The notes under the pieces were generated by a model. The model saw only the letters and a list, made by a program, of their open reading frames with translations. It ran no database searches and was not told the origin of the DNA. Positions 1 through 64,000 of a stretch of 64,000 nucleotides of DNA are shown here, piece after piece. The position numbers and the translations under genes were made by a program. Location of the stretch: positions 12,708-76,707 of the forward strand of contig DAOSDL010000005.1 of the NCBI GenBank assembly GCA_035362335.1, written 5' to 3'. Origin of the DNA: Bacteroidota bacterium (lineage in GTDB: Bacteria > Bacteroidota > Ignavibacteria > SZUA-365). Numbering within the stretch: position 1 is the stretch's first letter; each line of letters begins with the position of its first letter.

Positions 1-307
1 TCATCGTCTCCAGAATACGCAATTGATCGATGAGCACTTTCTGAATTTCGATCACGCGCTGCAGGCGGTTGACGCACACGCCGATGTCGGTTTCGGGAAC
101 CCGCTCGCGCGAGAGCAAGGCGATGACGGAATCCATTTCAAACAACACCTGCTTGAACCACAGCTCGTAGGCCTGATGCACCACGATGAACAGCATTTCG
201 TCGTGCGCGGGTTTGCCGTACTCCTCGCTTTTTCTGTGTTGGCTGTCGAGCAGGGTGTCGAGGCGCAGATAATCGGCGTAGTATATCGAGGGATAGGGTT
301 TGTCCAT
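1..307 (-). CDS. kynA: Tryptophan 2,3-dioxygenase, N-terminal ~102 codons; the gene runs off the window edge at position 1
   Basis: ATG at 307 (complement of cat 305-307). Hand translation: MDKPYPSIYYADYLRLDTLLDSQHRKSEEYGKPAHDEMLFIVVHQAYELWFKQVLFEMDS..., which matches the conserved TDO N-terminus (YxDYLxLDxLL...HQxYELWFKQ). The reading frame continues past position 1. This ORF is not in the ORF track because it is truncated. Confidence 0.8.
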   Translation of the reverse strand, partial: MDKPYPSIYYADYLRLDTLLDSQHRKSEEYGKPAHDEMLFIVVHQAYELWFKQVLFEMDSVIALLSRERVPETDIGVCVNRLQRVIEIQKVLIDQLRILETM

Positions 308-322
308 GTGCGTTCTCTTTCT

Positions 323-1711
323 TCACATGCCCGCGTCATCGGCGAAGGGCGGGAGCGTTGCGGTGATGAGACGGCGTGCAGCGTCGAGATCGATATCTTC
401 GATGCGCGCGACGCCCTCGGTGAGTTGTTCGAGTATGCGCTGTTGCAGCAATCCCCGCCGCAGCGCGGTGGCATAGGGCAACAGATGGAAGGAGACCATC
501 GAATACATGGGCACGAAATAGTCGGGAAAATGCCGCTCCAGCACGAGACCGGCGCGCTTCATGAAGAGGAAGCGCGGGTCGGCGACGAGGTCGCGCATTT
601 CAATGAAATTCCGCAGTGCCATGTCCGCGATGGCGTCGGCATTGTCCTTGCGGCGATGCTGCACCTCGGCGAAGACGCGCGCCCAGTCGGCGCCGTGCCG
701 TTCGATGGCGTGGTCCAACGCCACGCAATCCTCGAAGGCGCAGTTCATTCCCTGCCCGAAGAACGGCACGATGGCGTGCGCGGCATCGCCCAGCAGCAGG
801 GCCTTGCCTTCCGCATGCCAACGGTCCACGCGCACAGTGCCCAGATGTCCGGTGGGATTGGCGAAAAACTCCTCCTCCAGTTGCGGCATCAAGGCGAGCG
901 CGTCGGGGAAGTACTGCGCGAAGAAGCTCCGTACGGTCGCCGCGTCGCGCAAGCTGTCGAAGGAGGTGTCGCCCTCACGTTGGAGAAACAGCGTGCAGGT
1001 GAAGGTACGGTCGGGATTGGGCAGGGCGATCATCATGAACGAGCTGCGCGGCCAGATGTGCAGCACATCCGCTTCCATGCGGAACGCACCGTCGGGTCCG
1101 GGATGAATGGTCAGCTCCTTGTACCCGTGCTCGAGCATGTCCTGCGTACACCGATGCCCGCCGCGTCGCAGCATGGCGTCGCGCAGCGCGGAGGCGGCGC
1201 CGTCGGTGCCGATCACGGTTGCTCCCGACACGTGCTGTTGTTCGCCGCTGCGCTCGTCCACGAACAGTGCGCCGCATGCGTCCACATCCACATCCTCGCA
1301 GCGCTGCGAGAAATGCAGGGCCACGGACGGCAGCGCTTCCGCGGCGCTCAACAGGCGCTTGTTCAATTCCGCGCGCGACACAGAGTGAATCACCTCCTCG
1401 GGCCGCTGACCGTAGGGTTGGAAGGTGCGTGTACCGTCCACCGCGTGCATCATGCGTCCACGCATGGGAATGGCGATGGAGAGAATGTCGCGGTCGAGCC
1501 CCACGCGCGCCAGTGCGTCGATACCGCGCGCCGACAGCGCGAGATTGATGGAGCGTCCCGCGCCTGGCGTGCCGCCACGAGGGTCGGGTCGCCGCTCGAA
1601 GGCCCGCACGGCGATGCCTCGGCGCGCAAGGAACACGGCGAGCAGCGAGCCGGCCAGGCCCGCGCCGATCAGGGTCACCGGTGCATGCTGCGTCATTCCG
1701 TTTGTCTCCAT
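323..1711 (-). CDS. kmo: Kynurenine 3-monooxygenase (FAD-dependent)
   Basis: 462 aa. N-terminal FAD GxGxxG motif (IGAGLAGSLLAVFLARRG). Conserved GDAAHAIVPFFGQGMNCAFEDC flavin-monooxygenase motif typical of KMO. Sits 16 nt upstream of kynA on the same strand. Confidence 0.88.
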   Translation of the reverse strand: METNGMTQHAPVTLIGAGLAGSLLAVFLARRGIAVRAFERRPDPRGGTPGAGRSINLALSARGIDALARVGLDRDILSIAIPMRGRMMHAVDGTRTFQPYGQRPEEVIHSVSRAELNKRLLSAAEALPSVALHFSQRCEDVDVDACGALFVDERSGEQQHVSGATVIGTDGAASALRDAMLRRGGHRCTQDMLEHGYKELTIHPGPDGAFRMEADVLHIWPRSSFMMIALPNPDRTFTCTLFLQREGDTSFDSLRDAATVRSFFAQYFPDALALMPQLEEEFFANPTGHLGTVRVDRWHAEGKALLLGDAAHAIVPFFGQGMNCAFEDCVALDHAIERHGADWARVFAEVQHRRKDNADAIADMALRNFIEMRDLVADPRFLFMKRAGLVLERHFPDYFVPMYSMVSFHLLPYATALRRGLLQQRILEQLTEGVARIEDIDLDAARRLITATLPPFADDAGM

Positions 1712-1732
1712 AGTTCTCTCATCCCGGCCATA

Positions 1733-3031
1733 TTACACGGCGCTATCGCGCCAGAAGGTGTGAAAGGCGTCCGCCAGGCGCCACACATCCTCGAAGGTGT
1801 TGTACATCGGTACCGGTGCGGCGCGTATCACATCGGGCTCGCGCCAGTCGCAGACAATGCCCTGCCGGTGCAGATGGTCGAAGCAGGCGCGGCCGCGTTC
1901 GTGCAGGCGGATGGAAAGCTGGCATCCCCGCTGTTCCGGATCGGCGGGTGTGATAATCGACCAGGTGTCGCGCTGCCCGGCGCGCAGGAGTTGTTCGAGC
2001 CAGCCGGTGAGGCGCAGGCTTTTCGCGCGCAGCGCGGGCATGCCCGCTTCCTCGAACAGCGCCAGCGAAGCGCGCAACGCGGCCATGGGCAGCACGGCCG
2101 GATTACTCAACTGCCACCCGTCGGCGCCCGGGGCGGGCATGAATTGCCGTGGCATGGCAAAACGCGTGGCGGGGTCGTGCCCCCACCAGCCGCTGAAGCG
2201 GGGGAGGTCCGGCGCATGCTCATGCCGCGCGTGCACGAAACATGCGGCTGTGCCGCCGGGGCCGGAGTTGAGGTATTTGTACGAACACCACACCGCGAAG
2301 TCCGCATTCCATTCGTGCAGGTGCAGGGGAACATTGCCCGCCGCATGGGCCAGATCGAGGCCGGCCACCATACCTGCCGCATGCGCCGCGTCGATCAGAG
2401 CGGGAATGTCGAACAACTGTCCGTTGTAATAATTCACACCGCCCAGCAACAGCATCGCCGCCTCGTCGCGATACAGATGGATGAGGTCCAGCGCACGCTG
2501 CCTGTCGAAGAGTCCATCCTCGCTGAGGGGAAGCTCGATCAGATCGTGCTCCGGATCGCAGCCGTGAAAGCGCAACTGCGACATCACCGCGTATTGGTCG
2601 GAGGGAAAGGCCTTTTCCTCGATGATGATTTTCCGCCGGCGGCCTTCGGGACGGTAGAAGGAAACGAGCAGCAAATGCAGATTCACCGTCAACGTGTTCA
2701 TCGCCACCACCTCCGAGGGCAGCGCGCCCACAATGCGCGCCAGCGGTGCGGCGACCTCCTCGTGCGTGCGCATCCACGGATGCGGGCCGTCGAAATGTCC
2801 GTCCACGGCCAGGCGCGCCCAGGTGTCGAGCTCGGTGAGAAGCTCAGCTTCGGTTGCCCGGGGTTGCAGGCCGAGAGAGTTGCCGCTGAAATAGGCGATC
2901 TCGCGTCCCTCCGCATCCAGCGGAACGTGGAAGCGCGGACGAAGCGTGGGAAAGGCGTCGCCGTGGTCGAGCATGCGGGCGTGTTCGAGCGTGGCGGTCG
3001 CGTGCGATGAATACGTGGGCGGTGCTGTCAT
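1733..3031 (-). CDS. kynU: Kynureninase (PLP-dependent)
   Basis: The track ORF 1733..3844 carries a spurious N-terminal extension. The real start is MTAPPTYSS at 3031, preceded by a GGAG ribosome-binding site. Kynureninase-like motifs are present, including SYKYLNSGPGG. The start overlaps the upstream gene stop as ATGA (3028-3031). Confidence 0.88.
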   Translation of the reverse strand: MTAPPTYSSHATATLEHARMLDHGDAFPTLRPRFHVPLDAEGREIAYFSGNSLGLQPRATEAELLTELDTWARLAVDGHFDGPHPWMRTHEEVAAPLARIVGALPSEVVAMNTLTVNLHLLLVSFYRPEGRRRKIIIEEKAFPSDQYAVMSQLRFHGCDPEHDLIELPLSEDGLFDRQRALDLIHLYRDEAAMLLLGGVNYYNGQLFDIPALIDAAHAAGMVAGLDLAHAAGNVPLHLHEWNADFAVWCSYKYLNSGPGGTAACFVHARHEHAPDLPRFSGWWGHDPATRFAMPRQFMPAPGADGWQLSNPAVLPMAALRASLALFEEAGMPALRAKSLRLTGWLEQLLRAGQRDTWSIITPADPEQRGCQLSIRLHERGRACFDHLHRQGIVCDWREPDVIRAAPVPMYNTFEDVWRLADAFHTFWRDSAV

Positions 3032-3849
3032 TGCTCCGGAGAAATGGGGTAGAGAATCGGACGGCTGGGTGTCGCATCGGAGACGAACGCGGCAATCTGC
3101 AAGTTGAGCAAATAACGGCCATCCGGTACATGATCCGGAATATAGACCATTTCCGTGATGGTGCGAAGCCGGGGCGCGCCAACGGCGACGCGCTGCTGAC
3201 CGACGGGCATTTGCCAGAACGCGTGATGCGCGAGCATCTCGCCGCCATCGTCGTCGCGGTCCAGCGATGGCACATCCACCAGCAGATGGCGCACGTCGCG
3301 TTCGACAAGGCATTGCACCGCCTCCACAGTGAAATACGGTGCGCGTTGCCGCGTGTAATGGCGCGTGCGCTTGCTCTCGGGATTGGGCAGCGTGCGAATG
3401 ATCACGGCCTGGCCGAAGGAAATGTCCTGCGACTCCAGCGCGTGCCGCAACGCGGTGGCCGTGATCAGCGTGTCGTCGGATGTGGCGTTGTGCGCGGCGC
3501 TTTCGTGCGAGGCGGCGGCGGGCACCAGCACGGCGCTGACGAGTGTCGCCGGAATGAGCGAGCCAGGCAACACATCGGTGACGGGGATGCGCTCGACGGT
3601 GAGATGCCCGACGCATTCGGTGTGCGTGCCGTTGCAATGCGGCGTGAGAACGAGGGTTTCGACGTTGCAGCTCCCGCCGAGACGGGTGTCGCCCACGAGC
3701 GATCCCGCGCGCAACGCCTCGGCATGCGCGTCCGCAACACCGTAGGCGTTGGGTTGCGCGCCGTGGAAGTCGAGCGGGATGGCGATGCTGATGCCGGCAT
3801 CGAGGTCGGCATCGAATCGCGCCTGGCCGATGGTGATGGTGCAAATCAT
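3028..3849 (-). CDS. Cyclase-family protein, putative kynurenine formamidase (divergent KynB-like)
   Basis: 273 aa. Cyclase-family hallmarks are TPHCNGTHTECVGH (a variant of HxGTHxDxPxH), LLVDVPSLDRDDDG, and a C-terminal PDGRYLLNLQ region. ATGA overlaps at both ends (3846-3849 and 3028-3031). Lies inside the kynurenine operon. Confidence 0.6.
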   Translation of the reverse strand: MICTITIGQARFDADLDAGISIAIPLDFHGAQPNAYGVADAHAEALRAGSLVGDTRLGGSCNVETLVLTPHCNGTHTECVGHLTVERIPVTDVLPGSLIPATLVSAVLVPAAASHESAAHNATSDDTLITATALRHALESQDISFGQAVIIRTLPNPESKRTRHYTRQRAPYFTVEAVQCLVERDVRHLLVDVPSLDRDDDGGEMLAHHAFWQMPVGQQRVAVGAPRLRTITEMVYIPDHVPDGRYLLNLQIAAFVSDATPSRPILYPISPEQ

Positions 3850-4862
3850 CGGATAAAACGCTCCTTGGTTAAGCCGAGCCAGTGGAGGGCGTTCTCGCCA
3901 AGCAACTTTTGCTTGACGGTGTTCGGAAGTTCATCCATGGATTCGATCAATGCGCCCGGAATGGCCTCGCCCAGAGGGAAGGGATAGTCCGAGCCGAGGG
4001 TGACGCGGTCTTCGCCCACGAGATCGATGATGTAGCGCAACATCACCGCGTCGTGCACGAGCGAATCGAGCCAGAAGCGCCCGAGGTAGGCGCGCGGCTG
4101 CACGGGGTTGTCGATGGCCACCAGGTCGGGCCGCACGTTGAAGCCGTGCTCAATGCGCCCGAGTGTTGCGGGGAAGGAGCCGCCGCCATGCGCGAAATTC
4201 ACGCGCAGACGGGGCAGGCGCTCGAGCACGCCGCCGAAAATCATCGAGCAAATCGCGAGCGAGGTTTCGGCCGGCATGGCCACCAGCCAGGGCAGCCAGT
4301 AGCGCTGCATGCGGTCGCGCCCCATCATGTCCCAGGGATGCACAAACACAGCGGCGCCCAGTTCCTGCGCCGCTTCGAAAAAGGGAAACAGTGCGGGTTC
4401 GTTGAGATTCCAGTCGTTGACATGCGTGCCGATTTCCACACCGGCCAGGCCGAGTTCCTTCACCGCGCGTTCGAGTTCGCGAATGGCGAGCGCGGGATCC
4501 TGCAAGGGCACGGTGCCGAGTCCCACGAAGCGCTGTGGATGCCCCGCCACCGTGGCCGCGATGTGATCGTTGAGATAGCGGGACAGATCATGACCGTGCT
4601 CGGGCTTGGCCCAGTAGCTGAACATCACGGGCACGGTGGACAACACCTGCACGTGTACTCCATGCGTGTCGCATTCGCCGATGCGCACGGCGGGATCCCA
4701 GGAATTCGGATGAAAGGTGCGGAAATGCTTGCAGTCCACGAACATGTCGGCCGCACCGTCGTCGCGCCGCTGCAACGCGGGGAAGCCGCCATACCCGTAG
4801 CGCTCGGCCAGATCGGGCCAGGACGGCGGGAGTATGTGAGTGTGTACGTCGACTTTCAGCAT
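3846..4862 (-). CDS. 2-amino-3-carboxymuconate-6-semialdehyde decarboxylase (ACMSD, amidohydrolase-2 family)
   Basis: 338 aa. Long stretches match ACMSD as I recall it from metazoan/Pseudomonas enzymes: MLKVDVHTHILPPSWPDL, STVPVMFSYWAKPE, YWLPWLVAMPAETSLAICSMIFGGV, FAHGGGSFP, LGSDYPFPLGE. Ribosome-binding site TGAGGA upstream of the ATG at 4862. Confidence 0.9.
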   Translation of the reverse strand: MLKVDVHTHILPPSWPDLAERYGYGGFPALQRRDDGAADMFVDCKHFRTFHPNSWDPAVRIGECDTHGVHVQVLSTVPVMFSYWAKPEHGHDLSRYLNDHIAATVAGHPQRFVGLGTVPLQDPALAIRELERAVKELGLAGVEIGTHVNDWNLNEPALFPFFEAAQELGAAVFVHPWDMMGRDRMQRYWLPWLVAMPAETSLAICSMIFGGVLERLPRLRVNFAHGGGSFPATLGRIEHGFNVRPDLVAIDNPVQPRAYLGRFWLDSLVHDAVMLRYIIDLVGEDRVTLGSDYPFPLGEAIPGALIESMDELPNTVKQKLLGENALHWLGLTKERFIR

Positions 4863-4937
4863 GCGTCCTCAGGTACTCGTTACAGGCGTGCGGGGAGTGC
4901 TTGGAAACGGGACCGGGCGGATGGCCGCGGCGAGCCC

Positions 4938-5462
4938 TCAGCGCGCGGGCACGGGCGCTTCCATCACCGCGCCGCATTGGCTGCAACGGCGCAGTTGTTC
5001 GGAGCCATAAAAACGCTCCATGATGGGTGGAAACTGCGTGACGATGTTTTCCAGCGTGAAATACTCCTCGTGCAACGGAGCATTGCATTGCTCGCAAAAC
5101 CAGAGAAATCCGTCCTGTTCACCCTCGCGGCGCTTGCGTTCGATTACCAGGCCCACGGTATTGGCCGGCCGTTGCGGCGAATGCGGCACGCGGGCGGGGA
5201 GGAGGAAGATCTCGCCCGGCCGCAGCTTCACCGCGCGACGCTCGCCATCCACGATGAGATGCAGCGTGATCTCGCCTTCGATTTGATAGAAAAACTCCTC
5301 GCCCTCGTTGTAATGGTAGTCCTTGCGGGCGTTGGGTCCGCCCACAATCATGACGATGAACTCCGCATTCTCGAACACCTGCAAGTTGCCCACCGGGGGT
5401 TTGAGCAAGTGGCGGTGTTCTTCTATCCATTGTTGAAGGTTGATGCCCTGTGATGTATACAT
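4938..5462 (-). CDS. 3-hydroxyanthranilate 3,4-dioxygenase (cupin)
   Basis: 174 aa. The cupin core (PNARKDYHYNEGEEFFYQIEGEITLHL) and the C-terminal Cys-rich rubredoxin-like segment (CEQC...CSQCG) are typical of HAAO/NbaC. Confidence 0.88.
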   Translation of the reverse strand: MYTSQGINLQQWIEEHRHLLKPPVGNLQVFENAEFIVMIVGGPNARKDYHYNEGEEFFYQIEGEITLHLIVDGERRAVKLRPGEIFLLPARVPHSPQRPANTVGLVIERKRREGEQDGFLWFCEQCNAPLHEEYFTLENIVTQFPPIMERFYGSEQLRRCSQCGAVMEAPVPAR

Positions 5463-5472
5463 GCGAACCTCG

Positions 5473-5886
5473 TCAAATCGTGGCGATACATTTCAACTCG
5501 ATGGCGATGGGGGTGGGGAGCGAGAGCACCTCCACGGTGGTGCGGCAGGGCCGGTTGTCCCGGAAATACTCCGCGTACACGCGGTTGAAGGTGGCGAAAT
5601 CCTTTTTCATGTCGGTGAGGAACACCGTCACATCCACAAGATTTTCCCAGGCCGCGCCGGCGTCCTCCAGCACGGCGCGCACATTGCGGAACACGCTGTG
5701 GCATTGCCGCTCGAAATCGTAGCTGATGACGCGGCCGTCCGCATCCACTTCCACGCCGGGCACGTCGTCGACGCCGCGTTCGCGCGGACCGATGCCCGAG
5801 AGAAACAGCAGATTGCCCACGCGACGCGCGTGCGGGTACAGGCCCACGGGCTCGGGAGCGGAGGAGGAGTGGATTTCCTCGTTCAT
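5473..5886 (-). CDS. RidA/YjgF-family protein, likely 2-aminomuconate deaminase
   Basis: RidA fold motifs are present (FLSGIGP, TVFLTDM, VEVLSLP). The ATG at 5886 overlaps the upstream ALDH stop as ATGA (5883-5886). The track start at 5910 is a GTG that lies upstream of this. Confidence 0.72.
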   Translation of the reverse strand: MNEEIHSSSAPEPVGLYPHARRVGNLLFLSGIGPRERGVDDVPGVEVDADGRVISYDFERQCHSVFRNVRAVLEDAGAAWENLVDVTVFLTDMKKDFATFNRVYAEYFRDNRPCRTTVEVLSLPTPIAIELKCIATI

Positions 5887-7397
5887 GGCGATGTTCCCAG
5901 ATGGATGCACACGTTGGTGGGTTCGGTGAAAAAGCGCAGCGCTTCCCAGCCGCCTTCGCGTCCGATGCCGCTCTGCTTCACGCCGCCGAAGGGCGTACGC
6001 AAATCACGCAGCATCCAGCAATTCACCCACACGATGCCCGCCTCCAGCGCGCCGGCAACGCGATGGGCGCGGAGCAGATCGCGCGTCCACAGCGACGCGG
6101 CGAGTCCGTAGGGCGTGGAGTTGGCGATGGCCAGCGCCTCTTCCTCGCTGTCGAAGGGCAGCAGCGTGACCACGGGACCGAAGATCTCTTCCTGATTCGT
6201 GCGGCACTGCGCCGACAGGCCGTCGATCACGGCGGGCGTGAGGAAGGCGCCACCGGCACAGCGGCCATCGGGCACGATGCGCTCACCGCCGCACAGCACC
6301 GTGCCACCCTCCTCGCGGGCAAGCTGCACATAGCTCAGGACTTTGTGGAGATGTTCCTCCGAAACCAAGGCGCCGATGCGCGTGTCGGGGTCCAGGGGAT
6401 CGCCCACACGCAGAGCGCGCACCTCGTCCACGAAGCGCGCGCGGAAGCGGTCGTACAAGCCGCGTTGCACGAGGATGCGCGAACCGCAAAGGCAGATTTC
6501 GCCCTGATTCGAGAAGGCCGAGCGCACGATGGTGGGCAGGATATCCTCCAGATCCACATCGTCGAAGACGATGGTGGGATTCTTGCCTCCCAGCTCCAGC
6601 GAGAGCTTTTTGAACATCGGCGCCGCCGTCGCGGCGATGGAGGCGCCGGTGCGCGTGCCGCCGGTAAAGGAAATAGCCGGCACATCCGGATGCGCGCAGA
6701 GGGGAGCGCCGACGTCCGCGCCGCGTCCATGCACGATGTTGAGCACGCCGGCGGGCAATCCGGCCTCGATGCACAGCTCCGCGAAGCGACCGGCGGTGAG
6801 CGGCGTCAATTCCGAGGGCTTGGCCACAACGCAACTGCCGGCGGCCAGCGCCGGGGCGATTTTCCAGGTGAAGAGGTACAGCGGCAGATTCCATGGTGAA
6901 ATGCAGGCCGCCACGGGTATGGGACGACGCAGCGTGTAGTTCAACGCCAGCGTATCGCTATGATGCGCCTCGTCGTGGTCGTGGAGAATGGCGGTGGCAA
7001 AAAATCGCAGATTGCGGGCCGCGCGCGGAATGTCCACCGTGCGCGCGAGCGTGAGCGGCTTGCCGTTGTCGCGCGATTCCAGCGCGGCGAGTTCTTCCAG
7101 ATGTTCTTCGACCAGGGTGGCGAGGCGCAGCAACAGCCGCGAACGCTGTTCCGCCGGTGTCGTGGCCCAGTGCCGTGCCTGTTGCGCCGCGCGGACGGCG
7201 GCGTCCACATCGCGGGCGTCGGATGCGGCCGCCATGGCGATGGTCGCGCCCGTCGCCGGCTCCAGCACGGGCAGCCAGTCGCCGCCTTCCGGATCCACCA
7301 ATGCGCCGCCGATGTAATTGCGAATGTAGTGCATGTCGTGCATCATGCGGACGCTTTCGCGACTGCGTTGCGCGCCGCCTGCTTTCTTTTGTGTCAT
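5883..7397 (-). CDS. NAD-dependent aldehyde dehydrogenase, likely 2-aminomuconate-6-semialdehyde dehydrogenase
   Basis: 504 aa. ALDH motifs present: ELGGKNP, FSNQGEICLCGSRILV, FGGVKQSGIGREGG. It is the first gene of the kynurenine operon. The N-terminus is uncertain (ATG at 7397 with no RBS, or an internal MM at about 7346). Confidence 0.85.
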   Translation of the reverse strand: MTQKKAGGAQRSRESVRMMHDMHYIRNYIGGALVDPEGGDWLPVLEPATGATIAMAAASDARDVDAAVRAAQQARHWATTPAEQRSRLLLRLATLVEEHLEELAALESRDNGKPLTLARTVDIPRAARNLRFFATAILHDHDEAHHSDTLALNYTLRRPIPVAACISPWNLPLYLFTWKIAPALAAGSCVVAKPSELTPLTAGRFAELCIEAGLPAGVLNIVHGRGADVGAPLCAHPDVPAISFTGGTRTGASIAATAAPMFKKLSLELGGKNPTIVFDDVDLEDILPTIVRSAFSNQGEICLCGSRILVQRGLYDRFRARFVDEVRALRVGDPLDPDTRIGALVSEEHLHKVLSYVQLAREEGGTVLCGGERIVPDGRCAGGAFLTPAVIDGLSAQCRTNQEEIFGPVVTLLPFDSEEEALAIANSTPYGLAASLWTRDLLRAHRVAGALEAGIVWVNCWMLRDLRTPFGGVKQSGIGREGGWEALRFFTEPTNVCIHLGTSP

Positions 7398-7600
7398 GAG
7401 AAATGAACAATCTCAAAATACACGACATGGCGAAAATCGCAAGCGTACGGGACGGATGAGGTCGCGGCATGTACTTCGCGATGCTACGGACTCCGTGGAG
7501 ATTGAATTCAAGCTCAAAACCACAGTCATTCATGTTCCTTCGTCACACCCGGGAGAATGAAAATGGTGCGGAGATTGGATTATTCGGATTCGACACGGTT

Positions 7601-8071
7601 TTAAAACCACGGATTTCGCAGATTATCCACAGATTAGCACAGATTATTCGTGGAAGTCCACAAGGATCCGAGCAGTAGCCGCAAGGAAAGCAATCCAACA
7701 CCTGTTGTCGAAAGTGACGCGAAACACGCGTACATTGCCTGCTGGGACAGCGGTGGTGCGGGTTGACTCCCGGCTACTACCGTCAAACTTTACTCTTTAC
7801 TCTTCACTCTTTACTCATCACCGCGCAGAAGCGCATGATGCAGGCAGCGACACTATTTTCAGAGCAGATTGCACGGATTGCACACAGATTAGCATAGATT
7901 ATTCGTGGAAGTCGGCGAGGTGCCGGGCGAATCGTCGCAGATGAAGCGATCAGACGCCCGCTGACAGCAGTGATGCGAATCGGCGTTTATTGCCTGCGGT
8001 GCCGGCGGGAGTACGGGTTGGCTCCTGCGACTACCGTCAAACTTTACTCTTTACTCTTCACTCTTTACTCA
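7601..8071. repeat. Imperfect tandem duplication (2 x about 215-245 bp) in a 700-bp ORF-free, AT-richer spacer
   Basis: Copy 1 is about 7601-7817 and copy 2 about 7861-8071. They share a near-identical head (cagattagcaYagattattcgtggaagtc) and an identical 41-bp tail (ctaccgtcaaactttactctttactcttcactctttactca). The tail on the other strand reads as four GAGTRAA heptads. An exact TTATCCACA sits at 7623-7631. Confidence 0.6.
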
Positions 8072-8109
8072 ACGCATCACTGCGCAACCGACATGCCGAT
8101 GCGGCAGGG

Positions 8110-8562
8110 TCACGAAATGAAGCGGATGCTCAGCGGGTAGCGATAGGCCTCGCCGCGGTAGCTGCGCACGGACGCCACGATGACGAGGACGAGATTGGTG
8201 ATGCCGAGCGCGATCATCAGCAACAGCGAGAGACCGGCCGTGACCCCGAGTCCGAACACGCTCTCCTGCACGGCTGCCGACAGCATGCCGGTGACAAACA
8301 CCACCATCAGCACGATGAAGTAGATGGTCATGCTGATCTGGAAATTCATGGATTCCTTGCCCTGATCGTTCACCAGCGGCATCTCATCCTTTTTCATCAA
8401 CCACACGGTGAGCGGACCGAAAATGTGACCGAAGGGAACGATCACCGATGCGAATGTGGACAGGTGGCAGAGCATGCCCCAGGTGTGGATTTGATCTTCG
8501 CGCATGCGTGCCAACTGTGCGGCGACATCCTGCGTCGCTTGTTCCTGCGTGCCGTCGTTCAT
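8110..8562 (-). CDS. Small membrane protein (DUF4870-like)
   Basis: 150 aa with about 3-4 hydrophobic helices. ATG at 8562. Confidence 0.55.
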   Translation of the reverse strand: MNDGTQEQATQDVAAQLARMREDQIHTWGMLCHLSTFASVIVPFGHIFGPLTVWLMKKDEMPLVNDQGKESMNFQISMTIYFIVLMVVFVTGMLSAAVQESVFGLGVTAGLSLLLMIALGITNLVLVIVASVRSYRGEAYRYPLSIRFIS

Positions 8563-8635
8563 GTCGATCTCCTTGTGCTATGTGAATTGCTGCCGCTTCC
8601 GAGCGTCAGTGCGGTCGAAGCGCCCGCGTGCATCG

Positions 8636-9379
8636 TCACGTTGCCACAGCATCGCTGTTCGCCATCACGTCAATCCAGGAGCGCACAATGGCCTCGAGTC
8701 CGTCCCGCCGTGGCAGTCCATCCGCGTCATTCAATCGTGTGATGTCGCCGTTGCGCAGCAGCTGCCGCACGCCCTCGACATTGGCCCAATAGTAGAATCC
8801 CCACTGTTCGAGACTCCAACGCGGATCATAGCCATTGACTTCGTAGTCAACATAGGTGAGCGCGCCATTGTGTACAACCATGTTCGCCGGAAACCAGTCG
8901 AGATTGTAGCCCGCTTCGCGGCAACGCCGCGAAAGGGAGAGCAGTTGGAGGATGATGTCACGCTCCGGAAGGCCGTCGGCCACGAGCCGCAGGCCGTCGA
9001 TGCCATCCACCCATTCCTTGAGCAGCGTGCCCCGCTCGTGATCCACATGCAGCAGACGCGGAAGCGGCACGCCGATGCGGAGCAAGGTTGCGTAATCGCG
9101 CTGCTCGGCAATGGTTTTTGCTTCATGAAAGGTGTAATACGGGCAGGGTTCGTCGTGCATGACTTTGAGCACGAAGCGGGCGCCGCCTTCCTCCACCAGC
9201 CAGGAAAGCGCGGATTTGCCCTTACCGAGCGCGCGCAGGAGTGTGAGTCGATGCGGGCCGCAGGAGAGTGTCATGCCGGCCGCGCATGCATCGGCCACAT
9301 TGTATTCCGGAGAAGGGGAGGGTGTTTCCTGCGCTGCGTCGCTCATGGCATTCAGGGAATGTGTATGTTGGGTGTACAT
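8636..9379 (-). CDS. Small protein-kinase-like-fold protein (Kdo/RIO/LPS-kinase-like, atypical)
   Basis: 247 aa. Gly-rich loop LGKGKSA, then VLKV (lysine), LLKEWVDG hinge, a catalytic-loop-like DWFPANMVV (D...N) and a DFG-like YVDYE. An alternative start is MSDAAQ at about 9346. Confidence 0.5.
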   Translation of the reverse strand: MYTQHTHSLNAMSDAAQETPSPSPEYNVADACAAGMTLSCGPHRLTLLRALGKGKSALSWLVEEGGARFVLKVMHDEPCPYYTFHEAKTIAEQRDYATLLRIGVPLPRLLHVDHERGTLLKEWVDGIDGLRLVADGLPERDIILQLLSLSRRCREAGYNLDWFPANMVVHNGALTYVDYEVNGYDPRWSLEQWGFYYWANVEGVRQLLRNGDITRLNDADGLPRRDGLEAIVRSWIDVMANSDAVAT

Positions 9380-9634
9380 CGGGCGACCGGGAGAGGGCCG
9401 AGGATTGTTTCGCTTCGTGCTATCGGTGGCCCGAATCTGTCACCGGGCAGAGTACGGGGGGAGTTGGACATGGTTGCGCGAAGGATTTTCATAAACTCTT
9501 TGAAATGAAACATTGATGCGCTATATTTACTTGCTCTGAATGGCACAACCACATTCAGTGCGGCGTACATTGTCCCGATTCGGATTACACACGGAAGTTA
9601 CACAGAAAATACAGGTTCATCGGAGCACAGAAGC

Positions 9635-10240
9635 ATGAAGTACAACGGCCCCAAGGTCAAACTTTCCCGCCAGCTTGGTATCCCCCTCACCCCCAAGGCC
9701 TCGAAGATCATGGAGCGCAAGCCGCATCCGCCCGGTGCGCATGGCCTGTCGCGCAATCGTCGCGCCAAGGTGTCGGATTACAAGCGTCAGCTTCTCGAGA
9801 AGCAGCGTCTGCGCTGGCAGTACAACATCAGCGAGAAGCAGATGCGCAATTACTACGAGAAAGCTTCGCGCAAGACGGGAAACACGGCCGACAACCTCGC
9901 GACCTTGCTTGAGACGCGCCTCGATGCCGTGGTCTTCCGTGGCGGCCTCGCCCGCACGATTCATGCCGCACGCCAGTATGTGACGCATGGACACGTGGAA
10001 GTGAACGGCCAGCGCGTGAACATTCCGTCGTACCATGTGCGCGTGAACGATGTGATCAGCGTGCGCCAGAAGAGCCGCAAGATCGCGATGTTCAACGATG
10101 CGGTCAAGCTGTCGCGTCCGCCCGAGTATCTGGACACCAACAAGCCCGAGCTTTCCATCACCGTGCTTGCGCAGCCCGATCGCGAGCGCATCCCTGTGGT
10201 GTGCGAGTTCCCGCTGGTGATCGAGTACTACTCGCGCTGA
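9635..10240 (+). CDS. rpsD: 30S ribosomal protein S4
   Basis: 201 aa. Full-length match to the bacterial S4 pattern (MKYNGPKVKLSRQLG...; S4 RNA-binding domain RLDAVVFRGGLARTIHAARQYVTHGHVEVNG). Confidence 0.95.
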   Translation: MKYNGPKVKLSRQLGIPLTPKASKIMERKPHPPGAHGLSRNRRAKVSDYKRQLLEKQRLRWQYNISEKQMRNYYEKASRKTGNTADNLATLLETRLDAVVFRGGLARTIHAARQYVTHGHVEVNGQRVNIPSYHVRVNDVISVRQKSRKIAMFNDAVKLSRPPEYLDTNKPELSITVLAQPDRERIPVVCEFPLVIEYYSR

Positions 10241-10252
10241 TCCCCGCGATAC

Positions 10253-10268
10253 CGGCATCGATGCCGGA
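10253..10268 (+). terminator. Perfect 16-bp palindrome 13 nt after the rpsD stop (candidate terminator, no T-tract)
   Basis: ccggcatcgatgccgg. Confidence 0.3.
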
Positions 10269-10412
10269 AGATATTCCACAAACGGCGGACCGATGGCCCG
10301 CCGTTTTCTTTTCGAAGGAAAAGACCCGCGACTCCCGCGTTTGCGGAGTATGCGGATTTCATCGCATCTTACCTGCGAATGCGTCTCTCCTGTCACACCC
10401 GCGGACTCGACC

Positions 10413-12482
10413 ATGCATCGTTACCCCACCTTCATTCTCACCGTGCTTCTCCTCTGCATCACCGTCCCCGCCTCATGGGCGCAACAGGACGTCAATCGCG
10501 CGCGCCTCGCGGCGGCGGGTGGCGCCTGGATCGGCACAGCGGATGTGCTTGTCGTGTATGACAGCACCTCCGTGGACGTGCAGGAAAGCGGCCTCAGTTA
10601 CGTGCACATGCACAAACTCACCAAAGTGCTCACCGCGAAGGGCGCCATGAGTCTGCGGACGGTGGTGTTCGACTACGATCCGCTGTCGGCAGCGGTGGAG
10701 CTGCTGCTCGTGCGCATCTACCGCGCCGATGGTTCGGTGGAAGTGGTGGCCGCCGACCGCGTGCATGACTATCCCGCGCCGGCGCGCGCCATTTACTGGG
10801 GCGCGCGGCAGAAGCTGGTGGACATCGGCCGTCTCGAGGTGGGCGACGCGGTGGAAACCGTGGCCTTTCGCAAGGGCTTCACCTATGCGCTGCTCGGGAG
10901 CGAGGAGGACGACAGCCGCTTCGTTCCACCCATGCGCGGGCATTTTTACGATATCGTGGAATTCTGGTCCGCCGTTCCCGTGGCGGAAAAAGTGTATCGC
11001 GTGTTCATGCCGGCGGACAAGCCCTTGCAGTACGAGGTGTACAACGGCGAGGTCGCTTCCTACATCCATTTCCATCCGCAGCATCAGCATCGCGTGAAGG
11101 TTGCGGTGAATCCCACCGGCGCGCAGGCACTCACAAGCGAGGATGCCCTGCATCCCACCTCGGGCATGGTGACGCGGCCGGGCAAGGTGACCTACTGTTG
11201 GTACAAGCGCAACATCACGCCGTTGCGGCGCGAGAGCGACATGGTCGATCCTTCGGATGTCGCGCCCAAGTTGCTGCTTTCCACTTCGCCGGACTGGTAT
11301 GCGAAGGCGGTGTGGTTTCACGGTGTAAACGAGGATTTCGGCAGCTTCGCCGTCACGCCCGAAGTGCAGGCGCAGACCGACAAGCTGCTGCACGGGGTAA
11401 GTGGAGAGCAGGAAAAAATCGCCGTGCTCAATCACTGGGTGGCCGAGGAAATCCGCTACTCCGGTATTTCCATGGGGCAGGGCGAGGGCTACACGTTGCA
11501 CACCGGGCAGATGACCTACCTCGATCGCTGCGGTGTGTGCAAGGACAAGGCCGGCATGCTCGTGACCATGCTGCGCGCGGCGGGCTTCGAGTCCTATCCC
11601 GCCATGACCATGGCAGGTTCGCGCATCGATCGCATTCCCGCCGATCAATTCAACCACAGCGTCGCCGCGGTGAAGCTGAGCACAGGCGAGTGGATGCTGC
11701 TGGATCCAACGTGGATTCCCGGCGTGCGCGAAATGTGGTCCAGCGCCGAGCAGCAGCAGGAATTCCTGCTCGGCATTCCCGGTGGCGCCGATGTGATGAG
11801 TACGCCGGTGTCGCCCGCCGAAAATCACTACTGGAAGGCCGTCAACCACGCCACGCTGGCCGAGGATGGCAGTCTCGAGGGCACGGTGACCATCGAAGCC
11901 GAGGGGCAGAGCGATTCCATGCTGCGCCGGGCATTCGCGCGTTCGTATCGCTCGTCGTGGGAGGATCAGTTCACCACGCTGTTCCTGCGGAAATTTCCGC
12001 AGGCCACGGTGGGCGTGAGCGCGATGACAAGAATCGAGGATTTGTCCGTCCCCTTTTCCATTACTCTCACGTATCGCATTCCCGCCTACGCGACGATTGA
12101 CGGGAAGAAGGTGCTGCTGCGCTCGCTGCTGCTGGACACGCCGTTCGACGACAGCTTCAACGCGGCGGAGCTGGGCATAGCCACGGCGCTGGAGAAGCGC
12201 GACTATGGTTTCCGGACGCGCTGCTCGAAACTCGTGCGTCTCGACGAGACGATCACGCTTCCGGCGTCGCTGCGTGCCGAGCGTTTGCCCGACCGCGTGC
12301 AGCACATCGCGGCGCCCGCCAGTTTCATCGCGGCGGTGACGATGGAGGGCAACGCGCTCAGCATTTCCGCCGAGCATCGTCTGGAGAAGCGCCTGTACGA
12401 AGCGGCTGAATGGCCGGCGTTCCGCGCCGCCTTGCTCGCGCGAAAGGAACTCTCGTCCACACCCATCATTCTCTCACGCTAG
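10413..12482 (+). CDS. Secreted DUF3857 / transglutaminase-like cysteine protease-fold protein
   Basis: The track ORF starts at 10293. A signal-peptide start MHRYPTFILTVLLLCITVPASWAQQ at 10413 is more likely. Transglutaminase-like core: GVCKDKAGMLVTMLRAAGF (Cys), NHSVAAV (His), LLDPT (Asp). Confidence 0.78.
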   Translation: MHRYPTFILTVLLLCITVPASWAQQDVNRARLAAAGGAWIGTADVLVVYDSTSVDVQESGLSYVHMHKLTKVLTAKGAMSLRTVVFDYDPLSAAVELLLVRIYRADGSVEVVAADRVHDYPAPARAIYWGARQKLVDIGRLEVGDAVETVAFRKGFTYALLGSEEDDSRFVPPMRGHFYDIVEFWSAVPVAEKVYRVFMPADKPLQYEVYNGEVASYIHFHPQHQHRVKVAVNPTGAQALTSEDALHPTSGMVTRPGKVTYCWYKRNITPLRRESDMVDPSDVAPKLLLSTSPDWYAKAVWFHGVNEDFGSFAVTPEVQAQTDKLLHGVSGEQEKIAVLNHWVAEEIRYSGISMGQGEGYTLHTGQMTYLDRCGVCKDKAGMLVTMLRAAGFESYPAMTMAGSRIDRIPADQFNHSVAAVKLSTGEWMLLDPTWIPGVREMWSSAEQQQEFLLGIPGGADVMSTPVSPAENHYWKAVNHATLAEDGSLEGTVTIEAEGQSDSMLRRAFARSYRSSWEDQFTTLFLRKFPQATVGVSAMTRIEDLSVPFSITLTYRIPAYATIDGKKVLLRSLLLDTPFDDSFNAAELGIATALEKRDYGFRTRCSKLVRLDETITLPASLRAERLPDRVQHIAAPASFIAAVTMEGNALSISAEHRLEKRLYEAAEWPAFRAALLARKELSSTPIILSR

Positions 12483-12493
12483 GAGGCAGTGTC

Positions 12494-14377
12494 ATGAAAT
12501 CCCTTTCCGCCATCCTGGCCATGCTGTTCTGCGCCGCTCCGCTGCTGGCGCAAACGCCATCCACCGCCGACGCCGAGTACCTGCTCGTCGAGCATCATTT
12601 CACGCTGCGCGACGACGGCAGCACGGTGTACACGTACCATCACAAACTGAAGTATCTCACGTCGTATGGATTCAGCCGCGCCTACGGCGAATCCTTCATC
12701 GTGTACAATCCCACCTGGCAGAAGCTGACCGTCGACAGGTCCGTGACCACCATGGCGAACGGGCAGGTGGTGTCCGCACCGTTCAATGCGTTCAACGAAG
12801 TGCTTCCCGGCTATGCCGCGCAGGCGCCCGCGTATTTGCATTTGCGTGAAATGGTGGTGACGCACACCGGCCTGGAAATCGGCGCGGTGGTGGATTTTTC
12901 CTACACCATCACCAGCAAGCCCGGCATGCTGCCCGGATTGATGGGCAAGGTGCTGTTCGGCGAGCGCAGTCCCATTGCCCGCATGGTGGTGACCGTGGAT
13001 ATTCCGGCCAAGGCCACGTTGAAATACGCCATGCTGCGCGATGCCGCGGTGCTTCCTTTCATCGCCGCGAAGGATGGCCGCCAGGTGTTCACCTGGGAGA
13101 AATCGGATCTCCCGATCTATGAAGTCGAAGCCATGCAGCCGGCCATGGACGAAGTATTGCCCGCGCTGGTGTTTTCCACCGTCACACTCAAGGATTGCGC
13201 CAGCCATGTCGCCGCCGGCATTGCCACGGGCAAGGCCACGCGCCGCATGAGCGATGTGGTGAAGGCCAACACGACAGGAAGCACCGACAAGCGCGACAAC
13301 GCTCTGAAGCTGCGCGGCTGGGTGGCGGACAACGTGGCACGCGCGCCGCTGCCGCTGGACATGCAGGGGTACATCCCGGCGAAAGCCGAGTTCACCTTCG
13401 AGAAGCGCTCGGGCTCGGATCTCGATCGCGCGGTGCTGCTCGCGCAACTCTGCCGCGAGGCGGGACTCGATGCCGTAGCCGCGCTGGCAAGCAGGGATCT
13501 CAGCGGCGCCATGTCGGCAACGGACGATGCGCTTGTGGCACAGGGCGTCGCGGGAATGCCGGATGTACCGGCGCTGCAACTGTTCACACGCGCTGTGGTG
13601 CTGTGCCGCGACGCATCCTTCGATGGCGGCATGCTTGTGCTGGATCCGGCCTCGGCGCAGAGCGGCCCACTCACCGCTGGCACCGCGGCCGCCATGCTGC
13701 TGCCGCTGGACAATACGGCTGCGATGAAGGATGTGCTGCCGCTGGCGCTGCCCAAGGCCATAGTGCGCATGACAAGCGATTGGACGCTGCGTGAGGATGG
13801 CACTGTGGCGGGAAAAACCCTGCTTCATGCGCAGGGCTATCGCAGCTACGCCTTCGATGGTGCCGCGATGCAGCGTGCTCTGCGTCAGGGCGTGCAGAGT
13901 GCCGCGCAAGGCCTGACCGTGACCCCCGGCGCGATGCAGTCCGCCAGCGCATTTGTCTCGACCTGTGAGGCGGATCTCGGAGCGGGCACGCCGTTGAAAG
14001 CCACGGCGGGTTACGCGCGTTTCGCCTTGCCGACGGTGCCCGGCGGGGTCGCCGAGCTGCGCTTCGTGCCCGCCGATGTGCGGCGGACCTCGCCGGTGCA
14101 GTTGCCGAGCGCAATGGTCGAGGAGCAGTTCCTGACGCTGCATCTGCCGTCGGGAGTGGAAGTGGTGGACGCCGCGGCGCAACGCGAGTTGAGCAACGCG
14201 GTGGGTTCGGTGCGCAGTGTGATCACCGTTGACGGAGAGAGCGTGGAAGTGAAGCGCACGCTGCGCATTGACGTGCAGCGCGTACAGCCCACGCAGTACG
14301 AGGATTTCGCCGCGCTGCTGCGCATCTGGCTCGATCCATCGCATACGCAGCTTCTGCTGCGCATGCCGACGAAGTAA
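12494..14377 (+). CDS. Secreted DUF3857-like paralog; the transglutaminase-like core appears to lack the catalytic Cys
   Basis: AGGAGG ribosome-binding site at 12481-12486, then ATG at 12494 (MKSLSAILAMLFCAAPLLAQT signal peptide). The equivalent of the GVCKDKA motif reads GSDLDRAVLLAQLCREAG, with Asp in the Cys position. Starts 11 nt after the upstream stop. Confidence 0.7.
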   Translation: MKSLSAILAMLFCAAPLLAQTPSTADAEYLLVEHHFTLRDDGSTVYTYHHKLKYLTSYGFSRAYGESFIVYNPTWQKLTVDRSVTTMANGQVVSAPFNAFNEVLPGYAAQAPAYLHLREMVVTHTGLEIGAVVDFSYTITSKPGMLPGLMGKVLFGERSPIARMVVTVDIPAKATLKYAMLRDAAVLPFIAAKDGRQVFTWEKSDLPIYEVEAMQPAMDEVLPALVFSTVTLKDCASHVAAGIATGKATRRMSDVVKANTTGSTDKRDNALKLRGWVADNVARAPLPLDMQGYIPAKAEFTFEKRSGSDLDRAVLLAQLCREAGLDAVAALASRDLSGAMSATDDALVAQGVAGMPDVPALQLFTRAVVLCRDASFDGGMLVLDPASAQSGPLTAGTAAAMLLPLDNTAAMKDVLPLALPKAIVRMTSDWTLREDGTVAGKTLLHAQGYRSYAFDGAAMQRALRQGVQSAAQGLTVTPGAMQSASAFVSTCEADLGAGTPLKATAGYARFALPTVPGGVAELRFVPADVRRTSPVQLPSAMVEEQFLTLHLPSGVEVVDAAAQRELSNAVGSVRSVITVDGESVEVKRTLRIDVQRVQPTQYEDFAALLRIWLDPSHTQLLLRMPTK

Positions 14378-14392
14378 GGAGCGTAACGCGAT

Positions 14393-15235
14393 ATGCTGTA
14401 TCTCGCGCTCGCGGTGTTCTGTTCGGTCGGCATTGCCACCACGTTCAAATTCGCCGAACGGCGCGGCTATCCCGATTTCGTACTCTTTGCGGTGAATTAC
14501 CTTGTCGCCACCATCGCGGCATTGATCGGTGGCGGCGGGCGCGTGGCACCGTTGGGCGATGCGTCGTTCCTGCTCTTCGCCATGGGCCTAGGTGCGCTGT
14601 TCATCTGGTGTTTTTTCATTCTGATGCTGGCGGTGCGCAAACTGGGCATGGTGCTTCCGGTTACGCTGATGCGCATCGCCGCCGTGCTTCCCACCCTGGG
14701 ATCCATGCTGCTGTACCGCGAAACCCCGGAAGGTCTGCAAGTCGTGGGCATAGTGCTCGCGTTCGCGGCCCTGCCCTTGGCCGCGCGGGGACCGTTGCGC
14801 AAGGACGATGTGCGGAATCTGTTCAGCAGCGGCTTCGGTTGGGGACTGCTGCTGTTTTTTTCCTACGGCGTCACGGACTTCATGTTCAAGCTGCAGAAAG
14901 AGGAGTTCCCCGTCGCGAATAATTACGAGGTGCTGGTGGTGATCTTCGGCACCGCCTTCCTCATCGCGGTGGTGACGGCGTTGGCGCGCAGGCAGAAGCC
15001 GGGCATGGGTGTGGCGCTGGCGGGCACCGTGCTGGGGTTGTTCAATGTGTTCGCGGCCTACTTTTTCATGCTTGCCATCGCGGAGCTGTCCGGCGTCGTG
15101 GTGTTTCCCCTCAATGGCATCGGCGTGATTCTGTTCTCCACACTCATCGGCGTGCTGGTGTGGAAGGAGAAACTCGCGCCGCGCAATTACATCGCGCTGG
15201 CCCTGGCGGTGGCGGCGCTGCTCTTCCTTGCCTGA
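14393..15235 (+). CDS. Integral membrane protein, about 10 TM (DMT/EamA-like)
   Basis: 280 aa, highly hydrophobic. First gene of a tightly packed five-gene plus-strand operon. Confidence 0.7.
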   Translation: MLYLALAVFCSVGIATTFKFAERRGYPDFVLFAVNYLVATIAALIGGGGRVAPLGDASFLLFAMGLGALFIWCFFILMLAVRKLGMVLPVTLMRIAAVLPTLGSMLLYRETPEGLQVVGIVLAFAALPLAARGPLRKDDVRNLFSSGFGWGLLLFFSYGVTDFMFKLQKEEFPVANNYEVLVVIFGTAFLIAVVTALARRQKPGMGVALAGTVLGLFNVFAAYFFMLAIAELSGVVVFPLNGIGVILFSTLIGVLVWKEKLAPRNYIALALAVAALLFLA

Positions 15236-15236
15236 C

Positions 15237-16256
15237 ATGCCGCGGTTGCCGGAGGTGTCGGTGGTGATTCCCGCGAGAAACGCGGAGGCGACCATCCTCC
15301 GGGCCATCGACAGTGTGGGACCCGGCGGCGGCGACTGCGAAGTGCTGGTGGTGAACGATGGTTCCACAGACTACAGCGCAGCGTTGCTCGACGATGCCGC
15401 CCTGCGGCGTCCCTGGCTGCGCGTACTGCATACACCGCATCGTGGCATTGTCGCCGCGCTGAACATGGGTATCGCCCATGCGCGTGCGGAACTGATCGCC
15501 CGCCTGGATGCGGACGACGAGGCCTTGCCCGGGCGCATCGATCTCCAGCGGACGTTTTTACACGACAATCCTGAAATCGGACTTGTGGGTGGTTTGGTGG
15601 AATTCGCCGGCGACGCCCACAGCGCTCGCGGGTATGCACTGCATGTGGAGTGGACGAACAGTGTGCGCAGCGAAGAGGAGATTTTCCTGCTGCGTTTCGT
15701 GGAGTCGCCCTTCCCGCATCCGTCGGTGATGTTCCGCCGCTGTCTGATCGAGCGCCACGGGGGCTACGTCGAAGGCGATTTGCCCGAGGATTACGAGCTG
15801 TGGCTGCGTTGGATGGACGCGGGCGTACGCATGGCAAAAATCGACGTGCCTGTTCTGCGCTGGCACGACTCGGCCGGACGGCTTTCGCGCAGCGACGCGC
15901 GCTATCGAGTGGAAGCGTTCTACGCCGTCAAAGCCCGTTACGCCGCTTCCTGGCTGCGGCGGCATAGCGCGCACTGGCCGCAGGTGATTGTCTGGGGTGC
16001 TGGACGCATCACCAGGCAACGCGCGGCGATGCTGCGGCAGCATGGCGCGCGGATCGAGGCCTGGGTGGACATCGACCCGAAGCGCATCGGGGCGCGCATC
16101 GACGGCGTGCCGGTGCTGTCGCCCGAGCAACTGCCCGCACCCTCGCGCTGTTTCGTGCTGCCGTTTGTGGGAAGCCGCGGCGCACGCGAGCGCATCGTCG
16201 ACTGGCTGGAGCGCCATGGCTACCACTGCGGAGAATCGTATCTTCCCATGGCATGA
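15237..16256 (+). CDS. Family-2 glycosyltransferase with a C-terminal NeuD/PglD-like Rossmann domain
   Basis: The GT2 N-terminus (VSVVIPARNAE...LVVNDGSTD) and DxD region (LDADDE) are present. The C-terminal about 100 aa (VIVWGAGRITRQRAAMLRQHGARIEAWVDIDPKRIGARIDGVPVLSPEQL) resembles the N-terminal domain of NeuD-family acyltransferases. ATG at 15237 (the track uses a TTG at 15228). Confidence 0.78.
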   Translation: MPRLPEVSVVIPARNAEATILRAIDSVGPGGGDCEVLVVNDGSTDYSAALLDDAALRRPWLRVLHTPHRGIVAALNMGIAHARAELIARLDADDEALPGRIDLQRTFLHDNPEIGLVGGLVEFAGDAHSARGYALHVEWTNSVRSEEEIFLLRFVESPFPHPSVMFRRCLIERHGGYVEGDLPEDYELWLRWMDAGVRMAKIDVPVLRWHDSAGRLSRSDARYRVEAFYAVKARYAASWLRRHSAHWPQVIVWGAGRITRQRAAMLRQHGARIEAWVDIDPKRIGARIDGVPVLSPEQLPAPSRCFVLPFVGSRGARERIVDWLERHGYHCGESYLPMA

Positions 16257-16283
16257 CAGCGCAGCATTCCCGAACCACCATGG

Positions 16284-17255
16284 ATGACCATGTCCCCGCT
16301 TCTTTCCCGCGAACAATTGCATGAGGCCGCCGAACGCATCCGGCCTTTCATCCATCGCACACCGGTGTTGACTTGTGGCACCATCGACCGCCTCCTGGGC
16401 GCCAGGTTTTTTTTCAAATGTGAAAATTTCCAGAAAGTCGGCGCCTTCAAGTACCGTGGCGCCACCAATGCCGTGCGCAGTCTTGACGGCATGCTGGCCG
16501 CGCGCGGCGTGGCCACGCACAGTTCCGGCAATCATGCGGCCGCGCTGGCGCTAGCGGCGGCCTTGCGAGGCATCCCCGCGCACATCGTCATGCCCGACAA
16601 CGCCCCCGCCATCAAGAAGGCCGCCGTGGCGGGCTACGGAGCACGCATCACCTTCTGCGCTCCGACACTCGCCGCGCGCGAGGAAACGCTTGCGGCAGTG
16701 ATTGCGGATAGCGGCGCAACGGAAGTCCATCCCTACAACGACGTGCGCATTATCGCGGGGCAGGCCACCGCGGCGCGGGAGCTGTTCGAGGACGTTCTGG
16801 ATCTTGATGTGGTGATGACGCCTGTGGGCGGCGGGGGGCTGCTGAGCGGAACGGCGCTATCGGCGCATTACCTCTCGCCCGGCACCGCGGTGATTGCCGC
16901 CGAGCCCGCCGGCGCCGACGATGCGTATCGCAGTTTCCACGCCGGACACATCATTCCTTCGGTACACCCGCGCACCATCGCCGATGGCCTGCTCACATCG
17001 CTGGGCGACAATACCTTTGCGGTGATACGCGATCATGTGCGGGACATTCTCGTCGTCGACGACGCGCATATCATCAAGGCGATGCGTCTGGTGTGGGAGC
17101 GCATGAAAATCGTGATCGAGCCCTCCGCCGCGGTACCGCTGGCCGCTCTTCTGGCCGGCGCGATGGATTGCGCCGGAAAACGCATCGGCATCATTTTCTC
17201 CGGAGGAAATTGCGATCTCGAGCAACTGCCATGGATGAAGGAGCGCGAGGCATGA
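16284..17255 (+). CDS. PLP-dependent beta-eliminating lyase (threonine dehydratase / serine racemase family)
   Basis: 323 aa. Lysine motif ENFQKVGAFKYRGA, plus HSSGNHA and the Gly-rich loop VGGGGL. Confidence 0.8.
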   Translation: MTMSPLLSREQLHEAAERIRPFIHRTPVLTCGTIDRLLGARFFFKCENFQKVGAFKYRGATNAVRSLDGMLAARGVATHSSGNHAAALALAAALRGIPAHIVMPDNAPAIKKAAVAGYGARITFCAPTLAAREETLAAVIADSGATEVHPYNDVRIIAGQATAARELFEDVLDLDVVMTPVGGGGLLSGTALSAHYLSPGTAVIAAEPAGADDAYRSFHAGHIIPSVHPRTIADGLLTSLGDNTFAVIRDHVRDILVVDDAHIIKAMRLVWERMKIVIEPSAAVPLAALLAGAMDCAGKRIGIIFSGGNCDLEQLPWMKEREA

Positions 17256-17950
17256 TCGACAACTACGACGCGATGTTTCTCGACGCCGACGAAACGCTGT
17301 TCGACTACGCCGCCGCCGAGCGCGCGGCTTTCACGCTGTGCATGCGCAGCTTCGGTCTGCCCGAGGACGAGGCCAGCTACGCATTGTATCGCAAGCACAA
17401 CGCCGATGTGTGGAGCGAACTCGAGCAGGGGAGCATCGATCCCGAAACACTGAAGGTCGAGCGCTTTCGGCGTTTGCTCGACGCGCTCGGTCGCAACGGT
17501 GTGCCGCTGCGCGAACTCAGCGCCTGCTACCTCGACATGCTTTCGCGGCAGGCCCAGCTCCTGCCCGGAGCCGAGAATGCGGTGCACACGCTGGCGCGCC
17601 ATCGACCTCTGGCCCTGATCACCAATGGCCTGTCGCTGGTGCAGCGGCGACGCTTCGCTGCGACGCCGTGCATCGCATTGTTTCGCCACATCGTGATTTC
17701 GGAGGAGGTGGGCATAGCCAAGCCCGATCCGGCGATTTTCGCATCCGCGCTGCACGCATTGCGGGTTGCCCCCGAGCGCGTGCTGTACGTGGGCGATAGT
17801 GTGAGCAGCGACATGCGCGCGGCGGCCAATGCGGGCATGGACTTTTGCTGGATCAATGCCGCGAACGCCGCGTTGCCCGAGGACGGGCAGGCGCGCTTCA
17901 TTGTGCGTTCGATCACCGATCTGCCGGCATTGCTGGGAGTGGCGGAGTGA
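17252..17950 (+). CDS. HAD-superfamily hydrolase (YjjG-like)
   Basis: Real start MIDNYDAMFLDADETLFD (DxDxT motif) at 17252, overlapping the upstream stop as ATGA. Late motif YVGDSVSSDMRAA. Confidence 0.8.
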   Translation: MIDNYDAMFLDADETLFDYAAAERAAFTLCMRSFGLPEDEASYALYRKHNADVWSELEQGSIDPETLKVERFRRLLDALGRNGVPLRELSACYLDMLSRQAQLLPGAENAVHTLARHRPLALITNGLSLVQRRRFAATPCIALFRHIVISEEVGIAKPDPAIFASALHALRVAPERVLYVGDSVSSDMRAAANAGMDFCWINAANAALPEDGQARFIVRSITDLPALLGVAE

Positions 17951-18702
17951 AGGACAACACCATCGTGATCATCGGTGCCTCGCGGGGCATAGGCGCGGCT
18001 CTGGTCCGCGAGTATCTGGCGCGGGGTTGCCACGTGTTGGCGGCGTCGCGCGATCTCGCCGCGCTCGAAGCGCTGCGTGGGGCGGCGCCGGAAGGCATGC
18101 TGGATGTCGTGCAATGCGATGCCGCGCAGCCGGGGGCAGTGCGTTTTGTGCTGGAGCGCGCCGAGGCACGGTGGCCGCGTGTGGACCTGCTGCTGTACAA
18201 TGCCGGCGCGGATCATGCCGCGTGGATGGATACCTTCACCGCCGAGGACTTCCGAGCCCTGCTGGCGGTGAACACCTCGGGATTGGCCGAGGCGCTGGAA
18301 TGTTCCTACGCACTGTTTCGTCGACAGGGCGGGGGCGTGTTTGCGGGAGTAAGCAGTCTTGCCGATGCGCGGGGATACCCCGGATCGGCGTCGTACTGCG
18401 CCTCGAAGGCCGCCGCTTCCACGCTGCTCGAGGCGGCGCGTGCGGAATTGCGCCAAGGGCCGATACACGTGCTCACGGTGCGCCCCGGCTTCGTCCGCAC
18501 GGACATGACGGCCAAGAACACCTTTCCCATGCCGCTGCTCATGGAAGCCGCGGAGGCGGCACGCATCATCGTGCGCGGTATCGAACGAAGGAAGTCCGTC
18601 ATCACCTTTCCCTGGCCCATCGCATTCGCCACGCGCATCATCCGTGTCCTCCCCGATCGTCTGTTCGCGGCTCTGGCCTTGCGTGGTCGTCGACGCCGAT
18701 AA
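17947..18702 (+). CDS. Short-chain dehydrogenase/reductase
   Basis: GTG start at 17947 overlapping the HAD stop (GTGA). IVIIGASRGIGAAL (TGxxxGxG), NAG motif, and the YxxxK motif in SYCASKAA. Confidence 0.72.
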   Translation: MKDNTIVIIGASRGIGAALVREYLARGCHVLAASRDLAALEALRGAAPEGMLDVVQCDAAQPGAVRFVLERAEARWPRVDLLLYNAGADHAAWMDTFTAEDFRALLAVNTSGLAEALECSYALFRRQGGGVFAGVSSLADARGYPGSASYCASKAAASTLLEAARAELRQGPIHVLTVRPGFVRTDMTAKNTFPMPLLMEAAEAARIIVRGIERRKSVITFPWPIAFATRIIRVLPDRLFAALALRGRRRR

Positions 18703-18840
18703 CAGGTAGGGTGGAAGCGGGGTGGGAGTTGTCAGCGGACAGGTAGGTCCGTTCTTCTTGTGTTCGCCGATTTGCGTATCTTGCAACGATGTTCCGCCGG
18801 GGGCGGAGCGCCTTCCATCGACCACCTACGAGGTTTTACC

Positions 18841-20022
18841 ATGAAACGTACCATCGTCGCGATGCCCGGTGACGGAATCGGGAAAGTCGTGCTTCCGGAA
18901 GCTATTCGCGTGCTCGATGCCGCGGGATTCGAAGCTGAATACGTCAACGGAGACATCGGCTGGGATTTCTGGTGCAGCGAGGGAAATCCGCTGCCGCAGC
19001 GCACCATCGATTTGCTCGAGCAGCACAAGATCGGCCTCTTTGGCGCCATCACTTCCAAGCCCAAGAACAAGGCGGCCGAGGAACTGTCCCCGGAACTGCG
19101 CGACAAGGGCTTCGTGTACTACAGCCCCATCGTGACCATGCGCCAGCATTTCGATCTGGACATCTGCATTCGTCCCTGCCAGACCTTTCCCAACAATCCG
19201 CTGAACTTCGTCCGCAAAACCCTCGCCGGCGGCTTCGAGGAGCCCACGGTGGATGTGGTGATTTTCCGGCAGAACACCGAAGGGCTGTACTCGGGTGTGG
19301 AGTGGACCAATCCGCCGCAGCAGGTGCGCGACGCGCTCGCAACGCACCCGCGCTTCAAGCCGTACAGCAATGTCCCGGGAGAGGACCTCGCCGTGTCCAC
19401 GCGCATTTTCACGCGGCATTACTGCCGCCGCATCGTCACCGCCGCTTTCGAGCATGCGAAGAAGTACGGGTATAAATCCGTGACGGTGTGCGAGAAGCCC
19501 AACGTGATTCGCGAAACCTCGGGCATGATGGAGCAGGAAGCCGCTCTTGCCGCGAAAAATTATCCGGGTATTTCGCTTTGGTCCACTAACATCGATGCGC
19601 AGATGATGTGGTTGACGAAAAATCCCGAGGACTACGGTGTGATCGTTGCGGGCAACATGTTCGGCGACATCGTGTCCGATGGTTTCGCAGGGCTGGTGGG
19701 CGGATTGGGTTTCGCTTGCAGCGCCAATATCGGCAGCGAAGTGGCGGTGTTCGAGCCCACGCACGGCTCGGCGCCGAAATACGAAAAGCTCGATCCCTCC
19801 ATCGTGAACCCCATCGCCATGATTCTCAGCGCCTGCATGATGCTGGATCATATCGGTGAAACGGAGAAGGCGCAGCGCATACGCGCGGCGATTTCCGCGG
19901 TGATCAGCGAAGGCGCGGTGCGCAGCTATGACATGCTCAAACTCGCGGGTGGCCCGGATGTGTTCGCCAAAGGCGCGGCCACCACACAGCAGATGACCGA
20001 CGCGATCATCGCACGATTGTAA
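18841..20022 (+). CDS. Isocitrate/isopropylmalate dehydrogenase-family beta-decarboxylating dehydrogenase
   Basis: About 394 aa from MKRTIVAMPGDGIGKVV (the track ORF starts earlier at 18760). Family signature NMFGDIVSDGFAGLVGGLGFACSANIG. Confidence 0.85.
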   Translation: MKRTIVAMPGDGIGKVVLPEAIRVLDAAGFEAEYVNGDIGWDFWCSEGNPLPQRTIDLLEQHKIGLFGAITSKPKNKAAEELSPELRDKGFVYYSPIVTMRQHFDLDICIRPCQTFPNNPLNFVRKTLAGGFEEPTVDVVIFRQNTEGLYSGVEWTNPPQQVRDALATHPRFKPYSNVPGEDLAVSTRIFTRHYCRRIVTAAFEHAKKYGYKSVTVCEKPNVIRETSGMMEQEAALAAKNYPGISLWSTNIDAQMMWLTKNPEDYGVIVAGNMFGDIVSDGFAGLVGGLGFACSANIGSEVAVFEPTHGSAPKYEKLDPSIVNPIAMILSACMMLDHIGETEKAQRIRAAISAVISEGAVRSYDMLKLAGGPDVFAKGAATTQQMTDAIIARL

Positions 20023-20057
20023 TCGGACGCCGCCGCAACGGCCCGCATTGAACGACG

Positions 20058-20096
20058 CAGCCCCCTGTACCACGTTGGTCCAGGGGGCTGTGCATG
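20058..20096. terminator. Bidirectional hairpin between convergent genes
   Basis: Stems cagccccctg (20058-20067) and cagggggctg (20081-20090), with a 13-nt loop and T-rich flank. Confidence 0.5.
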
Positions 20097-20139
20097 TTCT
20101 GACGGTGCGAGGCGCCGTGCGCCTGAGCCGCAGCCGCAA

Positions 20140-20808
20140 TCAGCGCGAGCCCTCCGATGCGACGCGCGAGGGTTGCGCGGCGATGGAGCGGGCGTAGTCC
20201 GTGCCGTCGCCGAAGGAGTCGGCGAATTTGTCGACGAAGGGCGCGAGCACCGCACGAAGGCCCGGCATGTGCAGTCCCCCGATCATCACTCGCGTGGAGG
20301 GGAGCAAGGCGCGCAGATCGCGCAACAGCTGCTCGGTGACCTCCATCGATCCCACGGACTTCATTGTGAAGCACACGAGATCGGGTTGCAGCGCCGAAGC
20401 GCTTTGGAGAATGTCGTGCGTGGGCACGGAGTTGCCGTAGTGGTACACTTCCCATCCCTCGCGCTCGAGAATGTTGGCGAGAATGGTGGAAGCCACATCG
20501 TGATACTCGTTGGGTACGCAGCCGATGAGTGCCTTTTTGCCGTTGCGTGCGGCGGGCTTGCCGCGAAAGGCCTTGTAGGCGAGTACCTGCTTGACGATTT
20601 GCGTCGCGATATGCTCGCTGACAATGCTCTGGCTGTTCTCTTCCCAGCCGGTGCCGACCTGCGCGAGCGCGGGGATGAGAATGTCATTGTAGAGCAATTC
20701 ATCCGGTAATTGCTGCTGTTCCCATTCCTCCACGAGCGCGAAACATCGGCGGCGGTCGCCGGCGAGCAGCGGCTCGGTGAACATCGAGAGTTGATCGTTG
20801 CGTGTCAT
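20140..20808 (-). CDS. Stand-alone cobalamin (B12)-binding domain protein (B12-binding_2 helical cap plus Rossmann B12-binding domain)
   Basis: Real start MTRNDQ at 20808 (GGAGG ribosome-binding site); the track ORF 20140..21516 is over-extended. The motif reads GCVPNEYHDVAS, a variant of DxHxxG, followed by a GG loop (MIGGLH). No DNA-binding domain. Confidence 0.78.
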   Translation of the reverse strand: MTRNDQLSMFTEPLLAGDRRRCFALVEEWEQQQLPDELLYNDILIPALAQVGTGWEENSQSIVSEHIATQIVKQVLAYKAFRGKPAARNGKKALIGCVPNEYHDVASTILANILEREGWEVYHYGNSVPTHDILQSASALQPDLVCFTMKSVGSMEVTEQLLRDLRALLPSTRVMIGGLHMPGLRAVLAPFVDKFADSFGDGTDYARSIAAQPSRVASEGSR

Positions 20809-21257
20809 GCTTCCGCCTCCATGCTCAGACTGTGTTCGCGTTGCTGCAATTGCCGCAGCGCCTCGGCGATGGCGTCGCTGTTGTACTGCTCCATGAAGGC
20901 ATGGGTCGCGGTGCGCGTGGCCGCAAGCAGATTGGGAATGAAGGAGGTGGGGAAATGCCGATGCGTGAGAAAATTCCGCAGCCAATCGAGATACTCGATC
21001 AGCGCGGCGGGCAATTGGTACTTCATGGTGGCCTGGAGATTTTCCACAAAAATCTTGGCGCACTCCCTTGCAAGACGCGCGCGCTCGGGATCGGCGATGA
21101 GATCGCGAAACGCCTCGTTGCACTCCAGCCTGTCGATCACGGCGGAGAGAATTTTTTCCTTCTGCTTCTGAAACTCCTCGACATCCGGCGCCGCGATCGC
21201 GCCAAAGGAGATGGGCTCGGCTACTGCTTCCATAACGAATCGCCCGAATGTGAACAA
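20805..21257 (-). CDS. Hypothetical all-helical protein, translationally coupled to the downstream B12-binding protein
   Basis: 142-150 aa. TTG at 21257 or ATG at 21233 (MEAVAEP...). Its stop overlaps the B12-protein start by 4 nt (20805-20808). No recognisable domain. Confidence 0.45.
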   Translation of the reverse strand: MFTFGRFVMEAVAEPISFGAIAAPDVEEFQKQKEKILSAVIDRLECNEAFRDLIADPERARLARECAKIFVENLQATMKYQLPAALIEYLDWLRNFLTHRHFPTSFIPNLLAATRTATHAFMEQYNSDAIAEALRQLQQREHSLSMEAEA

Positions 21258-21601
21258 TGAATGCTTGAGAACAACATGCGTCCCGAGTGGAAAGTTTCAC
21301 AGTTCTTCCGTGAAAATGGTATGGGTGCGATGATGTGCAACGGAGCGGATTTGACAGAGGGGGAAAACCACAGATAGCACGGATTTCACACGGATTTTCA
21401 CAGATGAATCGGAGAAGGGTGCGCGGGCAGCGGTTACTTTTCACCATTTTTCCTTTTGCCTCGTGATTGCGTGGTAGCATCGCGGCATCGCGATTATCCA
21501 AACCGGCGGGGCCCATTATCCACGGGGACTTCGTATATTAGTACATCCACGCCTTTTTATCGCGCGGATATCACGAAGTACTCATCGAAACAGAGATCAG
21601 C

Positions 21602-22822
21602 ATGAACAGCAGAGCCGAAGCCGGGAGGGGTGGCAAGAACGTGCGCTCGGATTGCCTCGTTGCCATCGAACTTCTCGATAGCGGCGGCATCACCATTGAT
21701 CTGCGCAGCAAGGTGGAGACCCTGTACGGGCGCTCCATCCGCGCTATGGTCGAGGAGATGCTCGCTTTTTATACCATCACCGATGCGCGCATCGTCGTCG
21801 AGGACAGCGGTGCGTTGCCCTATGTGCTGGCCGCGCGCATCGAGGCGGCCATCCGTCGACTGCGTCCCGAGGAGACGCGCGAGTTCCTTCTTCCCACGCG
21901 ACCCGGCATCGCATTGAGCACAGCGCGCGACCGTTTGCGCCGCTCGCGCCTCTATCTGCCGGGCAACGATCCGAAGCTGGCCATCAACGCGGGCATTCAC
22001 GAAGCGGATGCTATCATCCTCGATCTCGAAGACTCCGTCGCGCCCGCCGAAAAGGATGCCGCACGCCTGCTCGTGCGCAACACCTTGCGCGAGGTGGATT
22101 TCATGGGCGCCGAACGCATGCTGCGCGTCAATCAGGGGGCGCCGGGTATGGAGGATCTGCGCATGCTGATTCCCCAGGGACCCAATCTCGTGCTCATTCC
22201 CAAAGTGGAGGAAGCCGCGCAGGTGCGCGACGTGCATGCGCTCATCGAGGAATTGCGCCAGCGGCACGGCATTGCCCACGACATTCACCTGATGCCGATC
22301 ATTGAAAGCGCGCGAGGTGCGCTGTTCGCCTACGACATCGCGACGGCGGCTCCGAGCGTGGTTGCTCTCGCCATCGGTCTCGAGGATTACACGGCGGACA
22401 TCGGGGCCGAGCGCACGCTGGAAGGCCGCGAGAGTTTCTGGATGCGTGGCGCGGTGCTCAATGCCGCGCGTGCTGCCGGCGTGCAGGCCATCGACACGGT
22501 GTTTTCGGATGTCAATGATATGGACGGCCTGTACGCGAGTGTGCGCGAAGCCGCTTCGCTGGGCTTCGACGGCAAGGGCTGCATCCATCCCCGGCAGATC
22601 GCGGTGGTGCATCGTGGTTTCGCACCCACCGAGGCCGATATGGAAAAAGCCAAGCGCATCGTGCTGGCTTTCGACGATGCCACGCGGCGCGGTCTCGGCG
22701 TGGTGGCGCTGGGATCGAAAATGATCGACCCCCCTGTGGTCAAGCGCGCGCTGCGCACCATCGATCTGGCGGTGCGCTCGGGCGTGCTGTCGCAAACATG
22801 GAAAGAGGAGGTGCAGGCATGA
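21602..22822 (+). CDS. Citrate lyase gamma (acyl carrier, CitD) - beta (citryl-CoA lyase, CitE) fusion protein
   Basis: The N-terminal about 95 aa resemble CitD, including the prosthetic-group Ser region (RSDCLVAIELLDSGGI). The remainder is HpcH/HpaI-fold CitE (YLPGNDPKLAINAGIHEADAIILDLEDSVAP...). Confidence 0.78.
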   Translation: MNSRAEAGRGGKNVRSDCLVAIELLDSGGITIDLRSKVETLYGRSIRAMVEEMLAFYTITDARIVVEDSGALPYVLAARIEAAIRRLRPEETREFLLPTRPGIALSTARDRLRRSRLYLPGNDPKLAINAGIHEADAIILDLEDSVAPAEKDAARLLVRNTLREVDFMGAERMLRVNQGAPGMEDLRMLIPQGPNLVLIPKVEEAAQVRDVHALIEELRQRHGIAHDIHLMPIIESARGALFAYDIATAAPSVVALAIGLEDYTADIGAERTLEGRESFWMRGAVLNAARAAGVQAIDTVFSDVNDMDGLYASVREAASLGFDGKGCIHPRQIAVVHRGFAPTEADMEKAKRIVLAFDDATRRGLGVVALGSKMIDPPVVKRALRTIDLAVRSGVLSQTWKEEVQA

Positions 22823-24372
22823 GCGCGGAACGCGTCATCAATGCGGCGGGACGCGAAGTTCTCACCGAGATCAACGGTGTGCCCGCCGTTCCCTATCAGG
22901 GCGTCGGCGCATACAAACCCTCTGGCCGCAAGGCCGCACCGCCGGTGTCGTCCTGTGCGGACTATCCGTCCGACGGCAACAAGGTGCTCCCGGGTTTGCG
23001 CGAAGCCCTGATCAACGCCGGACTGCGCGATGGCATGACCATTTCCAGTCATCATCATTTCCGCAACGGCGACCTGGTGGCGAATCAGGTGTTCGACATC
23101 GCGGCGGAACTGGGCGTGAAGGATTTGCGCTGGTTTCCTTCGGCCGCCTTCCCCTGCCACGAACCGCTGATCAAGCATCTCGAAAGCGGCGTGATCCATC
23201 ACATCGAGGGCTCGATGAATGGGCCGCTGGGCGATTACGCAAGCTCGGGCAGGATGCGCGGGCTGGGCGTACTGCGTTCGCACGGCGGCCGCTACCAGGC
23301 CATTCAGGATGGAGAAGTCCATATCGACATCGCGGTCATCGCCGCACCCACCTCCGATCCCTTCGGCAACTGCAATGGCGTGAACGGTCCCTCGGCCTGC
23401 GGAGGGTTGGGCTTCGCGCTGGCGGATTCGCAGTATGCGGACAAGGTGATTGTGGTCACGGACAACCTTGTCCCCTTCCCCTGTGTACCCTGGCAGTTGC
23501 ACGGCAATCATGTGGACAGCGTGGTGGTGCTGGACAAGATCGGCGAGCCCGAAAAAATCGTGAGTGGCACAACGGCCATCACGAAAAGTCCCGACCGTCT
23601 GCTCATCGCCGAACTCACCGCGCGTTTCTGCGATGCCGCCGGCATCGTGCGCGACGGCTTCTCCTTTCAGGCGGGTGCGGGTGGCACCGCCCTGTCCTTC
23701 GCCATCTTCCTGCGCGACATGATGCGCGAACGCCGCATCAAGGCGCGCTTCGTGCGCGGTGGAAGTACGCGCTACCTGGTCGACATGCTGGAGGAAGGGC
23801 TGACGGACTACATCCTCGACGGTCAGACCTTCGACCTCGCGGGCGTGCAATCCATGCGCGACAATCCGCGCCATATTCACAGCAATCCCTTCGTCAGCTA
23901 CAACTACCATGGCAAGGGCAATGTGGCCTCCATGCTCGATGTGGTGGTGTTGGGTGCGACGGAAGTGGATGTGCAATTCAACGCGAATGTGGTGTCGCAC
24001 AGCGATGGACGCTTGCTGCATGGCATCGGCGGATGGCAGAACTGTCTGTTCTCCAAATGCACCATTCTGCCCATCCCCAGCTTCCGCGACCGCATACCGG
24101 TGATTGTGGACCAGGTCACCACGCTGTGCGGTCCCGGAGAACTGATCGATGTGATCGTGACCGAGCGCGGCATCGCCATCAATCCCTTGCGTCAGGATCT
24201 CATCGACGCAACGCGGAACTCCGGGCTGCCCATTCGTCCGATCGAGGCCATCAAGGATGAAGTGGAATCGATGTGCGGCGGAGCGCCGGACAAGCCGCGC
24301 TTCATCGACAACTACATCGCCGCCATCAAATGGGTGGACGGTACGGTCATCGACATGGTGAAGCAGGTGTAG
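22819..24372 (+). CDS. citF: Citrate lyase alpha subunit (citrate CoA-transferase)
   Basis: About 517 aa from MSAERVINAAGREV. GAGGAGG ribosome-binding site, then an ATG at 22819 that overlaps the upstream stop as ATGA. CitF-family length and motifs. Confidence 0.88.
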   Translation: MSAERVINAAGREVLTEINGVPAVPYQGVGAYKPSGRKAAPPVSSCADYPSDGNKVLPGLREALINAGLRDGMTISSHHHFRNGDLVANQVFDIAAELGVKDLRWFPSAAFPCHEPLIKHLESGVIHHIEGSMNGPLGDYASSGRMRGLGVLRSHGGRYQAIQDGEVHIDIAVIAAPTSDPFGNCNGVNGPSACGGLGFALADSQYADKVIVVTDNLVPFPCVPWQLHGNHVDSVVVLDKIGEPEKIVSGTTAITKSPDRLLIAELTARFCDAAGIVRDGFSFQAGAGGTALSFAIFLRDMMRERRIKARFVRGGSTRYLVDMLEEGLTDYILDGQTFDLAGVQSMRDNPRHIHSNPFVSYNYHGKGNVASMLDVVVLGATEVDVQFNANVVSHSDGRLLHGIGGWQNCLFSKCTILPIPSFRDRIPVIVDQVTTLCGPGELIDVIVTERGIAINPLRQDLIDATRNSGLPIRPIEAIKDEVESMCGGAPDKPRFIDNYIAAIKWVDGTVIDMVKQV

Positions 24373-24397
24373 GCCCGATCCATAACCGATGGGGAAT

Positions 24398-24431
24398 ATG
24401 CCCGCTCCGAAAGGATGCGGGCATCTTTTTT
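24398..24431. terminator. Rho-independent terminator (bidirectional; overlaps the 3' end of the convergent NlpC/P60 gene)
   Basis: atgcccgc-tccgaaaggat-gcgggcat followed by cttttttac. Confidence 0.65.
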
Positions 24432-24930
24432 ACTTGATGATTTTTCGCGCTCCGGCGTAGTGGCTGCGGTAGTAGGCATCCTCCAGCGAGGAGGTGATGA
24501 CGCCGGCCTGTGTGGAAGCGTGCAGGAAATCCGTACCCCCGAGAAAAATTCCCACGTGGGTGATCCCGCGACCCGCCGTGTTGGAGAAGAACACCAGATC
24601 GCCCGGCAGCATGGTGCCACGGTTTACCGCGCGTCCCTCGCCGAACATATCGCGCGCTGTGCGCGGAAGCTTCACGCCGAATTTGCCATACACGGCGTAC
24701 ACCAAACCCGAACAATCGATGCCATTGCGGCTGTTGCCGCCGAAGGCGTAGGGAACGCCCAGCCAGGTCCGTGCTTCCTTGAGCAATACCTGCCGCGCCT
24801 TGCTGATGCCTTCGGTGGACGGCTGCGGCCGCACCGTTTCTTCCGTGCCACTGCACGCGGCGAAGAGCAGCGCAATGCCCAGAACGGGGAGGAGGCGGTA
24901 CGTTGGTTTCAACAGCATGGTATTACTCAC
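24430..24930 (-). CDS. NlpC/P60-family lipoprotein peptidase
   Basis: Lipobox LLFAAC. Catalytic Cys context GIDCSGLVYAVY, with His in ITHVGIFLG. Confidence 0.85.
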   Translation of the reverse strand: MSNTMLLKPTYRLLPVLGIALLFAACSGTEETVRPQPSTEGISKARQVLLKEARTWLGVPYAFGGNSRNGIDCSGLVYAVYGKFGVKLPRTARDMFGEGRAVNRGTMLPGDLVFFSNTAGRGITHVGIFLGGTDFLHASTQAGVITSSLEDAYYRSHYAGARKIIK

Positions 24931-25118
24931 GTTACGCCGGAAATATAAAGCGAAACATGAAAGGATTCAACGCGGAGCGCGCCTGCCTTCTCCGCGGTAG
25001 CAGCGCGCCGTGCCCACAGGCGGTAGAGCGAGGTGGCGTGGCTGCGGAGGCGGTTTTTCCGGCGTCCGGCGATGTGGTATATTTCAGGATTGAAGTGGCT
25101 TGAACATTTGGTGGAATC

Positions 25119-26891
25119 ATGATATTTGCACAACGAACCCATACTTGCGGCCAACTCCGCGCCTCCCATGTCGGCAGCACGGTAACACTCAACGGCTGGG
25201 TGAATGTCCGGCGCGATCTCGGCGGCATGATCTTCATTGATTTGCGCGACCGCTACGGCATCACCCAGGTGGTGTTCGCGCCGCAGCACAACGCCGAGGT
25301 GCACGAACGCGCGCATGACCTGCGCTCAGAGTTTGTGCTGTCAATCACCGGCACTGTGGGACACCGTCCCGATGGCATGACGAATTCCTCCATGCCCACA
25401 GGTGAGGTGGAGGTGGTGGTGGATTCCTTCCAGATACTCAATGCTTCGGAAATCACGCCCTTCGAGATCAAGGACGATGTGGATGCGAACGAGGATTTGC
25501 GGCTCAAGTATCGCTTCCTCGATCTTCGTCGTCCGGTGCTGCAGAAGAATCTGCTGCTGCGCCATCGCGTGTATCAGATCGTCCACCGCTACTTCGACGC
25601 ATTGGATTTCGTGGAAGTGGAAACGCCCGTGCTGATGAAAAGCACGCCCGAGGGTGCGCGCGATTATCTGGTTCCCAGCCGCGTACATCCCGGACGCTTC
25701 TACGCGCTGCCGCAATCGCCGCAGCAGTACAAGCAATTGCTGATGGTGGCTGGTCTCGATCGCTATGTGCAAGTCGTGAAGTGTTTCCGCGACGAGGATT
25801 TGCGCGCCGACCGTCAGCCCGAATTCACACAGATCGATGTGGAAATGTCCTTTGTCACCGCCGAGGATGTGTACGGCGTGATAGAAGGATTCGCGCAACA
25901 GCTGCTGCGCGAAACCGTGGGAACGGAATTGACGCTGCCGTTGCCGCGGCTCGATTACTTCGAAGCGCTGGAGCGCTATGGTTCGGACAAGCCCGATCTC
26001 CGCTTCGGCATGGAGATGCGCACGCTCAACGATGCTGTCGCCGGTTGTGAATTCAAGGTCTTCAGCGCCGCGCTGGAACAGGGTGGTATTGTTACCGGTC
26101 TCGCGGTAAAAGGCGTGGCTGCGGATTTCAGCCGGAAGAAATTCGATGAACTGACCGAGCGCGCCAAAACACTGGGCATGGGCGGACTCGTGTGGTTGAA
26201 ATTCACCGAAGGCGCGCTGCAAGGACCTTCCGCGAAATTCCTCGATGAGAGCGTGCAGCATCGCCTCATCGACGCGTTGCAAGCGGAGGAGGGCGATGTG
26301 CTGTTGATTCTCGCCGATGCGCGGAAACGCGCCGCCCTGCTCGCCATGGGTACGCTGCGCCTGGAACTGGGGCGCGAACTCGGCCTGGTGGACAGCACGA
26401 AGCATGCGCTGCTCTGGGTCACGGACTTCCCGCTGTTCCAATGGGATGATGAAACGCAGCGCTACTACGCCGAGCATCACGCGTTCACTTCGCCGAAGCC
26501 GACGGATATTCCCTTGCTCGACAGCGATCCCGCGGCCGCGCGTGCGGATTGCTACGATCTCGTGTGGAACGGCAACGAAGTAGGCAGCGGCAGCATTCGC
26601 ATCCACGACAGCGCGTTGCAGGCGAAGATTTTCTCCATTCTGGGTTTTTCTCCGGAGGAAATCGAGGAGAAGTTCGGCTTTCTCATCAACGCGTTTCGTT
26701 ACGGCGCGCCGCCGCACGGTGGTGTTGCGCTCGGCCTCGATCGCATCGTCACCATTCTCGCCGGACTCTCGTCCATACGCGATGTGGTGGCCTTCCCGAA
26801 AACGAACAGCGCGTTGTCGCTGATGGACAACGCACCTTCGCTCGTGGCCGAGGAACAGCTCCGCGAACTGCATATCAGCATACGCGGGTAA
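25119..26891 (+). CDS. aspS: Aspartate--tRNA ligase
   Basis: 590 aa with the full-length bacterial AspRS pattern: OB-fold N-terminus, class II motifs, and the C-terminal GLDRIV motif. Confidence 0.95.
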   Translation: MIFAQRTHTCGQLRASHVGSTVTLNGWVNVRRDLGGMIFIDLRDRYGITQVVFAPQHNAEVHERAHDLRSEFVLSITGTVGHRPDGMTNSSMPTGEVEVVVDSFQILNASEITPFEIKDDVDANEDLRLKYRFLDLRRPVLQKNLLLRHRVYQIVHRYFDALDFVEVETPVLMKSTPEGARDYLVPSRVHPGRFYALPQSPQQYKQLLMVAGLDRYVQVVKCFRDEDLRADRQPEFTQIDVEMSFVTAEDVYGVIEGFAQQLLRETVGTELTLPLPRLDYFEALERYGSDKPDLRFGMEMRTLNDAVAGCEFKVFSAALEQGGIVTGLAVKGVAADFSRKKFDELTERAKTLGMGGLVWLKFTEGALQGPSAKFLDESVQHRLIDALQAEEGDVLLILADARKRAALLAMGTLRLELGRELGLVDSTKHALLWVTDFPLFQWDDETQRYYAEHHAFTSPKPTDIPLLDSDPAAARADCYDLVWNGNEVGSGSIRIHDSALQAKIFSILGFSPEEIEEKFGFLINAFRYGAPPHGGVALGLDRIVTILAGLSSIRDVVAFPKTNSALSLMDNAPSLVAEEQLRELHISIRG

Positions 26892-26895
26892 CGGC

Positions 26896-28164
26896 ATGAT
26901 GGACCTGGTGATATACAACGCCTCGCAGGTGGTGACCGTGGCCGCCCACGGTGAGCGCTGCAAGCGGGGACGTGACATGCGGGACATCGGCGTGATCGAA
27001 GACGGCGCCGTGGCGATAAAGGATGGGCGCATCGTGTTCGTGGGTCCGTCCGATGACATCGACATCGCCGACGCCGAACGCAGCATCAACGCCTGGGGAA
27101 AAACCGTGTTGCCCGGCTTTGTCGACAGTCATACGCATCTCGTGTTCGCCGGAGCGCGCGAAGAGGAATGCGCCCGCCGCATCGCGGGAGCCACCTATGC
27201 GGAGATCGCGGCGTCGGGCGGCGGCATCAACACCACGGTGAAGGCCACGCGTGCCGCAACAGCGATCGAACTTATCGAATACGCGCTGCATCGGCTCGAC
27301 AGCTGCCTCGGCTTTGGCAGCACCACGGTTGAGATTAAAAGCGGCTATGGTCTGGACGTGGCCAACGAGATCAAAATGCTCGAGGTCATTGCCGAACTCA
27401 AGCAATTACACGTCGTCGACATCGTACCCACCTTTCTTGGCGCGCATACCATTCCCTTCGATTACAAGGAGCGGCGCGAGGAGTACCTGCGCATGGTACT
27501 GGAGGAGATGCTGCCCGTCGTCGCCGAGCGCCGGCTGGCGGAATACTGCGATGTGTTCGCCGAGCGCGGGGCCTTCAGCATAGACGAGGCCCGCATGATA
27601 TTCGAGCATGCGAAAGCCCTCGGACTCCGTCCGCGCCTGCACGCCGATCAGATCACCGCTGGCGGCGGTTCGGAACTCGCCGCCTCGATGGGTGCGGCCT
27701 CGGCCGATCATCTCGATCATATCAGTCCCGATGGCATCGCCGCAATGCGCGAGGCGGGCACCATCGCCACGCTGCTCCCCGGTGTGTCGCTGTTCCTCGG
27801 TGAACGCATGCCCGACGCGCGCGCATTGATCGACGCCGGCCTGCCGGTGGCGGTGGCCACGGATGCCAATCCCGGTTCGTGCATGAGCGAGAACATTCAA
27901 CTCATGATGAGTCTCGCCTCCCTGCAGATGCGCATGACCATGGAGGAGACGATCACCGCGGTCACACTCAATGCCGCGGCGGCGCTGGATCGCTCGGATC
28001 GTCTCGGCAGTCTCGAAGTGGGCAAGCAGGCGGATGTGCTGATATTCGATGTACCGAATTACCATCGCATCATGTACCATTTCGGTGTGAATCATCTCGG
28101 CACGGTGATCAAGAACGGCAAGGTGGTGCTCGAACGGCATTATGCCGAGGAGCGCCCCGCGTGA
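26896..28164 (+). CDS. hutI: Imidazolonepropionase
   Basis: 422 aa. Amidohydrolase metal-binding motif VDSHTHLVFAG, with HAD...H and a D in GLPVAVATDANPG. Confidence 0.88.
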   Translation: MMDLVIYNASQVVTVAAHGERCKRGRDMRDIGVIEDGAVAIKDGRIVFVGPSDDIDIADAERSINAWGKTVLPGFVDSHTHLVFAGAREEECARRIAGATYAEIAASGGGINTTVKATRAATAIELIEYALHRLDSCLGFGSTTVEIKSGYGLDVANEIKMLEVIAELKQLHVVDIVPTFLGAHTIPFDYKERREEYLRMVLEEMLPVVAERRLAEYCDVFAERGAFSIDEARMIFEHAKALGLRPRLHADQITAGGGSELAASMGAASADHLDHISPDGIAAMREAGTIATLLPGVSLFLGERMPDARALIDAGLPVAVATDANPGSCMSENIQLMMSLASLQMRMTMEETITAVTLNAAAALDRSDRLGSLEVGKQADVLIFDVPNYHRIMYHFGVNHLGTVIKNGKVVLERHYAEERPA

Positions 28165-28282
28165 CGACGCGGGAGCCGAAGCACGCTCACGGATCGTGGG
28201 AAGGCCCGGCAAGAATAAAGTAGCAACGGTGGATTTTTCTTTTCCCTGACATACAACCACCACCAACAGAAGGATGAGAACA

Positions 28283-28948
28283 ATGAAACGCATGATCATG
28301 GCATCGCTCGCACTGCTGTGCGGCATGACCCTGCTTAGCAGTTGTGGCGAAAAGGCCGCCGAGACCAAAGACGCAGCCGGCAGCGCACTGACGGTTGCAC
28401 AGCTCTTTGCCGACCCGACACCGTACGCGGAAAAGGAAGTCACGCTTACCGGCACCGTTACCCACGTGTGCAAGCATGGCGGCAAGCGCCTGCACATCAC
28501 CGACACCAAAACCAACGAACGCATCAAAGTGGAATCGGGCGAGGACATGGCCGCCTTCGCGCGCGAGTTGGAAGGTTCGGATATCGTTGTGACCGGTGTG
28601 CTGCACGAGACGCGCATCGACAAGGCGTATCTTGACGAATGGGAGCAGGAAGTCCGCGATGCCGCAGCCGCCGAGGCGAAGGAAGCCAAGGAAGCGAAGA
28701 AGCAGAGCAAGAAGGGCGCCGAACAGGCCGACGCCGAACACGTGGCGCAGGGTGGCAACGGTGGTCATGTCGAGCCGCAGGGCATGGACGCGGTGAATGA
28801 GAAGCGCGCCGAACTCGAGAAAAGCGGCAAGCCCTATCTCTCGCAGTGGCATCTCGTCGCCAAGAGCTATTCGATGAAGGACGGCTCGGCCGCTCCCGTG
28901 GCCAAGGATGTTCCCGCCGAGGAAGGCCACGAAGGACATCAGCACTGA
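28283..28948 (+). CDS. Hypothetical lipoprotein with an Ala/Glu/Lys-rich middle region and a His-rich C-terminus
   Basis: AAGGA ribosome-binding site, then ATG at 28283 (MKRMIMASLALLCGMTLLSSCGE lipobox). An alternative ATG is at 28274. Confidence 0.6.
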   Translation: MKRMIMASLALLCGMTLLSSCGEKAAETKDAAGSALTVAQLFADPTPYAEKEVTLTGTVTHVCKHGGKRLHITDTKTNERIKVESGEDMAAFARELEGSDIVVTGVLHETRIDKAYLDEWEQEVRDAAAAEAKEAKEAKKQSKKGAEQADAEHVAQGGNGGHVEPQGMDAVNEKRAELEKSGKPYLSQWHLVAKSYSMKDGSAAPVAKDVPAEEGHEGHQH

Positions 28949-28979
28949 TTTCCGAGGGTCCGGCCCGCAAACGCTTCAT

Positions 28980-29012
28980 GGCAGGGAGTCTTCCGGCTCC
29001 CTGCCACGTTCT
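28980..29012 (+). terminator. Hairpin terminator after the lipoprotein gene
   Basis: ggcagggag-tcttccgg-ctccctgcc, followed by a T-containing tail. Confidence 0.4.
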
Positions 29013-29089
29013 TGCCCCGCTCGAAAAGGTAGTGATTGGAGCGGGATGCTCTCCGCACACAGCATGTTCCATCGCAGCACATCCGACGC

Positions 29090-29656
29090 ATGAAACTCTC
29101 GACACGCATACGACTTTGGAATCAGGCCATACACCGCGATCTCGGCTATCTGTTCGCAGGTATGACGATCATTTACGCGCTCTCGGGCATCGCCCTGAAT
29201 CATCTCAAGGAATGGGATCCCAATTACATCATCGAGGCGAAGGACGTGACGTTCGCCGCACCCATCGAAGCGGAAGGATTGACACAGGAAAAGGTCGAAG
29301 CCCTGCTCGCCACCATCGATGAGGACGGGAATTACAAAAAGCATTACATGCCCGAAGAGGGCGTGCTGAAAGTGTTTCTCCACGGAGGATCGGTCACCAT
29401 CGACATGGCCACGGGTGAGGGACTGTTCGAATCCGTCCGTCGCAGGCCGGTATTTTTCGAGGTGAACTTCCTGCATTACAACACTCCCAAGAAGTTGTGG
29501 ACCTGGTACGCCGACATTTTCGCCGGCGCGTTGATCGTGCTCGCGTTGTCCGGCCTGTTCATTCTCAAAGGCAGCAAGGGCATCACACGCCGTGGCGCCT
29601 GGCTCACGTCCATCGGTCTGATCATCCCCGCCATTTTCCTCATTCTCTATCTCTGA
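29090..29656 (+). CDS. PepSY-associated TM-helix-like small membrane protein
   Basis: About 188 aa from MKLSTRIRLWNQAIHRDLGYLFAGMTIIYALSGIALNH, with two terminal TM segments. Confidence 0.5.
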   Translation: MKLSTRIRLWNQAIHRDLGYLFAGMTIIYALSGIALNHLKEWDPNYIIEAKDVTFAAPIEAEGLTQEKVEALLATIDEDGNYKKHYMPEEGVLKVFLHGGSVTIDMATGEGLFESVRRRPVFFEVNFLHYNTPKKLWTWYADIFAGALIVLALSGLFILKGSKGITRRGAWLTSIGLIIPAIFLILYL

Positions 29657-29664
29657 GGTGCGGC

Positions 29665-30594
29665 ATGTCCGACGCGGAAATCGTTCTCTCCACGCATCAG
29701 CTCTCGAAGCGCTTCGGCAAGCGCGATGCGGTGCTGAATCTGAATCTCGAAGTGCATCGCGGCGATGTGTTCGGTTTCCTCGGGCCGAATGGCGCGGGCA
29801 AAAGTACCACCATCCGCATGGCGCTGTCGCTGATTCAGCCCACGGCGGGATCGGTGCGAATATTCGGTGCGGATGTGGCGCGAGACCGCGGCGTGCTCGC
29901 GCGCGTGGGGGGATTGGTGGAGCGCCCGGATTTTTACCTGTATCTCAGCGCGCGCCGCAATCTCGAGATCGTCTCGGCGCTGTATGGCGCGGTGAATCAC
30001 GCGCGCATCGACGAAGTGCTGGACATTGTGGGACTGAGCGATCGCGCGAACGATCGCGTCAAGGCCTATTCACACGGCATGAAGCAACGGCTCGGCATCG
30101 CACAGGCGCTGTTGCCCAATCCGGAGTTTCTCATCCTCGATGAACCCACCAACGGACTCGATCCCCAGGGCATGAAGGAAGTGCGCGAGTTGATCCTGCG
30201 CCTCAACCGCGAACAGGGTATGACCATTCTGCTCTCGTCACATTTGCTCCACGAAATCGAACAGGTGGCCACCCGCATGTGCATACTGCATCGCGGTGAA
30301 CTCGTGGTGCAGGGCAGTGTGGGCGATTTGCTCGGGCGCGACAGTATCGCGGTGCGCATCAGCATGGAGCCGATGGAGGAGGGCATGCAGGTGCTGCGCG
30401 CGATGGAGTGGGTGAGCGATCTGCGCGCGGTGGATGGGCAATGCGCCTGTGCCATGCCCGAGGCGGATCTCGCGCGCACCAATGCCGCGCTGGTGCAGGC
30501 CGGCATCGCCGTTTCGGGTTTCGCGCCGCGTCGCTCGCTTGAGGATTATTTCCTCAGCATCACGGAGGCACCGGAAGGAGGGAAGCAGGCATGA
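29665..30594 (+). CDS. ABC transporter ATP-binding protein
   Basis: Walker A GPNGAGKST, ABC signature loop YSHGMKQRLGIAQAL, Walker B LILDEPTNGLD. Real ATG at 29665. Confidence 0.88.
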   Translation: MSDAEIVLSTHQLSKRFGKRDAVLNLNLEVHRGDVFGFLGPNGAGKSTTIRMALSLIQPTAGSVRIFGADVARDRGVLARVGGLVERPDFYLYLSARRNLEIVSALYGAVNHARIDEVLDIVGLSDRANDRVKAYSHGMKQRLGIAQALLPNPEFLILDEPTNGLDPQGMKEVRELILRLNREQGMTILLSSHLLHEIEQVATRMCILHRGELVVQGSVGDLLGRDSIAVRISMEPMEEGMQVLRAMEWVSDLRAVDGQCACAMPEADLARTNAALVQAGIAVSGFAPRRSLEDYFLSITEAPEGGKQA

Positions 30595-32546
30595 TGTCCA
30601 TACGAATGCAGCGCTTACTGGCGGCGGCTGGCACCGCCACGCTCGCCCTCATCGTGTACATCATCACGCTGGCGCCGTCGGTGGATTTCATCGACGCGGG
30701 TGAGCTGGCGGCTGTGGCGCATAGTTTCGGCATCGCGCACCCCACCGGCTATCCGCTGTTCACCATGCTTGCCGGGGTATGGGCATGGCTGCCGCTCGGC
30801 GATGGCATCGTGCGTTTGAATCTGCTTTCGGCCGTGCTCGCGGCCACGGGTGTCGGCTTTCTCGTGGATGCCCTGTGGATGCTGCTGGGCATGCAGACGA
30901 GAAAAAGCGTCGGCAAGGGCGGGAAAAAAGCCGCAGCCGAGCAACGCGGCAGCTCAAGCGGATGGACGCGTAGCGCCGCCGCCGTGATCGGTGCCCTGGT
31001 CGTAGCGCTATCGCGCACGTACTGGCGCACGGCGCTTTCCATCGAAGTGTACGCCCTGCACATGTGCATGCTTGGTGTGCTGTTCTGGGCGATGCTGCAC
31101 CTGCTGACCGCGCTGTCGCGGGAGGAACAGACGCCGACGGGCACGCGCAACGCGGTACTGCTGTTGGCCTTTCTGCTCGGCCTGTCGTTCAGCAATCACA
31201 TGAGCACGATTTTCCTCTTACCGGGATTGCTGCTGGTATTCGCGCTGCTGCGGTCCAAGGGTCTGCTGCGCGTTCGACTGCTGCTCATGGCGGCGGGGGT
31301 ATTCGTGCTCGGATTGCTACCGTACCTGTACCTTCCGCTGCGCGCGGCGGCGGAGCCGGCGTTGAATTGGGGCAATCCTTCGAGTCTGGAACGTCTGCTC
31401 TGGCATGTGAGCGGCAAGCAGTACAGCGTGTGGATGTTTTCCAGCTCCGATGCCTGGCAGGAGCAATTCTCGAACATCGCCACGCTGCTGCCGCAGTCCG
31501 TGGGCTATGTCGCGCTGCTCCCCGCGCTGTTCGGCGCGGTGCTGCTGTTCCGCAGGCATGCCGTGGTGGCGGGCGGACTGCTGCTGTTTTTCGCGACCTG
31601 CATATTCTGGGCCTCGGGGTATGATATTCACGACATCGATTCCTATTTGCTGCTCGCCATTGTGGTCATCGGCTGCTGGACGGCGGTAGGCATCGATGCC
31701 TTCGTGCGAATGGCTCAGCGGCGATGGTCGCTCGCTCCGCGCTACGGTGTACTGGCGGGGGCACTGTTGATAATACCGCTTGCATTGCACGCTTCCAGCG
31801 TGTCGCAGCGCGGCAATTATCTGGTCGAGGACTACACCAAGGCCATGTTCGCTTCCTTCGAACCCGGCTCCTTGGTGCTGTCGTATCAGTGGGATCACTG
31901 GGTGTCGGCGGCGTTGTATTTTCAAATGGTGGAAGGCTGGCGCCCCGATGTGATCGTACTGGACAAGGAGTTGTTCCGGCGTTCCTGGTATCTCGACCAA
32001 CTGCGTGTGAATCATCCCGATATCTACGAAACGTCGCGTCGCGAAATCGAGGCCTTCCGCGTGCATCTCGACCGCTTCGAACGCGATCTTCCCTACGATC
32101 CAACGGCGATCGAGAACGCATTCAACGCGATGATCAACAGCTTCATCGACAGGCACATGTCGCGCGGTCCGGTGTATCTCACGCTGGAAATCGAACAGCA
32201 ATTTGCACAGGGCTATGTGCGGGTTCCGGAAGGCCTGGCCTTCCGGCTCTTCGCTCCGGATTCGCTTCCCGCGGCTGCCACGCGGAAGTTGCCCGAGCTG
32301 CGCTTCCGTCCGTTCGCCAGCGAGGAGCGCCTGGCGAAGGACATGTGGTCGATGCTCGCTTCGATGCTGGTGAATCACGGCGTGTTTCAGCACAGCAGCG
32401 GGGAATTCGACAGGGCGGACGCGGCCTTCGATGCGGCGCTGCGATATTCGCCCAGGGACGCGCGCATTCTCGAGTGGAAGCGGCGCAATACCGCGGCGAG
32501 GGCGCAGGGCGCGGCGCCGCCAATGCCGGTACCCGGCGCACCCTGA
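30591..32546 (+). CDS. Large polytopic membrane protein (DUF2723 / PMT-like glycosyltransferase-fold N-terminus) with a C-terminal TPR-like region
   Basis: 651 aa with about 11 TM segments. ATGA overlap with the ABC ATPase stop. Confidence 0.65.
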   Translation: MMSIRMQRLLAAAGTATLALIVYIITLAPSVDFIDAGELAAVAHSFGIAHPTGYPLFTMLAGVWAWLPLGDGIVRLNLLSAVLAATGVGFLVDALWMLLGMQTRKSVGKGGKKAAAEQRGSSSGWTRSAAAVIGALVVALSRTYWRTALSIEVYALHMCMLGVLFWAMLHLLTALSREEQTPTGTRNAVLLLAFLLGLSFSNHMSTIFLLPGLLLVFALLRSKGLLRVRLLLMAAGVFVLGLLPYLYLPLRAAAEPALNWGNPSSLERLLWHVSGKQYSVWMFSSSDAWQEQFSNIATLLPQSVGYVALLPALFGAVLLFRRHAVVAGGLLLFFATCIFWASGYDIHDIDSYLLLAIVVIGCWTAVGIDAFVRMAQRRWSLAPRYGVLAGALLIIPLALHASSVSQRGNYLVEDYTKAMFASFEPGSLVLSYQWDHWVSAALYFQMVEGWRPDVIVLDKELFRRSWYLDQLRVNHPDIYETSRREIEAFRVHLDRFERDLPYDPTAIENAFNAMINSFIDRHMSRGPVYLTLEIEQQFAQGYVRVPEGLAFRLFAPDSLPAAATRKLPELRFRPFASEERLAKDMWSMLASMLVNHGVFQHSSGEFDRADAAFDAALRYSPRDARILEWKRRNTAARAQGAAPPMPVPGAP

Positions 32547-32554
32547 AATGGAAG

Positions 32555-32590
32555 CGGCCATTCCCCGGCAAGGGAATGGCCGCTGTGTTT
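32555..32590. terminator. 12-bp-stem hairpin between convergent genes
   Basis: gcggccattccc-cggcaa-gggaatggccgc, then tgtgtttc. Confidence 0.5.
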
Positions 32591-32606
32591 CATACCGCCG
32601 CGTCGA

Positions 32607-32972
32607 TTATTCGGCTTTGCCCGGAATGGGATCCACGGCGTAGCTGGCGACCGCGCGCTCGACGGAGTCGAAGCTCTTGAACACTTTCACAAGCTGCGTG
32701 ATCATGAAGAGACTGTTGATTTTCTCGGTTACGTTGGCAATGCGCATGTCCCCACCCCCATTGTTCACCGTGGCGAGTGCGGAGATCAATGCGCCGAGTC
32801 CGGAGCTGTTCACCCATTTCAGTTTGCCGACGTCGAGCACGATTTTCAGAAAACCGTCACGCACGAGATGCTTGACGGCATCGCGAAGTTCCGTGGTGTC
32901 CGGCTCGCCCATGAGGTTTCCCTTCATCTCGAGAACGACGACGTCCCCGCGGAATTCCTCCTTGATATTCAT
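32607..32972 (-). CDS. STAS-domain anti-sigma-factor antagonist (SpoIIAA-like)
   Basis: ATG at 32972 (MNIKEEFRGDVVVLEMKGNLMG...). AGAGGAA ribosome-binding site. The conserved phosphorylatable Ser region is in NSSGLGALI. Confidence 0.8.
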   Translation of the reverse strand: MNIKEEFRGDVVVLEMKGNLMGEPDTTELRDAVKHLVRDGFLKIVLDVGKLKWVNSSGLGALISALATVNNGGGDMRIANVTEKINSLFMITQLVKVFKSFDSVERAVASYAVDPIPGKAE

Positions 32973-32997
32973 GGTGTTCCTCTGTTGTGAAAAAGAT

Positions 32998-33213
32998 CTA
33001 CTGATTGTGTCGTTTGTTGGATTGCGCGAGTTGCGCGAATTCGCAATTGCCCTGATGGGTGCAGCTGCCACAATGCGCCACTTCGCGGGGCACGGCACCG
33101 AAGCAACGTGGGCATCGGTCCGAGAGCGGATTCAGGATGAGGTAATCGCAGTGGGGACAATGCCGCTGTTCAGAGCGCAATTGTTCTTCATGCGCGCGCA
33201 GTTCGTCGCTCAT
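32998..33213 (-). CDS. Small Cys-rich zinc-ribbon-like protein (71 aa)
   Basis: CPHC...CPRC...CGSC...C pattern. Codon usage is consistent with coding sequence. No clear ribosome-binding site. Confidence 0.35.
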   Translation of the reverse strand: MSDELRAHEEQLRSEQRHCPHCDYLILNPLSDRCPRCFGAVPREVAHCGSCTHQGNCEFAQLAQSNKRHNQ

Positions 33214-33515
33214 GCGTGCGTCGGGGAGTCCAGACGCGCCCGTATGCGTCGGAGGGCTTCAGCCGCATCGATGCGCAATCTCGGTTGTGCGATGCGCAGC
33301 GCTTCGTCCAGCGAAGAGAGCTCGCCCCGCAGGTACAGCCACACATGGTATCCGAGCCGATTCCTGTCGTTCATATCCACTGTCGGGATATCCTCGACAG
33401 CGGCGTATGCCCGCGCTTCCAACGTATGTTCTGGCCATTTCCGTATGCTGGCCGCCATGATCGTGCTCCATTCCTCGCGATGGTCGCGATGGTTCAACCT
33501 CTGTGGACGAAGCAA
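33210..33515 (-). CDS. Hypothetical small protein (about 82-101 aa)
   Basis: ATGA overlap with the downstream zinc-ribbon ORF. GC3-rich codons. No recognisable domain. Confidence 0.25.
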   Translation of the reverse strand: MLRPQRLNHRDHREEWSTIMAASIRKWPEHTLEARAYAAVEDIPTVDMNDRNRLGYHVWLYLRGELSSLDEALRIAQPRLRIDAAEALRRIRARLDSPTHA

Positions 33516-33602
33516 TATGGCAGTTTTTCGGCACTATTTCAACGTGCCTCGCGCACAGCGGCGATGCATGGGACTGTGGAGCAGTGCGGGGATGGCCGGG
33601 TG

Positions 33603-34376
33603 TCACGGATCGAGACGGAATTTCGGATGCAGCAACTCCGCGATGTCCTTGAGGGGGAGGAGGATCTCGGTGGGACCCTGTGCGTAGGAAGCCACCTCGT
33701 AATTGTTGTAGTACAGCAGCAGGCCCTCGTCGGTAAGGGCCATGTTGTCGGGCAGCGTGAAGCGATCCCCGTCGAACCAATAGCCCGCATCACGCAGGGA
33801 TTGCTGATCGGGCACTCCGCGGATCGAGCGGAACGCTTTTTCCGCGAGCCGCAGAAGTTGATCCCGTCCGGAATCGTCGATAAGATGCCGTGGTGAGACG
33901 CTGGAGCCGTCACGGCTGTCGCACATCAGAAGTATGGAAGTGCTGTTGGGATGCGCGCCACCGGAATACACGGATTCATCCAGGCGCAGCGTCACTATGG
34001 AGGAGGATGAGAGGAGCACGCTGGTGGCGCGTTCGAGAAACCAGCCGTTGCCGAGGTCGGGGATTTCCTCGCGTGCGGCGAGGTAAGCCTCGCCCCACGC
34101 TTTGCACAGCGTGGCCGCGTCGGGATAGCCGCTGCCTTCCGAGAACGTGGCGAAGGTCAATGCACGCACCTGCGCCCGAAGGGAATCCGCCACCGCTCCT
34201 TGTCCATCGAAGCGCGGATAGCTCAACGTGATAACGGCGCCGGAGGATTGTTCGCCTCCGCAATCACCGTAGCAGGCGGTGGTGTCGGCAAGTTCGTAGG
34301 AGAAAGATGTTCCGCCATGTGGGGAGCATTGCACGAGGCCGATGGCGAGGCAAAGGGTAATGTAGAAGCGTAGCAT
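33603..34376 (-). CDS. DUF3298/DUF4163 (RsiV/PdaC-like) lipoprotein
   Basis: Lipobox LVQCS. The SGGAHP motif is typical of DUF3298. Confidence 0.68.
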   Translation of the reverse strand: MLRFYITLCLAIGLVQCSPHGGTSFSYELADTTACYGDCGGEQSSGAVITLSYPRFDGQGAVADSLRAQVRALTFATFSEGSGYPDAATLCKAWGEAYLAAREEIPDLGNGWFLERATSVLLSSSSIVTLRLDESVYSGGAHPNSTSILLMCDSRDGSSVSPRHLIDDSGRDQLLRLAEKAFRSIRGVPDQQSLRDAGYWFDGDRFTLPDNMALTDEGLLLYYNNYEVASYAQGPTEILLPLKDIAELLHPKFRLDP

Positions 34377-34505
34377 AACAGATCCCTCCGTTCAAAAAAG
34401 TGAGTAAGGAAGGGATCCGATCGGGTTGCGTGCGGGCACGCAACCCGATCGATGGCGATCGTGAATCTATGTATGGCGGACGGCGTGGGAAAGCCGCCGC
34501 AGGTG

Positions 34506-34965
34506 CTACTTCTTCTTCGAGGCGGCTTTCTTCGGGGCAGCGGCCTTCGGGGCAGCGGCCTTCGGGGCAGCGGCCTTCTTCGGAGCGGCGGCCTTCTTCG
34601 GAGCAGCAGCGGCTTTCGGCGCAGCGGCTTTCTTCGGGGCAGCGGCCTTGGGAGCAGCAGCTTTCTTCGGAGCGGCAGCGGCCTTGGGAGCAGCAGCCTT
34701 TTTCGGAGCAGCAGCGGCCTTGGGAGCAGCGGCTTTCTTCGGAGCGGCAGCGGCCTTGGGAGCAGCAGCTTTCTTCGGAGCGGCAGCAGCCTTGGGAGCG
34801 GCGGCCTTCTTCGGAGCAGCGGCGGCCTTGGGAGCGGCGGCCTTTTTCGGAGCAGCGGCGGCCTTGGGAGCGGCGGCTTTCTTCGGGGCAGCGGCCTTGG
34901 GGGCGGCGGCCTTCTTGGGAGCAGCAGCTTTCGGCGCCGCGGCGGGTTTTGCCGCTACCGTGGCT
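34506..34965. repeat. In-frame tandem nucleotide repeat (15/27/42-nt periodicity) encoding the AAAPKK tail
   Basis: Reiterated units ggcagcggccttcggggcagcggcc / cttcttcggagcggcagcggccttgggagcagcagc. Confidence 0.8.
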
Positions 34966-35534
34966 TCTTTTTTGGTTGCCTTCGCGTCTGCCATTTTGTG
35001 TTTCTCCGCTTTGTGTTTGGGGGTAGTGGATTTACCCTTGGTGGGTGTTGTCGCGTTATTGGTGTTTGCTGTGGTTGCAGAAGTTTCAAACAATGAAGCA
35101 TGGGCGTCCACCGCGCGGAGGCCGCCGGCCATCTTCCGGATAACGTCGTCGGTTTCGTCGGCCACGTAGGCCACCGTGCCGATGGTCATGCGCAATTCAT
35201 TCTTGTCAAGATTCGCGCCGGCGATGCTGTGGCTGAAGACAATCGTGTCGTCGAACAGCAATCCGTACGCACCCACGCTCTGTGTGGCATTCTGCCGCAT
35301 GAGCCATGCGAGTACTTTCGGACCGATTTTCGCGTTCTGCACGACATAGGCGAGGGCGGTGACCATGGATTCGCCGTCGCCCCAGGGACGCACGGACACG
35401 TGCACCGCCGCGGATCCGCGACGGATGATGAACACATCATCGATTTCCTGGACGACATCCTTGTAATGTTTGCCATGAATGTCCTTGAGAAAGGCCTTGA
35501 CCTTGGTACGGGTGGATTTCACTATACTGGCCAT
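34506..35534 (-). CDS. YbjN/DUF2170-like domain protein with a C-terminal histone-H1/AlgP-like Ala-Pro-Lys repeat tail
   Basis: AAGGAG ribosome-binding site, then ATG at 35534. The N-terminal about 160 aa form a globular domain. The C-terminal about 150 aa are made of (A)AAAPKKAAAPKA repeats ending in KKK. Confidence 0.72.
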   Translation of the reverse strand: MASIVKSTRTKVKAFLKDIHGKHYKDVVQEIDDVFIIRRGSAAVHVSVRPWGDGESMVTALAYVVQNAKIGPKVLAWLMRQNATQSVGAYGLLFDDTIVFSHSIAGANLDKNELRMTIGTVAYVADETDDVIRKMAGGLRAVDAHASLFETSATTANTNNATTPTKGKSTTPKHKAEKHKMADAKATKKEATVAAKPAAAPKAAAPKKAAAPKAAAPKKAAAPKAAAAPKKAAAPKAAAAPKKAAAPKAAAAPKKAAAPKAAAAPKKAAAPKAAAAPKKAAAPKAAAAPKKAAAPKAAAPKKAAAPKAAAAPKKAAAPKKAAAPKAAAPKAAAPKKAASKKK

Positions 35535-35564
35535 GCTGCAAGCTCCTTGGAATGATGTCGTGCG

Positions 35565-36233
35565 TTATTCTTTGTTCGCCGCGGCCTTCAGCAGCGCAAG
35601 CTCATCCTCGACGGAACTGCCGGCCTCCAATTTTTTGAACTCGTCATCGAGCGACGTGCTTTCGCCGGCGAGCTCCGAAAAGGCCTCGGCCTCGGATTCC
35701 ACCTTGAGCACTTTCTGCTCGTATTTATCGAAGTTGGCGAAGGCGCCATCGCCGATGCCGGCGAGACTCTGCGAGATCTGCTTCTTCGCTTTCGCCGCCT
35801 GATGCCGCGCGATGAGTGTTCCTTGGCGCACACGGGCCTCGTCGAGCTTGGCCTTGAGCTGATCGAGCTGTTGACGCATGACCACGGAAGCTTTCTTTGC
35901 CTCGGCCAGGGGCGCCTCGATATCGCTCGCAGCGCGGTCGAACATGTTCTTCTTCTCCAGCGCCTGACGGGCGAGATCGTCGCGTCCCGCATTGACGGCC
36001 TTCACCGCGCGTTCGTGCCATTCGCCCGAGAGTTTCTTCTTCTCGGCGTACTGGCGCTCGAGCTGCTTCTCGTTGGCAATGGCGGAGCCCACGGCGGTTG
36101 TCGCCTTGTTCACCGCTTCCTCCATCTCGATGACCATTTGCTTGATCATCTTCTCGGGGTCTTCCGCGCGATCAAGCAAATCGTTGATGTTCGCTTTCAC
36201 CATGTCGGAAATGCGACCGAATATACCTGCCAT
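35565..36233 (-). CDS. pspA: PspA/IM30 (phage-shock protein A / Vipp1) family protein
   Basis: 222 aa coiled-coil. N-terminus MAGIFGRISDMVKANINDLLDRAEDPEKMIKQ matches the family. AGGAGGAA ribosome-binding site. Confidence 0.9.
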   Translation of the reverse strand: MAGIFGRISDMVKANINDLLDRAEDPEKMIKQMVIEMEEAVNKATTAVGSAIANEKQLERQYAEKKKLSGEWHERAVKAVNAGRDDLARQALEKKNMFDRAASDIEAPLAEAKKASVVMRQQLDQLKAKLDEARVRQGTLIARHQAAKAKKQISQSLAGIGDGAFANFDKYEQKVLKVESEAEAFSELAGESTSLDDEFKKLEAGSSVEDELALLKAAANKE

Positions 36234-36572
36234 ACGTTCCTCCTGTGTTGGCTGCTGTCCAGCATTATTCAGAATGATACGAATATAAGGATTTCAATCG
36301 TGAATGCAACGCCTATCGCATTTCGATCAATGTTTACAGGCCTTCGCAACAGGTGCGTGCAATGCGCGCCGCGCGTACCCCACGGTGCATTGCATGGAAC
36401 GCATATAGGTGCTCACGCATCGCATGCATGTGTTACGGCCGTGGGGCAGGAAAAATGATAAGCGATAAAAATTTCCGTATCTTGCCGATGTGATCCACGG
36501 AACCCTTCAGCACGCGTCCGGGTTGTTGAGAAGCAACCGGACGTCGCACCTCCACCTTTGCGTTACACCTGT

Positions 36573-38003
36573 ATGACTCGTCCCACGCTCTTCATTATCC
36601 TCGCCCTTCTGCAAGGCGCTCCCGCATGCATGGCCCAGGGACATGCCGACCTCAACGCGACAGACGTGGCAGTCTCACAACGCGATCTGCTGCTGCATGT
36701 GCAGTGGCTCGCCGACGATGCGCGCGAGGGACGCGAGGTGGGTTCACCGGGCAACGATTCCGCCGCGTTGTACATCGAAAAGGTCTTCGCTCGTCATGGT
36801 CTGTTGCCCGCAGGTGCCGCCGGCTACACGCAGGACTTCGAATTTCAGTCGCCGACCCGACTGTTTGAACACGCGCTGAGCCAGTTGCTCTCCGATTCTT
36901 CGGGTGATGGCGCATCGGTGAATACCGAGGCACTGCAGGCCACGCTTTCGAATCTGCTGAATCCCACGGCCTCCGCGGTCGCACATGCGCCATCGTACGA
37001 AGGTTCGACATCGGGTCCCACCGCCACCATCGACGGAATACCGTCGCTGCGTGCGCGCAACGTCCTCGGTTTGATCCGCGGTACGGACGCGCTGCGGCGC
37101 GACAGCGTAATAGTGATCGGTGCGCATTACGACCATGTGGGCTGGGGAGGAATGAGTTCGCGCAATCCTGGAGGTCCCCCGGAAATTCACAACGGCGCCG
37201 ACGACAATGCTTCGGGCGTGGCGGCGATGCTTGAATTGGCGGAATACTTCGCCGCCAAACCCACGGGTTACTCGCTGCTCTTCATCGCATTCAGCGCGGA
37301 GGAGCACGGACTCATCGGCTCGAGATTCTGGGTGGCCAATCCCACCATTCCGCTCGGGCGCGTGGTCGCGATGCTGAACCTCGACATGATCGGACGTCTT
37401 TCGGAAGACAAGCGCGCGCTTACCGTGTACGGCATGCACAGCTCGTCCCGCTGGTCGCCACTGCTGGATCAGGTCAACACGGCGCATCGTTTCACCCTGC
37501 GGCGCCTTGCCGCGGGAGGCAGCAGCGATCACAGCTCGTTCATCGACGGCGGCATACCATCACTCTTCCTGTTTACCGGCTTGCATAAGGATTATCACAC
37601 GCCCACCGACGATGTGGAGAAATTGAACGTCGAGGGTCTGGAGCAGGTGAGTCGTTTCGCCGCCGACGTCCTCGCCGCCATTGATCGTGGGCCACGCCCG
37701 ACATTCAATACGGCGTCCACAGCAACCGCTTCTCCGGCGAGAAAGCCAGGGCTCGGCATTCGTCTCGATCATGCCTGGGCTGGCGAGGGGGTGCGCGTGT
37801 TCGCTGTGAAAAAGAACAGCCCCGCCGACAGCGCCGGACTGCGCGCGGGCGATGTGCTGCTCCGCGTGGGTTTCGAAGAAGTGGGAACGGTGGCCGAGTA
37901 CCTCCGGGCGATCGGGCAGGCGAGAGAAGACGCACCGCTTCCGTTGCGCATCAAACGTGGCGACGAGATCATCGTGCTGTCCATTCCGCAAGGGCAGCAT
38001 TGA
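36573..38003 (+). CDS. M28-family aminopeptidase with a C-terminal PDZ domain
   Basis: Zn ligands in GAHYDHVGWGG and NGADDNASG, plus FSAEEHGLIGS. PDZ motifs GIRLDHAWAGEGVRVFAV...GLRAGDVLL. ATG at 36573 (the track uses TTG at 36558). Confidence 0.85.
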   Translation: MTRPTLFIILALLQGAPACMAQGHADLNATDVAVSQRDLLLHVQWLADDAREGREVGSPGNDSAALYIEKVFARHGLLPAGAAGYTQDFEFQSPTRLFEHALSQLLSDSSGDGASVNTEALQATLSNLLNPTASAVAHAPSYEGSTSGPTATIDGIPSLRARNVLGLIRGTDALRRDSVIVIGAHYDHVGWGGMSSRNPGGPPEIHNGADDNASGVAAMLELAEYFAAKPTGYSLLFIAFSAEEHGLIGSRFWVANPTIPLGRVVAMLNLDMIGRLSEDKRALTVYGMHSSSRWSPLLDQVNTAHRFTLRRLAAGGSSDHSSFIDGGIPSLFLFTGLHKDYHTPTDDVEKLNVEGLEQVSRFAADVLAAIDRGPRPTFNTASTATASPARKPGLGIRLDHAWAGEGVRVFAVKKNSPADSAGLRAGDVLLRVGFEEVGTVAEYLRAIGQAREDAPLPLRIKRGDEIIVLSIPQGQH

Positions 38004-38140
38004 CGCTGCCACCGGCGCGAGCCCCACTCCGCGAGTTTGAAGGAGTATTCGCAAGCTCCCGGGATTTTCGTACCAACGCATTGAAAAAAACTTGCTACAT
38101 TATTGAATTGCTGTTGTCACACATCATAGTTCGACATACC

Positions 38141-39913
38141 ATGAAGCGCGTTCTCCTGACACTCGGCTTGCTCGCCTCCTTCGCAATGACCCTTCACGCG
38201 CAGTCGGAGGAATCCCCCGAAATCACCGTGGAGGAACTCCGCCAGCATGTCGGTCGGCTGGCCTCCGACGACTGGATGGGACGCAAGCCCGGGCACAGCG
38301 GCTGTGACGAAGCCGCCGAGTACCTGCGCGATCATCTGCGCACGGCGGGAGTGACAATGCTGGGTGAGGACGGCTTTCAGAATTTCGATATCACCACCGA
38401 CATGCTGCCTTCGCCCGATTGCGCCGCGCGCGTGGGCGACGCCGCGTTGGTAATGGACAAGGATTTTCGGCCCGTGGTGTTCTCGGGCAATGCAACGCTC
38501 AAGGCGCGTGTGCTGTGGGTGGGCTACGGTTTCGATTTTGAAAAGGATAAAAGCACGTGGCGGGATTACGAAGGCCTCGATGTGAAAGGTGCCTGGGTGC
38601 TGATTCTGCGCGGAAGCCCCGACGATAAGAGTGGTGATTACGATCCGTGGTCGTCGCTGCGCGCCAAGGCGCTCGCCGCGCGCGACAAGGGCGCCGCCGG
38701 CGTACTCTTCGTGTCCGGCCCCGTCGGCGACAAGGACGACAAGCTGGTCGATGTCCGCTGGCAGATGCAGGACACACCGATGGATATTCCCTTGTTGAGT
38801 ATTTCGCGCGGCGTTGCCGATCGGCTGCTCGATGGCGCAACCGTCGCCGAGTTGGAGGCGCGCCTCATCGCCGGCAAGCAGCCCGTGCGCTGCGCCACCA
38901 AGGGCGAGGTCGATGCCACCGTGCGCATGCTGCCCAAGACCATCACGACGCGCAATGTCATCGGCGTGGTGGAGGGAAGCGACGCCGCGTTGAAGGACGA
39001 GTACGTGCTCATCGGCGCGCATTACGATCATCTGGGCATGGGCGGTCCGGGCAGCGGCTCGCGCCGTCCCGACACCGTGGCAGTGCACAATGGCGCCGAC
39101 GACAACGCCTCCGGCACCGCAGCCGTGATGGAAATTATGGAACGGGTCGCCGCCTACAGGAATGAATTCCGTCGCAGCGTACTGGTGGCATTGTTCAGCG
39201 CCGAGGAAATGGGGTTGGTCGGATCGAAGGAGTATGTGAACAATCCGCCGGTGGATCTCAAGAAGGTCACGCTCATGTGCAATCTCGACATGGTGGGACG
39301 CCTCGACACCGCCCGCGCGATCAGCGTTGGAGGCACGGGCACGGCCAAGGATTTGAACATCATCGTCGAGGCCGCGGCGCGGCAGCATCAACTGCGCGCG
39401 ACCATGTCGCCCGAGGGCTTTGGGCCCTCCGATCATGCCGCATTTTATTCAAAGGACATCCCGGTGCTGTTTTATTTCACCGGCGTGCACGACGACTACC
39501 ATACGCCGTTCGACGACGCGGAGTTGATCAATTACGACGGACAGAAAATCGTGGCCGACATGGTCTTCGATGTGCTGCGTGATGCGGGCGGCCGCGATAG
39601 CCGACTCGTCTTCCAGGAAGCGGGCCCCAAGTCGCGTCCGCAAGGCGCGGCACGCTACAAGGTGACGCTCGGCATCATGCCCGATGTGTCTGGTGGCGAC
39701 GGCAAGGGCTTGCGCGTGGACGCGGTGATGAAGGATAGGCCCGCCGAGCGCGCGGGTTTGAAGAAGGGCGATGTGATCGTCAGCATGGAAGGAAAAAGTG
39801 TCACCGGCGTGTACGACTACATGGCGCGGCTCGGTGAATTCAAGGTGGGGCAGCGCATCAGCGTCGAGGCCCTGCGTGACGGCAAGCGTCACGTGTTTAT
39901 TGTCGAACTCTAA
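38141..39913 (+). CDS. M28-family peptidase with a PA-like insert and a C-terminal PDZ domain (paralog of the upstream gene)
   Basis: ATG at 38141 (MKRVLLTLGLLASFAMTLHAQ signal peptide). Motifs GAHYDHLGMGG, HNGADDNASGTA, FSAEEMGLVGS. PDZ segment GIMPDVSGGDGKGLRVDAV...GLKKGDVIV. Confidence 0.85.
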   Translation: MKRVLLTLGLLASFAMTLHAQSEESPEITVEELRQHVGRLASDDWMGRKPGHSGCDEAAEYLRDHLRTAGVTMLGEDGFQNFDITTDMLPSPDCAARVGDAALVMDKDFRPVVFSGNATLKARVLWVGYGFDFEKDKSTWRDYEGLDVKGAWVLILRGSPDDKSGDYDPWSSLRAKALAARDKGAAGVLFVSGPVGDKDDKLVDVRWQMQDTPMDIPLLSISRGVADRLLDGATVAELEARLIAGKQPVRCATKGEVDATVRMLPKTITTRNVIGVVEGSDAALKDEYVLIGAHYDHLGMGGPGSGSRRPDTVAVHNGADDNASGTAAVMEIMERVAAYRNEFRRSVLVALFSAEEMGLVGSKEYVNNPPVDLKKVTLMCNLDMVGRLDTARAISVGGTGTAKDLNIIVEAAARQHQLRATMSPEGFGPSDHAAFYSKDIPVLFYFTGVHDDYHTPFDDAELINYDGQKIVADMVFDVLRDAGGRDSRLVFQEAGPKSRPQGAARYKVTLGIMPDVSGGDGKGLRVDAVMKDRPAERAGLKKGDVIVSMEGKSVTGVYDYMARLGEFKVGQRISVEALRDGKRHVFIVEL

Positions 39914-39955
39914 ATGAAGAAAGGCGACGGTCTCGCTCCCGTCGAATAGATACGT

Positions 39956-42148
39956 ATGAAGCTGGGATGTACCGCGTCGGCGCGACGCGGAGCGTGCGCC
40001 GTGGCGCTGCTCGTCCTTCTCGCACCTCTTCTCCACGCGCAAACAGGCAGCATACACGGCACGGTCGTGCTCGAGGATCTGCCTCGCGGCGTGGCGGGTG
40101 TGAATATCGTCATTCCCGGCGGCACGCACGGGACTATCACCGACACGCGCGGTGCCTTCACCATCCCTGATGTGCCCGAAGGTGTGTACCGCGTCCGTGC
40201 TTCCTATATCGGCTACGCTCCGGTGCTGCGCGACAGCGTGCGCGTCCGTGCCGGCGAACGCACGGAGTTGCGCATCGTGCTCACCTCCTCGCCCTTCCTT
40301 CTCGACGAAGTAGTGGTGACGGGTACGCTCAATCAGCATTTGCTCAAAGACAGCCCGGTACTGACCGAGGTGATGTCGTCGCGGGATTTGCGCATGGTGG
40401 GCAGTTCCGATCTCGCGGATATCATGCGTTCGCACACGGGCATCGAAATCGGCACAGGCATCGGACAGACGCAGAGTGCGCAGTTGCACGGCCTGAGCGA
40501 CAATCACGTCCTTGTGTTGGTGGATGGCGAACGGGTGACGGGCAAGGTGGATGGCGCGGTGGATCTCGGGCAGATTCCCGTGCAGGCCATTGAAAAAATC
40601 GAAGTGGTGAAAGGCCCGTTGTCCGCGAAGTACGGCACCGATGCCATCGGTGGTGTGATCAACATCATCACACGCAAGGCGGGCGAGGGTAGCCGCGCAA
40701 CAGTGGCCGCGCATGTGGGCGGCTACGAGCGCCGCGATATCGAGGCGAGTGCTTCGCACAGCGTGACGGACGCGTTCGGCGCGGGCAGCATGCTCGGCGT
40801 ATTCGTGAATGCCGCGTGGAATTCCTTCGGCGGCGTGGATTACAACGCGTCCGACAATTTCATGGAAATGCCCGAGCGCGACCGCAAGCATGTGGGAGTA
40901 AAAACGGACATGCGCATCTCGGATGCGCTGTCCTTCGATTTGCGTGGCGAGTACTACCGCGACCGCAGCGAATGGCTCGCCGGCAATCCGAGCGTGTTCT
41001 TCCGCGACATCGCCGGAAATGACAAATGGACCGGCACGGCGTCGGCCCGTTACGCATTCTCGCCCCTGACCTCGCTTTCCGCCACGGCGCATGTTTCCAC
41101 CAACGACCACAGTTCCATCGAGGAATCGCGTTCGGGCAACAGATTGCGCGATGATGCTTCCAAGGAGCGGATAGAAACCGCACGCCTGCAATTCGCGACA
41201 GCGCCGTACGGCAACAGCATCGTCACCCTTGGCTATGAATACACCGCCGAGCGCGCCGAAAGCGACCGGCTCGACAATCGCAGCAAGGCGTATTACAACA
41301 ACGTGCTCTACGCGGAGGACGAATGGTCGATGGGACCGGTGATGATTTCGGTGGGCGGGCGCTTTTCGCACAACAGCGTGTACGGCAACTTCTTCGCGCC
41401 GCGTGTGAGCGGCGTGTGGAAGGTGGATGAACAACTCACCTTGCGCGCTTCGTACGGACGCGGTTTCCGCGCGCCGAGCATCAACGAACTGTACATCGAT
41501 TTTCCCAACAACGGCGTGGGTTATATCGTGAAGGGCGAACCCACGTTAAAAGCTGAATCCTCGCACGGCTACAACGCCGGACTGCAATACGCGCGCGACA
41601 ACCTGGTGTGGCTGCGTGTGAACGCGTACCGCAACGACCTGACCAATCTCATCGACTACTACGTGCGCTCGGGTAATCCCATCACGCTGTCGTACCGCAA
41701 CATCGCCACCGCCGTCACCATGGGGGTGGATGTGGACATCGACATGCAACTGCACTCCTCGCTGCTGCTCGGCGCGGGGTATGGCTATACGGTGGCGGAG
41801 GATGGGGCCGGGCGCGACCTGCCGTTCCGCACGCCGCATTCCCTGACGCTGCGCCTGCGGCACGACTGGGCGATGACGGGACTGCGCACCTTCGTACGCG
41901 CGCGGTGGTTCGACCGCAAACTCGTGACCGACGAGCAGATCAACCTTTCCATTTACACTGGAGGCGGGGATGCGAAATTCTTCCATACGCCCGCATACGC
42001 CGTGGTGGATGTGCGCTTCTCCCGCGTGCTCTTCGACCGCCTCGAAGTTTCGGCGGGCGTACACAATGCCACCGATCAAACCTTCTATCCCTTCGGGCAG
42101 ATCAAGGGACGCGAATGGTTTGCCGGCGCGACCTGGACCATCGAATGA
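39956..42148 (+). CDS. TonB-dependent outer-membrane receptor with an N-terminal carboxypeptidase-regulatory-like domain
   Basis: Signal peptide. CarbopepD_reg-like segment (GSIHGTVVLED...GVYRVRASYIGY). Plug domain, beta-barrel, and a C-terminal aromatic residue. Confidence 0.85.
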   Translation: MKLGCTASARRGACAVALLVLLAPLLHAQTGSIHGTVVLEDLPRGVAGVNIVIPGGTHGTITDTRGAFTIPDVPEGVYRVRASYIGYAPVLRDSVRVRAGERTELRIVLTSSPFLLDEVVVTGTLNQHLLKDSPVLTEVMSSRDLRMVGSSDLADIMRSHTGIEIGTGIGQTQSAQLHGLSDNHVLVLVDGERVTGKVDGAVDLGQIPVQAIEKIEVVKGPLSAKYGTDAIGGVINIITRKAGEGSRATVAAHVGGYERRDIEASASHSVTDAFGAGSMLGVFVNAAWNSFGGVDYNASDNFMEMPERDRKHVGVKTDMRISDALSFDLRGEYYRDRSEWLAGNPSVFFRDIAGNDKWTGTASARYAFSPLTSLSATAHVSTNDHSSIEESRSGNRLRDDASKERIETARLQFATAPYGNSIVTLGYEYTAERAESDRLDNRSKAYYNNVLYAEDEWSMGPVMISVGGRFSHNSVYGNFFAPRVSGVWKVDEQLTLRASYGRGFRAPSINELYIDFPNNGVGYIVKGEPTLKAESSHGYNAGLQYARDNLVWLRVNAYRNDLTNLIDYYVRSGNPITLSYRNIATAVTMGVDVDIDMQLHSSLLLGAGYGYTVAEDGAGRDLPFRTPHSLTLRLRHDWAMTGLRTFVRARWFDRKLVTDEQINLSIYTGGGDAKFFHTPAYAVVDVRFSRVLFDRLEVSAGVHNATDQTFYPFGQIKGREWFAGATWTIE

Positions 42149-42221
42149 TTCGACAACGGCGCCGCTGTGTGCGCCGAGGCATGCATGTTCATTCTCATCG
42201 TTTCACTGAAAGGATCGTTCC

Positions 42222-43202
42222 ATGAAATACTTCCGTACACTGCTCCTGTTGGGGCTGACTCTCACGCTGTTTTCGGCGTGCAGCGACGACGACGACAGCG
42301 GCAACAATCCGCAGCCCACACAGAACCCAAGCTACACCTCGGGGAATGTGAAGAGCGGCGCCATCTACTATAGTTTCGATCAGGAGAAGGAAAGCATCCA
42401 GTGGGATGTGAAATTCGGCTCCTACACCATGCCCGGCTCTCCCGTGGCCATTCCGATGTTTCTGCTCAACGATGCGAAACTCGGTAACAGTTACGTGCGC
42501 ATTTACAACAGCGAGGCCACCGCACTCGATGCCGTGACCACGGTGGATGCCGGCAAACTCGGCACTGATGTGCAACGGCTTGTGCAGGGCGCCAATTGGT
42601 TCGATTATAATCCACTCACGCATCAGGTGTCGTCCAAAGGCCAGGTGTATGTGGTCGAAGCGTCGAACGGCCACATGGTGAAATTCCGCATCGACAGTTT
42701 CGATCAGACGCAGAACAGCTTTGCCTTGTCCTATGCGCATTACGACATGAGCACCAGCACCTGGGGCATGGTGATGCAGTCCACGGTGAACATCGCCGCC
42801 GGTGAGAAACTGTTCAGTTTCGCGAAAGGCGAAGTTGCCGTGCAGCCCTGGGATGTGAAGCTCACCGTGCTTTCCGTACCCACGCCCATTGGTCCGATGA
42901 ATTTCCCCGGCATCGTGCTCAACGGCGCCGCCGGCGTGAAAGCCGCAATCGTCAACGGCACACCCTTTGCCGATGTGAATGCCGCCACAGTCGCGCCCCT
43001 GCTTGCCGACGGTGATACCACCTACGTGATCGGTACGACCTGCCTGAACTACGACGAGAATTCTCATCGCCTGTCGCCGTTCACCGATCGCACCTTCGTT
43101 GTGCAGAGCACATCCGGCAAGCGGTACAAATTCCGTATGCTCGGCTACTACAACGATCAGGGTCTGAGTGGTTTCATGAAATTCGAGTATGTGAAACCCT
43201 GA
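42222..43202 (+). CDS. HmuY-family-like lipoprotein (putative haem/tetrapyrrole-binding partner of the flanking receptors)
   Basis: Lipobox LTLFSAC followed by DDDDSGNN. 326 aa. Sits between two TonB-dependent receptors. The family assignment is by context and composition only. Confidence 0.5.
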   Translation: MKYFRTLLLLGLTLTLFSACSDDDDSGNNPQPTQNPSYTSGNVKSGAIYYSFDQEKESIQWDVKFGSYTMPGSPVAIPMFLLNDAKLGNSYVRIYNSEATALDAVTTVDAGKLGTDVQRLVQGANWFDYNPLTHQVSSKGQVYVVEASNGHMVKFRIDSFDQTQNSFALSYAHYDMSTSTWGMVMQSTVNIAAGEKLFSFAKGEVAVQPWDVKLTVLSVPTPIGPMNFPGIVLNGAAGVKAAIVNGTPFADVNAATVAPLLADGDTTYVIGTTCLNYDENSHRLSPFTDRTFVVQSTSGKRYKFRMLGYYNDQGLSGFMKFEYVKP

Positions 43203-43222
43203 CCCTCGGCGGACAATGAAGC

Positions 43223-43279
43223 ATGGAGGGATGTGCCGCGCTCGATGCGCACGGCCATCCCTCCATTCGATTTTTCTCG
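43223..43279 (+). terminator. Hairpin plus T-tract after the lipoprotein gene
   Basis: atggagggatg ... catccctccat (22-nt loop with an inner stem), then tcgatttttctcg. Confidence 0.5.
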
Positions 43280-43492
43280 ACATAGCGCCGGATCCTTGTA
43301 AATGGGATATTGGGTGTCTGAAAAAGATTTCGTAGGTTGTTACAGGCATGGCCGCCTGGAGAACGGCCGTGATGGGAGAGGCAGGATGTCACAGCAACCC
43401 TGTGCCCACGGGTGCGGGGCGAAGCCGGATCACGCGCGTTGTGCTTTCCGCGTGTCCCTGTGTACATTCACTGCAACAAGGTGTTGATTGCC

Positions 43493-45781
43493 ATGCGTAC
43501 CCTTTCCATTGTCATGCTGATACTGTTCGCCACGAGTTCGCGCGCCCTGTTGGCGCAGCACGCGGCGATTTCCGGTACCGTCACTTCGTCGGATGGCGCG
43601 CCGCTGTCTGCGGCGCATGTTGCGCTGCCGGATGCGCTGCGCGGCGTGGTGGCGGACGAGCAGGGCAGGTTTTACATTTCCGGCGTCGAAGCCGGGCGGC
43701 AGCGCCTGCGCGTGACGCATGTAGGTTTTCGCGTCGAGGAACGCGAAATCGTTGTGGAGCAGGGCGCGACGCTGCGCCTGACCATTACGCTGCAACCGAC
43801 AACAGTCGACATGGGCGAAGTGCGTGTGAGCGCCACGCGCTCGGAAGAACTCGTGCGCAATGTGCCCTTGCCCATGCAGGTCGCCGTGTCCGAACAGCTC
43901 CTGCGCGCCCCCTCGGTGGGCATCGCCGACGCGCTGGACGCGCAACCGGGTGTGGCGTTGATTCGCGATGGCGTGTGGGGTACGGATGTCAGCATACGCG
44001 GACTTGGGCGCAGCAATGTGGTCACACTCGTGGATGGCGCCCGCATCGAAACCGCCACCAATCATGCCGCCGGCCTGAGTCTGGTCGACATCAACGATGT
44101 GGATCGCGTGGAGGTGATTCGCGGCGCGGCGTCCACGCTGTACGGAAGCGGCGCCACCGGCGGTGTGGTGAACATCATCAGCGGCAGCGGACATTACAGC
44201 GACGCATTCCGCTTCAGTGGCGCGCTTGGATCCGGTTACGGCAGTGCAAACAACGGCGCTACTGGAACGCTGGCACTTGATGCCTCGGCCACGCAGTGGT
44301 TCGCGCGGCTGAGCAGTACACTGCGCAGCGCCGAAGACGTGCGCACACCGCTCGGCACGCTGCGCGACAGCCGGTATCACGACCATGCGCTGTCCGCTTC
44401 GGCGGGCTTGCGCCCATGGGATGGGCAGGAAGTGAGCGCACGCTATCAACGCGTCCGCGCCGAGGATGTGGGCATTCCGGGAGGAGCATCCTTTCCGGCG
44501 AACGCCAGCGCGCGCTATCCGATGGAGGAACGCGAACTCTTCACCGCCGCATGGACGTCCACCGCGCCTCTGCCGGCCGTGCGGCAACTCACGCTGCGCT
44601 ACGTGCATCAGCTCATCGAGCGCGATGTGGAACTGCGCTCCTCTCCCGTGGTGACGCTGCGTCCCTCGGCCGAGCACAGCATGCACGGTGTGCAGCTCCT
44701 CGGCAATCTGCGCTTCGGCGAGCGCCACAACATCAGCAGCGGCGTGGATGCCTGGCAGCGCCGCTACACCGGACGACGTCTGCGCGAGAATGCGGCTACC
44801 AAGACCACGGTGGCCGACATGCCTCTTCCCAACGCCACATTCCGCAGCATCGGTGTGTTCGCGCAAGATGAAATCGCGCTGTTCGACGGCGCAACGCGCA
44901 TCACCGTTGGCGGCCGCGCCGATCTGATCCATGTGTGGAACGACGAGGCCTACAACATTCTCTACATCGAAAGCAATGGCGTGCGCAACACCGCTCCGCC
45001 TTCGCGCGTGCTGCGATGGACCGCCGCGGAAGGGCAGGATGTGTCCTGGAGCGCCTATGCTGGCGTGCTGCACCGTGTGAGCGGCGCGTTGGATCTCACG
45101 CTCAACCTCGCGCGTTCCTTCCGCGCACCCGCGCTGGAGGAGCGCTACCAGTACATCGAGCTGGGCGGATCGACGTATATCGGTGATCCCGATCTGGCAT
45201 CCGAACAGGCCACCGCGCTGGATCTCGGCGTGCGTTTGCGCCACGAGCGCGTGAGTGTCACCGCCAATGCCTTCGCGAATTTCATGAACGATCTCGTGGT
45301 GGATCGGCAAGTACTCGACACGCTGTACGTGAAAGACAACGTGGGCGAAGCGCGATTGCTGGGTGGAGAACTTGGCGTGGAGTACAATCCCGTCGCGCGC
45401 TTCGTGCTCTACGGTACGCTCTCGTACGTGCGTGGTCGTGACACAGGCAAGGACAGCGATCTGCCGGCGATTCCGCCGCTCACCGCCGTCGCCGGACTGC
45501 GCCTGCCGCTGTGGGATCTGGGACATGCGGACGTATCACTTATGGCGACGGATGATCAGGAGCACGTGGCGACGGGAGAGAAGAGCACGCCGGGCACCGC
45601 GGTGGTAAACGCACGTCTGCGGTCGAACACCCTGCGCTTCGCCGGGTTGGGCGTGCAACTGTTCGCCGGTGTGGAGAATCTCTTCGATCGCGCCTGGCGT
45701 CGACATATTTCGACGCTGCGCGGATTGGTGAATGTGGAGCCCGGGCGCAATGTGTATGTTCGCGTGCGCATGCTGTGGTGA
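43493..45781 (+). CDS. TonB-dependent outer-membrane receptor
   Basis: ATG at 43493 (MRTLSIVMLILFATSSRALLAQ). CarbopepD_reg-like N-terminus, plug (IRGLGRSNVVTLVDGARIE), barrel, and terminal W. Confidence 0.85.
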   Translation: MRTLSIVMLILFATSSRALLAQHAAISGTVTSSDGAPLSAAHVALPDALRGVVADEQGRFYISGVEAGRQRLRVTHVGFRVEEREIVVEQGATLRLTITLQPTTVDMGEVRVSATRSEELVRNVPLPMQVAVSEQLLRAPSVGIADALDAQPGVALIRDGVWGTDVSIRGLGRSNVVTLVDGARIETATNHAAGLSLVDINDVDRVEVIRGAASTLYGSGATGGVVNIISGSGHYSDAFRFSGALGSGYGSANNGATGTLALDASATQWFARLSSTLRSAEDVRTPLGTLRDSRYHDHALSASAGLRPWDGQEVSARYQRVRAEDVGIPGGASFPANASARYPMEERELFTAAWTSTAPLPAVRQLTLRYVHQLIERDVELRSSPVVTLRPSAEHSMHGVQLLGNLRFGERHNISSGVDAWQRRYTGRRLRENAATKTTVADMPLPNATFRSIGVFAQDEIALFDGATRITVGGRADLIHVWNDEAYNILYIESNGVRNTAPPSRVLRWTAAEGQDVSWSAYAGVLHRVSGALDLTLNLARSFRAPALEERYQYIELGGSTYIGDPDLASEQATALDLGVRLRHERVSVTANAFANFMNDLVVDRQVLDTLYVKDNVGEARLLGGELGVEYNPVARFVLYGTLSYVRGRDTGKDSDLPAIPPLTAVAGLRLPLWDLGHADVSLMATDDQEHVATGEKSTPGTAVVNARLRSNTLRFAGLGVQLFAGVENLFDRAWRRHISTLRGLVNVEPGRNVYVRVRMLW

Positions 45782-45817
45782 GCGCATGAATGAGCTTGCG
45801 ATGCGAAGGAGGGTGAA

Positions 45818-46693
45818 GTGAGCTGGTTCTGGCTGGCGCTGCTCTCCGCCGCCTTGTCGGCGGCCGCGGCCATCACGCAGAAAAAGGTACTCTTCCGCAT
45901 GGAAGCCCTGGATTTTTCCTGGCTGCTGTCGCTGTTGACCTTGCTGCTGTCGTTGCCCTTGTTCGTGCTGGTGGACTACAGCCGCGTCACGCCGGAGGCG
46001 CTGTTCGTGCTGTTCGGGAAAAATATACTCGGCGCGCTGGCCTTTTACTGCGTGATGCAATCCATTCGACGACTCGAGCTGAGCAGTGCGCTGCCCATGA
46101 TGACGCTCACGCCGGGCATCGTCGCTGTGGCTGCATGGCCGCTGCTCGGGGAGGCCTTGCGCGGCATGGAGTTGCTGGGCATGCTGCTGTTGCTGATCGG
46201 CACCTATCTGATGGAGATGGTGAAAGGAAAAAGCATCTGGCATCCGTTTTCCGTGTATCTGCGTTCGCCGCATCACAAGTACATCACCGCGGCCTTGCTG
46301 CTGTTTGCCGCCACCTCGATACTGGACAAAGTGCTGCTCACCGATCTCCGCATGGGTCCCGTGCCGCTGGTAGCGTTTCAACATGCGTTCAACGTGCTGG
46401 TATTCGCGGCCTTCATGCTGATCATGCGCAGGCCTCTGCGTCCTGCACGCGCGGTGGTGGCGCCCGTGCTACCCTGGATCGCGCTGGTGGGCGTGATGAC
46501 GCTTGGTTATCGTTTCGCGCAGGTCGAAGCCGTGGCGCTCGCGCCGGTGGCACTGGTATTGGCCGTGAAACGCACCTCGGTGTTCATGGCCGCCATGGTG
46601 GGTGGCTCGCTGTTCGAGGAGAGCGCGCTCGCGCGCAAGGCCGTCGCAATTGTGCTGTTACTGGCCGGCGCGTTGTGCATCGTGGGACTGTGA
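45818..46693 (+). CDS. EamA/DMT-family transporter (10 TM)
   Basis: GTG start at 45818 with an AAGGAGGG ribosome-binding site 5 nt upstream. 291 aa. Confidence 0.72.
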   Translation: MSWFWLALLSAALSAAAAITQKKVLFRMEALDFSWLLSLLTLLLSLPLFVLVDYSRVTPEALFVLFGKNILGALAFYCVMQSIRRLELSSALPMMTLTPGIVAVAAWPLLGEALRGMELLGMLLLLIGTYLMEMVKGKSIWHPFSVYLRSPHHKYITAALLLFAATSILDKVLLTDLRMGPVPLVAFQHAFNVLVFAAFMLIMRRPLRPARAVVAPVLPWIALVGVMTLGYRFAQVEAVALAPVALVLAVKRTSVFMAAMVGGSLFEESALARKAVAIVLLLAGALCIVGL

Positions 46694-46741
46694 GGCGAGA
46701 GGCACCGGCGTACGGTGTTGAAGCGTGCATGAGAGTGGCGT

Positions 46742-47734
46742 ATGTTAGGGCAGTGGTTTTCTCTCGCGCGGAAAGGAGTTGTTGCATCGCCCATGGGTGA
46801 CGGGCACCATCATCATCATCACCATCACGAGCGTGACAGCGCTCGCGACATCGGGTTGGCGTTTTTCCTCAACCTCGGTTTCGCGATAGCGGAGATCATC
46901 GGCGGCATACTCACCAACAGTCTCGCCATACTCTCCGACGCGTTGCACGATTTTGGCGACAGTCTGATTCTCGGTGTGAGTTGGTTGCTGGAGCGCCGCG
47001 CGCGGCGTGCGCCCACCGCGAGGTACAGCTATGGCTATCGCCGCGTGTCGCTGCTCGGCGCGTTCGTGAATGTGGTGGTGCTCGTGGCGGGTTCGGTGTA
47101 CATCATCACCGAAGCCATACCGCGAATCCTGCATCCGCAGGACACCGATGCGGTGGGCATGATGTGGTTCGCCATCGCCGGTGTGCTGATCAACGGTCTG
47201 GCGGCGTTACGCCTCCGCGGCTCGGGATCGATGAACGCACGCGTGGTGGCCTGGCATTTGCTCGAGGATGTGCTGGGCTGGACCGCCGTGCTGGTGGTGA
47301 GTATTGTCATGCAGTTCACCTACCTGCCCGTGCTCGATCCGCTGCTTTCGCTGCTCATCGCCACGTACATTCTGTACTACAATGTGGCGGTGAATTTGTA
47401 CCGGACTGTGCGTCTGTTCTTGCAGGCGGTGCCCGAGAGCATTGATCTCGACGAGTTGCGGCGACGCATTCTCGCCATCGACAAGGTGCGCGCGGTACAT
47501 CACGCGCATGTGTGGTCGCTCGACGGCGCGCAGCATGTGCTGTCGGCGCATGTGGTGGTGGCCGCCGGAGTGGACAAAGCCGAGGTCATCGGCATCAAGC
47601 AGCGCATCAAGCAGGATTTGCTCGGTGAACACATCGAGCATCTCACCATCGAGATCGAGTACGAGGACGAGGACTGCATCATGGGTTCGACCTGGAACGG
47701 TGCCGCAGCCGGCACCACGACGAGCGAGGAATAA
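46742..47734 (+). CDS. Cation-diffusion-facilitator (CzcD/ZitB-like) metal efflux transporter with an N-terminal His8 tract
   Basis: CDF signature ([15 protein letters not shown]). HHHHHHHH at the N-terminus. An alternative start MGDGHHHH at 46793 follows a GAAAGGAG ribosome-binding site. Confidence 0.82.
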
Positions 47735-48546
47735 TGGATACGACGCATCTCTTTTTCGCCTTCGGGCTCACGGTGTTTGCCGGCCTGTCCACCGGCATCG
47801 GCAGTGCCCTGGCGTTTTTCGCAAAGCGCACCAACACCCGCTTTCTCTCCCTGTCCATGGGATTTTCCGCGGGTGTGATGATTTACGTGTCGATGGTGGA
47901 AATCTTCGTCAAGGCCAAGGATTCGCTTATCGAAGCGCTGGGCGTGACGGGCGGCAACTGGGCCACTGTCGGCGGATTTTTCGGAGGCATCGCTCTCATT
48001 GCGGTCATCGACAAGCTCGTGCCTTCCGGCGATAATCCGCATGAGATGCGCATGGTGGAGGAAATTCCCGCGGCCGGAGCGCAGCCCGACATGCGCCGGC
48101 TTATGCGCACGGGCATGTTCTCGGCCATCGCCATCGCCATACACAATTTTCCCGAAGGGCTGGCCACCTTTCTCTCCGCCATGAAGGATCCCACGCTCGG
48201 CATTCCCATCGCCGTGGCCGTGGCAATTCACAATATTCCCGAGGGTATCGCGGTGAGCATTCCGGTGTTCTACGCCACCAACAACCGCAAGCGCGCCTTT
48301 CTGCTTTCCTTCGGTTCGGGGCTCGCCGAACCCGTAGGCGCCATCCTCGGCTATTTCATCCTGCTGCAATTCTTCAGCGACGTCGTCTTCGGCATCGTCT
48401 TCGCTTCCGTGGCGGGCATCATGGTTTTCATTTCCCTGGACGAACTACTCCCCGGCGCCCGCGAGTACGGCGAACATCACCTCGCGATCTACGGTCTCAT
48501 TGCCGGCATGGTGGTGATGGCGATCAGCTTGCTGCTCTTTGTCTGA
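47734..48546 (+). CDS. zupT: ZIP-family zinc transporter
   Basis: 270 aa. Repeated HNFPEGLA / HNIPEGIAV metal-binding motifs. The start overlaps the CDF stop (TAATG). Confidence 0.88.
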
Positions 48547-48570
48547 GTGGCGAAGCGTTGAGTGCAGCTG

Positions 48571-48875
48571 GCTGAGTGCGTGATACATTCGAAGAGCGCG
48601 GAGAGCGCAGGGCGCGGAGGATGGGTTGAGGTCGCATCCCGCTCAGATCATGCCAGCGAGCTGAGTGCGGGATACATTTGAAGAGATGAAAGAGAGTGGA
48701 GAGAGCGGAGAGGAATTGTTGAGGTTGCTTCCCGCTCGATCCGTGCGCCACGCCGCAATCGAATCAACGCAAGGACGCCGAGCCGCTTAGCCGCGAACCC
48801 TCTGGGCCCTCGGTGTTCGCGAAGCGCTCTGGGTTCTCCGTGTTCCCGCGAAGCGCTCTGGGTACTCCGTGTTCC
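48571..48875. repeat. Cluster of direct repeats in a 500-bp non-coding spacer
   Basis: Two copies of a roughly 75-bp unit are at 48571-48644 and 48660-48737; each begins gctgagtgcgKgatacattYgaagag and ends cccgctc. A roughly 27-bp unit (gcgaagcgctctgggtWctccgtgttc) occurs three times at 48792-48873, followed by a polypyrimidine tract (48885-48925). Confidence 0.6.
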
Positions 48876-49056
48876 ACAATTCCTCCTTACCCTCCTTTCC
48901 TCCTTACTCTCATTCTTCACTGTATTACACGATCACGCTCACCCCACCACACTGAATCGGCGCACGGATCACTCCTCGTCTGATAAAAATCCCGTTTCTT
49001 TCGCAACGCTGCGGATAATATATTCCGGTATCTTGTTCCATTCCCGGAGAAGTAGC

Positions 49057-50781
49057 ATGCGTTACCCGCTGGAGGAGTACCCGTTGTACACCGTGCCGGA
49101 GCTGCGAACGTTTCAGGACATTCTCCGCAACGGCTTCACCGCGCATCCCGATCGTATCGCGCTGTCCGATCTCGCGCCCACGCCGATTCAGCAGGTCACC
49201 TACGCCCAGCTCTTCCGGCACGTGGTGCGTTTCGGACAGGCGTTGCGCGGCATGGGACTGAAGGAGCGCGACCATATCGCGCTCATCGCCGAGAATCGCG
49301 TGCAATGGGCCATCGCCTATCTCGCTATCACCAGCTTCAACTTCGTTGTGGTGCCGATCGACCGCAATCTCAAGGAGAACGAGATTCTCACGATTCTCCA
49401 TGCATCCGATGCGCGCGCCGCCGTGTTTTCGGAGAGTTTCCGCGAAATGTTCGACGAATTCTCCCGCTCGGTGCGGCAACTCGAATTTCTGGTGGACATG
49501 GATTTACCCGCGCGACGCGACAATATGCATGCGATGCGCGAAGTGATCGAAGCGCAGCCGTTGCCCGCCGCCGGAGATCCTTTTCCAGTGCTTACACCCG
49601 AGGACATGGCCGTGATCGTCTTCACCTCCGGATCCATGGGACATGCGAAAGGGGTGATGCTGTCGCAGAAAAACATCTGCGCCAATCTTCGCGCCATGCT
49701 GCAGATGGTGGAGATCGTGGCGGAGGACCGCTTCCTCTCGGTGCTGCCTATGCATCACACCTACGAATGCACCTGCGGCTTTCTCTGTCCGCTGGTCACC
49801 GGCGCTTCCACGCATTTCGCGCGCTCGCTGAAAACCGTGGCCGAAGACATGCTCTCGGTTCGGCCCACGGTGCTGCTGGGCGTACCGCTGTTGTTCGAGA
49901 AAATGTACCGCCGCATCAGCAAGGCCATCGAGGAAAAGAAAATCGCCTCGGCCATCATGAAGCCGCTGCAGGCCATGATCACCGTGCTCGAAGTGGCAGG
50001 CGTGAAGGGCGCGCGGAAGAAGGTGTTCCACGAAGTGCACGATCGCTTCGGCGGAGCCATTCGTCTGCTCATCGTCGGTGGAGCCGCGCCCGAACCCTCG
50101 GTGGCCGCCGGTTTCCAGGCTTTGGGTTTCGCCTTTCTCCAGGGCTATGGCCTCACCGAATGTTCGCCCATTCTCGCGCTCAATCGCGAGCGCAAATTCA
50201 AGAACGAAGCCGCCGGCCTCCCACTGCCGGGTGTGGCGATACGCATCGAGGATCCGGACGAGGAGGGGCGCGGCGAGATCGTTGCCAAAGGCGACAGCAT
50301 CATGCTCGGCTATTACCGCAACGAGCAGGCCACCAAGGCCGTGCTCGCCGACGGCTGGTTCAACACAGGCGACTACGGCTTCATCGATGCGGATGGTTTT
50401 CTCCACATCAATGGACGCAAGAAAAATGTGATCATCGCGCGCAACGGCAAGAATGTGTTTCCCGAGGAACTCGAAGAGCAAATCACACGCTTGCCCTTCG
50501 TGCTCGAATGCGTGGTGCACGGCGTGAAGTCCGCAAACGGCGACGAGTACATCGCAGCGATGATCGTGCCCGATGCGAACGCAGTGTACGAACACGCCAA
50601 CGCGCAGGGCAAGGAGGTCACCTCCGATTTCGTGCAGGCGCTGCTCGACGAGGAAATACGCAAGCTCAACCGCAAGCTGCCCGTGTACAAGCAGATCCGC
50701 CATGTGGCGCTGCGCGACAGCGAATTTGAAAAAACCACCACGCAGAAAATCAAACGCTACCTGGTGGAAGGCCACGCGTAG
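49057..50781 (+). CDS. Long-chain-fatty-acid--CoA ligase (AMP-binding superfamily)
   Basis: GGAGAAG ribosome-binding site, then ATG at 49057. AMP-binding motif VFTSGSMGHAKGVMLS, with GYGLTE and a late GDxG/K motif. Confidence 0.85.
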   Translation: MRYPLEEYPLYTVPELRTFQDILRNGFTAHPDRIALSDLAPTPIQQVTYAQLFRHVVRFGQALRGMGLKERDHIALIAENRVQWAIAYLAITSFNFVVVPIDRNLKENEILTILHASDARAAVFSESFREMFDEFSRSVRQLEFLVDMDLPARRDNMHAMREVIEAQPLPAAGDPFPVLTPEDMAVIVFTSGSMGHAKGVMLSQKNICANLRAMLQMVEIVAEDRFLSVLPMHHTYECTCGFLCPLVTGASTHFARSLKTVAEDMLSVRPTVLLGVPLLFEKMYRRISKAIEEKKIASAIMKPLQAMITVLEVAGVKGARKKVFHEVHDRFGGAIRLLIVGGAAPEPSVAAGFQALGFAFLQGYGLTECSPILALNRERKFKNEAAGLPLPGVAIRIEDPDEEGRGEIVAKGDSIMLGYYRNEQATKAVLADGWFNTGDYGFIDADGFLHINGRKKNVIIARNGKNVFPEELEEQITRLPFVLECVVHGVKSANGDEYIAAMIVPDANAVYEHANAQGKEVTSDFVQALLDEEIRKLNRKLPVYKQIRHVALRDSEFEKTTTQKIKRYLVEGHA

Positions 50782-50809
50782 TCCTTCACATTCTTTGTGA
50801 TGAGAAAGG

Positions 50810-50843
50810 AAACGCCGTGCGCAGATCGTGCACGGCGTTTTCA
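50810..50843. terminator. Bidirectional hairpin between convergent genes
   Basis: aaacgccgtgc-gcagatcgt-gcacggcgttt. Confidence 0.6.
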
Positions 50844-50887
50844 CAACTTTTCCCCGTTCACTCCTTCACTTTTACCCCGGATTGCTC

Positions 50888-51868
50888 TTACTGCTTTCGC
50901 AGCATGACGAGCGGTATTGTTCGCATGCTGCGCTCTGTCAGAGCGGTGCAATAATATTGGCCGTTCGCAAGGCCGCGAGTGTCGAAGCGGATATCGTGCA
51001 CGCCGGTGCCGAGGCGTCCATTGTGAAGAATTCGCAGCACCCGACCCTGCACGTCGTGGACGAACAGTCGCAATGATGCTCTTTCCACAGCATCGACATG
51101 TATCACTGCATCCGCGCTCGATGGATTTGGATAGCATGACAGATGGACGCCGTACGGCGGAGCTTCGGGCTTGTCAACCGCAGGCGTAGCGGTAAGAATG
51201 TAGCGCTCATCCGAACTCCAGTCGAAGAAATTGAAGGTGTACAAGCGGATTTCGTGCAGTCCCCCGTGTCGAGAGACAAGCAATTCCCTGCTTACAGCGT
51301 TGTCCAGGCAATCCGTCCACAGCGTACGCAGATGCAGGTACCCGTCGCGCTCATCCATCGAATCCGCCGGGGTGGGTGAGTAGTAGCGATACATGCGGGC
51401 GTAAGGATAGAGGAGAGCGGTATCCGGTATGTCCGGACAGGGCGGCGAGTTCCACACCGTATCCGGAAACATCCAACCGCGCAACGAATTCGTTCCCGCA
51501 CCCTCGCCGTCGCCCACGGTCTCGATGATGGTGTCCCGCGTCACGACGTCCACCATTTGTTGAGAAACAATGCGCCGCGAGGTCCTGATGGTTTCCACAC
51601 CGCGCTTCCTGAGTTCCAGACCGTGGATAATCGCCGATCCGTCCGGTGTGGCATGTTCTTCGCTTCGAATCAGGACTGTCCCGTCAAACTCTGTAAACTG
51701 CGACACTGTATCACCTCCCATGAATGTCGAAGGGATGCCAGCACGAGTCAGACGAAAGGTGCGTTCATCTCCCCAACCAGGTCCCAGCAGATCATAGCTC
51801 TGTGCCGCGCCGGGCCTCGGCAGCAGGAGAAACGCAAGTAGCGCGGGAAGAAGGGGCATCTTCTTCAT
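50888..51868 (-). CDS. Secreted protein with a type-IX-secretion C-terminal sorting domain
   Basis: Signal peptide MKKMPLLPALLAFLLLPRPGAAQ. The C-terminal about 80 aa (LSCYPNPSSADAVIHVD...GVHDIRFD...GQYYC...) fit the T9SS C-terminal domain pattern. Confidence 0.7.
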   Translation of the reverse strand: MKKMPLLPALLAFLLLPRPGAAQSYDLLGPGWGDERTFRLTRAGIPSTFMGGDTVSQFTEFDGTVLIRSEEHATPDGSAIIHGLELRKRGVETIRTSRRIVSQQMVDVVTRDTIIETVGDGEGAGTNSLRGWMFPDTVWNSPPCPDIPDTALLYPYARMYRYYSPTPADSMDERDGYLHLRTLWTDCLDNAVSRELLVSRHGGLHEIRLYTFNFFDWSSDERYILTATPAVDKPEAPPYGVHLSCYPNPSSADAVIHVDAVERASLRLFVHDVQGRVLRILHNGRLGTGVHDIRFDTRGLANGQYYCTALTERSMRTIPLVMLRKQ

Positions 51869-52185
51869 TTCAGCTCCTGGGATGTGTCATCAGCTTGCAC
51901 AAATATAGGGACGCCATGGTCCGCTTGCATCAGCATCGAACGATGCGGCGTTCCGGGCGATCCGCGCAGGAATGACACTTCAGCATGCCCATGCATTCCT
52001 TCGTCCGATAACAATGTTGCTTCGGGACTCGATGCTGTCTGCTCGGCAACGTCCTCGGTGATACAGGGAGATCGGCACTGCTAAGTCCATCGGCATCCCG
52101 GAAAAACAAAGCGCGGACGAAATCGCCCGCGCTTTGTGAAAAATCCGCATTTCGCTATCCGCGAAATGAGATCCGGAATCCGCAA

Positions 52186-53778
52186 TTACCGCACGACCAT
52201 CATGCTGCGCGTTTCCACGGCGCTCGAAGTTTCGAGGCGGTACAGATACGTGCCCGCCGCGAGTTGCGTGGGGGAGAAACGCACCTGATGCGCACCCGGC
52301 GGCAGCACTCCGTCCACCAGCGTTTTCACCAGCTTGCCCTGTATGTTGTACACGGCGAGACGCGTCTGTCCGCCCGTCACCTGGAAGCCGATGGTCGTCC
52401 CGCCGTCGCGCGATGCTGCGAACGGATTCGGATAATTCTGCTCCAGAGCGAAGCCCGCCGGCAAGCCGCGGCCGCTCACGCCCACCGGCGCCTGTACGAA
52501 CAGCGGCAGGGGATCCCACTCGCCTTTGAGAATCAGCGCCGCGTCGCTCTGCTTCACGCCGAACCATTGCCGCAGCACGCTGGCGTAGGTCTGCTTGAAA
52601 TCGTATTGCTGCTTGATATCGCCGTTGCGATCCAGATCCGCGAGATCCGGATTGTGCCCGTACACACCGCCGTGTACTTCGGGACCCACGAAGAGCATAG
52701 GCGCGGCAGTGCCGTGATCGGTGCCCGCGGTGCCGTTGGCCTCCACACGTCGACCGAATTCGGATATCGTCATCAGCGCCACGCGTTGATCGAGGCCGAA
52801 GCGCTTGAGGTCCTCGAAAAACGCGCCGATGGCCGAGGACAAGGCGCCGAGCAATTGCGTGTGCCGCGGCGTCGCCCCGTTGTCCTGCTGCGCATGCGTA
52901 TCGTAGCCCTTTTGCGACACCACGTAAATGGGTGTGTCCAGGCCGCCCGCGATCAGTCGCGCCACGATTTTCAAACGCTCGGCCACATCATTGCCCGTCG
53001 GATACACATCGTTGTTCTGCACTGTGTTTGCCGCGTCGCGCACCGGCTTGGCGTAGTGATTGGCCTCCAGAGCGATGTTGCGAATGTACTCCAGCTCGAG
53101 CCCGGCCGGGGTGCTGGTGTCGGGCGGGTCGCCACCGCTGATGTCCGTGCCGGAGATGATGCGGTAAAATGTTTCGGGATCGTAAATCGCCATGCTCATG
53201 CCCACCTCCGGACCCTGCATCATCAGCGAGGTGGTGGTGCCGATCTCGATGGCCAGAGGATGCGCCGGCGTGGCCGAGGGATCGGGGTAACCGGGGAAGC
53301 GGTGGTCGAGATAGCGGCCGAGCCAGCCGTCCTCGAGAAAGGTGTACTGGTCGGACGGCGACTTGTTGTTGCTCCCCGTGAACCAGATGTCGGTCGAACG
53401 GAAGTGGCTGCGATTCGGATTCTCGTATCCCACATTCTGCACCACCGCTAATTTGCCTTCGCCGTGCAGCGCGTGCAGATGGCTGAGCGCGGGATGCAAA
53501 CCCAAGGTATCATTGAGCTTCAGCGGATTGGCGATGGCCAGGCTTCCGCGCGCGTTCTGATACAGACTGTCTTCGAAGGGCACGACGGTGTTGAGGCCGT
53601 CGTTGCCGCCGTCGAGTTGAATCACCACCAACACACGCCCCGTGCCCGCGCTCATGGCGGCGCGCGCCAGCGAAGGAGCGTTCGCGTACGCCTTGGCCGC
53701 GAAGGGACGGGAGAGGCCGATGGTGCTCGTCACGATACCGGCGGTGACGCCGGACTTTACGAAATCTCTGCGTTTCAT
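52186..53778 (-). CDS. DUF1501 (sulfatase-like) protein with an N-terminal twin-arginine signal and a C-terminal T9SS sorting domain
   Basis: Tat-like motif MKRRDFVKSG. DUF1501 core. The C-terminal about 90 aa (EQNYPNPFAASRD...LAVYNIQGKLVKTL...GTYLYRLET) are T9SS C-terminal-domain-like. Confidence 0.82.
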   Translation of the reverse strand: MKRRDFVKSGVTAGIVTSTIGLSRPFAAKAYANAPSLARAAMSAGTGRVLVVIQLDGGNDGLNTVVPFEDSLYQNARGSLAIANPLKLNDTLGLHPALSHLHALHGEGKLAVVQNVGYENPNRSHFRSTDIWFTGSNNKSPSDQYTFLEDGWLGRYLDHRFPGYPDPSATPAHPLAIEIGTTTSLMMQGPEVGMSMAIYDPETFYRIISGTDISGGDPPDTSTPAGLELEYIRNIALEANHYAKPVRDAANTVQNNDVYPTGNDVAERLKIVARLIAGGLDTPIYVVSQKGYDTHAQQDNGATPRHTQLLGALSSAIGAFFEDLKRFGLDQRVALMTISEFGRRVEANGTAGTDHGTAAPMLFVGPEVHGGVYGHNPDLADLDRNGDIKQQYDFKQTYASVLRQWFGVKQSDAALILKGEWDPLPLFVQAPVGVSGRGLPAGFALEQNYPNPFAASRDGGTTIGFQVTGGQTRLAVYNIQGKLVKTLVDGVLPPGAHQVRFSPTQLAAGTYLYRLETSSAVETRSMMVVR

Positions 53779-53806
53779 GGCTGTGTCCTCATTCCTTGTG
53801 CGTGGA

Positions 53807-55402
53807 TCAACAGAGCTGCGATTCGCTCAACCGCAACACGGCCTTGAGCAAATCCTTGATGCGGCCATCGGCGCCGGGGAGGTTGACATTCCACTCGTAC
53901 TCCGGTGCGCCCGCGAGGAGCTTGTCGAGCAGAATCTCGAATTGATTTGTGCTGAGCTTCAGCGGCACAAGGTAGGCGATGAGGTCCGCGATCATCTGCC
54001 GCGCATTGTTCGGATCGGGGAGCGAAGACACGAAGGGGATGGGATCCACGCTGAACTTGGGTGTGGTGCGCATAGTGCCCAGCACCAGTTCGTCGGACAC
54101 CGACCAGCGATTGGCCAGGCGACTCGCGCTGATCCAGTTGCGATACCCCGGCCAGCCTTTCACATTGGGCGCTTCCAGCAACTGGCAGCCCAGCGCCGAG
54201 CACACCTGATAGAGGTAGCGCACGTTGGTGGTGCTGATGTTGAGCTGGCGAATGCTTCCGATGTAAAATTCCAGCGGCGAGGTGATGTGCGCGCCGATGT
54301 TGGCACTCTCGAAGAAATGCTCGCTCTTGAGCAGCGTATCCATCACTGGCCGTATCGACCAATTGTTGGCAATGAGTATGCCGGCGAGTTCATCGATGAT
54401 GGTTTCGTCGGCGATTTCATACACGAATTCGCGATAGAGTTTGCGGCAAATGAAACGCGCCACTTCGCGCTCATGCACTTCGAAAATGATGTTGAGAATG
54501 TCCTCGTAACCGAAGGTCCCCGTGCGGCCCATGAAGGTTTTGCTCGTGGCATCGTGTCTGTTGGCAATGAACACGGCCTCGCGGGGATGATACATCTTCG
54601 TGCCGGCGGGACTGGTGCCGGTTTCCTTGATAGTCCAACCGGACAGTGCCCGGGCGGCCTCCTTGATGTCCTGCTCGGTGTAGCCGTTTCCCTCGCCCAG
54701 CGTGTGCAGTTCCATCAACTCGCGTGCGTAGTTCTCGTTGGGACGCTGCCGCGTGTTATACCAGCCATCGAGGTAAATCAACATCGCCGGTGCGATGGTG
54801 ACGTCCTTGACCATCTGCTTGAAATTGCCGAGGAAATTCCGACGGAAAAGATCCACGAACCAGTAGTTGAAATGCGGCTGCCGTACCGTGGTGGATTCGG
54901 TGGCCCAGTGGTCGGACCAGAAAAACGTCATCTTCTCGCGAATCGACCTGTCCTGGTTGAGCATCAATCCCGTCCACCAATCGCGCAAGGCGGCGAGGCG
55001 CTCGACATTCGTGCGATCATTGTTCGAGTTGTCGTACCAGTAATCTTCGTCCACCCATGGCCCGGGAGCCGAGGGGAGGGACGAGTCCGCGAGGAGAATG
55101 TCCACCATCTCGGAAGGTGTTTTGCTCAGCGCGAAATCGATGTCCGCGCGCGTTGCGCCGAACATGCAGCGCCGTAACAGATACCCCGCGCGCTGCCGGT
55201 CCCAGGGTTTCTGCGCCGAAGGGATGTAGGGTGTCAATCCCGCCAGAATCAAACGGGGCAGGGGCACGGGTTCGGGCAGTCCCTTCAGACTTGCCTCGCG
55301 CTCGGCCAGCGCGCTTTTGTGCAGACGCGCCGCGGCCGCCCTTGCGGCGCCGGGACTGTCATGTCGAGACCGCATGGCATCGTTGGTAACGGAACGTTCC
55401 AT
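53807..55402 (-). CDS. DUF1800 protein (partner of DUF1501)
   Basis: AAGGA ribosome-binding site, then ATG at 55402 (MERSVTNDAM...). The track ORF extends spuriously to 55600. Conserved WFWSDHWATE and ELHTLG motifs. Confidence 0.78.
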   Translation of the reverse strand: MERSVTNDAMRSRHDSPGAARAAAARLHKSALAEREASLKGLPEPVPLPRLILAGLTPYIPSAQKPWDRQRAGYLLRRCMFGATRADIDFALSKTPSEMVDILLADSSLPSAPGPWVDEDYWYDNSNNDRTNVERLAALRDWWTGLMLNQDRSIREKMTFFWSDHWATESTTVRQPHFNYWFVDLFRRNFLGNFKQMVKDVTIAPAMLIYLDGWYNTRQRPNENYARELMELHTLGEGNGYTEQDIKEAARALSGWTIKETGTSPAGTKMYHPREAVFIANRHDATSKTFMGRTGTFGYEDILNIIFEVHEREVARFICRKLYREFVYEIADETIIDELAGILIANNWSIRPVMDTLLKSEHFFESANIGAHITSPLEFYIGSIRQLNISTTNVRYLYQVCSALGCQLLEAPNVKGWPGYRNWISASRLANRWSVSDELVLGTMRTTPKFSVDPIPFVSSLPDPNNARQMIADLIAYLVPLKLSTNQFEILLDKLLAGAPEYEWNVNLPGADGRIKDLLKAVLRLSESQLC

Positions 55403-55666
55403 CGCAATCGTCCTTGTTGTGAATGCCGGGAAGATTTCAGATAGGACATGATATGTCCGAAAAGGTTGAATGTCAAGATGCACCCGGGAGATCGCAGTGG
55501 GCACAGAGGCGGGCAACTCCCGGGGCGAGAGGTATGCACCGTACGCACGCGCGCACAACGCCGCCACTGCCGCGATGTGCGGAAAAAGCGTAGATTTCAC
55601 TCATGAGCACCGTTCGCATTGTTCCACAATAGCGGCACGCAGCACACCCGCAACACCGTCACACTC

Positions 55667-56833
55667 ATGATCATCGCCGCCGACAGCAACATTCCCTTCA
55701 TCACCTACGCCTGCGCGGAACTCGGTACCGTGCTTCGTTTCGACGCGCGCGACGCCAGCGGCGTGCGCGATGCCGTTGCCCAGGCCGACGTAGTACTCTG
55801 CCGCTCCACTCTGCGCGTGGATGACGCGCTACTCGCGGGCAGTGCCGTTCGCTTTGTCGCCACCGCCACCTCCGGCACCGAGCATATCGACATCGCGGCG
55901 CTGGAGGCGCGCGGCGTCGCGGTGGCTTCGGCCGCGGGCAGCAATGCGCGCTCCGTGGCCGAGTGGGTGATGACGGCGCTCTTTCACCTCGCCCTGCAAC
56001 AGCGGCGATCGCCGCACGATCTGCGACTGGGAATCGTTGGCGTGGGGCACGTGGGCACGGCGGTGCTGCATCTCTCGCGTGCGGTCGGGATGTCGGCGCT
56101 CCTGAACGATCCCCCGCGATCCGAGCGCGGCGACGCGCCACCGCCGGGCGCCGCCGGAGGCTGGCAGCCGCTCGAACAACTGCTTGCCGCGAGCGATGCG
56201 ATCACCGTGCATACTCCGCTTCAGAGCGAAGGGCCACATCGCAGCGCCGGGCTGCTGAACAGCGGAAATCTCTCGCGGCTGGCCCGAACCCCGATGCTGC
56301 TCAACGCCGCGCGCGGCGAGGTGGTGGATATGGATGCCGTACGCGCATTTCGCGGCTCGCTGTCCGCTGTCGCCCTCGATGTGTTCCCGGGCGAGCCGGA
56401 AGTGGATCCCGACCTGCTCGCCTTGGCCGACGTGGTCACGCCGCATGTGGCCGGTCATTCACTCGATGGAAAGCTTCTGGGAACGCAGATGGTTTACGAC
56501 GCGCTGTGTGCCTTCTTGGGTGTGCCGCCGCAGTGGCGTCACGAACAGCATTTGCCGGAGGATGCGCTCATCGAGATGCAGGCCGGCGAGCTGCGTGCTG
56601 CGACGCCCGAGGAACAGGTCGCGGAGGTGCTGCTGCGGGCCTGCCCCCTCCTGCGCGATGACGCGGCATTGCGAGCCGTCGGCGCGTTGCCCGGCGTGGA
56701 ACGCGCGCGCGCCTTTGGCACATTGCGTGCGGAGTATCCGGTTCGGAGGGAATTCCATCGCACACGCGTGTACGCGTCGGGATTCGACGAACAGGCGCTG
56801 GCGATGTTGGGAGCGCTGGGATTTCTCCTTTGA
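55667..56833 (+). CDS. pdxB: Erythronate-4-phosphate dehydrogenase-like D-2-hydroxyacid dehydrogenase
   Basis: ATG at 55667 (MIIAADSNIPFITYA...). The N-terminal layout resembles PdxB (VGTATSGTEHIDIAAL). NAD-binding GIVGVGHVG. Catalytic R/E/H region ...AARGEVVDMDA...HVAGHS. Confidence 0.75.
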   Translation: MIIAADSNIPFITYACAELGTVLRFDARDASGVRDAVAQADVVLCRSTLRVDDALLAGSAVRFVATATSGTEHIDIAALEARGVAVASAAGSNARSVAEWVMTALFHLALQQRRSPHDLRLGIVGVGHVGTAVLHLSRAVGMSALLNDPPRSERGDAPPPGAAGGWQPLEQLLAASDAITVHTPLQSEGPHRSAGLLNSGNLSRLARTPMLLNAARGEVVDMDAVRAFRGSLSAVALDVFPGEPEVDPDLLALADVVTPHVAGHSLDGKLLGTQMVYDALCAFLGVPPQWRHEQHLPEDALIEMQAGELRAATPEEQVAEVLLRACPLLRDDAALRAVGALPGVERARAFGTLRAEYPVRREFHRTRVYASGFDEQALAMLGALGFLL

Positions 56834-56910
56834 CCCACGCCAGCGCGCCGCGACCTTTTGCCTGCCCGGCGCATCCTACGCGACATGTACCACAGTGTTC
56901 GACGAAGGAC

Positions 56911-57126
56911 ATGGACATTTCACGCGACAGCATCATCGAGGACCTCGTCAACGACCATCCGAAAGCCGTGGTGTTTCTCATGGAAAAGGGCATCCGCTGC
57001 CTGCGTTGCGGCGAGCCGATCTGGGGAACACTCGGATCCGCGATGGACGAGAAGAGTATTCCGTCCGACGAACAGCAGCGTCTGGTCGAGCAGTTGCGCG
57101 AGTATCTCGCGGCGCACGCGGTGTGA
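56911..57126 (+). CDS. DUF1858-like small redox protein (71 aa)
   Basis: GAAGGAC ribosome-binding site, then ATG at 56911. MDISRDSIIEDLVNDHPKAVVFLMEKGIRCLRCGEP... carries a CxxC motif. Confidence 0.55.
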   Translation: MDISRDSIIEDLVNDHPKAVVFLMEKGIRCLRCGEPIWGTLGSAMDEKSIPSDEQQRLVEQLREYLAAHAV

Positions 57127-57162
57127 AACACGAATGGAAACGTCACCAGGAAAGGATAACGC

Positions 57163-57762
57163 ATGAAGAAGAACCCAACCACCACCAAGCCCGGTAACAC
57201 GGGATTCCGTGTCAGCCCCTTCGCCTGGGTCATCACCGGTTTCGCGGTGATTATTGTGGGCATTCTCATCATCAACCGCATGCACGAGCCCGATCCGGTT
57301 GCCATCCCCGCGCAGCAGCTAGGCGCGGAAGCCGGTACCACCGGCGGCATGGGCGCGGCGCCGGAGTTTTCGCTCAAGGATATTGCCGGCGAAAGCAAAT
57401 CGCTCGACAATTACAAGGGCAAGGTGGTGATGCTGAATTTCTGGGCCACCTGGTGCGGACCCTGCAAGCGCGAGATTCCCGATTTCATCGAGTTGCAGGA
57501 GGAGTATCGGGAAAAGGGTTTCGAGATTGTTGGCATCTCACTCGATGAACCCGGCAAGGAAGAGGAAGTGCGCAGCTTTGTCGACCAGCAGGGCATCAAC
57601 TACGATGTGCTCTTCGGCGACAGCGGCGTGGCCACCGCCTATGGAGGTGTGCGCAGCATTCCCACCACGTTCATCATCGACCGCGATGGCAACATCGTCG
57701 ACACGAAAATGGGTTTGCAGCCCAAGGATGTTTGGCGGCAGGCGATTGAAGCCGTGCTGTAA
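57163..57762 (+). CDS. TlpA/ResA-like thiol-disulfide oxidoreductase (membrane-anchored thioredoxin fold)
   Basis: AGGAAAGGA ribosome-binding site. One TM helix, then FWATWCGPCKRE (WCxxC motif). Confidence 0.85.
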   Translation: MKKNPTTTKPGNTGFRVSPFAWVITGFAVIIVGILIINRMHEPDPVAIPAQQLGAEAGTTGGMGAAPEFSLKDIAGESKSLDNYKGKVVMLNFWATWCGPCKREIPDFIELQEEYREKGFEIVGISLDEPGKEEEVRSFVDQQGINYDVLFGDSGVATAYGGVRSIPTTFIIDRDGNIVDTKMGLQPKDVWRQAIEAVL

Positions 57763-57856
57763 GCGAGCGATGTGAGCGCCGCTGCCTGGAACGCGCCGTG
57801 GAGCGCGTGAATCGCAGCGTCAATGGCCGTGCAGAGAAGCGGTAGCTGTGAAGTGG

Positions 57857-57894
57857 AAAAAAGGTGAAGATGATCCGTCATCTTCACCTTTTCG
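57857..57894. terminator. Rho-independent terminator (13-bp stem, A-tract and T-tract flanks)
   Basis: aaaaaaggtgaagatga-tccg-tcatcttcaccttttcg. Confidence 0.65.
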
Positions 57895-57992
57895 CATTGC
57901 GGGCCAGAGCCCTGGAGTGTGGATGCCCGGCCCGCGCATTCTGTCCGAGCGCTCACGCGCCGATGGCGAATCGCCTGTGGCGATACAAACGC

Positions 57993-58020
57993 AAAAGGAC
58001 GCCCCGCGGGACGTCCTTTT
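57993..58020. terminator. Second hairpin, likely the terminator of the minus-strand acyltransferase gene
   Basis: aaaaggacg-ccccgcggga-cgtcctttt. Confidence 0.5.
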
Positions 58021-58042
58021 GCGTGATAGCATCGTTCTCGGC

Positions 58043-59185
58043 TTACGCGAACATCAGCACGGTGAGCAGCAGCACGGCGGCCGCGTACGGCAGATACCGG
58101 TAGGTCAGCGAGCGTTCCTGCTTCATCTGATGCACGGTCATTGCCGCCCAGCTTGTCGTGATGAGCAGTATCGTGATGATGGCGAGCACGGGTCCGAGTT
58201 CCAGCGTCTTGCCGAACATCTGGCGAAGTCCGGGCATCCACGCCGAGCCGTAGAGAACAACGATATGTGACACGTAGATAAGCAGCGAGTGCTGTCCCGC
58301 GATGGTGATGACGCGCGGCACGCGTTTGACGAAAGTCAGCAATCCGCCCACAGTAGCCCAGAGCAGCAGCACCCAGCCGAGGCGGCTGAACGTCAGCCAG
58401 ATGCTCGCGGCGCCGTCGTTGAACGGCAGCTTCCACCCGAAGATCAAACGCGGCACGAAGCTGATGAGCAGGATTGCTGCGGCGCCGTAGAGGAAATACA
58501 GCGGGAGACGCGACTCGCGGCCCTTTTCCTTCCAGCGCATATACAGCGCGGCCGACGTGGCGCCGGCGAACATATAGCCGGAGAAGGGGAAGAGCGGGAA
58601 CCAGGAACCGGTCTTTGTATTCAGATACGCCGCCAGCCAGTTCGGCACATGCGCCGTCCAATCCACCATGGCGGTGAACGGAGCCGCCACCATAAACAGC
58701 AGTGCGAGCGTGGACGCGCCCACGAGCAAACGCGTGTTCGTGCGCGCGACGAGGAAGAGCAGGAACATGCCAAACAAGGTCACCGCCATCAAGCGCAGCA
58801 CATCAACCTGGAAGAAGCGCTCCCAACTCGCGGAGGAGATGCTTGTCAAATCGCCGAGCGTACCCGCGGGTAAATGCATCAGCGCGCCCATGGCAAAAAG
58901 CACCGCGATCCAGCGCAGACGCTTTGCTACGAGCGACAGCGGGAGACTCGTGCCTTCCATCTTGCGGAAGGTGGCGATGACATAGGCGAAACCGGAACCG
59001 AAAAGGAAAATGGGCGCCGTCAGACCACGATTGAACTGCCAGATGTTGAACAGCGTCGAATCGTTATTGTAGTACACGTCGGACAGCAGGGCGTCGATGC
59101 TGTGTCCCTGAATCATCATGAACACCGCCCAGGCGCGCATGACATCCAACAACACGAGACGACTTTTGTTCTGCACTGTTTCCAC
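58043..59185 (-). CDS. Acyltransferase-3 / DUF1624-like polytopic membrane protein
   Basis: 380 aa with about 10-11 TM segments. GTG start at 59185 (the first in-frame ATG is Met16). Family assignment by topology and length. Confidence 0.6.
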   Translation of the reverse strand: METVQNKSRLVLLDVMRAWAVFMMIQGHSIDALLSDVYYNNDSTLFNIWQFNRGLTAPIFLFGSGFAYVIATFRKMEGTSLPLSLVAKRLRWIAVLFAMGALMHLPAGTLGDLTSISSASWERFFQVDVLRLMAVTLFGMFLLFLVARTNTRLLVGASTLALLFMVAAPFTAMVDWTAHVPNWLAAYLNTKTGSWFPLFPFSGYMFAGATSAALYMRWKEKGRESRLPLYFLYGAAAILLISFVPRLIFGWKLPFNDGAASIWLTFSRLGWVLLLWATVGGLLTFVKRVPRVITIAGQHSLLIYVSHIVVLYGSAWMPGLRQMFGKTLELGPVLAIITILLITTSWAAMTVHQMKQERSLTYRYLPYAAAVLLLTVLMFA

Positions 59186-59500
59186 GATCTCCTGACCAAT
59201 TGAATCTTACAGAAATCTTACAAAGTTACCGAGAAGTTTTGGTGATAGCAAGAACGCCGAAGCGGGCCCTCAAATTGTTGTTGTATTTCTCGAATTATCC
59301 GTGTACATTCATTGATGCCACAAGAAATGTGGCGCCCGCCTCTGATCCACAGGTTTCGGAAGCGGACCATTCGAGAATCGCTTTCCGTATCCCGTGTGAC
59401 CCTCCTGTAACGCGCTGACCGCTGCAAGTCGGACACATGACATCGCCACGATGCGGTGTCGGTAGAGTGCGTCTCCCCATAGATTTTTCAAAGGAACTCC

Positions 59501-61198
59501 ATGAGTTTTGATCTCCTCGGTCTGTCCGAGCCCCTGCTTCGTGCAGTGCAATCGGCCGGATATACCACCCCCACGGACATTCAGCGTCTGGCCATTCCTC
59601 CCGCACTTACCGGCGAGGACGTGCTCGGCCGTGCGAAAACCGGTTCGGGTAAAACCGCCGCTTTTGTCCTTCCCGTGCTCGACCGTCTGTTCATGACGGC
59701 CACCACGACCCATCGCGCAGCGCGCCCCGTGCCGGGACGCATCCGCGCGCTCGTGCTCGCGCCCACGCGCGAATTGGCACAGCAAATTCACCAATCCGCG
59801 CGCACCTACGGCCGCTACGTGCGCCTGCGCAGCGATGCGCATTTCGGTGGCGTGTCCATCGAACCGCAGATCGACCGTCTGCGCCAGGGCGTGGACTTGC
59901 TCGCCGCCACACCGGGCCGCCTGCTCGACCATCTCATGCGCGGCACCGTCGATCTCAGCGCCTGCGAAGTGCTGATTGTGGACGAAGCCGACCGCATGTT
60001 CGACATGGGCTTTATCAACGATGTGAAGCGCATCATCGCCCAGCTTCCCGCGAAGCGGCAGACGCTGCTCTTCTCCGCCACCATCAACGACGATGTGCGC
60101 AAGCTCGCCGCCGTGGTCATGCGCGATCCCGTGCGCATCGAGGTGGGTGTCGAGCGCAATCCGGCCGAGTCGGTGCGCCAGCGCTTCCTCGCTGTGGAAA
60201 AAGAAGAGAAAATCGATTTGCTGAGCGATTTCCTTGCCAAAGAGCAGGGCAGCACGGTGCTGGTGTTCTCGCGTACAAAGCATGGCGCGGATAAAATTTC
60301 CAAGCGCTTGCAGCGACTGAATATCAACACCGCGGTGCTGCATTCGAATCGCTCGCAGAATCAGCGCACCGTGGCACTCGACGCATTCAAGAGCGGACGT
60401 ATCCGCGTGCTCATCGCCACGGATATCGCCGCGCGCGGCATCGATGTGCACGGCATCACCTACGTGATCAACTACGACACGCCGACCTTTGCCGAGGATT
60501 ACATCCACCGCATCGGCCGCACGGGTCGTGCCGAACTCACCGGCGACGCAATTACGTACGTCTCGCGCGACGAGCGCGTCTATCTCAAGCGCATCGAGTC
60601 GTTCACCGGCTTGCGCTTCCACCTCGAAACTTCGGACGGCACACGTCTGCCCGATCGCACCTTCCAGCACCGTCAGGCGGCAGGCGCCGCGCAGGCGAGT
60701 GAGGGCGCGGCCGGCACGACGACGTCGGAGCGCTCCTTCGAGCAGCGCCGCGACAATGGTGGCAGGCGCGCTCCCGAGCGTCGCAACGGTGGCGACAGCC
60801 GCCGCGGTAAAGGCGATGCGCGCGGCGGACAGCGTCAGCGAGGCGAACGCCGCGAGAGCTTCTCTCCCGGAGCCATCGAGGAATTGTTCGAACCGCGCGC
60901 TTTCCGTACCGAGGATACCTCTTCCGACGGCCGTGGTTTCGGTCGCCAGTTCGAAACCTCGCCCGATCCTCGCGGTCGTCGCGGTGCTCCGGGCAAGCGG
61001 ACGAACGGACATGGAGCACCCAATGCTGCGAAGCGCGAACGCAAGAACGGCGGCGCCTTTGAAGTGCGCGGCGAAACACCTCGTGGCGCCACGCGACCGA
61101 GCGGTACGTCCGAGGGTGGCCGCAAGCGCGATCCGCGCACGGTCTCGGGCAGCTGGCGTGGAGCCCCCAAATCCGGAGGCAAGCGCGGCAAGCGCTGA
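59501..61198 (+). CDS. DEAD-box ATP-dependent RNA helicase with a roughly 190-aa Arg/Gly-rich C-terminal tail
   Basis: AAAGGAA ribosome-binding site. Q motif, GSGKT, DEAD, SAT, HRIGRTGRAE. The tail is rich in RGG/RRG/GGRR. Confidence 0.9.
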   Translation: MSFDLLGLSEPLLRAVQSAGYTTPTDIQRLAIPPALTGEDVLGRAKTGSGKTAAFVLPVLDRLFMTATTTHRAARPVPGRIRALVLAPTRELAQQIHQSARTYGRYVRLRSDAHFGGVSIEPQIDRLRQGVDLLAATPGRLLDHLMRGTVDLSACEVLIVDEADRMFDMGFINDVKRIIAQLPAKRQTLLFSATINDDVRKLAAVVMRDPVRIEVGVERNPAESVRQRFLAVEKEEKIDLLSDFLAKEQGSTVLVFSRTKHGADKISKRLQRLNINTAVLHSNRSQNQRTVALDAFKSGRIRVLIATDIAARGIDVHGITYVINYDTPTFAEDYIHRIGRTGRAELTGDAITYVSRDERVYLKRIESFTGLRFHLETSDGTRLPDRTFQHRQAAGAAQASEGAAGTTTSERSFEQRRDNGGRRAPERRNGGDSRRGKGDARGGQRQRGERRESFSPGAIEELFEPRAFRTEDTSSDGRGFGRQFETSPDPRGRRGAPGKRTNGHGAPNAAKRERKNGGAFEVRGETPRGATRPSGTSEGGRKRDPRTVSGSWRGAPKSGGKRGKR

Positions 61199-61235
61199 TC
61201 CGCATGACTGTCCGCTTTGTGGCGGAAAATTTGGA

Positions 61236-61262
61236 GAAACGAGGCGCAGCGCGCCTCGTTTC
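61236..61262. terminator. Bidirectional hairpin between convergent genes
   Basis: gaaacgaggcgc-agc-gcgcctcgtttc. Confidence 0.55.
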
Positions 61263-61264
61263 CG

Positions 61265-62029
61265 TTATAGGCGATGAAGTGGGCGCGAGAGCTGCATCGT
61301 CACCATCCAGGCGAAGTCTCGCGTGAATGGAAGGAAACGGAACAGCGCATCATCAACGCGTCGGAGAGCGTTGTAGAGTGTGGTGAACACAGGCGTCGAG
61401 CGCAGTGGCACGGCGCACAACGTGGTGAGATTGTGAAATGTGCAACGCACCTCACCGAAATATTCGCCGGCAATGCGCAGGTCGTTCGCGCACAACGGGT
61501 GTTCGTCCGCCGAGCGCATGGATGGGGTCAGCTTGCGATAAAGGTTGATCAGCGGATTCCGACCCAATGGTTCGATGAACACCGCGCAGCCGTCGCTGCG
61601 CAGCACGCGCGCGATTTCACAGAACGCGTTGCGCACATTCAGATGGTGGAGTATGCCAGTGCCTACAACCACGCCGAACGTCCCGTCGCGGAAATACAGC
61701 TTCTCGGCGTTCATCACCAGCAGCTTCGCAGCAAGGCCTTCGCGGGCGACACGTTTGTTTGCGATGCGTATCGCTTCGGGCGAGAGATCGATGCCCGTGG
61801 TGTCGATACCATGGCGCGCCCAGAACACCGCGCTCTCGCCCGTCGAGCAGCCGTAATCCAGCAACGGCGCGTGACGCGCTGATGCGAGGACGGCTTGCTC
61901 GAGCTTGCTACGCGGACGTTGCATCAGCGCATAAAACTTGTCCGCACGACGCCGCGCCGCGTCGTTTCCACCGAAACGCTCGTCGTGAAACTGCCGCTCC
62001 CTCCGCAGACGATCGGATTGAGACTTCAT
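61265..62029 (-). CDS. Class I SAM-dependent methyltransferase (type 11)
   Basis: ATG at 62029 (MKSQSDRLRRERQFHDERF). Motif I LLDYGCSTGESAV. The track ORF extends to 62101. Confidence 0.72.
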   Translation of the reverse strand: MKSQSDRLRRERQFHDERFGGNDAARRRADKFYALMQRPRSKLEQAVLASARHAPLLDYGCSTGESAVFWARHGIDTTGIDLSPEAIRIANKRVAREGLAAKLLVMNAEKLYFRDGTFGVVVGTGILHHLNVRNAFCEIARVLRSDGCAVFIEPLGRNPLINLYRKLTPSMRSADEHPLCANDLRIAGEYFGEVRCTFHNLTTLCAVPLRSTPVFTTLYNALRRVDDALFRFLPFTRDFAWMVTMQLSRPLHRL

Positions 62030-62378
62030 GGCATCATTCCATCGCGGAGCAAACTCCGCAGGTTGTCGAAGGACAGGCGATGACGTGTCACGCATCCACA
62101 ATGATGTTCCGGGCAGCCGGAACAGGTGGGTGAGTGTGTTCTTTCAGACAAACATATCACGAGGCAGCATAACGGTACAATATGCTGATAACATTATCCC
62201 GGAATTGGTCGTTTGGAACGTAGGATGGATAGATGCGGGAAAGACGCAGCGTGTGCGGAGGGGTTGCGTATACACGCGCTTCAGATGCACATCGCTGCGT
62301 TGTCAATTCCGCGCGTAGCTCATCGCCTCGATACTCCTGCGCGGAAGCCCGCCACCCGTCAGGTGCTGTTGCGTGCTA

Positions 62379-63269
62379 TCAATCGTTGGAAGGCCGCCGG
62401 GCGAGAATCACGCGCTCGATACTGGAGTAATCCCTCTGCACGCGGATGTCGGTCAATCCTGCGGCGGTGAGAATATCGCACACCGCGGCGGCCTGGCCGA
62501 AGCCGATTTCCAACCCGAGCAAGCCGCCTGGTTTGAGCAGCCGCTCGATGCGTCGCGCGATGGTGCGGAAAAAACGCAGACCATCGCCTTCGTCGGTCAG
62601 CGCATGCCGCGGCTCGTGCACGCGCACTTCGGCTTGCAGCTCCGGCATGTCGGCTTTGCCGATGTAGGGGGGATTCGACACCACGATATCGAAGGGCGCG
62701 CCGGGAAGGTCGGCCTCGTTGGCCAGAATATCCAGATGCGCGAAGGCGATGCCACCGCGCGGATCGTGGCGTTCGGCGTTGCGGCGGGCCACTTCCAGCG
62801 CTTCGGGACTGACATCCACCGCGGTGATATGCGCCTGCGGTACATGCTGGGCCAGCGCCACGGCAATGCAGCCACTGCCCGTGCCGATGTCGAGAATGCC
62901 GGGTCCGCTACCGCTGTTCGCGCTCCACTCCGCGCGCACATGATCGATCACGGCTTCAACCAAATGCTCGGTTTCGGGTCGGGGGATGAGCACGGCCGGG
63001 GTGACCTCGAGTTCGAGTGCGTAGAACTCCGTCGTGCCCACGATGTACTGCACGGGCTCACGAGCCAGCCGCCTGCGCACCAGATCCCGGAAGTGCTGCA
63101 ATTCCTCGTCGCCCACAGGTTGATCGAAGCGGAGGTACAGTTGAATGCGCGGCACGCCGAGCGCGTGGGCGAGCAAATGCTCCGCCGAGCGCTTCGGCTC
63201 GTCGATGCCTTTTTCCTCGAAAAATTCCGTGGCCTTGCGCAGCAGCGAGAGTACGGTATCCGGGTTCAT
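62379..63269 (-). CDS. prmC: Release-factor glutamine N5-methyltransferase
   Basis: 296 aa. NPPY motif (VVSNPPYIG) and the GTGSGCIAVALA SAM-binding motif. Confidence 0.85.
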   Translation of the reverse strand: MNPDTVLSLLRKATEFFEEKGIDEPKRSAEHLLAHALGVPRIQLYLRFDQPVGDEELQHFRDLVRRRLAREPVQYIVGTTEFYALELEVTPAVLIPRPETEHLVEAVIDHVRAEWSANSGSGPGILDIGTGSGCIAVALAQHVPQAHITAVDVSPEALEVARRNAERHDPRGGIAFAHLDILANEADLPGAPFDIVVSNPPYIGKADMPELQAEVRVHEPRHALTDEGDGLRFFRTIARRIERLLKPGGLLGLEIGFGQAAAVCDILTAAGLTDIRVQRDYSSIERVILARRPSND

Positions 63270-64000
63270 GAGCGGGGAGACTTCCTCTGCTTTTTCGCCG
63301 TCGGTGCTCCGAAGACGTGGGGGATGGCCTCGTCGATGGTCGCCACGGGAATAATGCGCAGCCCTTTGAGAATGCGCTTCGGCACTTCGGCCAAATCCTT
63401 CTCGTTGTCGCGCGGGATAATCACGCGCTGAATACCATGGCGTTGTGCCGCGAGAAGCTTCTCGTTGAGACCACCGATGGCCAGCACGTCGCCATGCAGC
63501 GTGATCTCGCCCGTCATGGCGATGTCTCCCGCCGGTGCGATGCCTTTCAGCGCCGACAGCATGGCCAGCGTCATCGTGATGCCTGCTGAGGGACCGTCCT
63601 TGGGGATGGCGCCCTCGGGCAGGTGAATGTGGATTTCGCGCTTCTCGAACGCGTGCTCGGCGATACCCAGACGCGCAGCGTTGGAACGCAGGTAGCTCAG
63701 CGCGGCCTGCGCCGATTCCTTCATCACCTCGCCCAGTTGTCCGGTCAGGGTCAGCTTCTCCGCGCCGGGCATCACGGTCACGCCCACATGCAGGATGTCG
63801 CCGCCCACGCTGGTCCAGGCCAGACCGACGATGGAGCCGATTTTACCGATGGGCTGAAGGGCCTTGCTGCGGAATTTCGGCACACCGAGAAATTTCTCGA
63901 CCATGGCCGGTGTGACGACGCGACTGCTGTCGGGCGTAGCCTTGCCGCGCGTGGTGGCCACCACGATATCGCGCGCGAGTTTTCGGCACATGGTGGCGAT
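63266..64000 (-). CDS. lon: Lon protease, C-terminal proteolytic domain (the gene continues beyond the window end)
   Basis: [18 protein letters not shown] (catalytic Ser), with Lys in [20 protein letters not shown]. Its stop abuts the prmC start. Coordinates follow the ORF track. Confidence 0.85.

Follow-up and report, generated by a model that had tools for sequence, protein, structure and literature searches.

Eight consecutive genes on the minus strand, at positions 2–7397 of the window (the whole 64 kb stretch of DNA that was analysed), are predicted to encode a kynurenine pathway that continues through 2-aminomuconate. On balance, the main physiological role of this operon appears to be aerobic tryptophan degradation, with quinolinate as a side product. 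In transcription order the genes are AMSDH, AMD, HAO, ACMSD, CYC, KYNU, KMO and TDO, and every product strongly matches a known family or structure (E-values 1e-15 to 1e-167, far beyond chance). The initial annotation had placed eight minus-strand pathway genes here and assigned an enzyme to each. All of these open reading frames are present at those places, and every assignment holds by family and structure comparison.

7414–7442, minus strand: putative Bacteroidota-type promoter-like motif, TTGCGATTTTC-N-TATTTTG; it ends 16 nt before the ATG at 7397
5883–7397, minus strand: 2-aminomuconate-6-semialdehyde dehydrogenase (AMSDH), 504 aa as called; AMSDH structures are its best solved relatives
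5473–5886, minus strand: RidA-family protein, predicted 2-aminomuconate deaminase (AMD), 137 aa; Pfam match and alignment to 6izh
4938–5462, minus strand: 3-hydroxyanthranilate 3,4-dioxygenase (HAO), 174 aa, bacterial single-domain form; matches to NF009763 and 1yfu
3846–4862, minus strand: ACMSD; match to human ACMSD and kept residues
3028–3849, minus strand: cyclase-fold (PF04199) metal hydrolase (CYC), predicted kynurenine formamidase; Pfam match, alignment, fold and neighbourhood
1733–3031, minus strand: kynureninase (KYNU), 432 aa, animal (3-hydroxykynurenine-preferring) type; TIGR01814 and PDB matches
323–1711, minus strand: kynurenine 3-monooxygenase (KMO), 462 aa; PDB matches and FAD motif
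2–307, minus strand: tryptophan 2,3-dioxygenase (TDO), first 102 codons only, cut by the window start

The predicted route would begin with the opening of the indole ring by TDO to give N-formylkynurenine (step 1), from which the cyclase-fold metal hydrolase CYC would take off formate (step 2). Kynurenine would be hydroxylated by KMO (step 3), and the animal-type kynureninase would then yield alanine and 3-hydroxyanthranilate (step 4), the ring of which HAO would open to give ACMS (step 5). Decarboxylation of ACMS by ACMSD (step 6), oxidation of the semialdehyde to 2-aminomuconate by AMSDH (step 7) and release of ammonia by the RidA-type deaminase (step 8) would lead to 2-oxohex-3-enedioate (4-oxalocrotonate). 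The cell would gain formate, alanine, ammonia and NADH, and the six-carbon acid would be completed by enzymes encoded elsewhere. Read along the operon, the step numbers run 7, 8, 5, 6, 2, 4, 3, 1, so the reverse pathway order that had been proposed is right in outline and not strictly kept.

Transcription unit

The junctions between the genes, from AMSDH to TDO, measure -4, 10, 75, -4, -4, 21 and 15 nt. All three ATGA overlaps reported earlier (5883–5886, 3846–3849 and 3028–3031) are exact; such 4-nt overlaps, being frequent in bacterial operons, are unremarkable by themselves. A promoter immediately ahead of the first gene probably drives a single transcript of all eight, because three junctions overlap by 4 nt and the other gaps are at most 75 nt, because the ACMSD–CYC junction is also tight elsewhere (-4 or -1 nt in 15 of 24 related loci), and because a two-box promoter-like motif precedes the first gene both in the window and in four of the seven colinear loci (L001, L006, L030 and L073). 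Sigma-70 and terminator scans inside the operon, which returned sites no more frequent than chance, also argue for a single unit. From these sequence features we infer co-transcription of all eight genes together with translational coupling. No regulator lies next to the operon, in agreement with the initial annotation.

Upper pathway enzymes

The TDO fragment matches Pfam Trp_dioxygenase with 109.6 bits. Its ortholog on the 94–99% identical contig L001 is 99% identical over the 102-codon part and is present in full (363 aa, 370 bits); among solved structures, its score is 346 bits to the fly enzyme and 326 to the human enzyme, compared with 127 to that of Xanthomonas. The closest relative is a metagenome-assembled genome. 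The best PDB match of KMO is the P. fluorescens enzyme (368 bits), followed by two entries that we take to be mammalian (308 and 291 bits) and by 4j2w/4j33, presumably yeast KMO (213 bits); its FAD motif, GAGLAG, begins at residue 16. Kynureninase scores 424 bits against NCBIfam TIGR01814 (cutoff 246) and 374–381 bits to the human enzyme, as against 170 bits to that of P. fluorescens, and carries the PLP-lysine motif SYKYLN at residue 250.

Lower pathway enzymes

HAO scores 265 bits against NCBIfam NF009763 (cutoff 220), and 189 bits to bacterial HAO 1yfu compared with 163 bits to the human enzyme. H50, E56 and H94 are present, as are two CxxC motifs at residues 123 and 160. ACMSD reaches 465 bits against its human counterpart, compared with 246 bits against the P. 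fluorescens enzyme, and is 58.5% identical to the human protein over 335 ungapped residues, which bears out the closeness to the metazoan enzyme noted previously; H7, H9, R48, H175, W192, H225, R236 and D292 are all present.

The best solved relatives of AMSDH are themselves AMSDHs (4u3w, 461 bits; 7bzv, 450; 4i1w, 423), and R125, N170, E268, C302 and R464 are present. Assignment as HpaE or as 2-hydroxymuconic semialdehyde dehydrogenase was rejected, the scores being below both equivalog cutoffs. The protein may actually start at Met18, Met19 or Met22 (7346, 7343 or 7334) rather than at 7397, since homologues begin just before a conserved I(R/L)NYI motif.

AMD matches Pfam Ribonuc_L-PSP with 99 bits and lies slightly below the cutoff of the canonical Rid model TIGR00004 (101.6 bits, cutoff 106.25). 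It aligns to the solved 2-aminomuconate deaminase 6izh without a long gap over a ~12-residue insertion that is absent from canonical RidA/YabJ proteins. Identity of AMD across related clusters is 60–77%.

The pathway had also been called eukaryote-like. This holds for TDO, kynureninase and ACMSD. Bacterial enzymes give the higher scores for KMO and HAO, and the formamidase and deaminase belong to bacterial or fungal types.

The predicted cyclase-family formamidase

CYC is the weakest of the eight calls, and its predicted activity as a kynurenine formamidase is well supported. It matches Pfam Cyclase with 55.8 bits and falls below the KynB equivalog model TIGR03035 (28.4 bits, cutoff 223). Nine invariant residues (H71, H76, E78, H82, S195, D197, H208, E233 and D258) align with H50, H54, D56, H60, S149, D151, H161, E173 and D198 of BaKynB; CYC retains the six metal-ligand positions of KynB, with Glu for Asp at one of them, and also three second-shell residues. 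The top PDB matches of the AF2 model (pLDDT 81) are the three KynB structures (E about 1e-10, TM 0.77), and KynB of Burkholderia cenocepacia is among the best fold matches.

CYC shares with KynB (PDB 4co9, 4cob, 4cog; PMC4243253) its fold, its genomic partners, the two-metal site positions and those of Ser149, Asp151 and Asp198. It differs in size (about 273 versus about 207 aa), is only 21–23% identical, has the motif HCNGTHTE where KynB has HxGTHxD, is one residue longer between the first two His ligands, and has Glu78 in place of Asp56, which is strictly conserved in KynB. CYC falls in a separate clade from canonical KynB.

Relatives of CYC occur in at least 582 species-level genomes. Among the best 80 loci, CYC adjoins kynurenine genes in 66, from several phyla, and has no kynurenine neighbour in 14. 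It is embedded in kynurenine clusters of at least four different gene orders, and in Lutimonas-type loci it lies within the classical three-gene anthranilate set TDO-CYC-KYNU. These neighbourhoods, the retained ligands and second-shell residues, and the KynB structures as best fold matches together support the formamidase assignment tentatively put forward earlier.

The failure against the KynB equivalog model and the Glu at the position of Asp56 count against the explanation. Together with the extra residue between the His ligands and the 14 loci lacking kynurenine neighbours, they would fit a CYC that performs some other hydrolysis or cyclisation and leaves N-formylkynurenine to an unlinked or unspecific enzyme. 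Such a function is very improbable given the nine conserved active-site residues, the KynB fold match and the recurrence of the kynurenine setting across gene orders and phyla; moreover, formamidase is the sole step missing from the minimal TDO-CYC-KYNU set.

Comparison with known pathways

Tryptophan clusters that proceed via 2-aminomuconate include those of Burkholderia cenocepacia (Colabroy & Begley 2005) and, as the nba cluster, P. fluorescens KU-7 (Muraki 2003), as cited in PMC10143591 and preprint 10.64898/2026.06.05.730449. HAO, ACMSD, AMSDH and a RidA-family 2-aminomuconate deaminase are clustered both there and in the window. Those two clusters go on with 4-oxalocrotonate decarboxylase, hydratase and aldolase genes, whereas the window has none. 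TDO, kynureninase and ACMSD of the window are animal-like, with scores to proteobacterial enzymes two to three times lower, and its formamidase is not a member of the KynB equivalog family.

The reaction order and the ACMS branch point are those of the mammalian liver pathway, TDO and kynureninase are closest to animal enzymes, and ACMSD shares 58.5% identity with the human one. However, the animal formamidase is an alpha/beta-hydrolase (PMC4243253) and not a cyclase-fold metal enzyme, and after 2-aminomuconate animals use an ASPDH-type reductase where this operon has a deaminase, as in fungi and bacteria.

Many related bacteria conserve this eight-gene cluster, which is of a kind already known. 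Of the best 80 CYC loci, 14 contain the full set of eight, and seven species-level genomes among these loci have the identical order, so the view that the full set in one operon is unusual does not stand.

Physiological role

Catabolism rather than NAD biosynthesis is a plausible role on gene content, because the operon that encodes HAO also encodes ACMSD, AMSDH and AMD, with ACMSD coupled into it, and because RidA-family AMD has been validated as the step that follows 2-aminomuconate in bacteria and fungi (preprint 10.64898/2026.06.05.730449). A further reason comes from Pyrinomonadaceae, where nadB lies 4–6.5 kb from the formamidase gene (TIGR00551, 554 bits, cutoff 453) and KMO and kynureninase, with ACMSD in two of three cases, are in the same cluster; in that family the pathway therefore coexists with the aspartate route to NAD.

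Tautomerase, decarboxylase, hydratase and aldolase genes of the 4-oxalocrotonate branch had been reported missing after the operon; none of them, and no route to 2-oxoadipate, is found in the operon, elsewhere in the 64 kb window (Pfam scan, ~48 open reading frames) or in the flanks of the seven colinear loci. The window also contains no nad genes. This lack of genes for 2-oxohex-3-enedioate breakdown counts against the catabolic role. It would suit an operon whose main task is de novo NAD synthesis, with tryptophan converted to quinolinate as in Cytophaga and Flavobacteria, and in which ACMSD, AMSDH and AMD act as an overflow valve that clears excess ACMS and limits quinolinate and picolinate. 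The bacterial NAD pathway, outlined by Kurnasov et al. 2003, Lima et al. 2009 (Flavobacteriales, Xanthomonadales) and Ternes & Schonknecht 2014 (PMC4217691), and reported for Bacteroidetes in PMC4217691 and in Kurnasov 2003 via PMC10143591, shares the phylum and the five enzymes from tryptophan to ACMS, all present here. Flavobacteriaceae point the same way and so also count against catabolism: a syntenic locus with the reduced TDO-CYC-KYNU set, lacking KMO, HAO and ACMSD, has nadA-nadB nearby, whereas the full-pathway locus has neither gene in the stretch seen. We nevertheless regard a primary NAD route as possible and distinctly less likely. The three added enzymes would pull flux from quinolinate and exceed the needs of a valve, and ACMSD expressed in step with HAO on one transcript would drain ACMS. 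The 64 kb window and all 80 loci lack nadC, and nadB accompanies the Pyrinomonadaceae clusters.

HAO, ACMSD and AMSDH are also common to the 2-nitrobenzoate pathway (PMC10143591), and together with AMD they might mainly degrade 3-hydroxyanthranilate derived from other aromatics, the tryptophan genes being incidental. This seems highly unlikely, as TDO, CYC, KMO and KYNU are interleaved with the downstream genes and overlap them (ACMSD and CYC by 4 nt), the whole set is kept together in 14 loci, and the Pfam scan of the 64 kb found no nitroreductase or mutase gene.

Tryptophan catabolism thus remains the preferred reading. The pathway unavoidably produces the quinolinate precursor ACMS, part of which would cyclise spontaneously to quinolinate, so that the same operon could also feed NAD synthesis, as in mammalian liver, with the split set by ACMSD. 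The contrast between the Flavobacteriaceae loci is a hint that the full pathway can stand in for the aspartate route in supplying NAD.

Organization of the operon

The operon consists of eight consecutive open reading frames on the minus strand within window positions 1-7397. They are listed here in order of transcription.

5883-7397 (-), 2-aminomuconate semialdehyde dehydrogenase (AMSDH)
5473-5886 (-), RidA-family predicted deaminase
4938-5462 (-), 3-hydroxyanthranilate dioxygenase (HAO)
3846-4862 (-), ACMSD
3028-3849 (-), cyclase-fold predicted formamidase (CYC)
1733-3031 (-), kynureninase (KYNU)
323-1711 (-), kynurenine 3-monooxygenase (KMO)
2-307 (-), tryptophan dioxygenase (TDO), partial

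All eight begin with ATG, and the stop codon is TGA or TAA in each of the seven that lie entirely inside the window. Third-position GC is 0.73-0.83 throughout, as high as in real genes of this genome. Successive genes are spaced by -4, 10, 75, -4, -4, 21 and 15 nt; since three of these spacings are -4 nt, the three ATGA overlaps named in the initial annotation are exact.

TDO is truncated by the window edge, leaving 102 codons (2-307), and its haem-binding C-terminal portion falls outside. The remaining fragment matches Pfam PF03301 with 109.6 bits (gathering cutoff 34.9). An exact-sequence look-up of the window KMO gave no match, and flanks beyond the edge were read from a near-identical contig of a Bacteroidota metagenome-assembled genome (L001, JAMIQH010000142.1), which has the same flanking genes and whose proteins are 94-99% identical to those of the window. 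The complete TDO in L001 (363 aa) matches PF03301 with 370 bits across 332 of the 346 profile positions, and scores below the bacterial TDO equivalog TIGR03036 (190.9 bits versus a curated cutoff of 390.7). Judged by its sequence, TDO is of the long, animal-like form.

In all seven related loci that share the eight-gene order of the window (colinear loci), TDO is directly followed by a gene for an RsmB-like methyltransferase, at a place that falls immediately outside the window start. Its product scores under the RsmB equivalog cutoffs.

Positions of the RsmB-like gene in related loci
L001, 14258-14971
L004, 14737-16314
L006, 14522-15883
L026, 14576-16003
L073, 14682-16151

From this position, and from a 4-nt overlap with the TDO stop in three of the seven, the gene arrangement suggests that the transcription unit probably comprises nine genes.

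Identity of the pathway enzymes

KMO matches the Pseudomonas fluorescens KMO structure with 368 bits, compared with only 51 bits for the best non-KMO flavoprotein, and carries an FAD motif of the GxGxxG type (GAGLAG) from residue 16. Kynureninase exceeds the cutoff of TIGR01814 (424 bits versus 246.4) and has the PLP-lysine motif SYKYLN at residue 250. HAO passes both NF009763 (265 bits, cutoff 220) and TIGR03037 (250 bits, cutoff 146), and its His/Glu/His iron ligands and two CxxC motifs were found.

ACMSD has no NCBIfam match. It is 58.5% identical to human ACMSD over 335 residues with zero gaps. The ungapped alignment to structure 2wm1 has an offset of +1 and places H7, H9, H175, D292, H225, R48, R236 and W192 at what we take to be the zinc ligands and substrate-binding Arg and Trp residues of the human enzyme (H6, H8, H174, D291, H224, R47, R235 and W191).

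The two best solved relatives of AMSDH are 2-aminomuconate semialdehyde dehydrogenases (461 and 450 bits). C302, E268, N170, R125 and R464 lie at the positions predicted by the offsets of the 4i1w match; the corresponding residues in the P. fluorescens enzyme are presumably the catalytic Cys302, Glu268 and Asn169 and the carboxylate-binding Arg120 and Arg464. AMSDH scores 539 bits against the 2-hydroxymuconic semialdehyde dehydrogenase model, below its cutoff of 693, and the residue set does not distinguish between the two enzymes.

The scores of the RidA-family protein are close to one another, at 79.6 bits to the solved 2-aminomuconate deaminase 6izh and 86.5 bits to the generic PH0854. It shares with 6izh the N-terminal motif PH..R.G..LF.SG and an insertion of ~12 residues that canonical RidA/YabJ proteins lack, and it just misses the canonical Rid model (101.6 versus a cutoff of 106.25). 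In bacteria and fungi the 2-aminomuconate step is performed by RidA-family deaminases, and human RidA reportedly does not perform it (preprint 10.64898/2026.06.05.730449). With the predicted formamidase and deaminase included, the operon would cover every reaction that leads from tryptophan to 2-oxohex-3-enedioate.

The operon had been described as eukaryote-like, with an ACMSD strikingly near the metazoan enzyme. Animal and bacterial enzymes were compared by bit scores against solved structures.

Bit scores of operon proteins against animal and bacterial structures
TDO (from L001): fly 346, human 326; Xanthomonas 127
Kynureninase: human 374-381; P. fluorescens 170
ACMSD: human 465; P. fluorescens 246
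KMO: 308 and 291 (both taken here to be mammalian KMOs); P. fluorescens 368
HAO: human 163; bacterial HAO (1yfu) 189

The statement on ACMSD is borne out by these scores and by its identity to the human enzyme. The broader description is half right: it holds for TDO, kynureninase and ACMSD, and fails for KMO and HAO, which score higher against bacterial enzymes, and for the predicted formamidase and deaminase, which are of bacterial or fungal types. The eukaryotic pathway uses an alpha/beta-hydrolase formamidase, whereas the operon encodes a bacterial cyclase-fold enzyme; after 2-aminomuconate, animals use a reductase where the operon has a bacterial/fungal-type deaminase.

The predicted cyclase-family formamidase

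CYC is only 21-23% identical to KynB, the canonical bacterial kynurenine formamidase, and fails the KynB equivalog TIGR03035 (28.4 bits versus a cutoff of 223). In an alignment of 25 relatives, H71, H76, E78, H82, S195, D197, H208, E233 and D258 are invariant, and in a HMMER alignment to 4cz1 these residues correspond to His50, His54, Asp56, His60, Ser149, Asp151, His161, Glu173 and Asp198 of the reference enzyme BaKynB. The metal ligands of KynB are His50, His54, Asp56, His60, His161 and Glu173, and Ser149, Asp151 and Asp198 are three more conserved active-site residues (PMC4243253). Five of the six ligand positions are identical in CYC (H71, H76, H82, H208 and E233). At the sixth, an invariant Glu78 replaces Asp56, which is strictly conserved in 336 aligned KynB sequences at least 30% identical to BaKynB (PMC4243253), and the first two histidines are set one residue further apart.

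The AlphaFold model of CYC has a mean pLDDT of 81 and a pTM of 0.84, with the metal loop (residues 70-77) below 50. Its top Foldseek matches in the PDB are three KynB structures (E 2e-10 to 4e-9, target TM 0.74-0.77), and the remaining cyclase-fold hydrolases rank below them. Relatives of CYC occur in at least 582 genomes in a scan of one genome per species. In 66 of the best 80 of these loci CYC adjoins kynurenine-pathway genes, a linkage found in at least four distinct gene orders. Loci of the Lutimonas type carry a minimal set, TDO-CYC-KYNU, in which the formamidase is the sole step otherwise lacking. The cyclase-family protein was initially put forward as a formamidase candidate, and the assignment is strengthened by active-site conservation, the fold match to KynB and the kynurenine gene context. 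Because of these three lines of evidence, drawn from sequence and a structural model, we conclude that CYC is a predicted formamidase that would act like KynB and forms part of a separate clade.

Distribution and variants of the cluster

The view that this gene set is unusual does not hold. All eight genes are present in 14 of the best 80 loci, in exact order in seven (L001, L004, L006, L015, L026, L030 and L073). These colinear loci are labelled Bacteroidota, Ignavibacteria and, in one case, a 'Chromatiales' MAG, with GC contents of 52 to 65%. A nine-gene version occurs in Flavobacteriales (TDO-SDR-ALDH-RidA-HAO-ACMSD-CYC-KYNU-KMO, where SDR is a short-chain dehydrogenase), and looser versions are found in Pyrinomonadaceae (Acidobacteriota). 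Among 24 loci compared, 15 have ACMSD and CYC overlapping by 4 or 1 nt. Bacterial clusters with the 2-aminomuconate branch were already known (PMC10143591; preprint 10.64898/2026.06.05.730449).

In five loci from marine Flavobacteriales (L019, L051, L061, L067 and L074) the gene at the ACMSD position is 29-31% identical to the ACMSD of the window, compared with 57-80% in other loci. This leaves two readings, a very divergent ACMSD or a displaced amidohydrolase.

Surroundings and regulation

On its own strand the operon is preceded by a gene for a DUF4870 membrane protein and by an ORF with weak kinase similarity, beyond which lies the divergently transcribed gene for ribosomal protein S4. As the initial annotation stated, no transcription factor gene lies beside the operon. 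A two-box motif, TTGCGATTTTC-N-TATTTTG, ends 16 nt 5' of the ATG at 7397, and four of the seven colinear loci also carry it ahead of their first gene; it is similar to what we take to be the Bacteroidota promoter type. Scans of 1-8200 for sigma-70 promoters and terminators gave counts no higher than chance, with models that are uninformative for this phylum. Rfam gave zero matches across the entire window, so neither a riboswitch nor a leader RNA was detected.

The region upstream of the operon contains a tandem duplication of ~255 bp (7612-8071) with three repeat blocks that are 77-96% identical. It enlarges the intergenic region to 712 bp, versus 208 bp in L001, which has a single copy of the distal repeat block and wholly lacks the block containing GAGTAAAGAGTGAAGAGTAAAGAGTAAAG. 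The latter block has only two sites in the window, both in the duplication. Four or five AATCTGTG-like direct repeats, 9-11 nt apart, are found at 7615-7645 and 7879-7890 (-), ~200-500 nt upstream of the operon, and the array is kept in L001 at about 5890-5930. The paired pattern is enriched, with 4 matches versus 0.29 expected in shuffles. An unlinked regulator could use the array as its operator.

Fate of the C6 product

No genes of the 4-oxalocrotonate branch had been seen to follow the operon, and a Pfam search of the ~48 window ORFs agrees: it returned no tautomerase, decarboxylase, hydratase or aldolase, and likewise no 2-oxoadipate or glutaryl-CoA route and no nad genes. Acetaldehyde dehydrogenase was likewise missing from these matches, and no gene of any of these kinds turned up within the 10 kb that flank the colinear loci. 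Proteobacterial clusters for tryptophan or 2-nitrobenzoate have a linked meta-cleavage lower pathway, whereas the operon has none within the 64 kb. An HpcH/HpaI match at 21602-22822 was considered as a lower-pathway aldolase and rejected as citrate lyase, because of its fusion to an ACP domain and the CitF gene that comes next.

A dedicated SDR is embedded among the kynurenine genes in 16 of the best 80 loci, in three gene orders and two phyla, with a median identity of 60% within the family.

Examples of the cluster-linked SDR
L042, 5799-6578
L079, 5489-6277
L014, 9174-9965

This SDR is a candidate enzyme for the missing reaction that follows deamination, and may point to the fate of the C6 product. 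The window was searched for this SDR family and for nadA, nadB and the RsmB-like gene, without a match. The single SDR of the window (17845-18702) was rejected as an ortholog because it is only ~22% identical.

A joint proposal, which we consider doubtful, is that the FCB-type operon ends at 2-oxohex-3-enedioate with no known lower pathway, that the cluster SDR could mark a new bacterial route from 2-aminomuconate/2-oxohex-3-enedioate to 2-oxoadipate, and that the HCNGTHTE clade to which CYC belongs is a Glu-variant kynurenine formamidase. If true, the SDR would parallel in bacteria the ASPDH-type step that has only now been reported for animals, the lineage of the window would perform the step towards 2-oxoadipate with an unlinked enzyme, and the 273-aa HCNGTHTE clade would supply the formamidase in Bacteroidota, Ignavibacteria and Acidobacteriota.

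Catabolism or NAD supply

The operon encodes the five enzymes from tryptophan to ACMS, the HAO product and quinolinate precursor, and neither nadA nor nadB lies inside the window. On balance, it appears to serve mainly for tryptophan catabolism, which would give formate, alanine, ammonia and reducing power, with some quinolinate forming unavoidably as a side product. Catabolism is favoured because ACMSD would be expressed in step with HAO and three dedicated enzymes follow downstream, and also because a genuine nadB has been retained near the kynurenine clusters of Pyrinomonadaceae. The operon could instead be the NAD route of the organism, with the ACMSD branch as a valve. This reading is supported by the lack of a linked lower pathway and by a Flavobacteriaceae locus that has lost KMO, HAO and ACMSD and adjoins nadA-nadB, which are absent from the stretch seen of a syntenic locus with the full pathway. 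It is the main rival but the less likely one, and mainly catabolic use is the interpretation preferred here.

The reduced set TDO-CYC-KYNU (the anthranilate branch) is found in L009, L028, L032, L034, L036, L054 and L062, from Lutimonas and related Flavobacteriaceae. Their gene neighbourhood matches that around the nine-gene version in L079, and six of the seven have a genuine nadA-nadB a few kb upstream. In loci of this type, loss of the 3-hydroxyanthranilate branch looks to be paired with the aspartate route to NAD.

Other genes in the window

The citrate lyase genes (21602-24372, +) include a CitD-like ACP domain fused N-terminally to a CitE-like HpcH/HpaI subunit, with CitF next in an overlapping reading frame. 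A PLP enzyme at 16284-17255 (+) is closest to the beta-hydroxyaspartate dehydratase BhcB (459 bits versus a cutoff of 550), and its vicinity showed no further gene of the beta-hydroxyaspartate cycle. Two large paralogous proteins adjoin at 10293-12482 and 12410-14377 (+), the first with DUF3857 and a transglutaminase-like core and the second with DUF3857 and DUF3858. The pair is kept beside rpsD in L001, L004 and L026. Because the two called ORFs overlap by ~70 nt, one of the starts has probably been called wrongly.

Implications

Overall, the operon described in the initial annotation is confirmed and its interpretation holds in part, and the gain is mostly one of better annotation. The animal-like TDO, kynureninase and ACMSD are handy bacterial stand-ins for human drug-target enzymes, and are relevant to the debated origin of the eukaryotic pathway. 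New biochemistry is possible only at the open end of the pathway, in what becomes of 2-oxohex-3-enedioate and in the reductase linked to the clusters of relatives; the potentially new parts are this onward metabolism of the C6 product and the predicted Glu-variant formamidase clade. Public pipelines label the formamidase merely 'cyclase family protein'. Because this label is generic, ACMSD matches no NCBIfam model and TDO scores below its equivalog cutoff, a complete route of tryptophan degradation, widespread in genomes of the FCB group and Acidobacteriota, would escape automated reconstruction.

Follow-up and report, generated by a model that had tools for sequence, protein, structure and literature searches.

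An intergenic spacer upstream of an ALDH operon in an uncultured Bacteroidota bacterium is best read as copies of a modular, dispersed, non-coding repeat

Results

The Spacer and Its Flanking Genes

Positions 7398-8109 of the window (the whole 64-kb stretch of DNA that was analyzed) form a spacer between two open reading frames, 5883-7397 and 8110-8562. The former matches Pfam Aldedh (E = 2e-167) and lies on the minus strand, as does the latter, a DUF4870 gene whose stop codon adjoins the spacer. With its two neighbors read from the same strand, the spacer is bordered by co-directional genes and not by divergent ones: it lies 5′ of the ALDH start and 3′ of the DUF4870 stop. A preliminary description of this DNA had raised the possibility of a long structured leader serving a divergent gene at 8562, which must be abandoned because that gene, being encoded on the minus strand, has its 3′ end and not its start at the spacer.

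The same description portrayed the region as free of credible ORFs and AT-richer than its surroundings, and both statements are borne out. The GC content is 0.49-0.55 within the spacer compared with 0.63-0.71 in the flanks. The ORFs inside it are short (44-79 aa), and a 250-aa frame (7990-8742) begins in the spacer and continues antisense into the DUF4870 gene. Every reading frame is disrupted by single-base indels between the copies and subfamilies of the repeat described below, which rules out a conserved ORF.

The ALDH ORF comprises 504 aa, but the PGAP call is 483 aa and homologues cover only 95% of the ORF, indicating that the true start is probably the ATG at 7334 and not 7397. The N-terminal extension of ~21 aa is missing in homologues. 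Upstream of the gene, the minus strand carries the box GTGTATTTTG (7423 to 7414), and the form TGTATyTTy is kept upstream of ALDH in four relatives (L131 and L134-L136); judged by this motif, the box is probably a Bacteroidota −7 promoter box. The minus-strand operon at 1733-7397 corresponds to the 3-hydroxyanthranilate/kynurenine branch of tryptophan catabolism (ALDH, RidA-like, 3-HAO, ACMSD-type amidohydrolase, cyclase, and kynureninase), and its order beside rpsD and DUF4870 is conserved in all relatives fetched.

A repeat search revealed two direct copies in the spacer, offset by 254-255 bp, with ∼76% identity overall across 228 nt. The heads of the two copies are 79% identical over 62 nt and the tails 96% identical over 48 nt. 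The duplication reported previously is thus confirmed, as is the head motif, which has exactly two exact occurrences; the identical tail, however, is 42 nt long (7776-7817 = 8030-8071) and not 41. Each tail contains four CTTYACT heptads, as had been proposed, in the order CTTTACT, CTTTACT, CTTCACT, CTTTACT (7788-7816 and 8042-8070; TRF period 7, 4.1 copies), an array for which no chance matches are expected. The unit had been delimited too narrowly, the full element spanning 7516-7875 and a second, partial copy reaching ∼8087.

Modular Organization of the Repeat

Profiles for three modules, designated L, H, and B, matched the window in the order L-H-B-H-B over 7517-8066. Module H is generally ∼55 nt long and consists of three to five CAGATTnnCA iterons spaced ∼10 bp apart, followed by TCGTGGAAGTC. 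Module B, of ∼155 nt, terminates in ACTACCGTCAAA and the heptads.

The segment nearest to ALDH (7398-7506, minus strand) is the ancestral upstream region of the operon, as it aligns base for base with L131/L132, a relative that does not have the insertion. On the plus strand there follows module L (7516-7604; ∼88 nt; nhmmer E = 4e-25), which runs AAAACCACAGTC...GGGAGAATGAAAATGGTGCGG...CACGGTTTT. The first H copy (7601-7658; H profile E = 5e-20; TRF period 10, 2.7 copies) opens with AAAACCACGG, continues with the iterons GATTTCG-CAGATTATCCA-CAGATTAGCA-CAGAT, and closes with TATTCGTGGAAGTC. It leads into the first B copy (7657-7816; ∼155 nt; B profile E = 3e-44), whose heptads occupy 7788-7816, and then into a post-tail segment, ATCACCGCGCAGAAGCGCATGATGCAGGCAGCGACACTATTTTCAGAG (7817-7864, plus strand), that is kept after the tail in most copies of the family. 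This segment carries an inverted match to L, in which 11 nt at 7851-7861 are 91% complementary to 7558-7568.

The second H copy (7865-7914, plus strand; E = 3e-15) is the window H most like the solo H of relative L131 in a 53-nt alignment. The second B copy (7912-8071, plus strand; E = 7e-50; heptads 8042-8070) is of the subfamily B type, shares 88-90% identity with type-B copies elsewhere, and does not have the post-tail segment. The remainder of the spacer, TGCGCAACCGAYATG...GGTCACGAAATGAAG (8072-8109, plus strand), is a flank common to the relative, as established by alignment, and runs into the DUF4870 stop codon.

A solo H (GAAAACCACAGATAGCACGGATTTCACACGGATTTTCACAGATGAATCGG) is present elsewhere in the window at 21364-21417 (plus strand; H profile E = 1.9e-12). 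It lies in a divergent spacer (21234-21601) bordered by a 142-aa ORF/B12-binding-domain gene on one side and by citrate lyase genes on the other. Two DnaA-box-like 9-mers, each matching at 8 of 9 positions, are found 80-100 nt beyond this solo H (21494 and 21516).

Dispersal of the Repeat in the Genome

When metagenomes were scanned with the tail 20-mer ACTACCGTCAAACTTTACTC, 25 stretches were obtained, on many contigs from the same samples, and 23 of the 25 carry the element. Judged by their flanks, these represent ∼23 places within contigs of the same MAG (a minimum of 15 sites between genes), a count that is approximate because contigs assembled from metagenomes can be chimeric at repeats (L143, L160, and L161). 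In these three stretches, left and right element flanks are shared in mixed combinations, a pattern that points either to chimeric assembly at the repeat or to genuine recombination among the copies.

The flanking proteins at six other loci have HOJ0xxxx accessions and the label 'Bacteroidota bacterium', and an exact protein look-up identified the window proteins as HOJ03113-HOJ03116, 'MAG TPA ... [Bacteroidota bacterium]'. The shared accession series and label place these copies and the window in one genome. The unit therefore occurs at many loci of the same genome, with unrelated flanks, and belongs to a repeat-element family, a reading that the preliminary description did not contain.

Comparison of the copies by BLAST and nhmmer showed that they share a span corresponding to 7516-7875 of the window, and at more than 10 loci the 5′ edge of this span is sharply defined by AAAACCACAGTC, next to unrelated flanks. 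The three-module profile search showed that module order and orientation are constant at all loci, L(1-3)-H-B-post-tail-H(-B). The number of modules varies: L is present in one to three tandem copies at other loci, solo H modules also occur, and the numbers of B-H units and heptads differ among copies. All copies examined are intergenic, many of them between convergent genes, and no ORF is preserved across them.

A stretch of 271 nt covering H and B is identical at five flank-defined loci, and the genome also contains subfamilies that are 77-90% identical. The window copies represent two different subfamilies, and each has closer relatives at other loci of the genome than its neighbor in the spacer. 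Conservation is ∼90% in H and the tail compared with ∼77% in the middle of B, although the figure for the tail is inflated in part by ascertainment, since the copies were found via the tail 20-mer. This pattern hints at a constraint on H and the tail that selfish DNA alone does not explain.

Many metagenome contigs terminate within the element. Among ten contigs that encode an identical DUF4870 protein, a single one reads across the whole spacer, and those of the rest that extend into it stop there. A BLAST search of plasmids and phages in distant mode gave no match to the element, and a scan of viral contigs with the tail 20-mer gave only two chance matches, in low-GC phage coding DNA.

The ALDH Locus in Relatives

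In relative L131/L132, the ALDH protein is 97% identical and the gene order is the same, but the spacer is 208 bp long. It keeps the ALDH-proximal 110 bp and the DUF4870-proximal flank, with a solo H between them. Relatives at ∼75% ALDH identity have spacers of 45-140 bp with no trace of a module. The presence or absence of the element at the ALDH locus thus differs between close relatives, and the short spacers, with a solo H or no module, indicate that ∼500 bp of the window spacer is lineage-specific. The solo H of the relative fits either deletion by H-H recombination or insertion into an H site.

Ends of the Element and Neighboring Genes

No terminal inverted repeats were found, there being no inverted match between the ends AAAACCACAGTC... 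and ...CAGAGCAGAT(+iterons), which carry direct CACAG/iteron repeats. Likewise, no consistent direct repeat attributable to target-site duplication was present in the flanks of 17 copies, and Pfam searches revealed no transposase, integrase, or recombinase beside the copies inspected (the L158 island, L149, and L147).

Heptad Tracts in Other Genomes

Members of the family have four or five heptad units, mostly in the T/T/C/T order. When a genome collection was scanned with three degenerate CTTYACT units, at least 120 loci/genomes from many phyla were returned. The matches listed are generic (CTTCACT)n arrays that otherwise have nothing in common with the element. The hosts among the matches listed include Bacteroidota, Planctomycetota, Acidobacteriota, Gemmatimonadota, Clostridia, and others, and the arrays listed (L011-L130) often have an inverted (AGTGAAG)n 40-60 nt upstream, giving long hairpins. 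Heptanucleotide tracts are reported to be the commonest simple repeats of 5-11 nt in prokaryotes and have been ascribed to slippage (PMC4679880).

Discussion

The spacer is best read as one complete and one partial copy of a ∼360-bp non-coding, modular, dispersed repeat. The element is probably a selfish, non-autonomous mosaic, analogous to BOX/BIME/MITE elements, whose copies would expand and contract when H modules recombine and the heptads slip. The family would spread as selfish, non-autonomous DNA, with the H iterons, and perhaps the conserved tail, serving as sites for a mobilizing or recombining protein. Unequal or deleting recombination between H modules would then generate tandem B-H units and solo H modules, as occurs with solo LTRs, and replication slippage may account for changes in heptad tract length. 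At the ALDH locus the insertion would lie at least 110 bp upstream of an intact ALDH promoter region and would probably be near-neutral for the neighbors, including the ALDH operon with its intact proximal promoter region.

Several known systems resemble the family by description. The BOX elements of Streptococcus pneumoniae have the structure boxA-boxB(n)-boxC. Like the enterobacterial BIME/REP mosaics, they are short non-coding sequences, present between genes in many copies per genome and composed of few modules in a fixed order and variable number; such elements encode no transposase of their own and usually have small or incidental effects on their neighbors. Fixed module order, variable number, intergenic position, and high copy number are shared by the present family, the likeness being one of description and not of homology. 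The modules here are, however, larger (88, 55, and 155 nt), and they include an array of ∼10-bp iterons and a module with a heptanucleotide tract at its end; predictions give no strong palindrome or stable hairpin, and the host is a high-GC uncultured Bacteroidota.

The element also resembles a MITE, being ∼360 bp long, non-coding, multi-copy, dispersed, and intergenic, with near-identical copies that suggest recent spread and with presence/absence differences between close relatives. It differs from a MITE in its ends, which show only an 11-nt subterminal inverted match in place of terminal inverted repeats, no target-site duplication (17 copies), and direct CACAG/iteron repeats; no parent IS was identified, and no transposase lies beside the copies checked. 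The H-B-H arrangement, together with the orthologous solo H of the relative, reproduces the direct-repeat recombination pattern of solo LTRs and att-flanked arrays, although no integrase or retroelement was seen here and the unit is only ∼255 bp.

A further comparison is with heptanucleotide simple sequence repeats. The cyanobacterial STRR sequences are heptamer repeats. Long simple sequence repeats of heptanucleotides in prokaryotes (Mrazek et al., 2007) and TAACTGA repeats are summarized in PMC4679880. Common features are head-to-tail intergenic heptamers of variable copy number, relatives with the same gene order and no repeats, and contigs that break at the tract. The tract described here differs in being short (four to five units) and embedded in a larger conserved element, in keeping its T/T/C/T variant order in most copies, and in not lying just upstream of start codons.

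The likeliest of the alternatives, although an unlikely one, is that the H-B units are multi-copy small RNA genes, with B as the RNA and a promoter in H or in the upstream segment. The C/U-rich heptad tail or its purine-rich complement would then serve either as a seed or to sponge up a protein that binds heptamers. The greater conservation of the tail and H relative to the middle of B would suit such a gene, as would the proposal that heptamer repeats are binding sites for S1, Csp, or CsrA-type proteins (PMC4679880). Some features of folding point the same way: two compensated pairs in one short stem (columns 106/152 and 108/150) separate subfamilies A and B, a stem is GTAGCCG/CGGCTAC in one window copy and GTCGCAG/CTGCGAC in the other when compared by eye, and folding is slightly better for the plus than for the minus strand. 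The RNAalifold energies on the two strands (−16.7 and −12.3 kcal/mol over 280 columns) are nevertheless weak, the z-scores of minimum free energy (−1.4 to +1.9) are non-significant, and covariation in a 16-sequence alignment was not above that of shuffled controls. A long-range stem that appeared doubly compensated between the window copies was rejected, as it is broken in the commonest B subfamily, and the hairpin that follows the tail has uncompensated changes.

Rfam 15 gave no match on 7200-8300 even at E ≤ 10, and none at gathering thresholds in the whole window; the tRNA/tmRNA scan also found none. No sigma-70-type promoter or intrinsic terminator was detected by a scan that does not model Bacteroidota promoters, and manual inspection revealed no convincing conserved sigma-54 site or Bacteroidota −33/−7 boxes and no positionally conserved Bacteroidota TAnnTTTG box. 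No complementary target was found within the 64 kb. The duplicated small RNA gene proposed in the preliminary description therefore finds no backing from Rfam, promoter, terminator, fold significance, or covariation.

Next, and at a low probability, the two parts with high conservation, the H iterons and the tail ACTACCGTCAAA(CTTYACT)4 with its fixed T/T/C/T order, may not be neutral: they may be sites recognized by an undescribed mobilization or recombination system that uses direct iterons in place of inverted ends, or the tail may be an RNA or single-stranded DNA platform for a heptamer-binding protein.

It is more doubtful still that the H iterons constitute a transcription-factor operator or activator array for adjacent operons, including that of ALDH and the kynurenine branch, with L and B as passengers. 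The suggestion of iterated regulator-binding sites holds as a description of H, since three to five CAGATTnnCA repeats ∼10 bp apart do exist. Their 9-11-bp spacing would place sites on one helix face. The factor could be, e.g., of the OmpR/PhoB type, which binds direct repeats ∼10-11 bp apart. Moreover, the relative keeps H alone ∼110-180 bp upstream of ALDH, and the solo H at 21364-21417 occupies a promoter region between divergent genes, where its distance from the leftward ORF is comparable (∼130 bp). Against a regulatory role, most H modules are located between convergent genes or after stop codons, and their orientation to the downstream gene is not constant. In addition, relatives at 75% ALDH identity keep the operon without H, and the neighboring genes have no functional theme.

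Neutral tandem duplication confined to this spacer would explain two adjacent copies with a period of 254-255 bp, but it is very improbable given that the H-B unit is also found next to unrelated flanks at many other loci and that the window copies come from different subfamilies with closer relatives elsewhere. There is next to no chance that the spacer is a replication origin or DnaA-regulated site, an idea prompted by the iterons, the lower GC content, and the exact 9-mer TTATCCACA that was correctly located at 7623-7631, within the first H copy, and is the sole perfect DnaA 9-mer of the window: it is a single box, absent from type-B H copies and missing from most other H copies, no AT-rich unwinding element and no nearby dnaA or dnaN was found, GC skew is positive throughout the window with no switch, and the element is multi-copy. 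Judged by the junction CAGATTATCCACAGATT, at which it is created, the box is a by-product of two abutting iterons.

Read as a selfish mosaic repeat, the element accounts both for the anomalous spacer and for the breaks found there in metagenome assemblies of this bacterium. It also provides a caution, as a DnaA box or tandem copies of this kind can be misread as an origin or a small RNA locus. The family adds a previously undescribed modular repeat to a phylum in which few such elements have been catalogued. If the iteron and heptad modules are protein-recognition sites, they could, speculatively, lead to a mobilization mechanism that is free of inverted repeats.

Two further observations were made among the stretches examined. 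In L158, an island of ∼7 kb (722-7811) with a GC content of ∼50%, compared with ∼62% for the genome, lies between two complete, directly oriented elements; the ORFs of the island include an HTH_31 protein, an ion-transport/RCK channel, and several with no Pfam match. In L149, four tandem 144-bp units (8744-9266) carry CTTYACT as inverted arrays around a 42-nt loop, with the potential to form 24-bp hairpins, and represent a second repeat family of the genome that reuses the heptad motif.

Follow-up and report, generated by a model that had tools for sequence, protein, structure and literature searches.

The window, meaning the whole stretch of 64,000 nucleotides analysed here, comes from a Bacteroidota bacterium (contig DAOSDL010000005.1). 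It carries the genes DUF3857-rpsD-236aa-MamF-ALDH, in the same order as in a sister MAG. Some of its spacers hold arrays of a short word, CACRGAT(T). A preliminary description of this DNA claimed such arrays at four sites, and reading the sequence recovers the words it quoted at 7575-7665, 7865-7912 and 21371-21415. Three of the sites hold up as arrays (7603-7656, 7868-7911 and 21364-21417). The remaining one, at 9578-9594, is a 17-nt look-alike. The coordinates of all features are given in Table 1.

Table 1. Features of the ALDH-MamF spacer, the rpsD 5'UTR and site 3, in window coordinates
Feature	Position	Strand	Description
X0	7516..7525	+	AAAACCACAG; end of the resident leader and left junction; alignment to the sister genome ends here on this side (BLAST, L062)
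342-nt unit	7526..7867	+	In the window, not in the sister-MAG spacer; flanked CAG/CAG
T module	7526..7571	+	Short CU-rich stretch and hairpin TTCATGTTCC..GGGAGAATGAA; conserved in about 10 MAG copies
Pre-core P1	7572..7602	+	Degenerate GATT units (GGATTATTCGGATTCGACACGGTTTT)
Core 1	7603..7656	+	AAAACCACGGATTTCGCAGATTATCCACAGATTAGCACAGATTATTCGTGGAAG; four phased units plus TCGTGGAAG; profile 73 bits
Class A body 1	7657..7783	+	GC-rich; weak + strand-biased folding; stem GTAGCCG/CGGCTAC
C1 heptad tract	7784..7817	+	Pyrimidine; CTTTACT x 4.1
H1 hairpin	7818..7844	+	CATCA-CC-GCGC-AGAA-GCGC-A-TGATG; no U-run after it; no terminator call; variants in other copies
P2/X2	7845..7867	+	Degenerate pre-core ending GCAG; right end of the inserted unit
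Resident array R2	7868..7911	+	ATTGCACGGATTGCACACAGATTAGCATAGATTATTCGTGGAAG; orthologue of the sister-MAG solo array; shares the unusual GATTGCACACAG spacer
Body 2 to unit end	7912..8080	+	Class A body 2 at 7912-8037; heptad tract C2 at 8038-8071; about 10 nt here in the sister MAG
Site 4	9578..9594	+	ATTCGGATTACACACGG; 17-nt pre-core look-alike inside the rpsD 5'UTR; neither array nor inserted copy
Site 3 leader	21291..21363	+	X0-like GTTTCACAG; T-like module at 21303-21341; pre-core GGAGCGGATTTGACAGAGGGGG at 21342-21363
Core 3	21364..21417	+	AAAACCACAGATAGCACGGATTTCACACGGATTTTCACAGATGAATCGGAGAAG; profile 65.1 bits; orthologous place kept in two related MAGs
Site 3 CU-rich tract	21434..21462	+	TTACTTTTCACCATTTTTCCTTTTGCCTC; precedes the citE promoter/5'UTR, a separate feature with 100% conservation

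Both strands of the window were searched for chains of [ACT]RGAT with a spacing of 9-11 nt, against 200 Markov shuffles. Three chains of four units appear, all on the + strand (7610-7647, 7865-7902 and 21371-21408). Chains of at least four units occur in the shuffles at a mean of 0.005 per shuffle. The octamer CACRGATT is present 9 times against 4.2 expected, with 7 of the 9 inside the three clusters, and the bare hexamer ACRGAT is not enriched (50 observed, 55.6 expected). TRF independently calls a 10-nt period at 7619-7647. Each array consists of four CACRGAT(T) units on the + strand with a spacing of 9/11/10 bp. The core profile finds only three strong copies in the window, the one at R2 scoring 57.8 bits. 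A DnaA-box reading was rejected after inspecting the aligned copies. More precisely, TTATCCACA occurs only at 7623-7631, in one unit of one copy, and is a coincidence.

Site 4 scores at noise level with the core profile (E = 1). Against the pre-core of copy 1 (7582-7598), 15 of its 15 specified bases match, with 0.00 expected, and ATTCGGATTNNACACGG is common to the two. The rpsD promoter, TTTG-N19-TATATTTAC, lies upstream of this site and is conserved in four lineages. The site is nearly unchanged in length with respect to distant relatives. Site 4 is not a family member.

Architecture and distribution of the repeat

The aligned copies identify the arrays as the invariant 54-nt core of a modular, non-coding, multi-copy interspersed repeat. 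Its modules follow the order leader, array, variable body, CTTTACT heptad tract and hairpin. The core pattern is AAAACCAC.GAT..CAC.GATT...CAC.GATT..CACAGAT.A.TCGTGGAAG. The consensus of 45 non-redundant copies, aligned free of gaps, reads AAAACCAC[R]GATTg CACAGATTtca CAC[R]GATTag CACAGATnAn TCGTGGAAG. Over these copies, the CAC.GAT positions hold about 1.8-2 bits each, while information is low at R and at the spacer positions. A and G replace each other at R, and this is the sole substitution tolerated within the units. The array has four units in 44 of the 45 copies and six in one, and the 9/11/10 spacing is present in all of them. The only dyad in the core, CCACAGAT/ATTCGTGG, is imperfect, and its changes in window site 3, L012 and L019 are uncompensated.

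On the + strand, a full unit consists of a degenerate-GATT pre-core, AAAACCACAG, the four CACRGAT(T) units, TCGTGGAAG, the body, (CTTTACT)n and the hairpin. The pre-core is looser than the core (GGATynrACAnrG....). Further upstream, many copies carry a T module, in which AAAACCACAG is followed directly by TCTTTCATGTTCC..GGGAGAATGAAAATGGTGC. From its sequence, this module looks like a unit with the array and the body deleted. The body ranges from 0 to 130 nt. We distinguish 35 different class A copies, 5 of class B and about 28 others. Similarity downstream of the core fades over about 25 nt past GAAG, even across body classes. In class A, the pyrimidine tract consists of CTTTACT repeated 3-5 times, followed by the hairpin.

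The modules (P, X, array, body classes, C, H and T) combine variably, so the copies are mosaics. Unit sizes go from 80 to 350 nt, and both the number and the frame of the heptads vary between copies. Arrays 1 and 2 of the window each head a tandem copy, of about 255 nt each, of the longer unit. One locus (L022) presents tandem T modules, and another (L067) has AATCGTA heptads. Most copies are solo, with head-to-head core pairs at a few loci (L051, L054, L018 and L021/L044). A composite HMM matches site 3 over 21311-21425. At the ends of the 342-nt unit and of site 3 there are no terminal inverted repeats, only internal imperfect ones of 11-15 nt. The small ORFs of the T module and the heptad tract were discarded as genes, their frame and start codon varying between copies. 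The repeat also causes spurious ORF calls in the window, for example at 7705-7944 and 7990-8742.

We scanned one genome per species (185,579 species) with the columns shared by the three window arrays. The core pattern gave 19 matches, all in one MAG, Bacteroidota bacterium RA_AS_metabat.63 (JAMIQH01). A three-unit pattern found 37 metagenome loci. Counting the window and the loci already mentioned, the core profile gave 94 hits, frequently paired on one strand at a distance of about 260 nt. Some 90 copies are thus known beyond the window. They are confined to one sister MAG and to related contigs from metagenomes, at a density of roughly one per tens of kb. Among 2.9 million viral contigs, two patterns had 0 matches. 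Rfam 15 gave 0 gathering-score matches in the window, and at a permissive threshold only noise (E > 5) in 7350-8200. A literature search for the motif as a string found no match. About 39 kb sampled from relatives with 75-77% protein identity (in ALDH or citE) lacks the core, and the spacers of these relatives are short at both the ALDH and the citE loci. The family is therefore young and narrow.

The preliminary description had proposed a dispersed miniature repeat as one of its two readings, placed in promoter-proximal spacers of unrelated genes. The repeat itself is borne out: 54 nt, spacers included, are conserved in 45 copies at many intergenic sites, with gain and loss of units. Enrichment in intergenic DNA is likewise confirmed (78 of 83 copies, 94%). 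The promoter-proximal position holds for the sites of the window and fails for the family. Of the genes downstream of the 83 copies, 31 are co-oriented and 37 convergent, at distances from -24 to 1627 nt; of those upstream, 43 are co-oriented and 27 divergent. Enrichment upstream of genes is thus not seen, as neither orientation nor distance shows a preference. The neighbours are indeed unrelated housekeeping genes: the 138 flanking proteins are spread over 224 Pfam families, with no family seen more than three times. The only recurring neighbours are paralogous large secreted proteins and orthologues. No transposase recurs among the 138 genes within 2.5 kb of copies, and none of these genes represents a cognate autonomous element or a transposase whose ends match those of the repeat. 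These orientation counts and the Pfam diversity argue that the arrays are not operators of their neighbours and that no mobilising gene travels with them. With chromosomal housekeeping neighbours and no viral matches, the context differs from that of plasmid or phage iterons or par sites.

Orthologous loci and constraint on the core

Homologues of ALDH led to the orthologous locus in the sister MAG (L062) and in a JGI contig identical to it (L063), and homologues of citE to the loci orthologous to site 3. A further set of MAG loci shows no synteny with the window. Window and sister MAG are 93% identical in nucleotides over 9.4 kb, and the BLAST alignments end exactly at window positions 7525 and 8081. 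Between these ends the window has 555 nt and the MAG 56 nt, a difference of 499 nt. In the sister MAG, the MamF-ALDH spacer measures 208 nt and contains one solo element, formed by the pre-core, AAAACCACAG, four units and TCGTGGAAATCTGCGGGGAAG, and then the flank.

The 342-nt unit sits exactly between AAAACCACAG and ATTGCAC. It comprises a T module, a pre-core, array 1, a body, heptads, a hairpin and a degenerate pre-core. We take array 2 of the window as the resident orthologue, because it shares its unusual spacer with the MAG array. CAG precedes the insert and also ends it. These are 3 nt within a repeated motif and could be mere homology. As terminal inverted repeats are absent and a target-site duplication is not clear, the spread could be due to gene conversion or unequal recombination instead of transposition. 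The outgroups are without the element altogether, so the difference at ALDH-MamF cannot be polarised as insertion or deletion.

The segment 7516-7867 (352 nt, the unit plus X0) is 99.1-100% identical between the window and L037, L049, L057 and L048. These four loci represent at least three unrelated left flanks (L037, L049 and L057), since L048 overlaps a second locus of the L049 contig. By comparison, the MAG orthologue of L057 (L015) is only 89.9% identical to it. Either the unit spread recently or the paralogues were homogenised by gene conversion. Taken together, the alignments show copies duplicated and spread to many unrelated intergenic sites in one narrow Bacteroidota lineage. They also show copies remodelled by recombination between their own modules. 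For instance, L057 and L015 differ by the collapse of two tandem units into one at the heptad tracts, and the L022/L053 pair differs by loss of the array.

Other orthologous pairs keep their cores, while pre-core and body are replaceable (L018/L036), and the bodies evolve faster than the core. We compared the differences in seven orthologous pairs. They affect 4 of 164 sites at the 24 CAC.GAT positions of the core (2.4%) against 30 of 204 at the other core positions (14.7%; Fisher p = 4e-5), so that substitution is six-fold lower at CAC.GAT. Site 3, whose orthologue occurs at the corresponding position in two related MAGs, follows this pattern with 0 of 24 changes at CAC.GAT and 9 of 30 in the rest of the core, next to a citE promoter/5'UTR that is 100% identical. 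The contrast between units and spacers could partly reflect conversion from paralogues that differ only at the spacers. Still, the family-wide invariance of the CAC.GAT positions needs selection somewhere.

Possible roles of the array, the body and the pyrimidine tract

The best explanation, to which we give reasonable confidence, is a lineage-specific repeat with an array core that spread between genes and is kept as the platform of one protein. A phasing of one turn suggests that the array is recognised on one face of duplex DNA. The four phased units probably form a cooperative binding platform for one putative protein, a reading indirectly supported by the fixed helical phasing and the reduced substitution at CAC.GAT. 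It corresponds to the other proposal of the preliminary description, binding-site arrays for one DNA-binding protein, and is compatible with the dispersed repeat. One sequence-specific protein would bind the four units cooperatively on one face of the DNA, and the units would be kept for this reason. The protein could be a recombinase or transposase that propagates the element. Alternatively, it could be a host regulator or architectural protein that co-opts it. More tentatively, the body and the CU tract would be transcribed in the + direction.

Several observations bear on this last step. A tract with at least 82% pyrimidines lies downstream in 13 of 37 copies, against 7% of background windows, and the other strand is without it. 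Its distance ranges from 13 to 203 nt, mostly about 70-130 nt. In class A bodies, the + strand is the more stable in 21 of 22 (mean -45.7 against -40.3 kcal/mol), with weak folding z-scores (mean -1.1). RNAalifold returns a poor consensus (-7.5 kcal/mol, two compensatory pairs) in which only the central hairpin is supported. Half of the copies rely on G-U pairs in this hairpin, which would be mismatches on the other strand. Covariation over the whole body does not separate the strands, as the predicted structure of each favours itself. Only the G-U pairs of the central hairpin and the asymmetry in folding energy favour the + strand. The folding of class A hints at a role as RNA, beyond an explanation purely at the level of DNA. 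Transcription of the body and the CU tract in the + direction is then possible, judging from composition and folding. It cannot explain the retention of the core, because solo cores without a body exist.

The same observations could belong to a family of sRNA genes, an alternative that we consider doubtful. The array would then serve as an upstream site of activation, for instance by a response regulator of the OmpR/PhoB or LytTR type. A non-sigma-A promoter would lie near TCGTGGAAG, followed by the body, a CU heptad 'seed' resembling an anti-Shine-Dalgarno sequence and a hairpin end, and the repeat would amount to a regulon of sRNAs. The fixed order of array, body, CU tract and hairpin agrees with this, as do the strand-specific pyrimidine tract, the stabler + strand of class A and the central hairpin kept through G-U pairs. 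The gradual decay of similarity past GAAG, across body classes, fits as well. In addition, the downstream gene is convergent for half of the copies, which would suit independent small transcription units. Nevertheless, the + strand of the unit has no Bacteroidota-type -33/-7 promoter, and the unit contains neither a sigma-70-like promoter nor an intrinsic terminator. The core was also examined as a sigma-54, sigma-70 or Bacteroidota -33/-7 promoter and gave no acceptable match. The sister MAG has solo cores without body or CU tract, and for some cores the distance to a convergent gene is only 28-50 nt. The weak z-scores, the poor consensus structure, the lack of an Rfam match and the faster evolution of the body than of the core between orthologues also speak against sRNA genes. 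Finally, unlinked copies with 99-100% identity would be unusual for sRNA paralogues.

The repeat could also be a mobile cis-regulatory cassette. It would spread a four-site operator for one regulator along with a small RNA gene with CU heptads, and about a hundred intergenic sites of the lineage would form one regulon. The cassette would grow as new units enter existing arrays exactly at CACAG|ATT, and would in this way target itself. We judge this combination unlikely. Two mobile-element models were also compared with the repeat. An element like IS200/IS605, with subterminal hairpins and insertion 3' of CACAG, is not supported, the left and right hairpins being unrelated and TnpA/TnpB not being nearby. 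The ends of Helitron/IS91 elements have no match.

The array could also act in RNA. Placed in the UTRs of neighbouring mRNAs or at a transcript's 5' end, CACRGAUU repeats would dock a multimeric protein that binds RNA, or would base-pair with an RNA of complementary sequence. The A-G exchange at R would preserve pairing with U, and the T module of site 3 is 87% complementary over 15 nt to array units 3-4. The association with the CU tract is strand-specific. In other bacteria, moreover, a post-transcriptional role has been proposed for intergenic direct-repeat arrays of heptamers (PMC4679880). We find this reading improbable. The copies take both orientations relative to the flanking genes, so that many would be antisense or untranscribed, and the promoter is not found on the unit. 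Furthermore, the complementary stretch is not conserved from copy to copy, and the 9/11/10 spacing of one turn is a feature of a DNA face.

Operator arrays for one transcription factor controlling the ALDH/kynurenine operon, citrate lyase and rpsD are very improbable and already largely refuted. The window sites do lie upstream of ALDH, citE and rpsD, and the conserved place of array 3 in two related MAGs would suit an operator. Against this, the family shows no preference for upstream or co-oriented positions, its neighbours are functionally unrelated, and the conserved promoters of citE and rpsD themselves lie at other places in the spacer. The same genes have no upstream arrays in the relatives at 75-77% identity. 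The 54-nt cores, near-identical down to their spacers, indicate copying and not convergent evolution of sites. A short word clustering by chance, or slippage in simple sequence, would agree with the unenriched hexamer but is refuted by four-unit chains 600-fold above expectation and by the identical architecture of about 90 homologous copies elsewhere.

Relation to known repeats and significance

By analogy, the repeat is one of the bacterial interspersed repeats, belongs to no named family and would be previously undescribed. Its closest analogue appears to be BrickBuilt, and then elements of the BIME/BOX kind. BrickBuilt is a species-specific MITE of Porphyromonas gingivalis, always intergenic, with tens of copies made of a leader, tandem direct repeats and a tail (PMC4596501). 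Its bricks measure 23 nt and number 1-22.8, its terminal inverted repeats are small, and leader-only and tail-only forms exist (PMC4596501). The present repeat occurs in the same phylum. It is likewise restricted to a lineage, lies in intergenic DNA beside unrelated genes, shows leader, repeats and tail, and has partial forms. It differs in units of 9-11 nt fixed at four (44 of 45 copies), in having no terminal inverted repeats and in the extra CTTTACT tract. This separation is by the published description of BrickBuilt. As for MITEs in general, the repeat resembles them in being small, non-coding and multi-copy and in its presence/absence differences, and departs from them in its ends, which are without terminal inverted repeats.

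The REP/BIME repeats of enterobacteria and BOX of Streptococcus pneumoniae are mosaic repeats of intergenic DNA that reach about 100 copies or more in a genome. They lie in either orientation, recombine and encode no protein. IHF and gyrase are among the host proteins known to bind BIMEs, and the modules of REP and BOX are palindromic hairpins. Our repeat is also a mosaic of few module types in intergenic DNA. However, its core is a direct-repeat array without a palindromic hairpin unit, and a gene of the RAYT type is not seen near the copies.

Helically phased direct repeats are known as operators. Examples are the PhoB/OmpR boxes, the LytTR sites (AgrA ACAGTTAAG), the parC iterons of ParR and the BldC repeats. 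Such operators occur at a few loci, at defined promoters or centromeres, and their sequences are degenerate from one locus to the next. The array shares with them the head-to-tail repeats, 7-9 conserved bases, centres about 10-11 bp apart (about 21 bp for the pairs 1+3 and 2+4) and free spacers. Within it, ACAGATTAG matches at 8 of 9 positions what we take to be the LytTR 9-mer consensus. In contrast to these operators, 54 nt are here copied near-verbatim to about 100 intergenic places regardless of gene orientation. The TAACTGA heptamer repeats of Beggiatoaceae, Cyanobacteria and some Bacteroidetes occupy many intergenic regions with no evident mobilising mechanism, just upstream of start codons (PMC4679880). 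The CTTTACT tract and the AATCGTA heptads of L067 are similar to them in form. Here, unlike in those arrays, the repeats are embedded in a longer conserved element.

Many bacteria have interspersed intergenic repeats, and almost all of them are hairpins (REP, BOX, ERIC) or have inverted ends (MITEs). What sets this one apart is a core of four direct repeats in helical phase, in which the spacers drift and the putative recognition positions are retained. It has no inverted ends and no transposase nearby, and it presents a clean filled and unfilled site between genomes that are 93% identical. On the practical side, the element breaks short-read assemblies of these digester-type Bacteroidota and yields spurious ORF calls; such assemblies of the species of the window itself terminate within the repeat. 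Should the binding protein be a recombinase, a non-autonomous element would have a new means of spreading and of nesting within itself. If the protein is a regulator, the repeat would distribute operator arrays, and perhaps small RNAs, throughout the genome.

Gene context of the repeat

The repeat lies beside the first gene (ALDH) of an operon whose products match the families RidA (Ribonuc_L-PSP), 3-hydroxyanthranilate dioxygenase, amidohydrolase, cyclase and kynureninase. This operon is a tryptophan/kynurenine-type degradation cluster. In some sources, the ALDH is named 2-aminomuconate/2-hydroxymuconate semialdehyde dehydrogenase. Three long ORFs span repeat units and the strand antisense to the ALDH. 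With near certainty, these are gene-calling artefacts, because their reading frames are not conserved between repeat copies.

The rpsD gene has a promoter of the Bacteroidota -33/-7 type (TTTG-N19-TATATTTAC). It is kept in the window, the sister MAG locus (L062) and two comparison loci (L065 and L066), lineages with 75-97% protein identity. The 5'UTR parts CTGAATGG and AATACAGGTTC..CGGAGCA are likewise kept across them. The variable part of the leader is the segment containing the 17-nt look-alike of the pre-core.

Coordinates of the features described
Feature	Locus	Position
ALDH operon (- strand)	window	1898-7397
Long ORFs	window	7705-7944, 7990-8742, 6958-7533
rpsD promoter	window	9499-9534
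Weak match to heptad tract	window	48894-48909
Six-unit array	L053	10037-10136
Core with inverted heptad tract (- strand)	L042	5560-5780
Head-to-head pair	L051	8618-8747
Head-to-head pair	L054	8524-8605
Head-to-head pair	L018	21-313
Head-to-head pairs	L021, L044	
Tandem heptads	L067	2817-2912
Assembly ends (L001/L005, L002/L003, L004)	window	7730, 7825, 8044

Variation in number and orientation

One array (L053) has six core units, not four. The additional units come from a 21-nt duplication covering two units, the sole copy-number variant among 45 non-redundant copies. In L042, the purine-rich GTAAAGAGTGAAGAGTGAAGAGTAAAG comes after a core, and ~60 nt further on comes its complement, CTTTACTCTTTACCCTTCACTCTTCACTC. 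Here the heptad tract is duplicated in inverted orientation and could fold into a long hairpin. At a minority of loci there are head-to-head pairs, consisting of two cores or of a core and an inverted AAAACCACAGAT. These pairs yield MITE-like palindromes of 80-300 nt.

In a distant relative (GCA_029980345.1), the spacer 5' of the citE orthologue holds an array unlike that of the core. It consists of ~13.7 tandem heptads (AATCGTA/TCGTCAA/TCGTACC). On its 5' side lies GATTTTCACACAGACAAATCG, similar to the 3' half of the window's core. A search with the core profile gave no match to the heptad array, which may be a divergent sister family. Elsewhere in the window, CCTTTCCTCCTTACTC resembles the CU heptad tract weakly, with 3 mismatches, and has no core in its vicinity.

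Assembly breaks at the repeat

One contig (L033, Ga0208462_1000076) links the flanks of two other loci, L057 and L058, via the repeat. Identity to them on the two sides is 99.8% and 100%. This junction arose either by chimeric assembly or by genuine recombination between two repeat copies. Three sister MAG contigs (L016, L018 and L010) are fragments of a single region, unbroken in L036. Likewise, the independent short-read assemblies of the window's species (L001 to L005) all stop within the tandem repeat. The repeat thus fragments the MAGs of this lineage.

Follow-up and report, generated by a model that had tools for sequence, protein, structure and literature searches.

A pair of overlapping genes in a Bacteroidota metagenome-assembled genome (MAG) of the lineage Ignavibacteria probably encodes a two-gene, translationally coupled "split photocobilin", in which a photoglobin and a CarH-type cobalamin module are made as separate proteins. 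We put the probability of this reading at about 0.6. The genes lie within a 64-kb window, the whole stretch of DNA that was analysed. Because separate globin and B12-binding gene pairs have already been described, we regard the pair as a divergent member of a known arrangement: it is a lineage-restricted version of photocobilin-type photoreceptors and not a new category of regulator. A first-pass annotation had proposed a new B12- or light-responsive two-protein unit. The general idea survives, but the novelty does not, as such pairs are reported in PMC8717448 and PMC10151467. We document below the folds and homology of the two proteins, their signature residues, their coupling and their conservation under purifying selection.

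Results

The 222-residue protein combines a B12-binding_2 domain (E = 5e-10) with a B12-binding domain (E = 3e-17), and the Pfam scan found no domain beyond these two. The predicted architecture, lacking a DNA-binding or catalytic domain, is therefore upheld. Its nearest solved relatives by sequence profile are CtMerR (1.2e-21) and SasPcob (6.4e-17), both AdoCbl domains with a light response proven by experiment.

The residues that distinguish such domains are present. Light-responsive cobalamin domains carry GxxW and EH as signature elements, and GxxW-x9-EH together with GxxxP sets light-responsive cobalamin-binding domains apart from those of enzymes and carriers (PMC11796333). The counterparts in TtCarH are W131, E141 and H142, the W-x9-EH that caps the adenosyl group, and the lower axial ligand H177 (PMC11796333). 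The cap motif (here G52-T-G-W55 and E65-H66) is kept in 17/17 distinct family members, and the lower-ligand His and GxxxP are conserved just as strictly (17/17). We confirmed the motif N100-E101-Y102-H103-D104-V105-A106 and read the His103 codon directly as CAC (20500-20502). In the alignment, the lower-ligand His of CtMerR, SasPcob and AbPcob falls at His103. The E-Y-H-D-V-A stretch had been regarded as non-canonical. However, it lines up with G-D-L-H-E-I-A of CtMerR, which binds AdoCbl and uses the His of D-L-H-E-I-A as its lower ligand, and SasPcob has E-W-H-A-L-P at this site (PMC11796333).

The 222-residue protein has the four-helix bundle and Rossmann fold, the W-x9-EH, the lower His and the GxxxP of the CarH-type light-responsive signature, but not the Gly of GxxH. 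N100 takes its place here, and each of the 17 family members has N, D or E at this site. In CtMerR the Gly hydrogen-bonds the corrin through its main-chain carbonyl (PMC11796333); because the contact is made by the main chain, a side chain at this position may, by analogy, be tolerated. Overall, the closest resemblance is to CtMerR and the photocobilins, whose cobalamin domains respond to light, and not to AerR.

Table 1. Features of the gene pair and its upstream region (positions in the 64-kb window)
Feature	Position	Strand	Remarks
CarH-type cobalamin-binding gene, stand-alone	20140..20808	(-)	222 aa plus stop codon
B12-binding_2 four-helix-bundle cap, residues 12-78	20575..20775	(-)	Pfam; G52-x-x-W55-x9-E65-H66 inside
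Rossmann B12-binding domain, residues 92-181	20266..20535	(-)	Pfam; N100-E-Y-H103-D-V-A106 and G125-N-S-V-P129 inside
Photoglobin-like gene, stand-alone globin-fold partner	20805..21233	(-)	142 aa plus stop codon
Trp84 codon	20982..20984	(-)	Invariant in motif YLDWLRxFLxxRxFP
Glu57-Cys58 codons	21060..21065	(-)	Position 58 aligns with the bilin-binding Asp (SasPcob Asp270), hhalign register
ATGA stop/start overlap	20805..20808	(-)	Read directly from sequence
Shine-Dalgarno-like GGAGG	20816..20820	(-)	Inside photoglobin 3' end, 7 nt before B12-gene ATG
Promoter-like motif GAAACTTTCCACTCGGGACGCATGTT (GxAAC-N18/19-GTT)	21273..21298	(-)	Begins 65 nt upstream of photoglobin ATG

The upstream gene was harder to place. 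A longer version of the open reading frame runs from a TTG start (20805-21257, 150 residues); we chose the ATG at 21233, to which both public gene calls and a MEAVAE N-terminus conserved among the homologues point. Searches of Pfam, NCBIfam and PDB sequences with the 142-residue product, as a single sequence and as a profile, gave no usable match. Hits to ATP synthase subunit b and rhodopsin (E about 0.16) were judged to be chance. The first-pass annotation had described a helical protein with no recognisable domain, a view that fold and profile comparison overturn. The AlphaFold model is all-helical, and the best 50 Foldseek matches to it are all phycobiliproteins or engineered derivatives. 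Moreover, hhalign matched a 20-sequence family profile to the C-terminal domains of 12 photocobilins with 94.2% probability (E = 1.1e-7 over 97 columns); 11 control comparisons (reversed, shuffled and B12-domain) reached at most 1.2%. By profile alignment and predicted fold, then, the protein is a photoglobin, a non-heme globin of the phycobiliprotein/BBAG-2 lineage.

The relationship is a distant one. A search of 1.84 billion representative proteins with the family HMM did not reach the main photoglobin family and gave no link to fused photoglobins. It returned 13 clusters only, all of stand-alone proteins of 136-178 residues except for one 71-residue fragment. Because HMM-versus-sequence searching misses the photoglobins, homology to them rests on the profile-profile and fold evidence.

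We can identify the residue most likely to face the corrin. Trp84 is present in 20/20 family members (and Leu89 in 19/20), and the alignment pairs it with a Trp that photocobilin globin domains conserve (F-V-D-W-L..L..RG.P). Both the alignment and a matching 26-residue Asp270-Trp296 spacing map it to Trp296 of SasPcob, a residue that packs on ring D of the bilin and forms a hydrogen bond with the corrin ring (PMC10979010). Photoglobins also have a conserved hydrophobic residue in helix 4, L80 (PMC8717448). The 142-residue family has both the helix-4 hydrophobic residue and the Trp that contacts corrin and bilin.

The bilin site is different. D49 of photoglobins, in the CxQD of helix 3 and equivalent to SasPcob Asp270, binds the bilin pyrroles, and loss of the bilin-binding Asp in AbPcob lowers biliverdin occupancy. 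The aligned four-residue stretch in our family reads A-x-E-[C/S]. Position 58 is Ser in 13 of the 20 members, Cys in 4, and Val, Ala and Thr in one each. The canonical CxQD/CxRD Asp thus appears not to be conserved, with the qualification that the register may be off by one residue: Glu57, one position earlier, is invariant, as is Arg53. A heme-binding globin was ruled out, as His111 occurs in only 13/20 members and there is no other conserved candidate for a proximal His.

The two genes are joined in a way that has outlasted extensive divergence. The TGA of the photoglobin gene overlaps the ATG of the B12 gene by 4 nt in 10/10 distinct loci, always as ATGA. The proteins of the pair have diverged to 36-58% identity across the coupled loci, and the overlap is kept even in partners of only 36-43% identity. 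A purine-rich, Shine-Dalgarno-like stretch precedes the B12-gene ATG in all 10 loci (mostly GGAGG, elsewhere GGAG or GGGAG); no such site was found before the photoglobin ATG. On these sequence features the two genes are translationally coupled, as had been proposed from the overlap. Both genes are also under purifying selection, with dN/dS of 0.11 and 0.04 for the two genes relative to 89%- and 97%-identical orthologues.

A second conserved element lies upstream. The promoter-like motif is found 52-82 nt before the ATG in 10/10 distinct loci. The pattern GAAACTTN{16,17}GTT occurs once in the window (0.10 expected), and in 16 matching loci it has a single occurrence per locus, always just upstream of the pair. 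ECF promoters have AAC in the -35 element in common, and in many of them a T-tract comes next, for example tGAAACnTTTt (PMC5758882). The motif resembles an ECF-sigma promoter, and it is from this resemblance that we infer its function and class. Scanning for sigma-70 promoters and terminators gave a single weak and uninformative site some 260 bp before the photoglobin ATG, and an Rfam scan of the window found no cobalamin riboswitch and no other RNA element.

The pair is divergent to citE/citF (citrate lyase), as the first-pass annotation had noted, and convergent with a gene of the isocitrate dehydrogenase family (idh). Wherever the flanks are visible it sits between citE-citF and idh, even where the pair proteins are just 36-39% identical, and four further metagenome loci have the same placement; the two of these that are long enough carry both genes of the pair, and the two shorter ones reach the globin gene only. 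Across the pair-bearing loci IDH is 84-88% and CitF 80-90% identical, which marks a narrow lineage. In 43 sister-lineage loci the pair is missing, and idh is either directly upstream of citE or part of a co-directional idh-HD-aconitase-citEF cluster. This looks like a single, lineage-specific insertion into a pre-existing idh-citEF cluster that has been inherited since. Because the sister lineages keep idh beside citEF without the pair, we downgraded the citrate lyase linkage as evidence of function. The pair is restricted to one lineage of Bacteroidota/Ignavibacteria MAGs. Some source MAG labels, RA_AS (activated-sludge-like) and Zod (Zodletone-like) on our own reading of them, hint at low-light habitats.

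The 64-kb window contains no heme oxygenase, bilin reductase (FDBR), transcription factor, kinase, GGDEF or ECF sigma gene. No heme oxygenase, FDBR or signal-transduction gene, whether of the kinase, REC, STAS/SpoIIE, GGDEF or HTH type, lies within +/-10 kb of the pair in any locus, and the only signal-transduction gene in the window is a lone 121-residue STAS gene about 12 kb away. Corrinoid methyltransferases (MT1/MT2) and activases are missing from the 64 kb and from every syntenic locus. The 64 kb likewise lacks CrtJ/PpsR and photosynthesis genes, and no gene for B12 transport or salvage adjoins the pair. TonB receptors and a faint HmuY-like match, which the first-pass annotation had placed close by, are about 19-25 kb away and outside the conserved neighbourhood. 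A functional link to them was ruled out by this distance, by the faintness of the HmuY match and by their position outside that neighbourhood.

Discussion

The closest parallels in gene layout are two sets of published pairs. Stand-alone photoglobins "almost always" adjoin genes encoding B12-binding_2 plus B12-binding proteins (Schneider et al. 2022, PMC8717448), and the BBAG-2 globins of Myxococcota, which bind biliverdin, adjoin separate B12-binding proteins (Rockwell et al. 2023, PMC10151467). Our pair likewise has a separate globin gene beside a separate B12-binding_2 plus B12-binding gene, and the 142-residue globin belongs to the phycobiliprotein/photoglobin/BBAG-2 fold group. In members with Cys58, the window protein among them, this residue may echo the Cys of the RGMC motif in BBAG-2. 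However, there are differences. Unlike the photoglobin and BBAG-2 clusters, our pair has no pre-PcyA bilin reductase or heme oxygenase beside it. Signal-transduction genes accompany photoglobin loci in almost all instances (PMC8717448), whereas none is found within 10 kb here, and the CxQD Asp of photoglobins is absent. The text of PMC8717448 mentions neither Bacteroidetes nor Ignavibacteria.

The photocobilins (SasPcob, 8J2W/8J2X; AbPcob, 8J2Y; Zhang et al. 2024, PMC10979010) have both modules fused, whereas here they are two polypeptides from genes that overlap as ATGA, the globin gene preceding the B12 gene. Sequence identity between the two systems is only 15-27%. Relative to SasPcob, the Asp270 position is Cys or Ser and GxxH becomes [N/D/E]xxH. 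Photocobilin hosts are Actinobacteria; those of our pair are Bacteroidota/Ignavibacteria-type MAGs. CtMerR (8JBS/8JBT; PMC11796333) and CarH/LitR are direct repressors with an N-terminal MerR DNA-binding domain. The 222-residue protein lacks that domain and is paired with a globin.

We propose the following mechanism. Transcription would start at the conserved ECF-sigma-like promoter. The 222-residue protein would bind AdoCbl in the base-off/His-on state through His103, with Trp55 and Glu65-His66 capping the adenosyl group. The globin, which may or may not carry a bilin, would dock on the exposed corrin edge through the surface around invariant Trp84, giving a heterodimer that mimics the fused photocobilin. 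Green or near-UV light would then cleave the Co-C bond, and longer wavelengths may do so too if a bilin is bound. On cleavage the complex would change its conformation or oligomeric state. Both proteins lack an output domain, so the signal would be expected to reach an unlinked target by protein-protein contact. Such an output has a precedent in the stand-alone photocobilins, which are able to regulate an enzyme in trans through protein-protein interaction (PMC10979010).

Several observations count against a split photocobilin. Cys, Ser, Thr, Val or Ala takes the place of the bilin-binding Asp, and no member keeps the Gly of GxxH. Around the pair there are no signalling, regulator or heme oxygenase genes, unlike the reported photoglobin loci. 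The MAG labels hint at dim habitats, and the family HMM misses the main photoglobin family. Some of these points would suit a light-independent cobalamin sensor, carrier or chaperone, which reports or buffers B12 or handles a corrinoid while a bilin-free globin serves as a structural shield for the corrin. The missing Asp, the lack of a nearby heme oxygenase and our reading of some MAG names as dim habitats all fit, as does the AbPcob globin domain, which binds bilin poorly and may have another role. On the other hand, GxxW-x9-EH and GxxxP, the signature defined in PMC11796333, are strictly conserved, the nearest relatives are proven photoreceptors, and the window has neither a cobalamin riboswitch nor a B12 transport or salvage gene adjoining the pair. 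We consider light independence rather unlikely. An AerR/PpaA-type antirepressor, the reading of the first-pass annotation, would bind photolysed hydroxocobalamin and then sequester a CrtJ/PpsR-like repressor, with the helical protein as a new accessory subunit. AerR/PpaA do share the stand-alone B12-binding_2 plus B12-binding layout and work by way of a protein partner. Yet by sequence as well as by structure AerR is a much poorer match than CtMerR and the photocobilins, the 222-residue protein retains the full adenosyl-capping W-x9-EH of CarH, no CrtJ/PpsR or photosynthesis gene occurs in the 64 kb, and a photoglobin partner is a hallmark of photocobilin/BBAG-2 systems and not of AerR systems. 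The AerR reading is quite improbable.

It is highly improbable that the 222-residue protein is a methyltransferase-type corrinoid protein (MtaC/MtbC/MtmC/MtgC) acting as a methyl shuttle, with the helical protein as an accessory factor. Its best NCBIfam score is about 27 bits, against curated cut-offs of 215-420 bits, and photoreceptor cobalamin-binding domains match better by 10-14 orders of magnitude in E-value. Photoreceptors typically carry the EH and GxxW cap motif, and neither the 64 kb nor the syntenic loci offer an MT1/MT2 methyltransferase or activase. With similarity this much weaker and no corrinoid methyltransferase in the 64 kb, the refuting condition that the first-pass annotation had set for itself, a confident match to this family beside a methyltransferase partner, does not arise. 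The constant position between citE-citF and idh, including the four metagenome loci, and the ability of photocobilins to regulate enzymes through protein-protein interaction could suggest that the pair is a light- or B12-dependent controller of these adjoining genes or their enzymes. But the lineage is narrow, 43 sister-lineage loci have idh/citEF without the pair, and the pair has no DNA-binding domain; such a controller seems very unlikely. A bolder variant of the split photocobilin would combine altered chromophore chemistry, in which Arg53/Glu57 and in some members Cys58 stand in for the Asp and the bilin is either Cys-linked covalently or absent, with a metabolic output driven from the ECF-sigma promoter, responsive to stress or light, in which the complex modulates the flanking citrate lyase or isocitrate dehydrogenase enzymes through direct contact. 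We hold this variant to be a long shot. If true, its metabolic output would tie central carbon flux to light or B12 status in Bacteroidota/Ignavibacteria that are not phototrophic.

As a split photocobilin, the pair provides a small, unannotated family (13 clusters, with no Pfam, NCBIfam or PDB sequence match) with a fold and a likely role. It extends the "two-chromophore" sensor theme of photoglobin and B12 to a Bacteroidota/Ignavibacteria-type MAG lineage. With Cys or Ser in place of the bilin-binding Asp, beside an invariant Glu, the family offers a natural way to ask whether the Asp is indispensable. Moreover, this naturally split, minimal form (142 + 222 residues, no output domain) could suit the study of globin docking on the corrin edge, and photoglobin/B12 pairs are of interest as optogenetic parts.

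Results

A coupled gene pair

Two overlapping minus-strand genes make up the pair, and their location, the 4-nt overlap and the His motif are as the first-pass annotation described them (Table). Pfam likewise agrees on the architecture of the 222-aa protein, B12-binding_2 plus B12-binding with no further domain. Homologues of the helical protein keep the N-terminus MEAVAE and public gene calls give it 142 aa, which places its true start at the ATG at 21233. Both members are genuine genes under purifying selection: compared with their closest orthologues, which are 89% and 97% identical, dN/dS is 0.11 for the helical and 0.04 for the B12 gene. The helical gene's TGA stop and the B12 gene's ATG share ATGA at every locus with the pair, and a Shine-Dalgarno-like GGAG(G) precedes the B12 ATG in all 10 loci, which bears out the co-translation proposed earlier. 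No such site was found before the globin ATG, the operon's first, at any locus checked. In the window, as at the equivalent sites of the 9 other loci, the GGAG(G) lies within the globin coding sequence; this constraint may be why the globins end in Gly/Glu-rich C-termini.

Table. Features of the window and comparison loci
Feature	Position	Strand	Details
Kynurenine / 3-hydroxyanthranilate pathway-like cluster	323-7397	minus	FAD monooxygenase (FAD_binding_3), kynureninase-like, cyclase (possible kynurenine formamidase), Amidohydro_2 (ACMSD-like), 3-hydroxyanthranilate dioxygenase, aldehyde dehydrogenase
idh / inserted pair / citE-citF	18760-24372		pair on opposite strand
B12 gene	20140-20808	minus	222 aa; downstream gene
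B12-binding_2	residues 12-78		Pfam, E 5e-10
B12-binding	residues 92-181		Pfam, E 3e-17
His103 codon	20500-20502	minus	N100-E-Y-H103-D-V-A106
Internal GGAG(G)	20816-20820	minus	
Helical ORF	start ATG 21233 (or TTG 21257)	minus	142 aa (150 aa); upstream gene
Promoter-like motif	21273-21298	minus	
STAS (anti-sigma-factor antagonist) gene	about 32835-33200 (fetched locus L019, 2880-3245)	minus	lone, 121 aa; then same-strand PspA_IM30
Two CarboxypepD_reg-Plug-TonB-dependent receptors	39956-45781	plus	around 326-aa gene, sole match faint HmuY
Adjacent DUF1800 and DUF1501 genes	52186-55600	minus	597 and 530 aa
idh-citE-citF clusters in other fetched loci	L044 286-6758; L075, L084, L085, L088, L092, L094, L095, L097, L099		

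The helical protein is a photoglobin-type globin

The helical protein has no matches in Pfam, NCBIfam or PDB sequence searches, and it had been described as having no recognisable domain. Its predicted structure says otherwise. An AlphaFold2 model from nine sequences is confident (pLDDT 90.4, pTM 0.85, seven helices), and the entire Foldseek top 50 consists of phycobiliproteins or engineered derivatives thereof. Moreover, hhalign of the family against actinobacterial photocobilin fragments with a C-terminal globin domain gave 94.2% probability (E 1.1e-7, 97 columns); none of the controls, whether reversed, column-shuffled or B12-domain, exceeded 1.2% (E at least 0.04). The common motif reads Y-L-D-W-L-R-x-F-L-x-x-R-x-F-P in the helical family and F-V-D-W-L-x-x-V-L-x-x-R-G-V-P in photocobilins. 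Searched exhaustively with the family-profile HMM, a set of 1.84 billion representatives yielded only 13 clusters, all stand-alone and 136-178 aa long save one 71-aa fragment.

Trp84, present in 20/20 family members, aligns with Trp296 of the solved photocobilin SasPcob, which hydrogen-bonds to the corrin and packs on bilin ring D (PMC10979010). The biliverdin-binding Asp270 is different. In the hhalign register Cys58 of the window protein occupies its position, where the 20 members carry Ser (13), Cys (4) or Val, Ala and Thr (one each), never Asp; Glu57, directly before it, and Arg53 are invariant. These features mark the helical protein as a divergent photoglobin-type globin in which the corrin-facing surface is kept and the canonical bilin-binding residue is not. 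Because that Asp is missing, the globin may or may not hold a bilin.

The B12 protein resembles light-responsive cobalamin domains

Ranked against the PDB with the B12-protein family profile, the cobalamin domain of CtMerR, a light-responsive AdoCbl-binding relative, comes first (8jbs, E 1.2e-21), followed by the photocobilins SasPcob (6.4e-17) and AbPcob (6e-10), and then by MetH (about 1e-9), methyltransferase corrinoid proteins (about 1e-7), AerR (2e-5) and TtCarH (3e-5). The first-pass annotation was right to see a sensor in the pair; its AerR/PpaA assignment gives way to CtMerR and SasPcob. The corrinoid-protein models of NCBIfam reach about 27 bits, where the cut-offs are 215-420 bits.

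Light-responsive cobalamin domains carry the signature GxxW, EH, GxxH and GxxxP (PMC11796333). All 17 distinct family members have G52-x-x-W55-x9-E65-H66, the lower-ligand His and G125-x-x-x-P129; in all 17 the Gly of GxxH is replaced by Asn, Asp or Glu. E-Y-H-D-V-A, previously called non-canonical, is indeed present, but its ending has a solved precedent in the D-L-H-E-I-A of CtMerR, whose His ligates cobalt (PMC11796333). SasPcob reads E-W-H-A-L-P.

The most divergent B12 partner, at fetched locus L017, has G-E-E-W-H at residues about 52-56, with His right after the cap Trp. This W-H resembles W131-H132 of TtCarH, and the remaining members have W-E; judged by these residues, a bis-His light state might be possible in the L017 member only.

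A lineage-specific insertion with its own upstream motif

The pair occurs at 10 distinct loci from Bacteroidota-, Bacteroidetes- or Ignavibacteria-labelled MAGs and metagenomes, always flanked by divergent citE(ACP-fused)-citF and convergent idh. Four further metagenome loci belong to the lineage: the two long enough show both genes, the two shorter the globin gene only. Across pair loci IDH and CitF are 80-90% identical and the pair 36-64%, so the lineage is narrow. The pair is missing from 43 sister-lineage loci (CitE 51-62% identical) that have 1.5 kb or more of sequence upstream; in these, idh either immediately precedes citE or belongs to a single idh-HD-aconitase-citE-citF cluster. It follows that the idh-citEF cluster is older and that the pair was inserted into it in this lineage specifically; its place there looks positional rather than functional. 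The co-directional idh-citE(ACP fusion)-citF cluster is itself widely conserved, some lineages having idh-HD-aconitase-citE-citF. A possible new promoter for citE is a conserved CAATATA element, TATATTGC when read on the citE strand.

At every locus GAAAC[T/C]T-N16/17-(A/T)TGTT stands 52-82 nt before the globin ATG. It occurs once in the 64-kb window (0.10 expected) and exactly once, at the same position, in each of 16 matching fetched loci (L001-L013, L015, L017, L018). We take its GxAAC-N18-GTT form to resemble SigR/SigH-type consensus sequences. ECF-sigma promoters have AAC in the -35 element, then a T-tract (PMC5758882); the motif has this form and would act as a promoter.

The window contains no heme oxygenase, bilin reductase, MerR/CrtJ/PpsR, ECF sigma, kinase, GGDEF or corrinoid methyltransferase gene, and no Rfam element. 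Actinobacterial photoglobins are accompanied by STAS and SpoIIE genes, whereas about 12 kb separates the STAS gene here from the pair, and it falls outside the conserved neighbourhood. The TonB receptors and faint HmuY match, earlier cited as nearby context, lie 19-25 kb away and are unlinked to the pair in other loci.

Discussion

With folds, homology, signature residues and coupling established, a split photocobilin is the best-supported reading of the pair. The kind is already known, and the pair is not the new type of unit that had been suggested. Stand-alone photoglobins almost always adjoin B12-binding_2 plus B12-binding genes (Schneider et al., PMC8717448), BBAG-2 globins neighbour separate B12-binding proteins and bind biliverdin (Rockwell et al., PMC10151467), and a 2026 paper explicitly terms such proteins homologues of both photocobilin chromophore domains (PMC13446030). 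The present family is nevertheless highly divergent, reached only by fold or profile-profile comparison, and the text of PMC8717448 does not mention its lineage. Unlike the known systems, it lacks the bilin-binding Asp, the Gly of GxxH and adjoining signalling or bilin-synthesis genes, and it carries an ECF-like promoter motif that is strictly conserved.

We propose that the B12 protein would bind AdoCbl base-off/His-on at His103, with Trp55 and Glu65-His66 as cap, and that the globin would dock on the corrin edge through its Trp84 surface. Light would cleave the Co-C bond, and the changed complex would pass the signal on, through protein-protein contact, to a partner that is not linked to the pair. 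Such action in trans has a precedent: stand-alone photocobilin domains act on a diguanylate cyclase in this way (PMC10979010).
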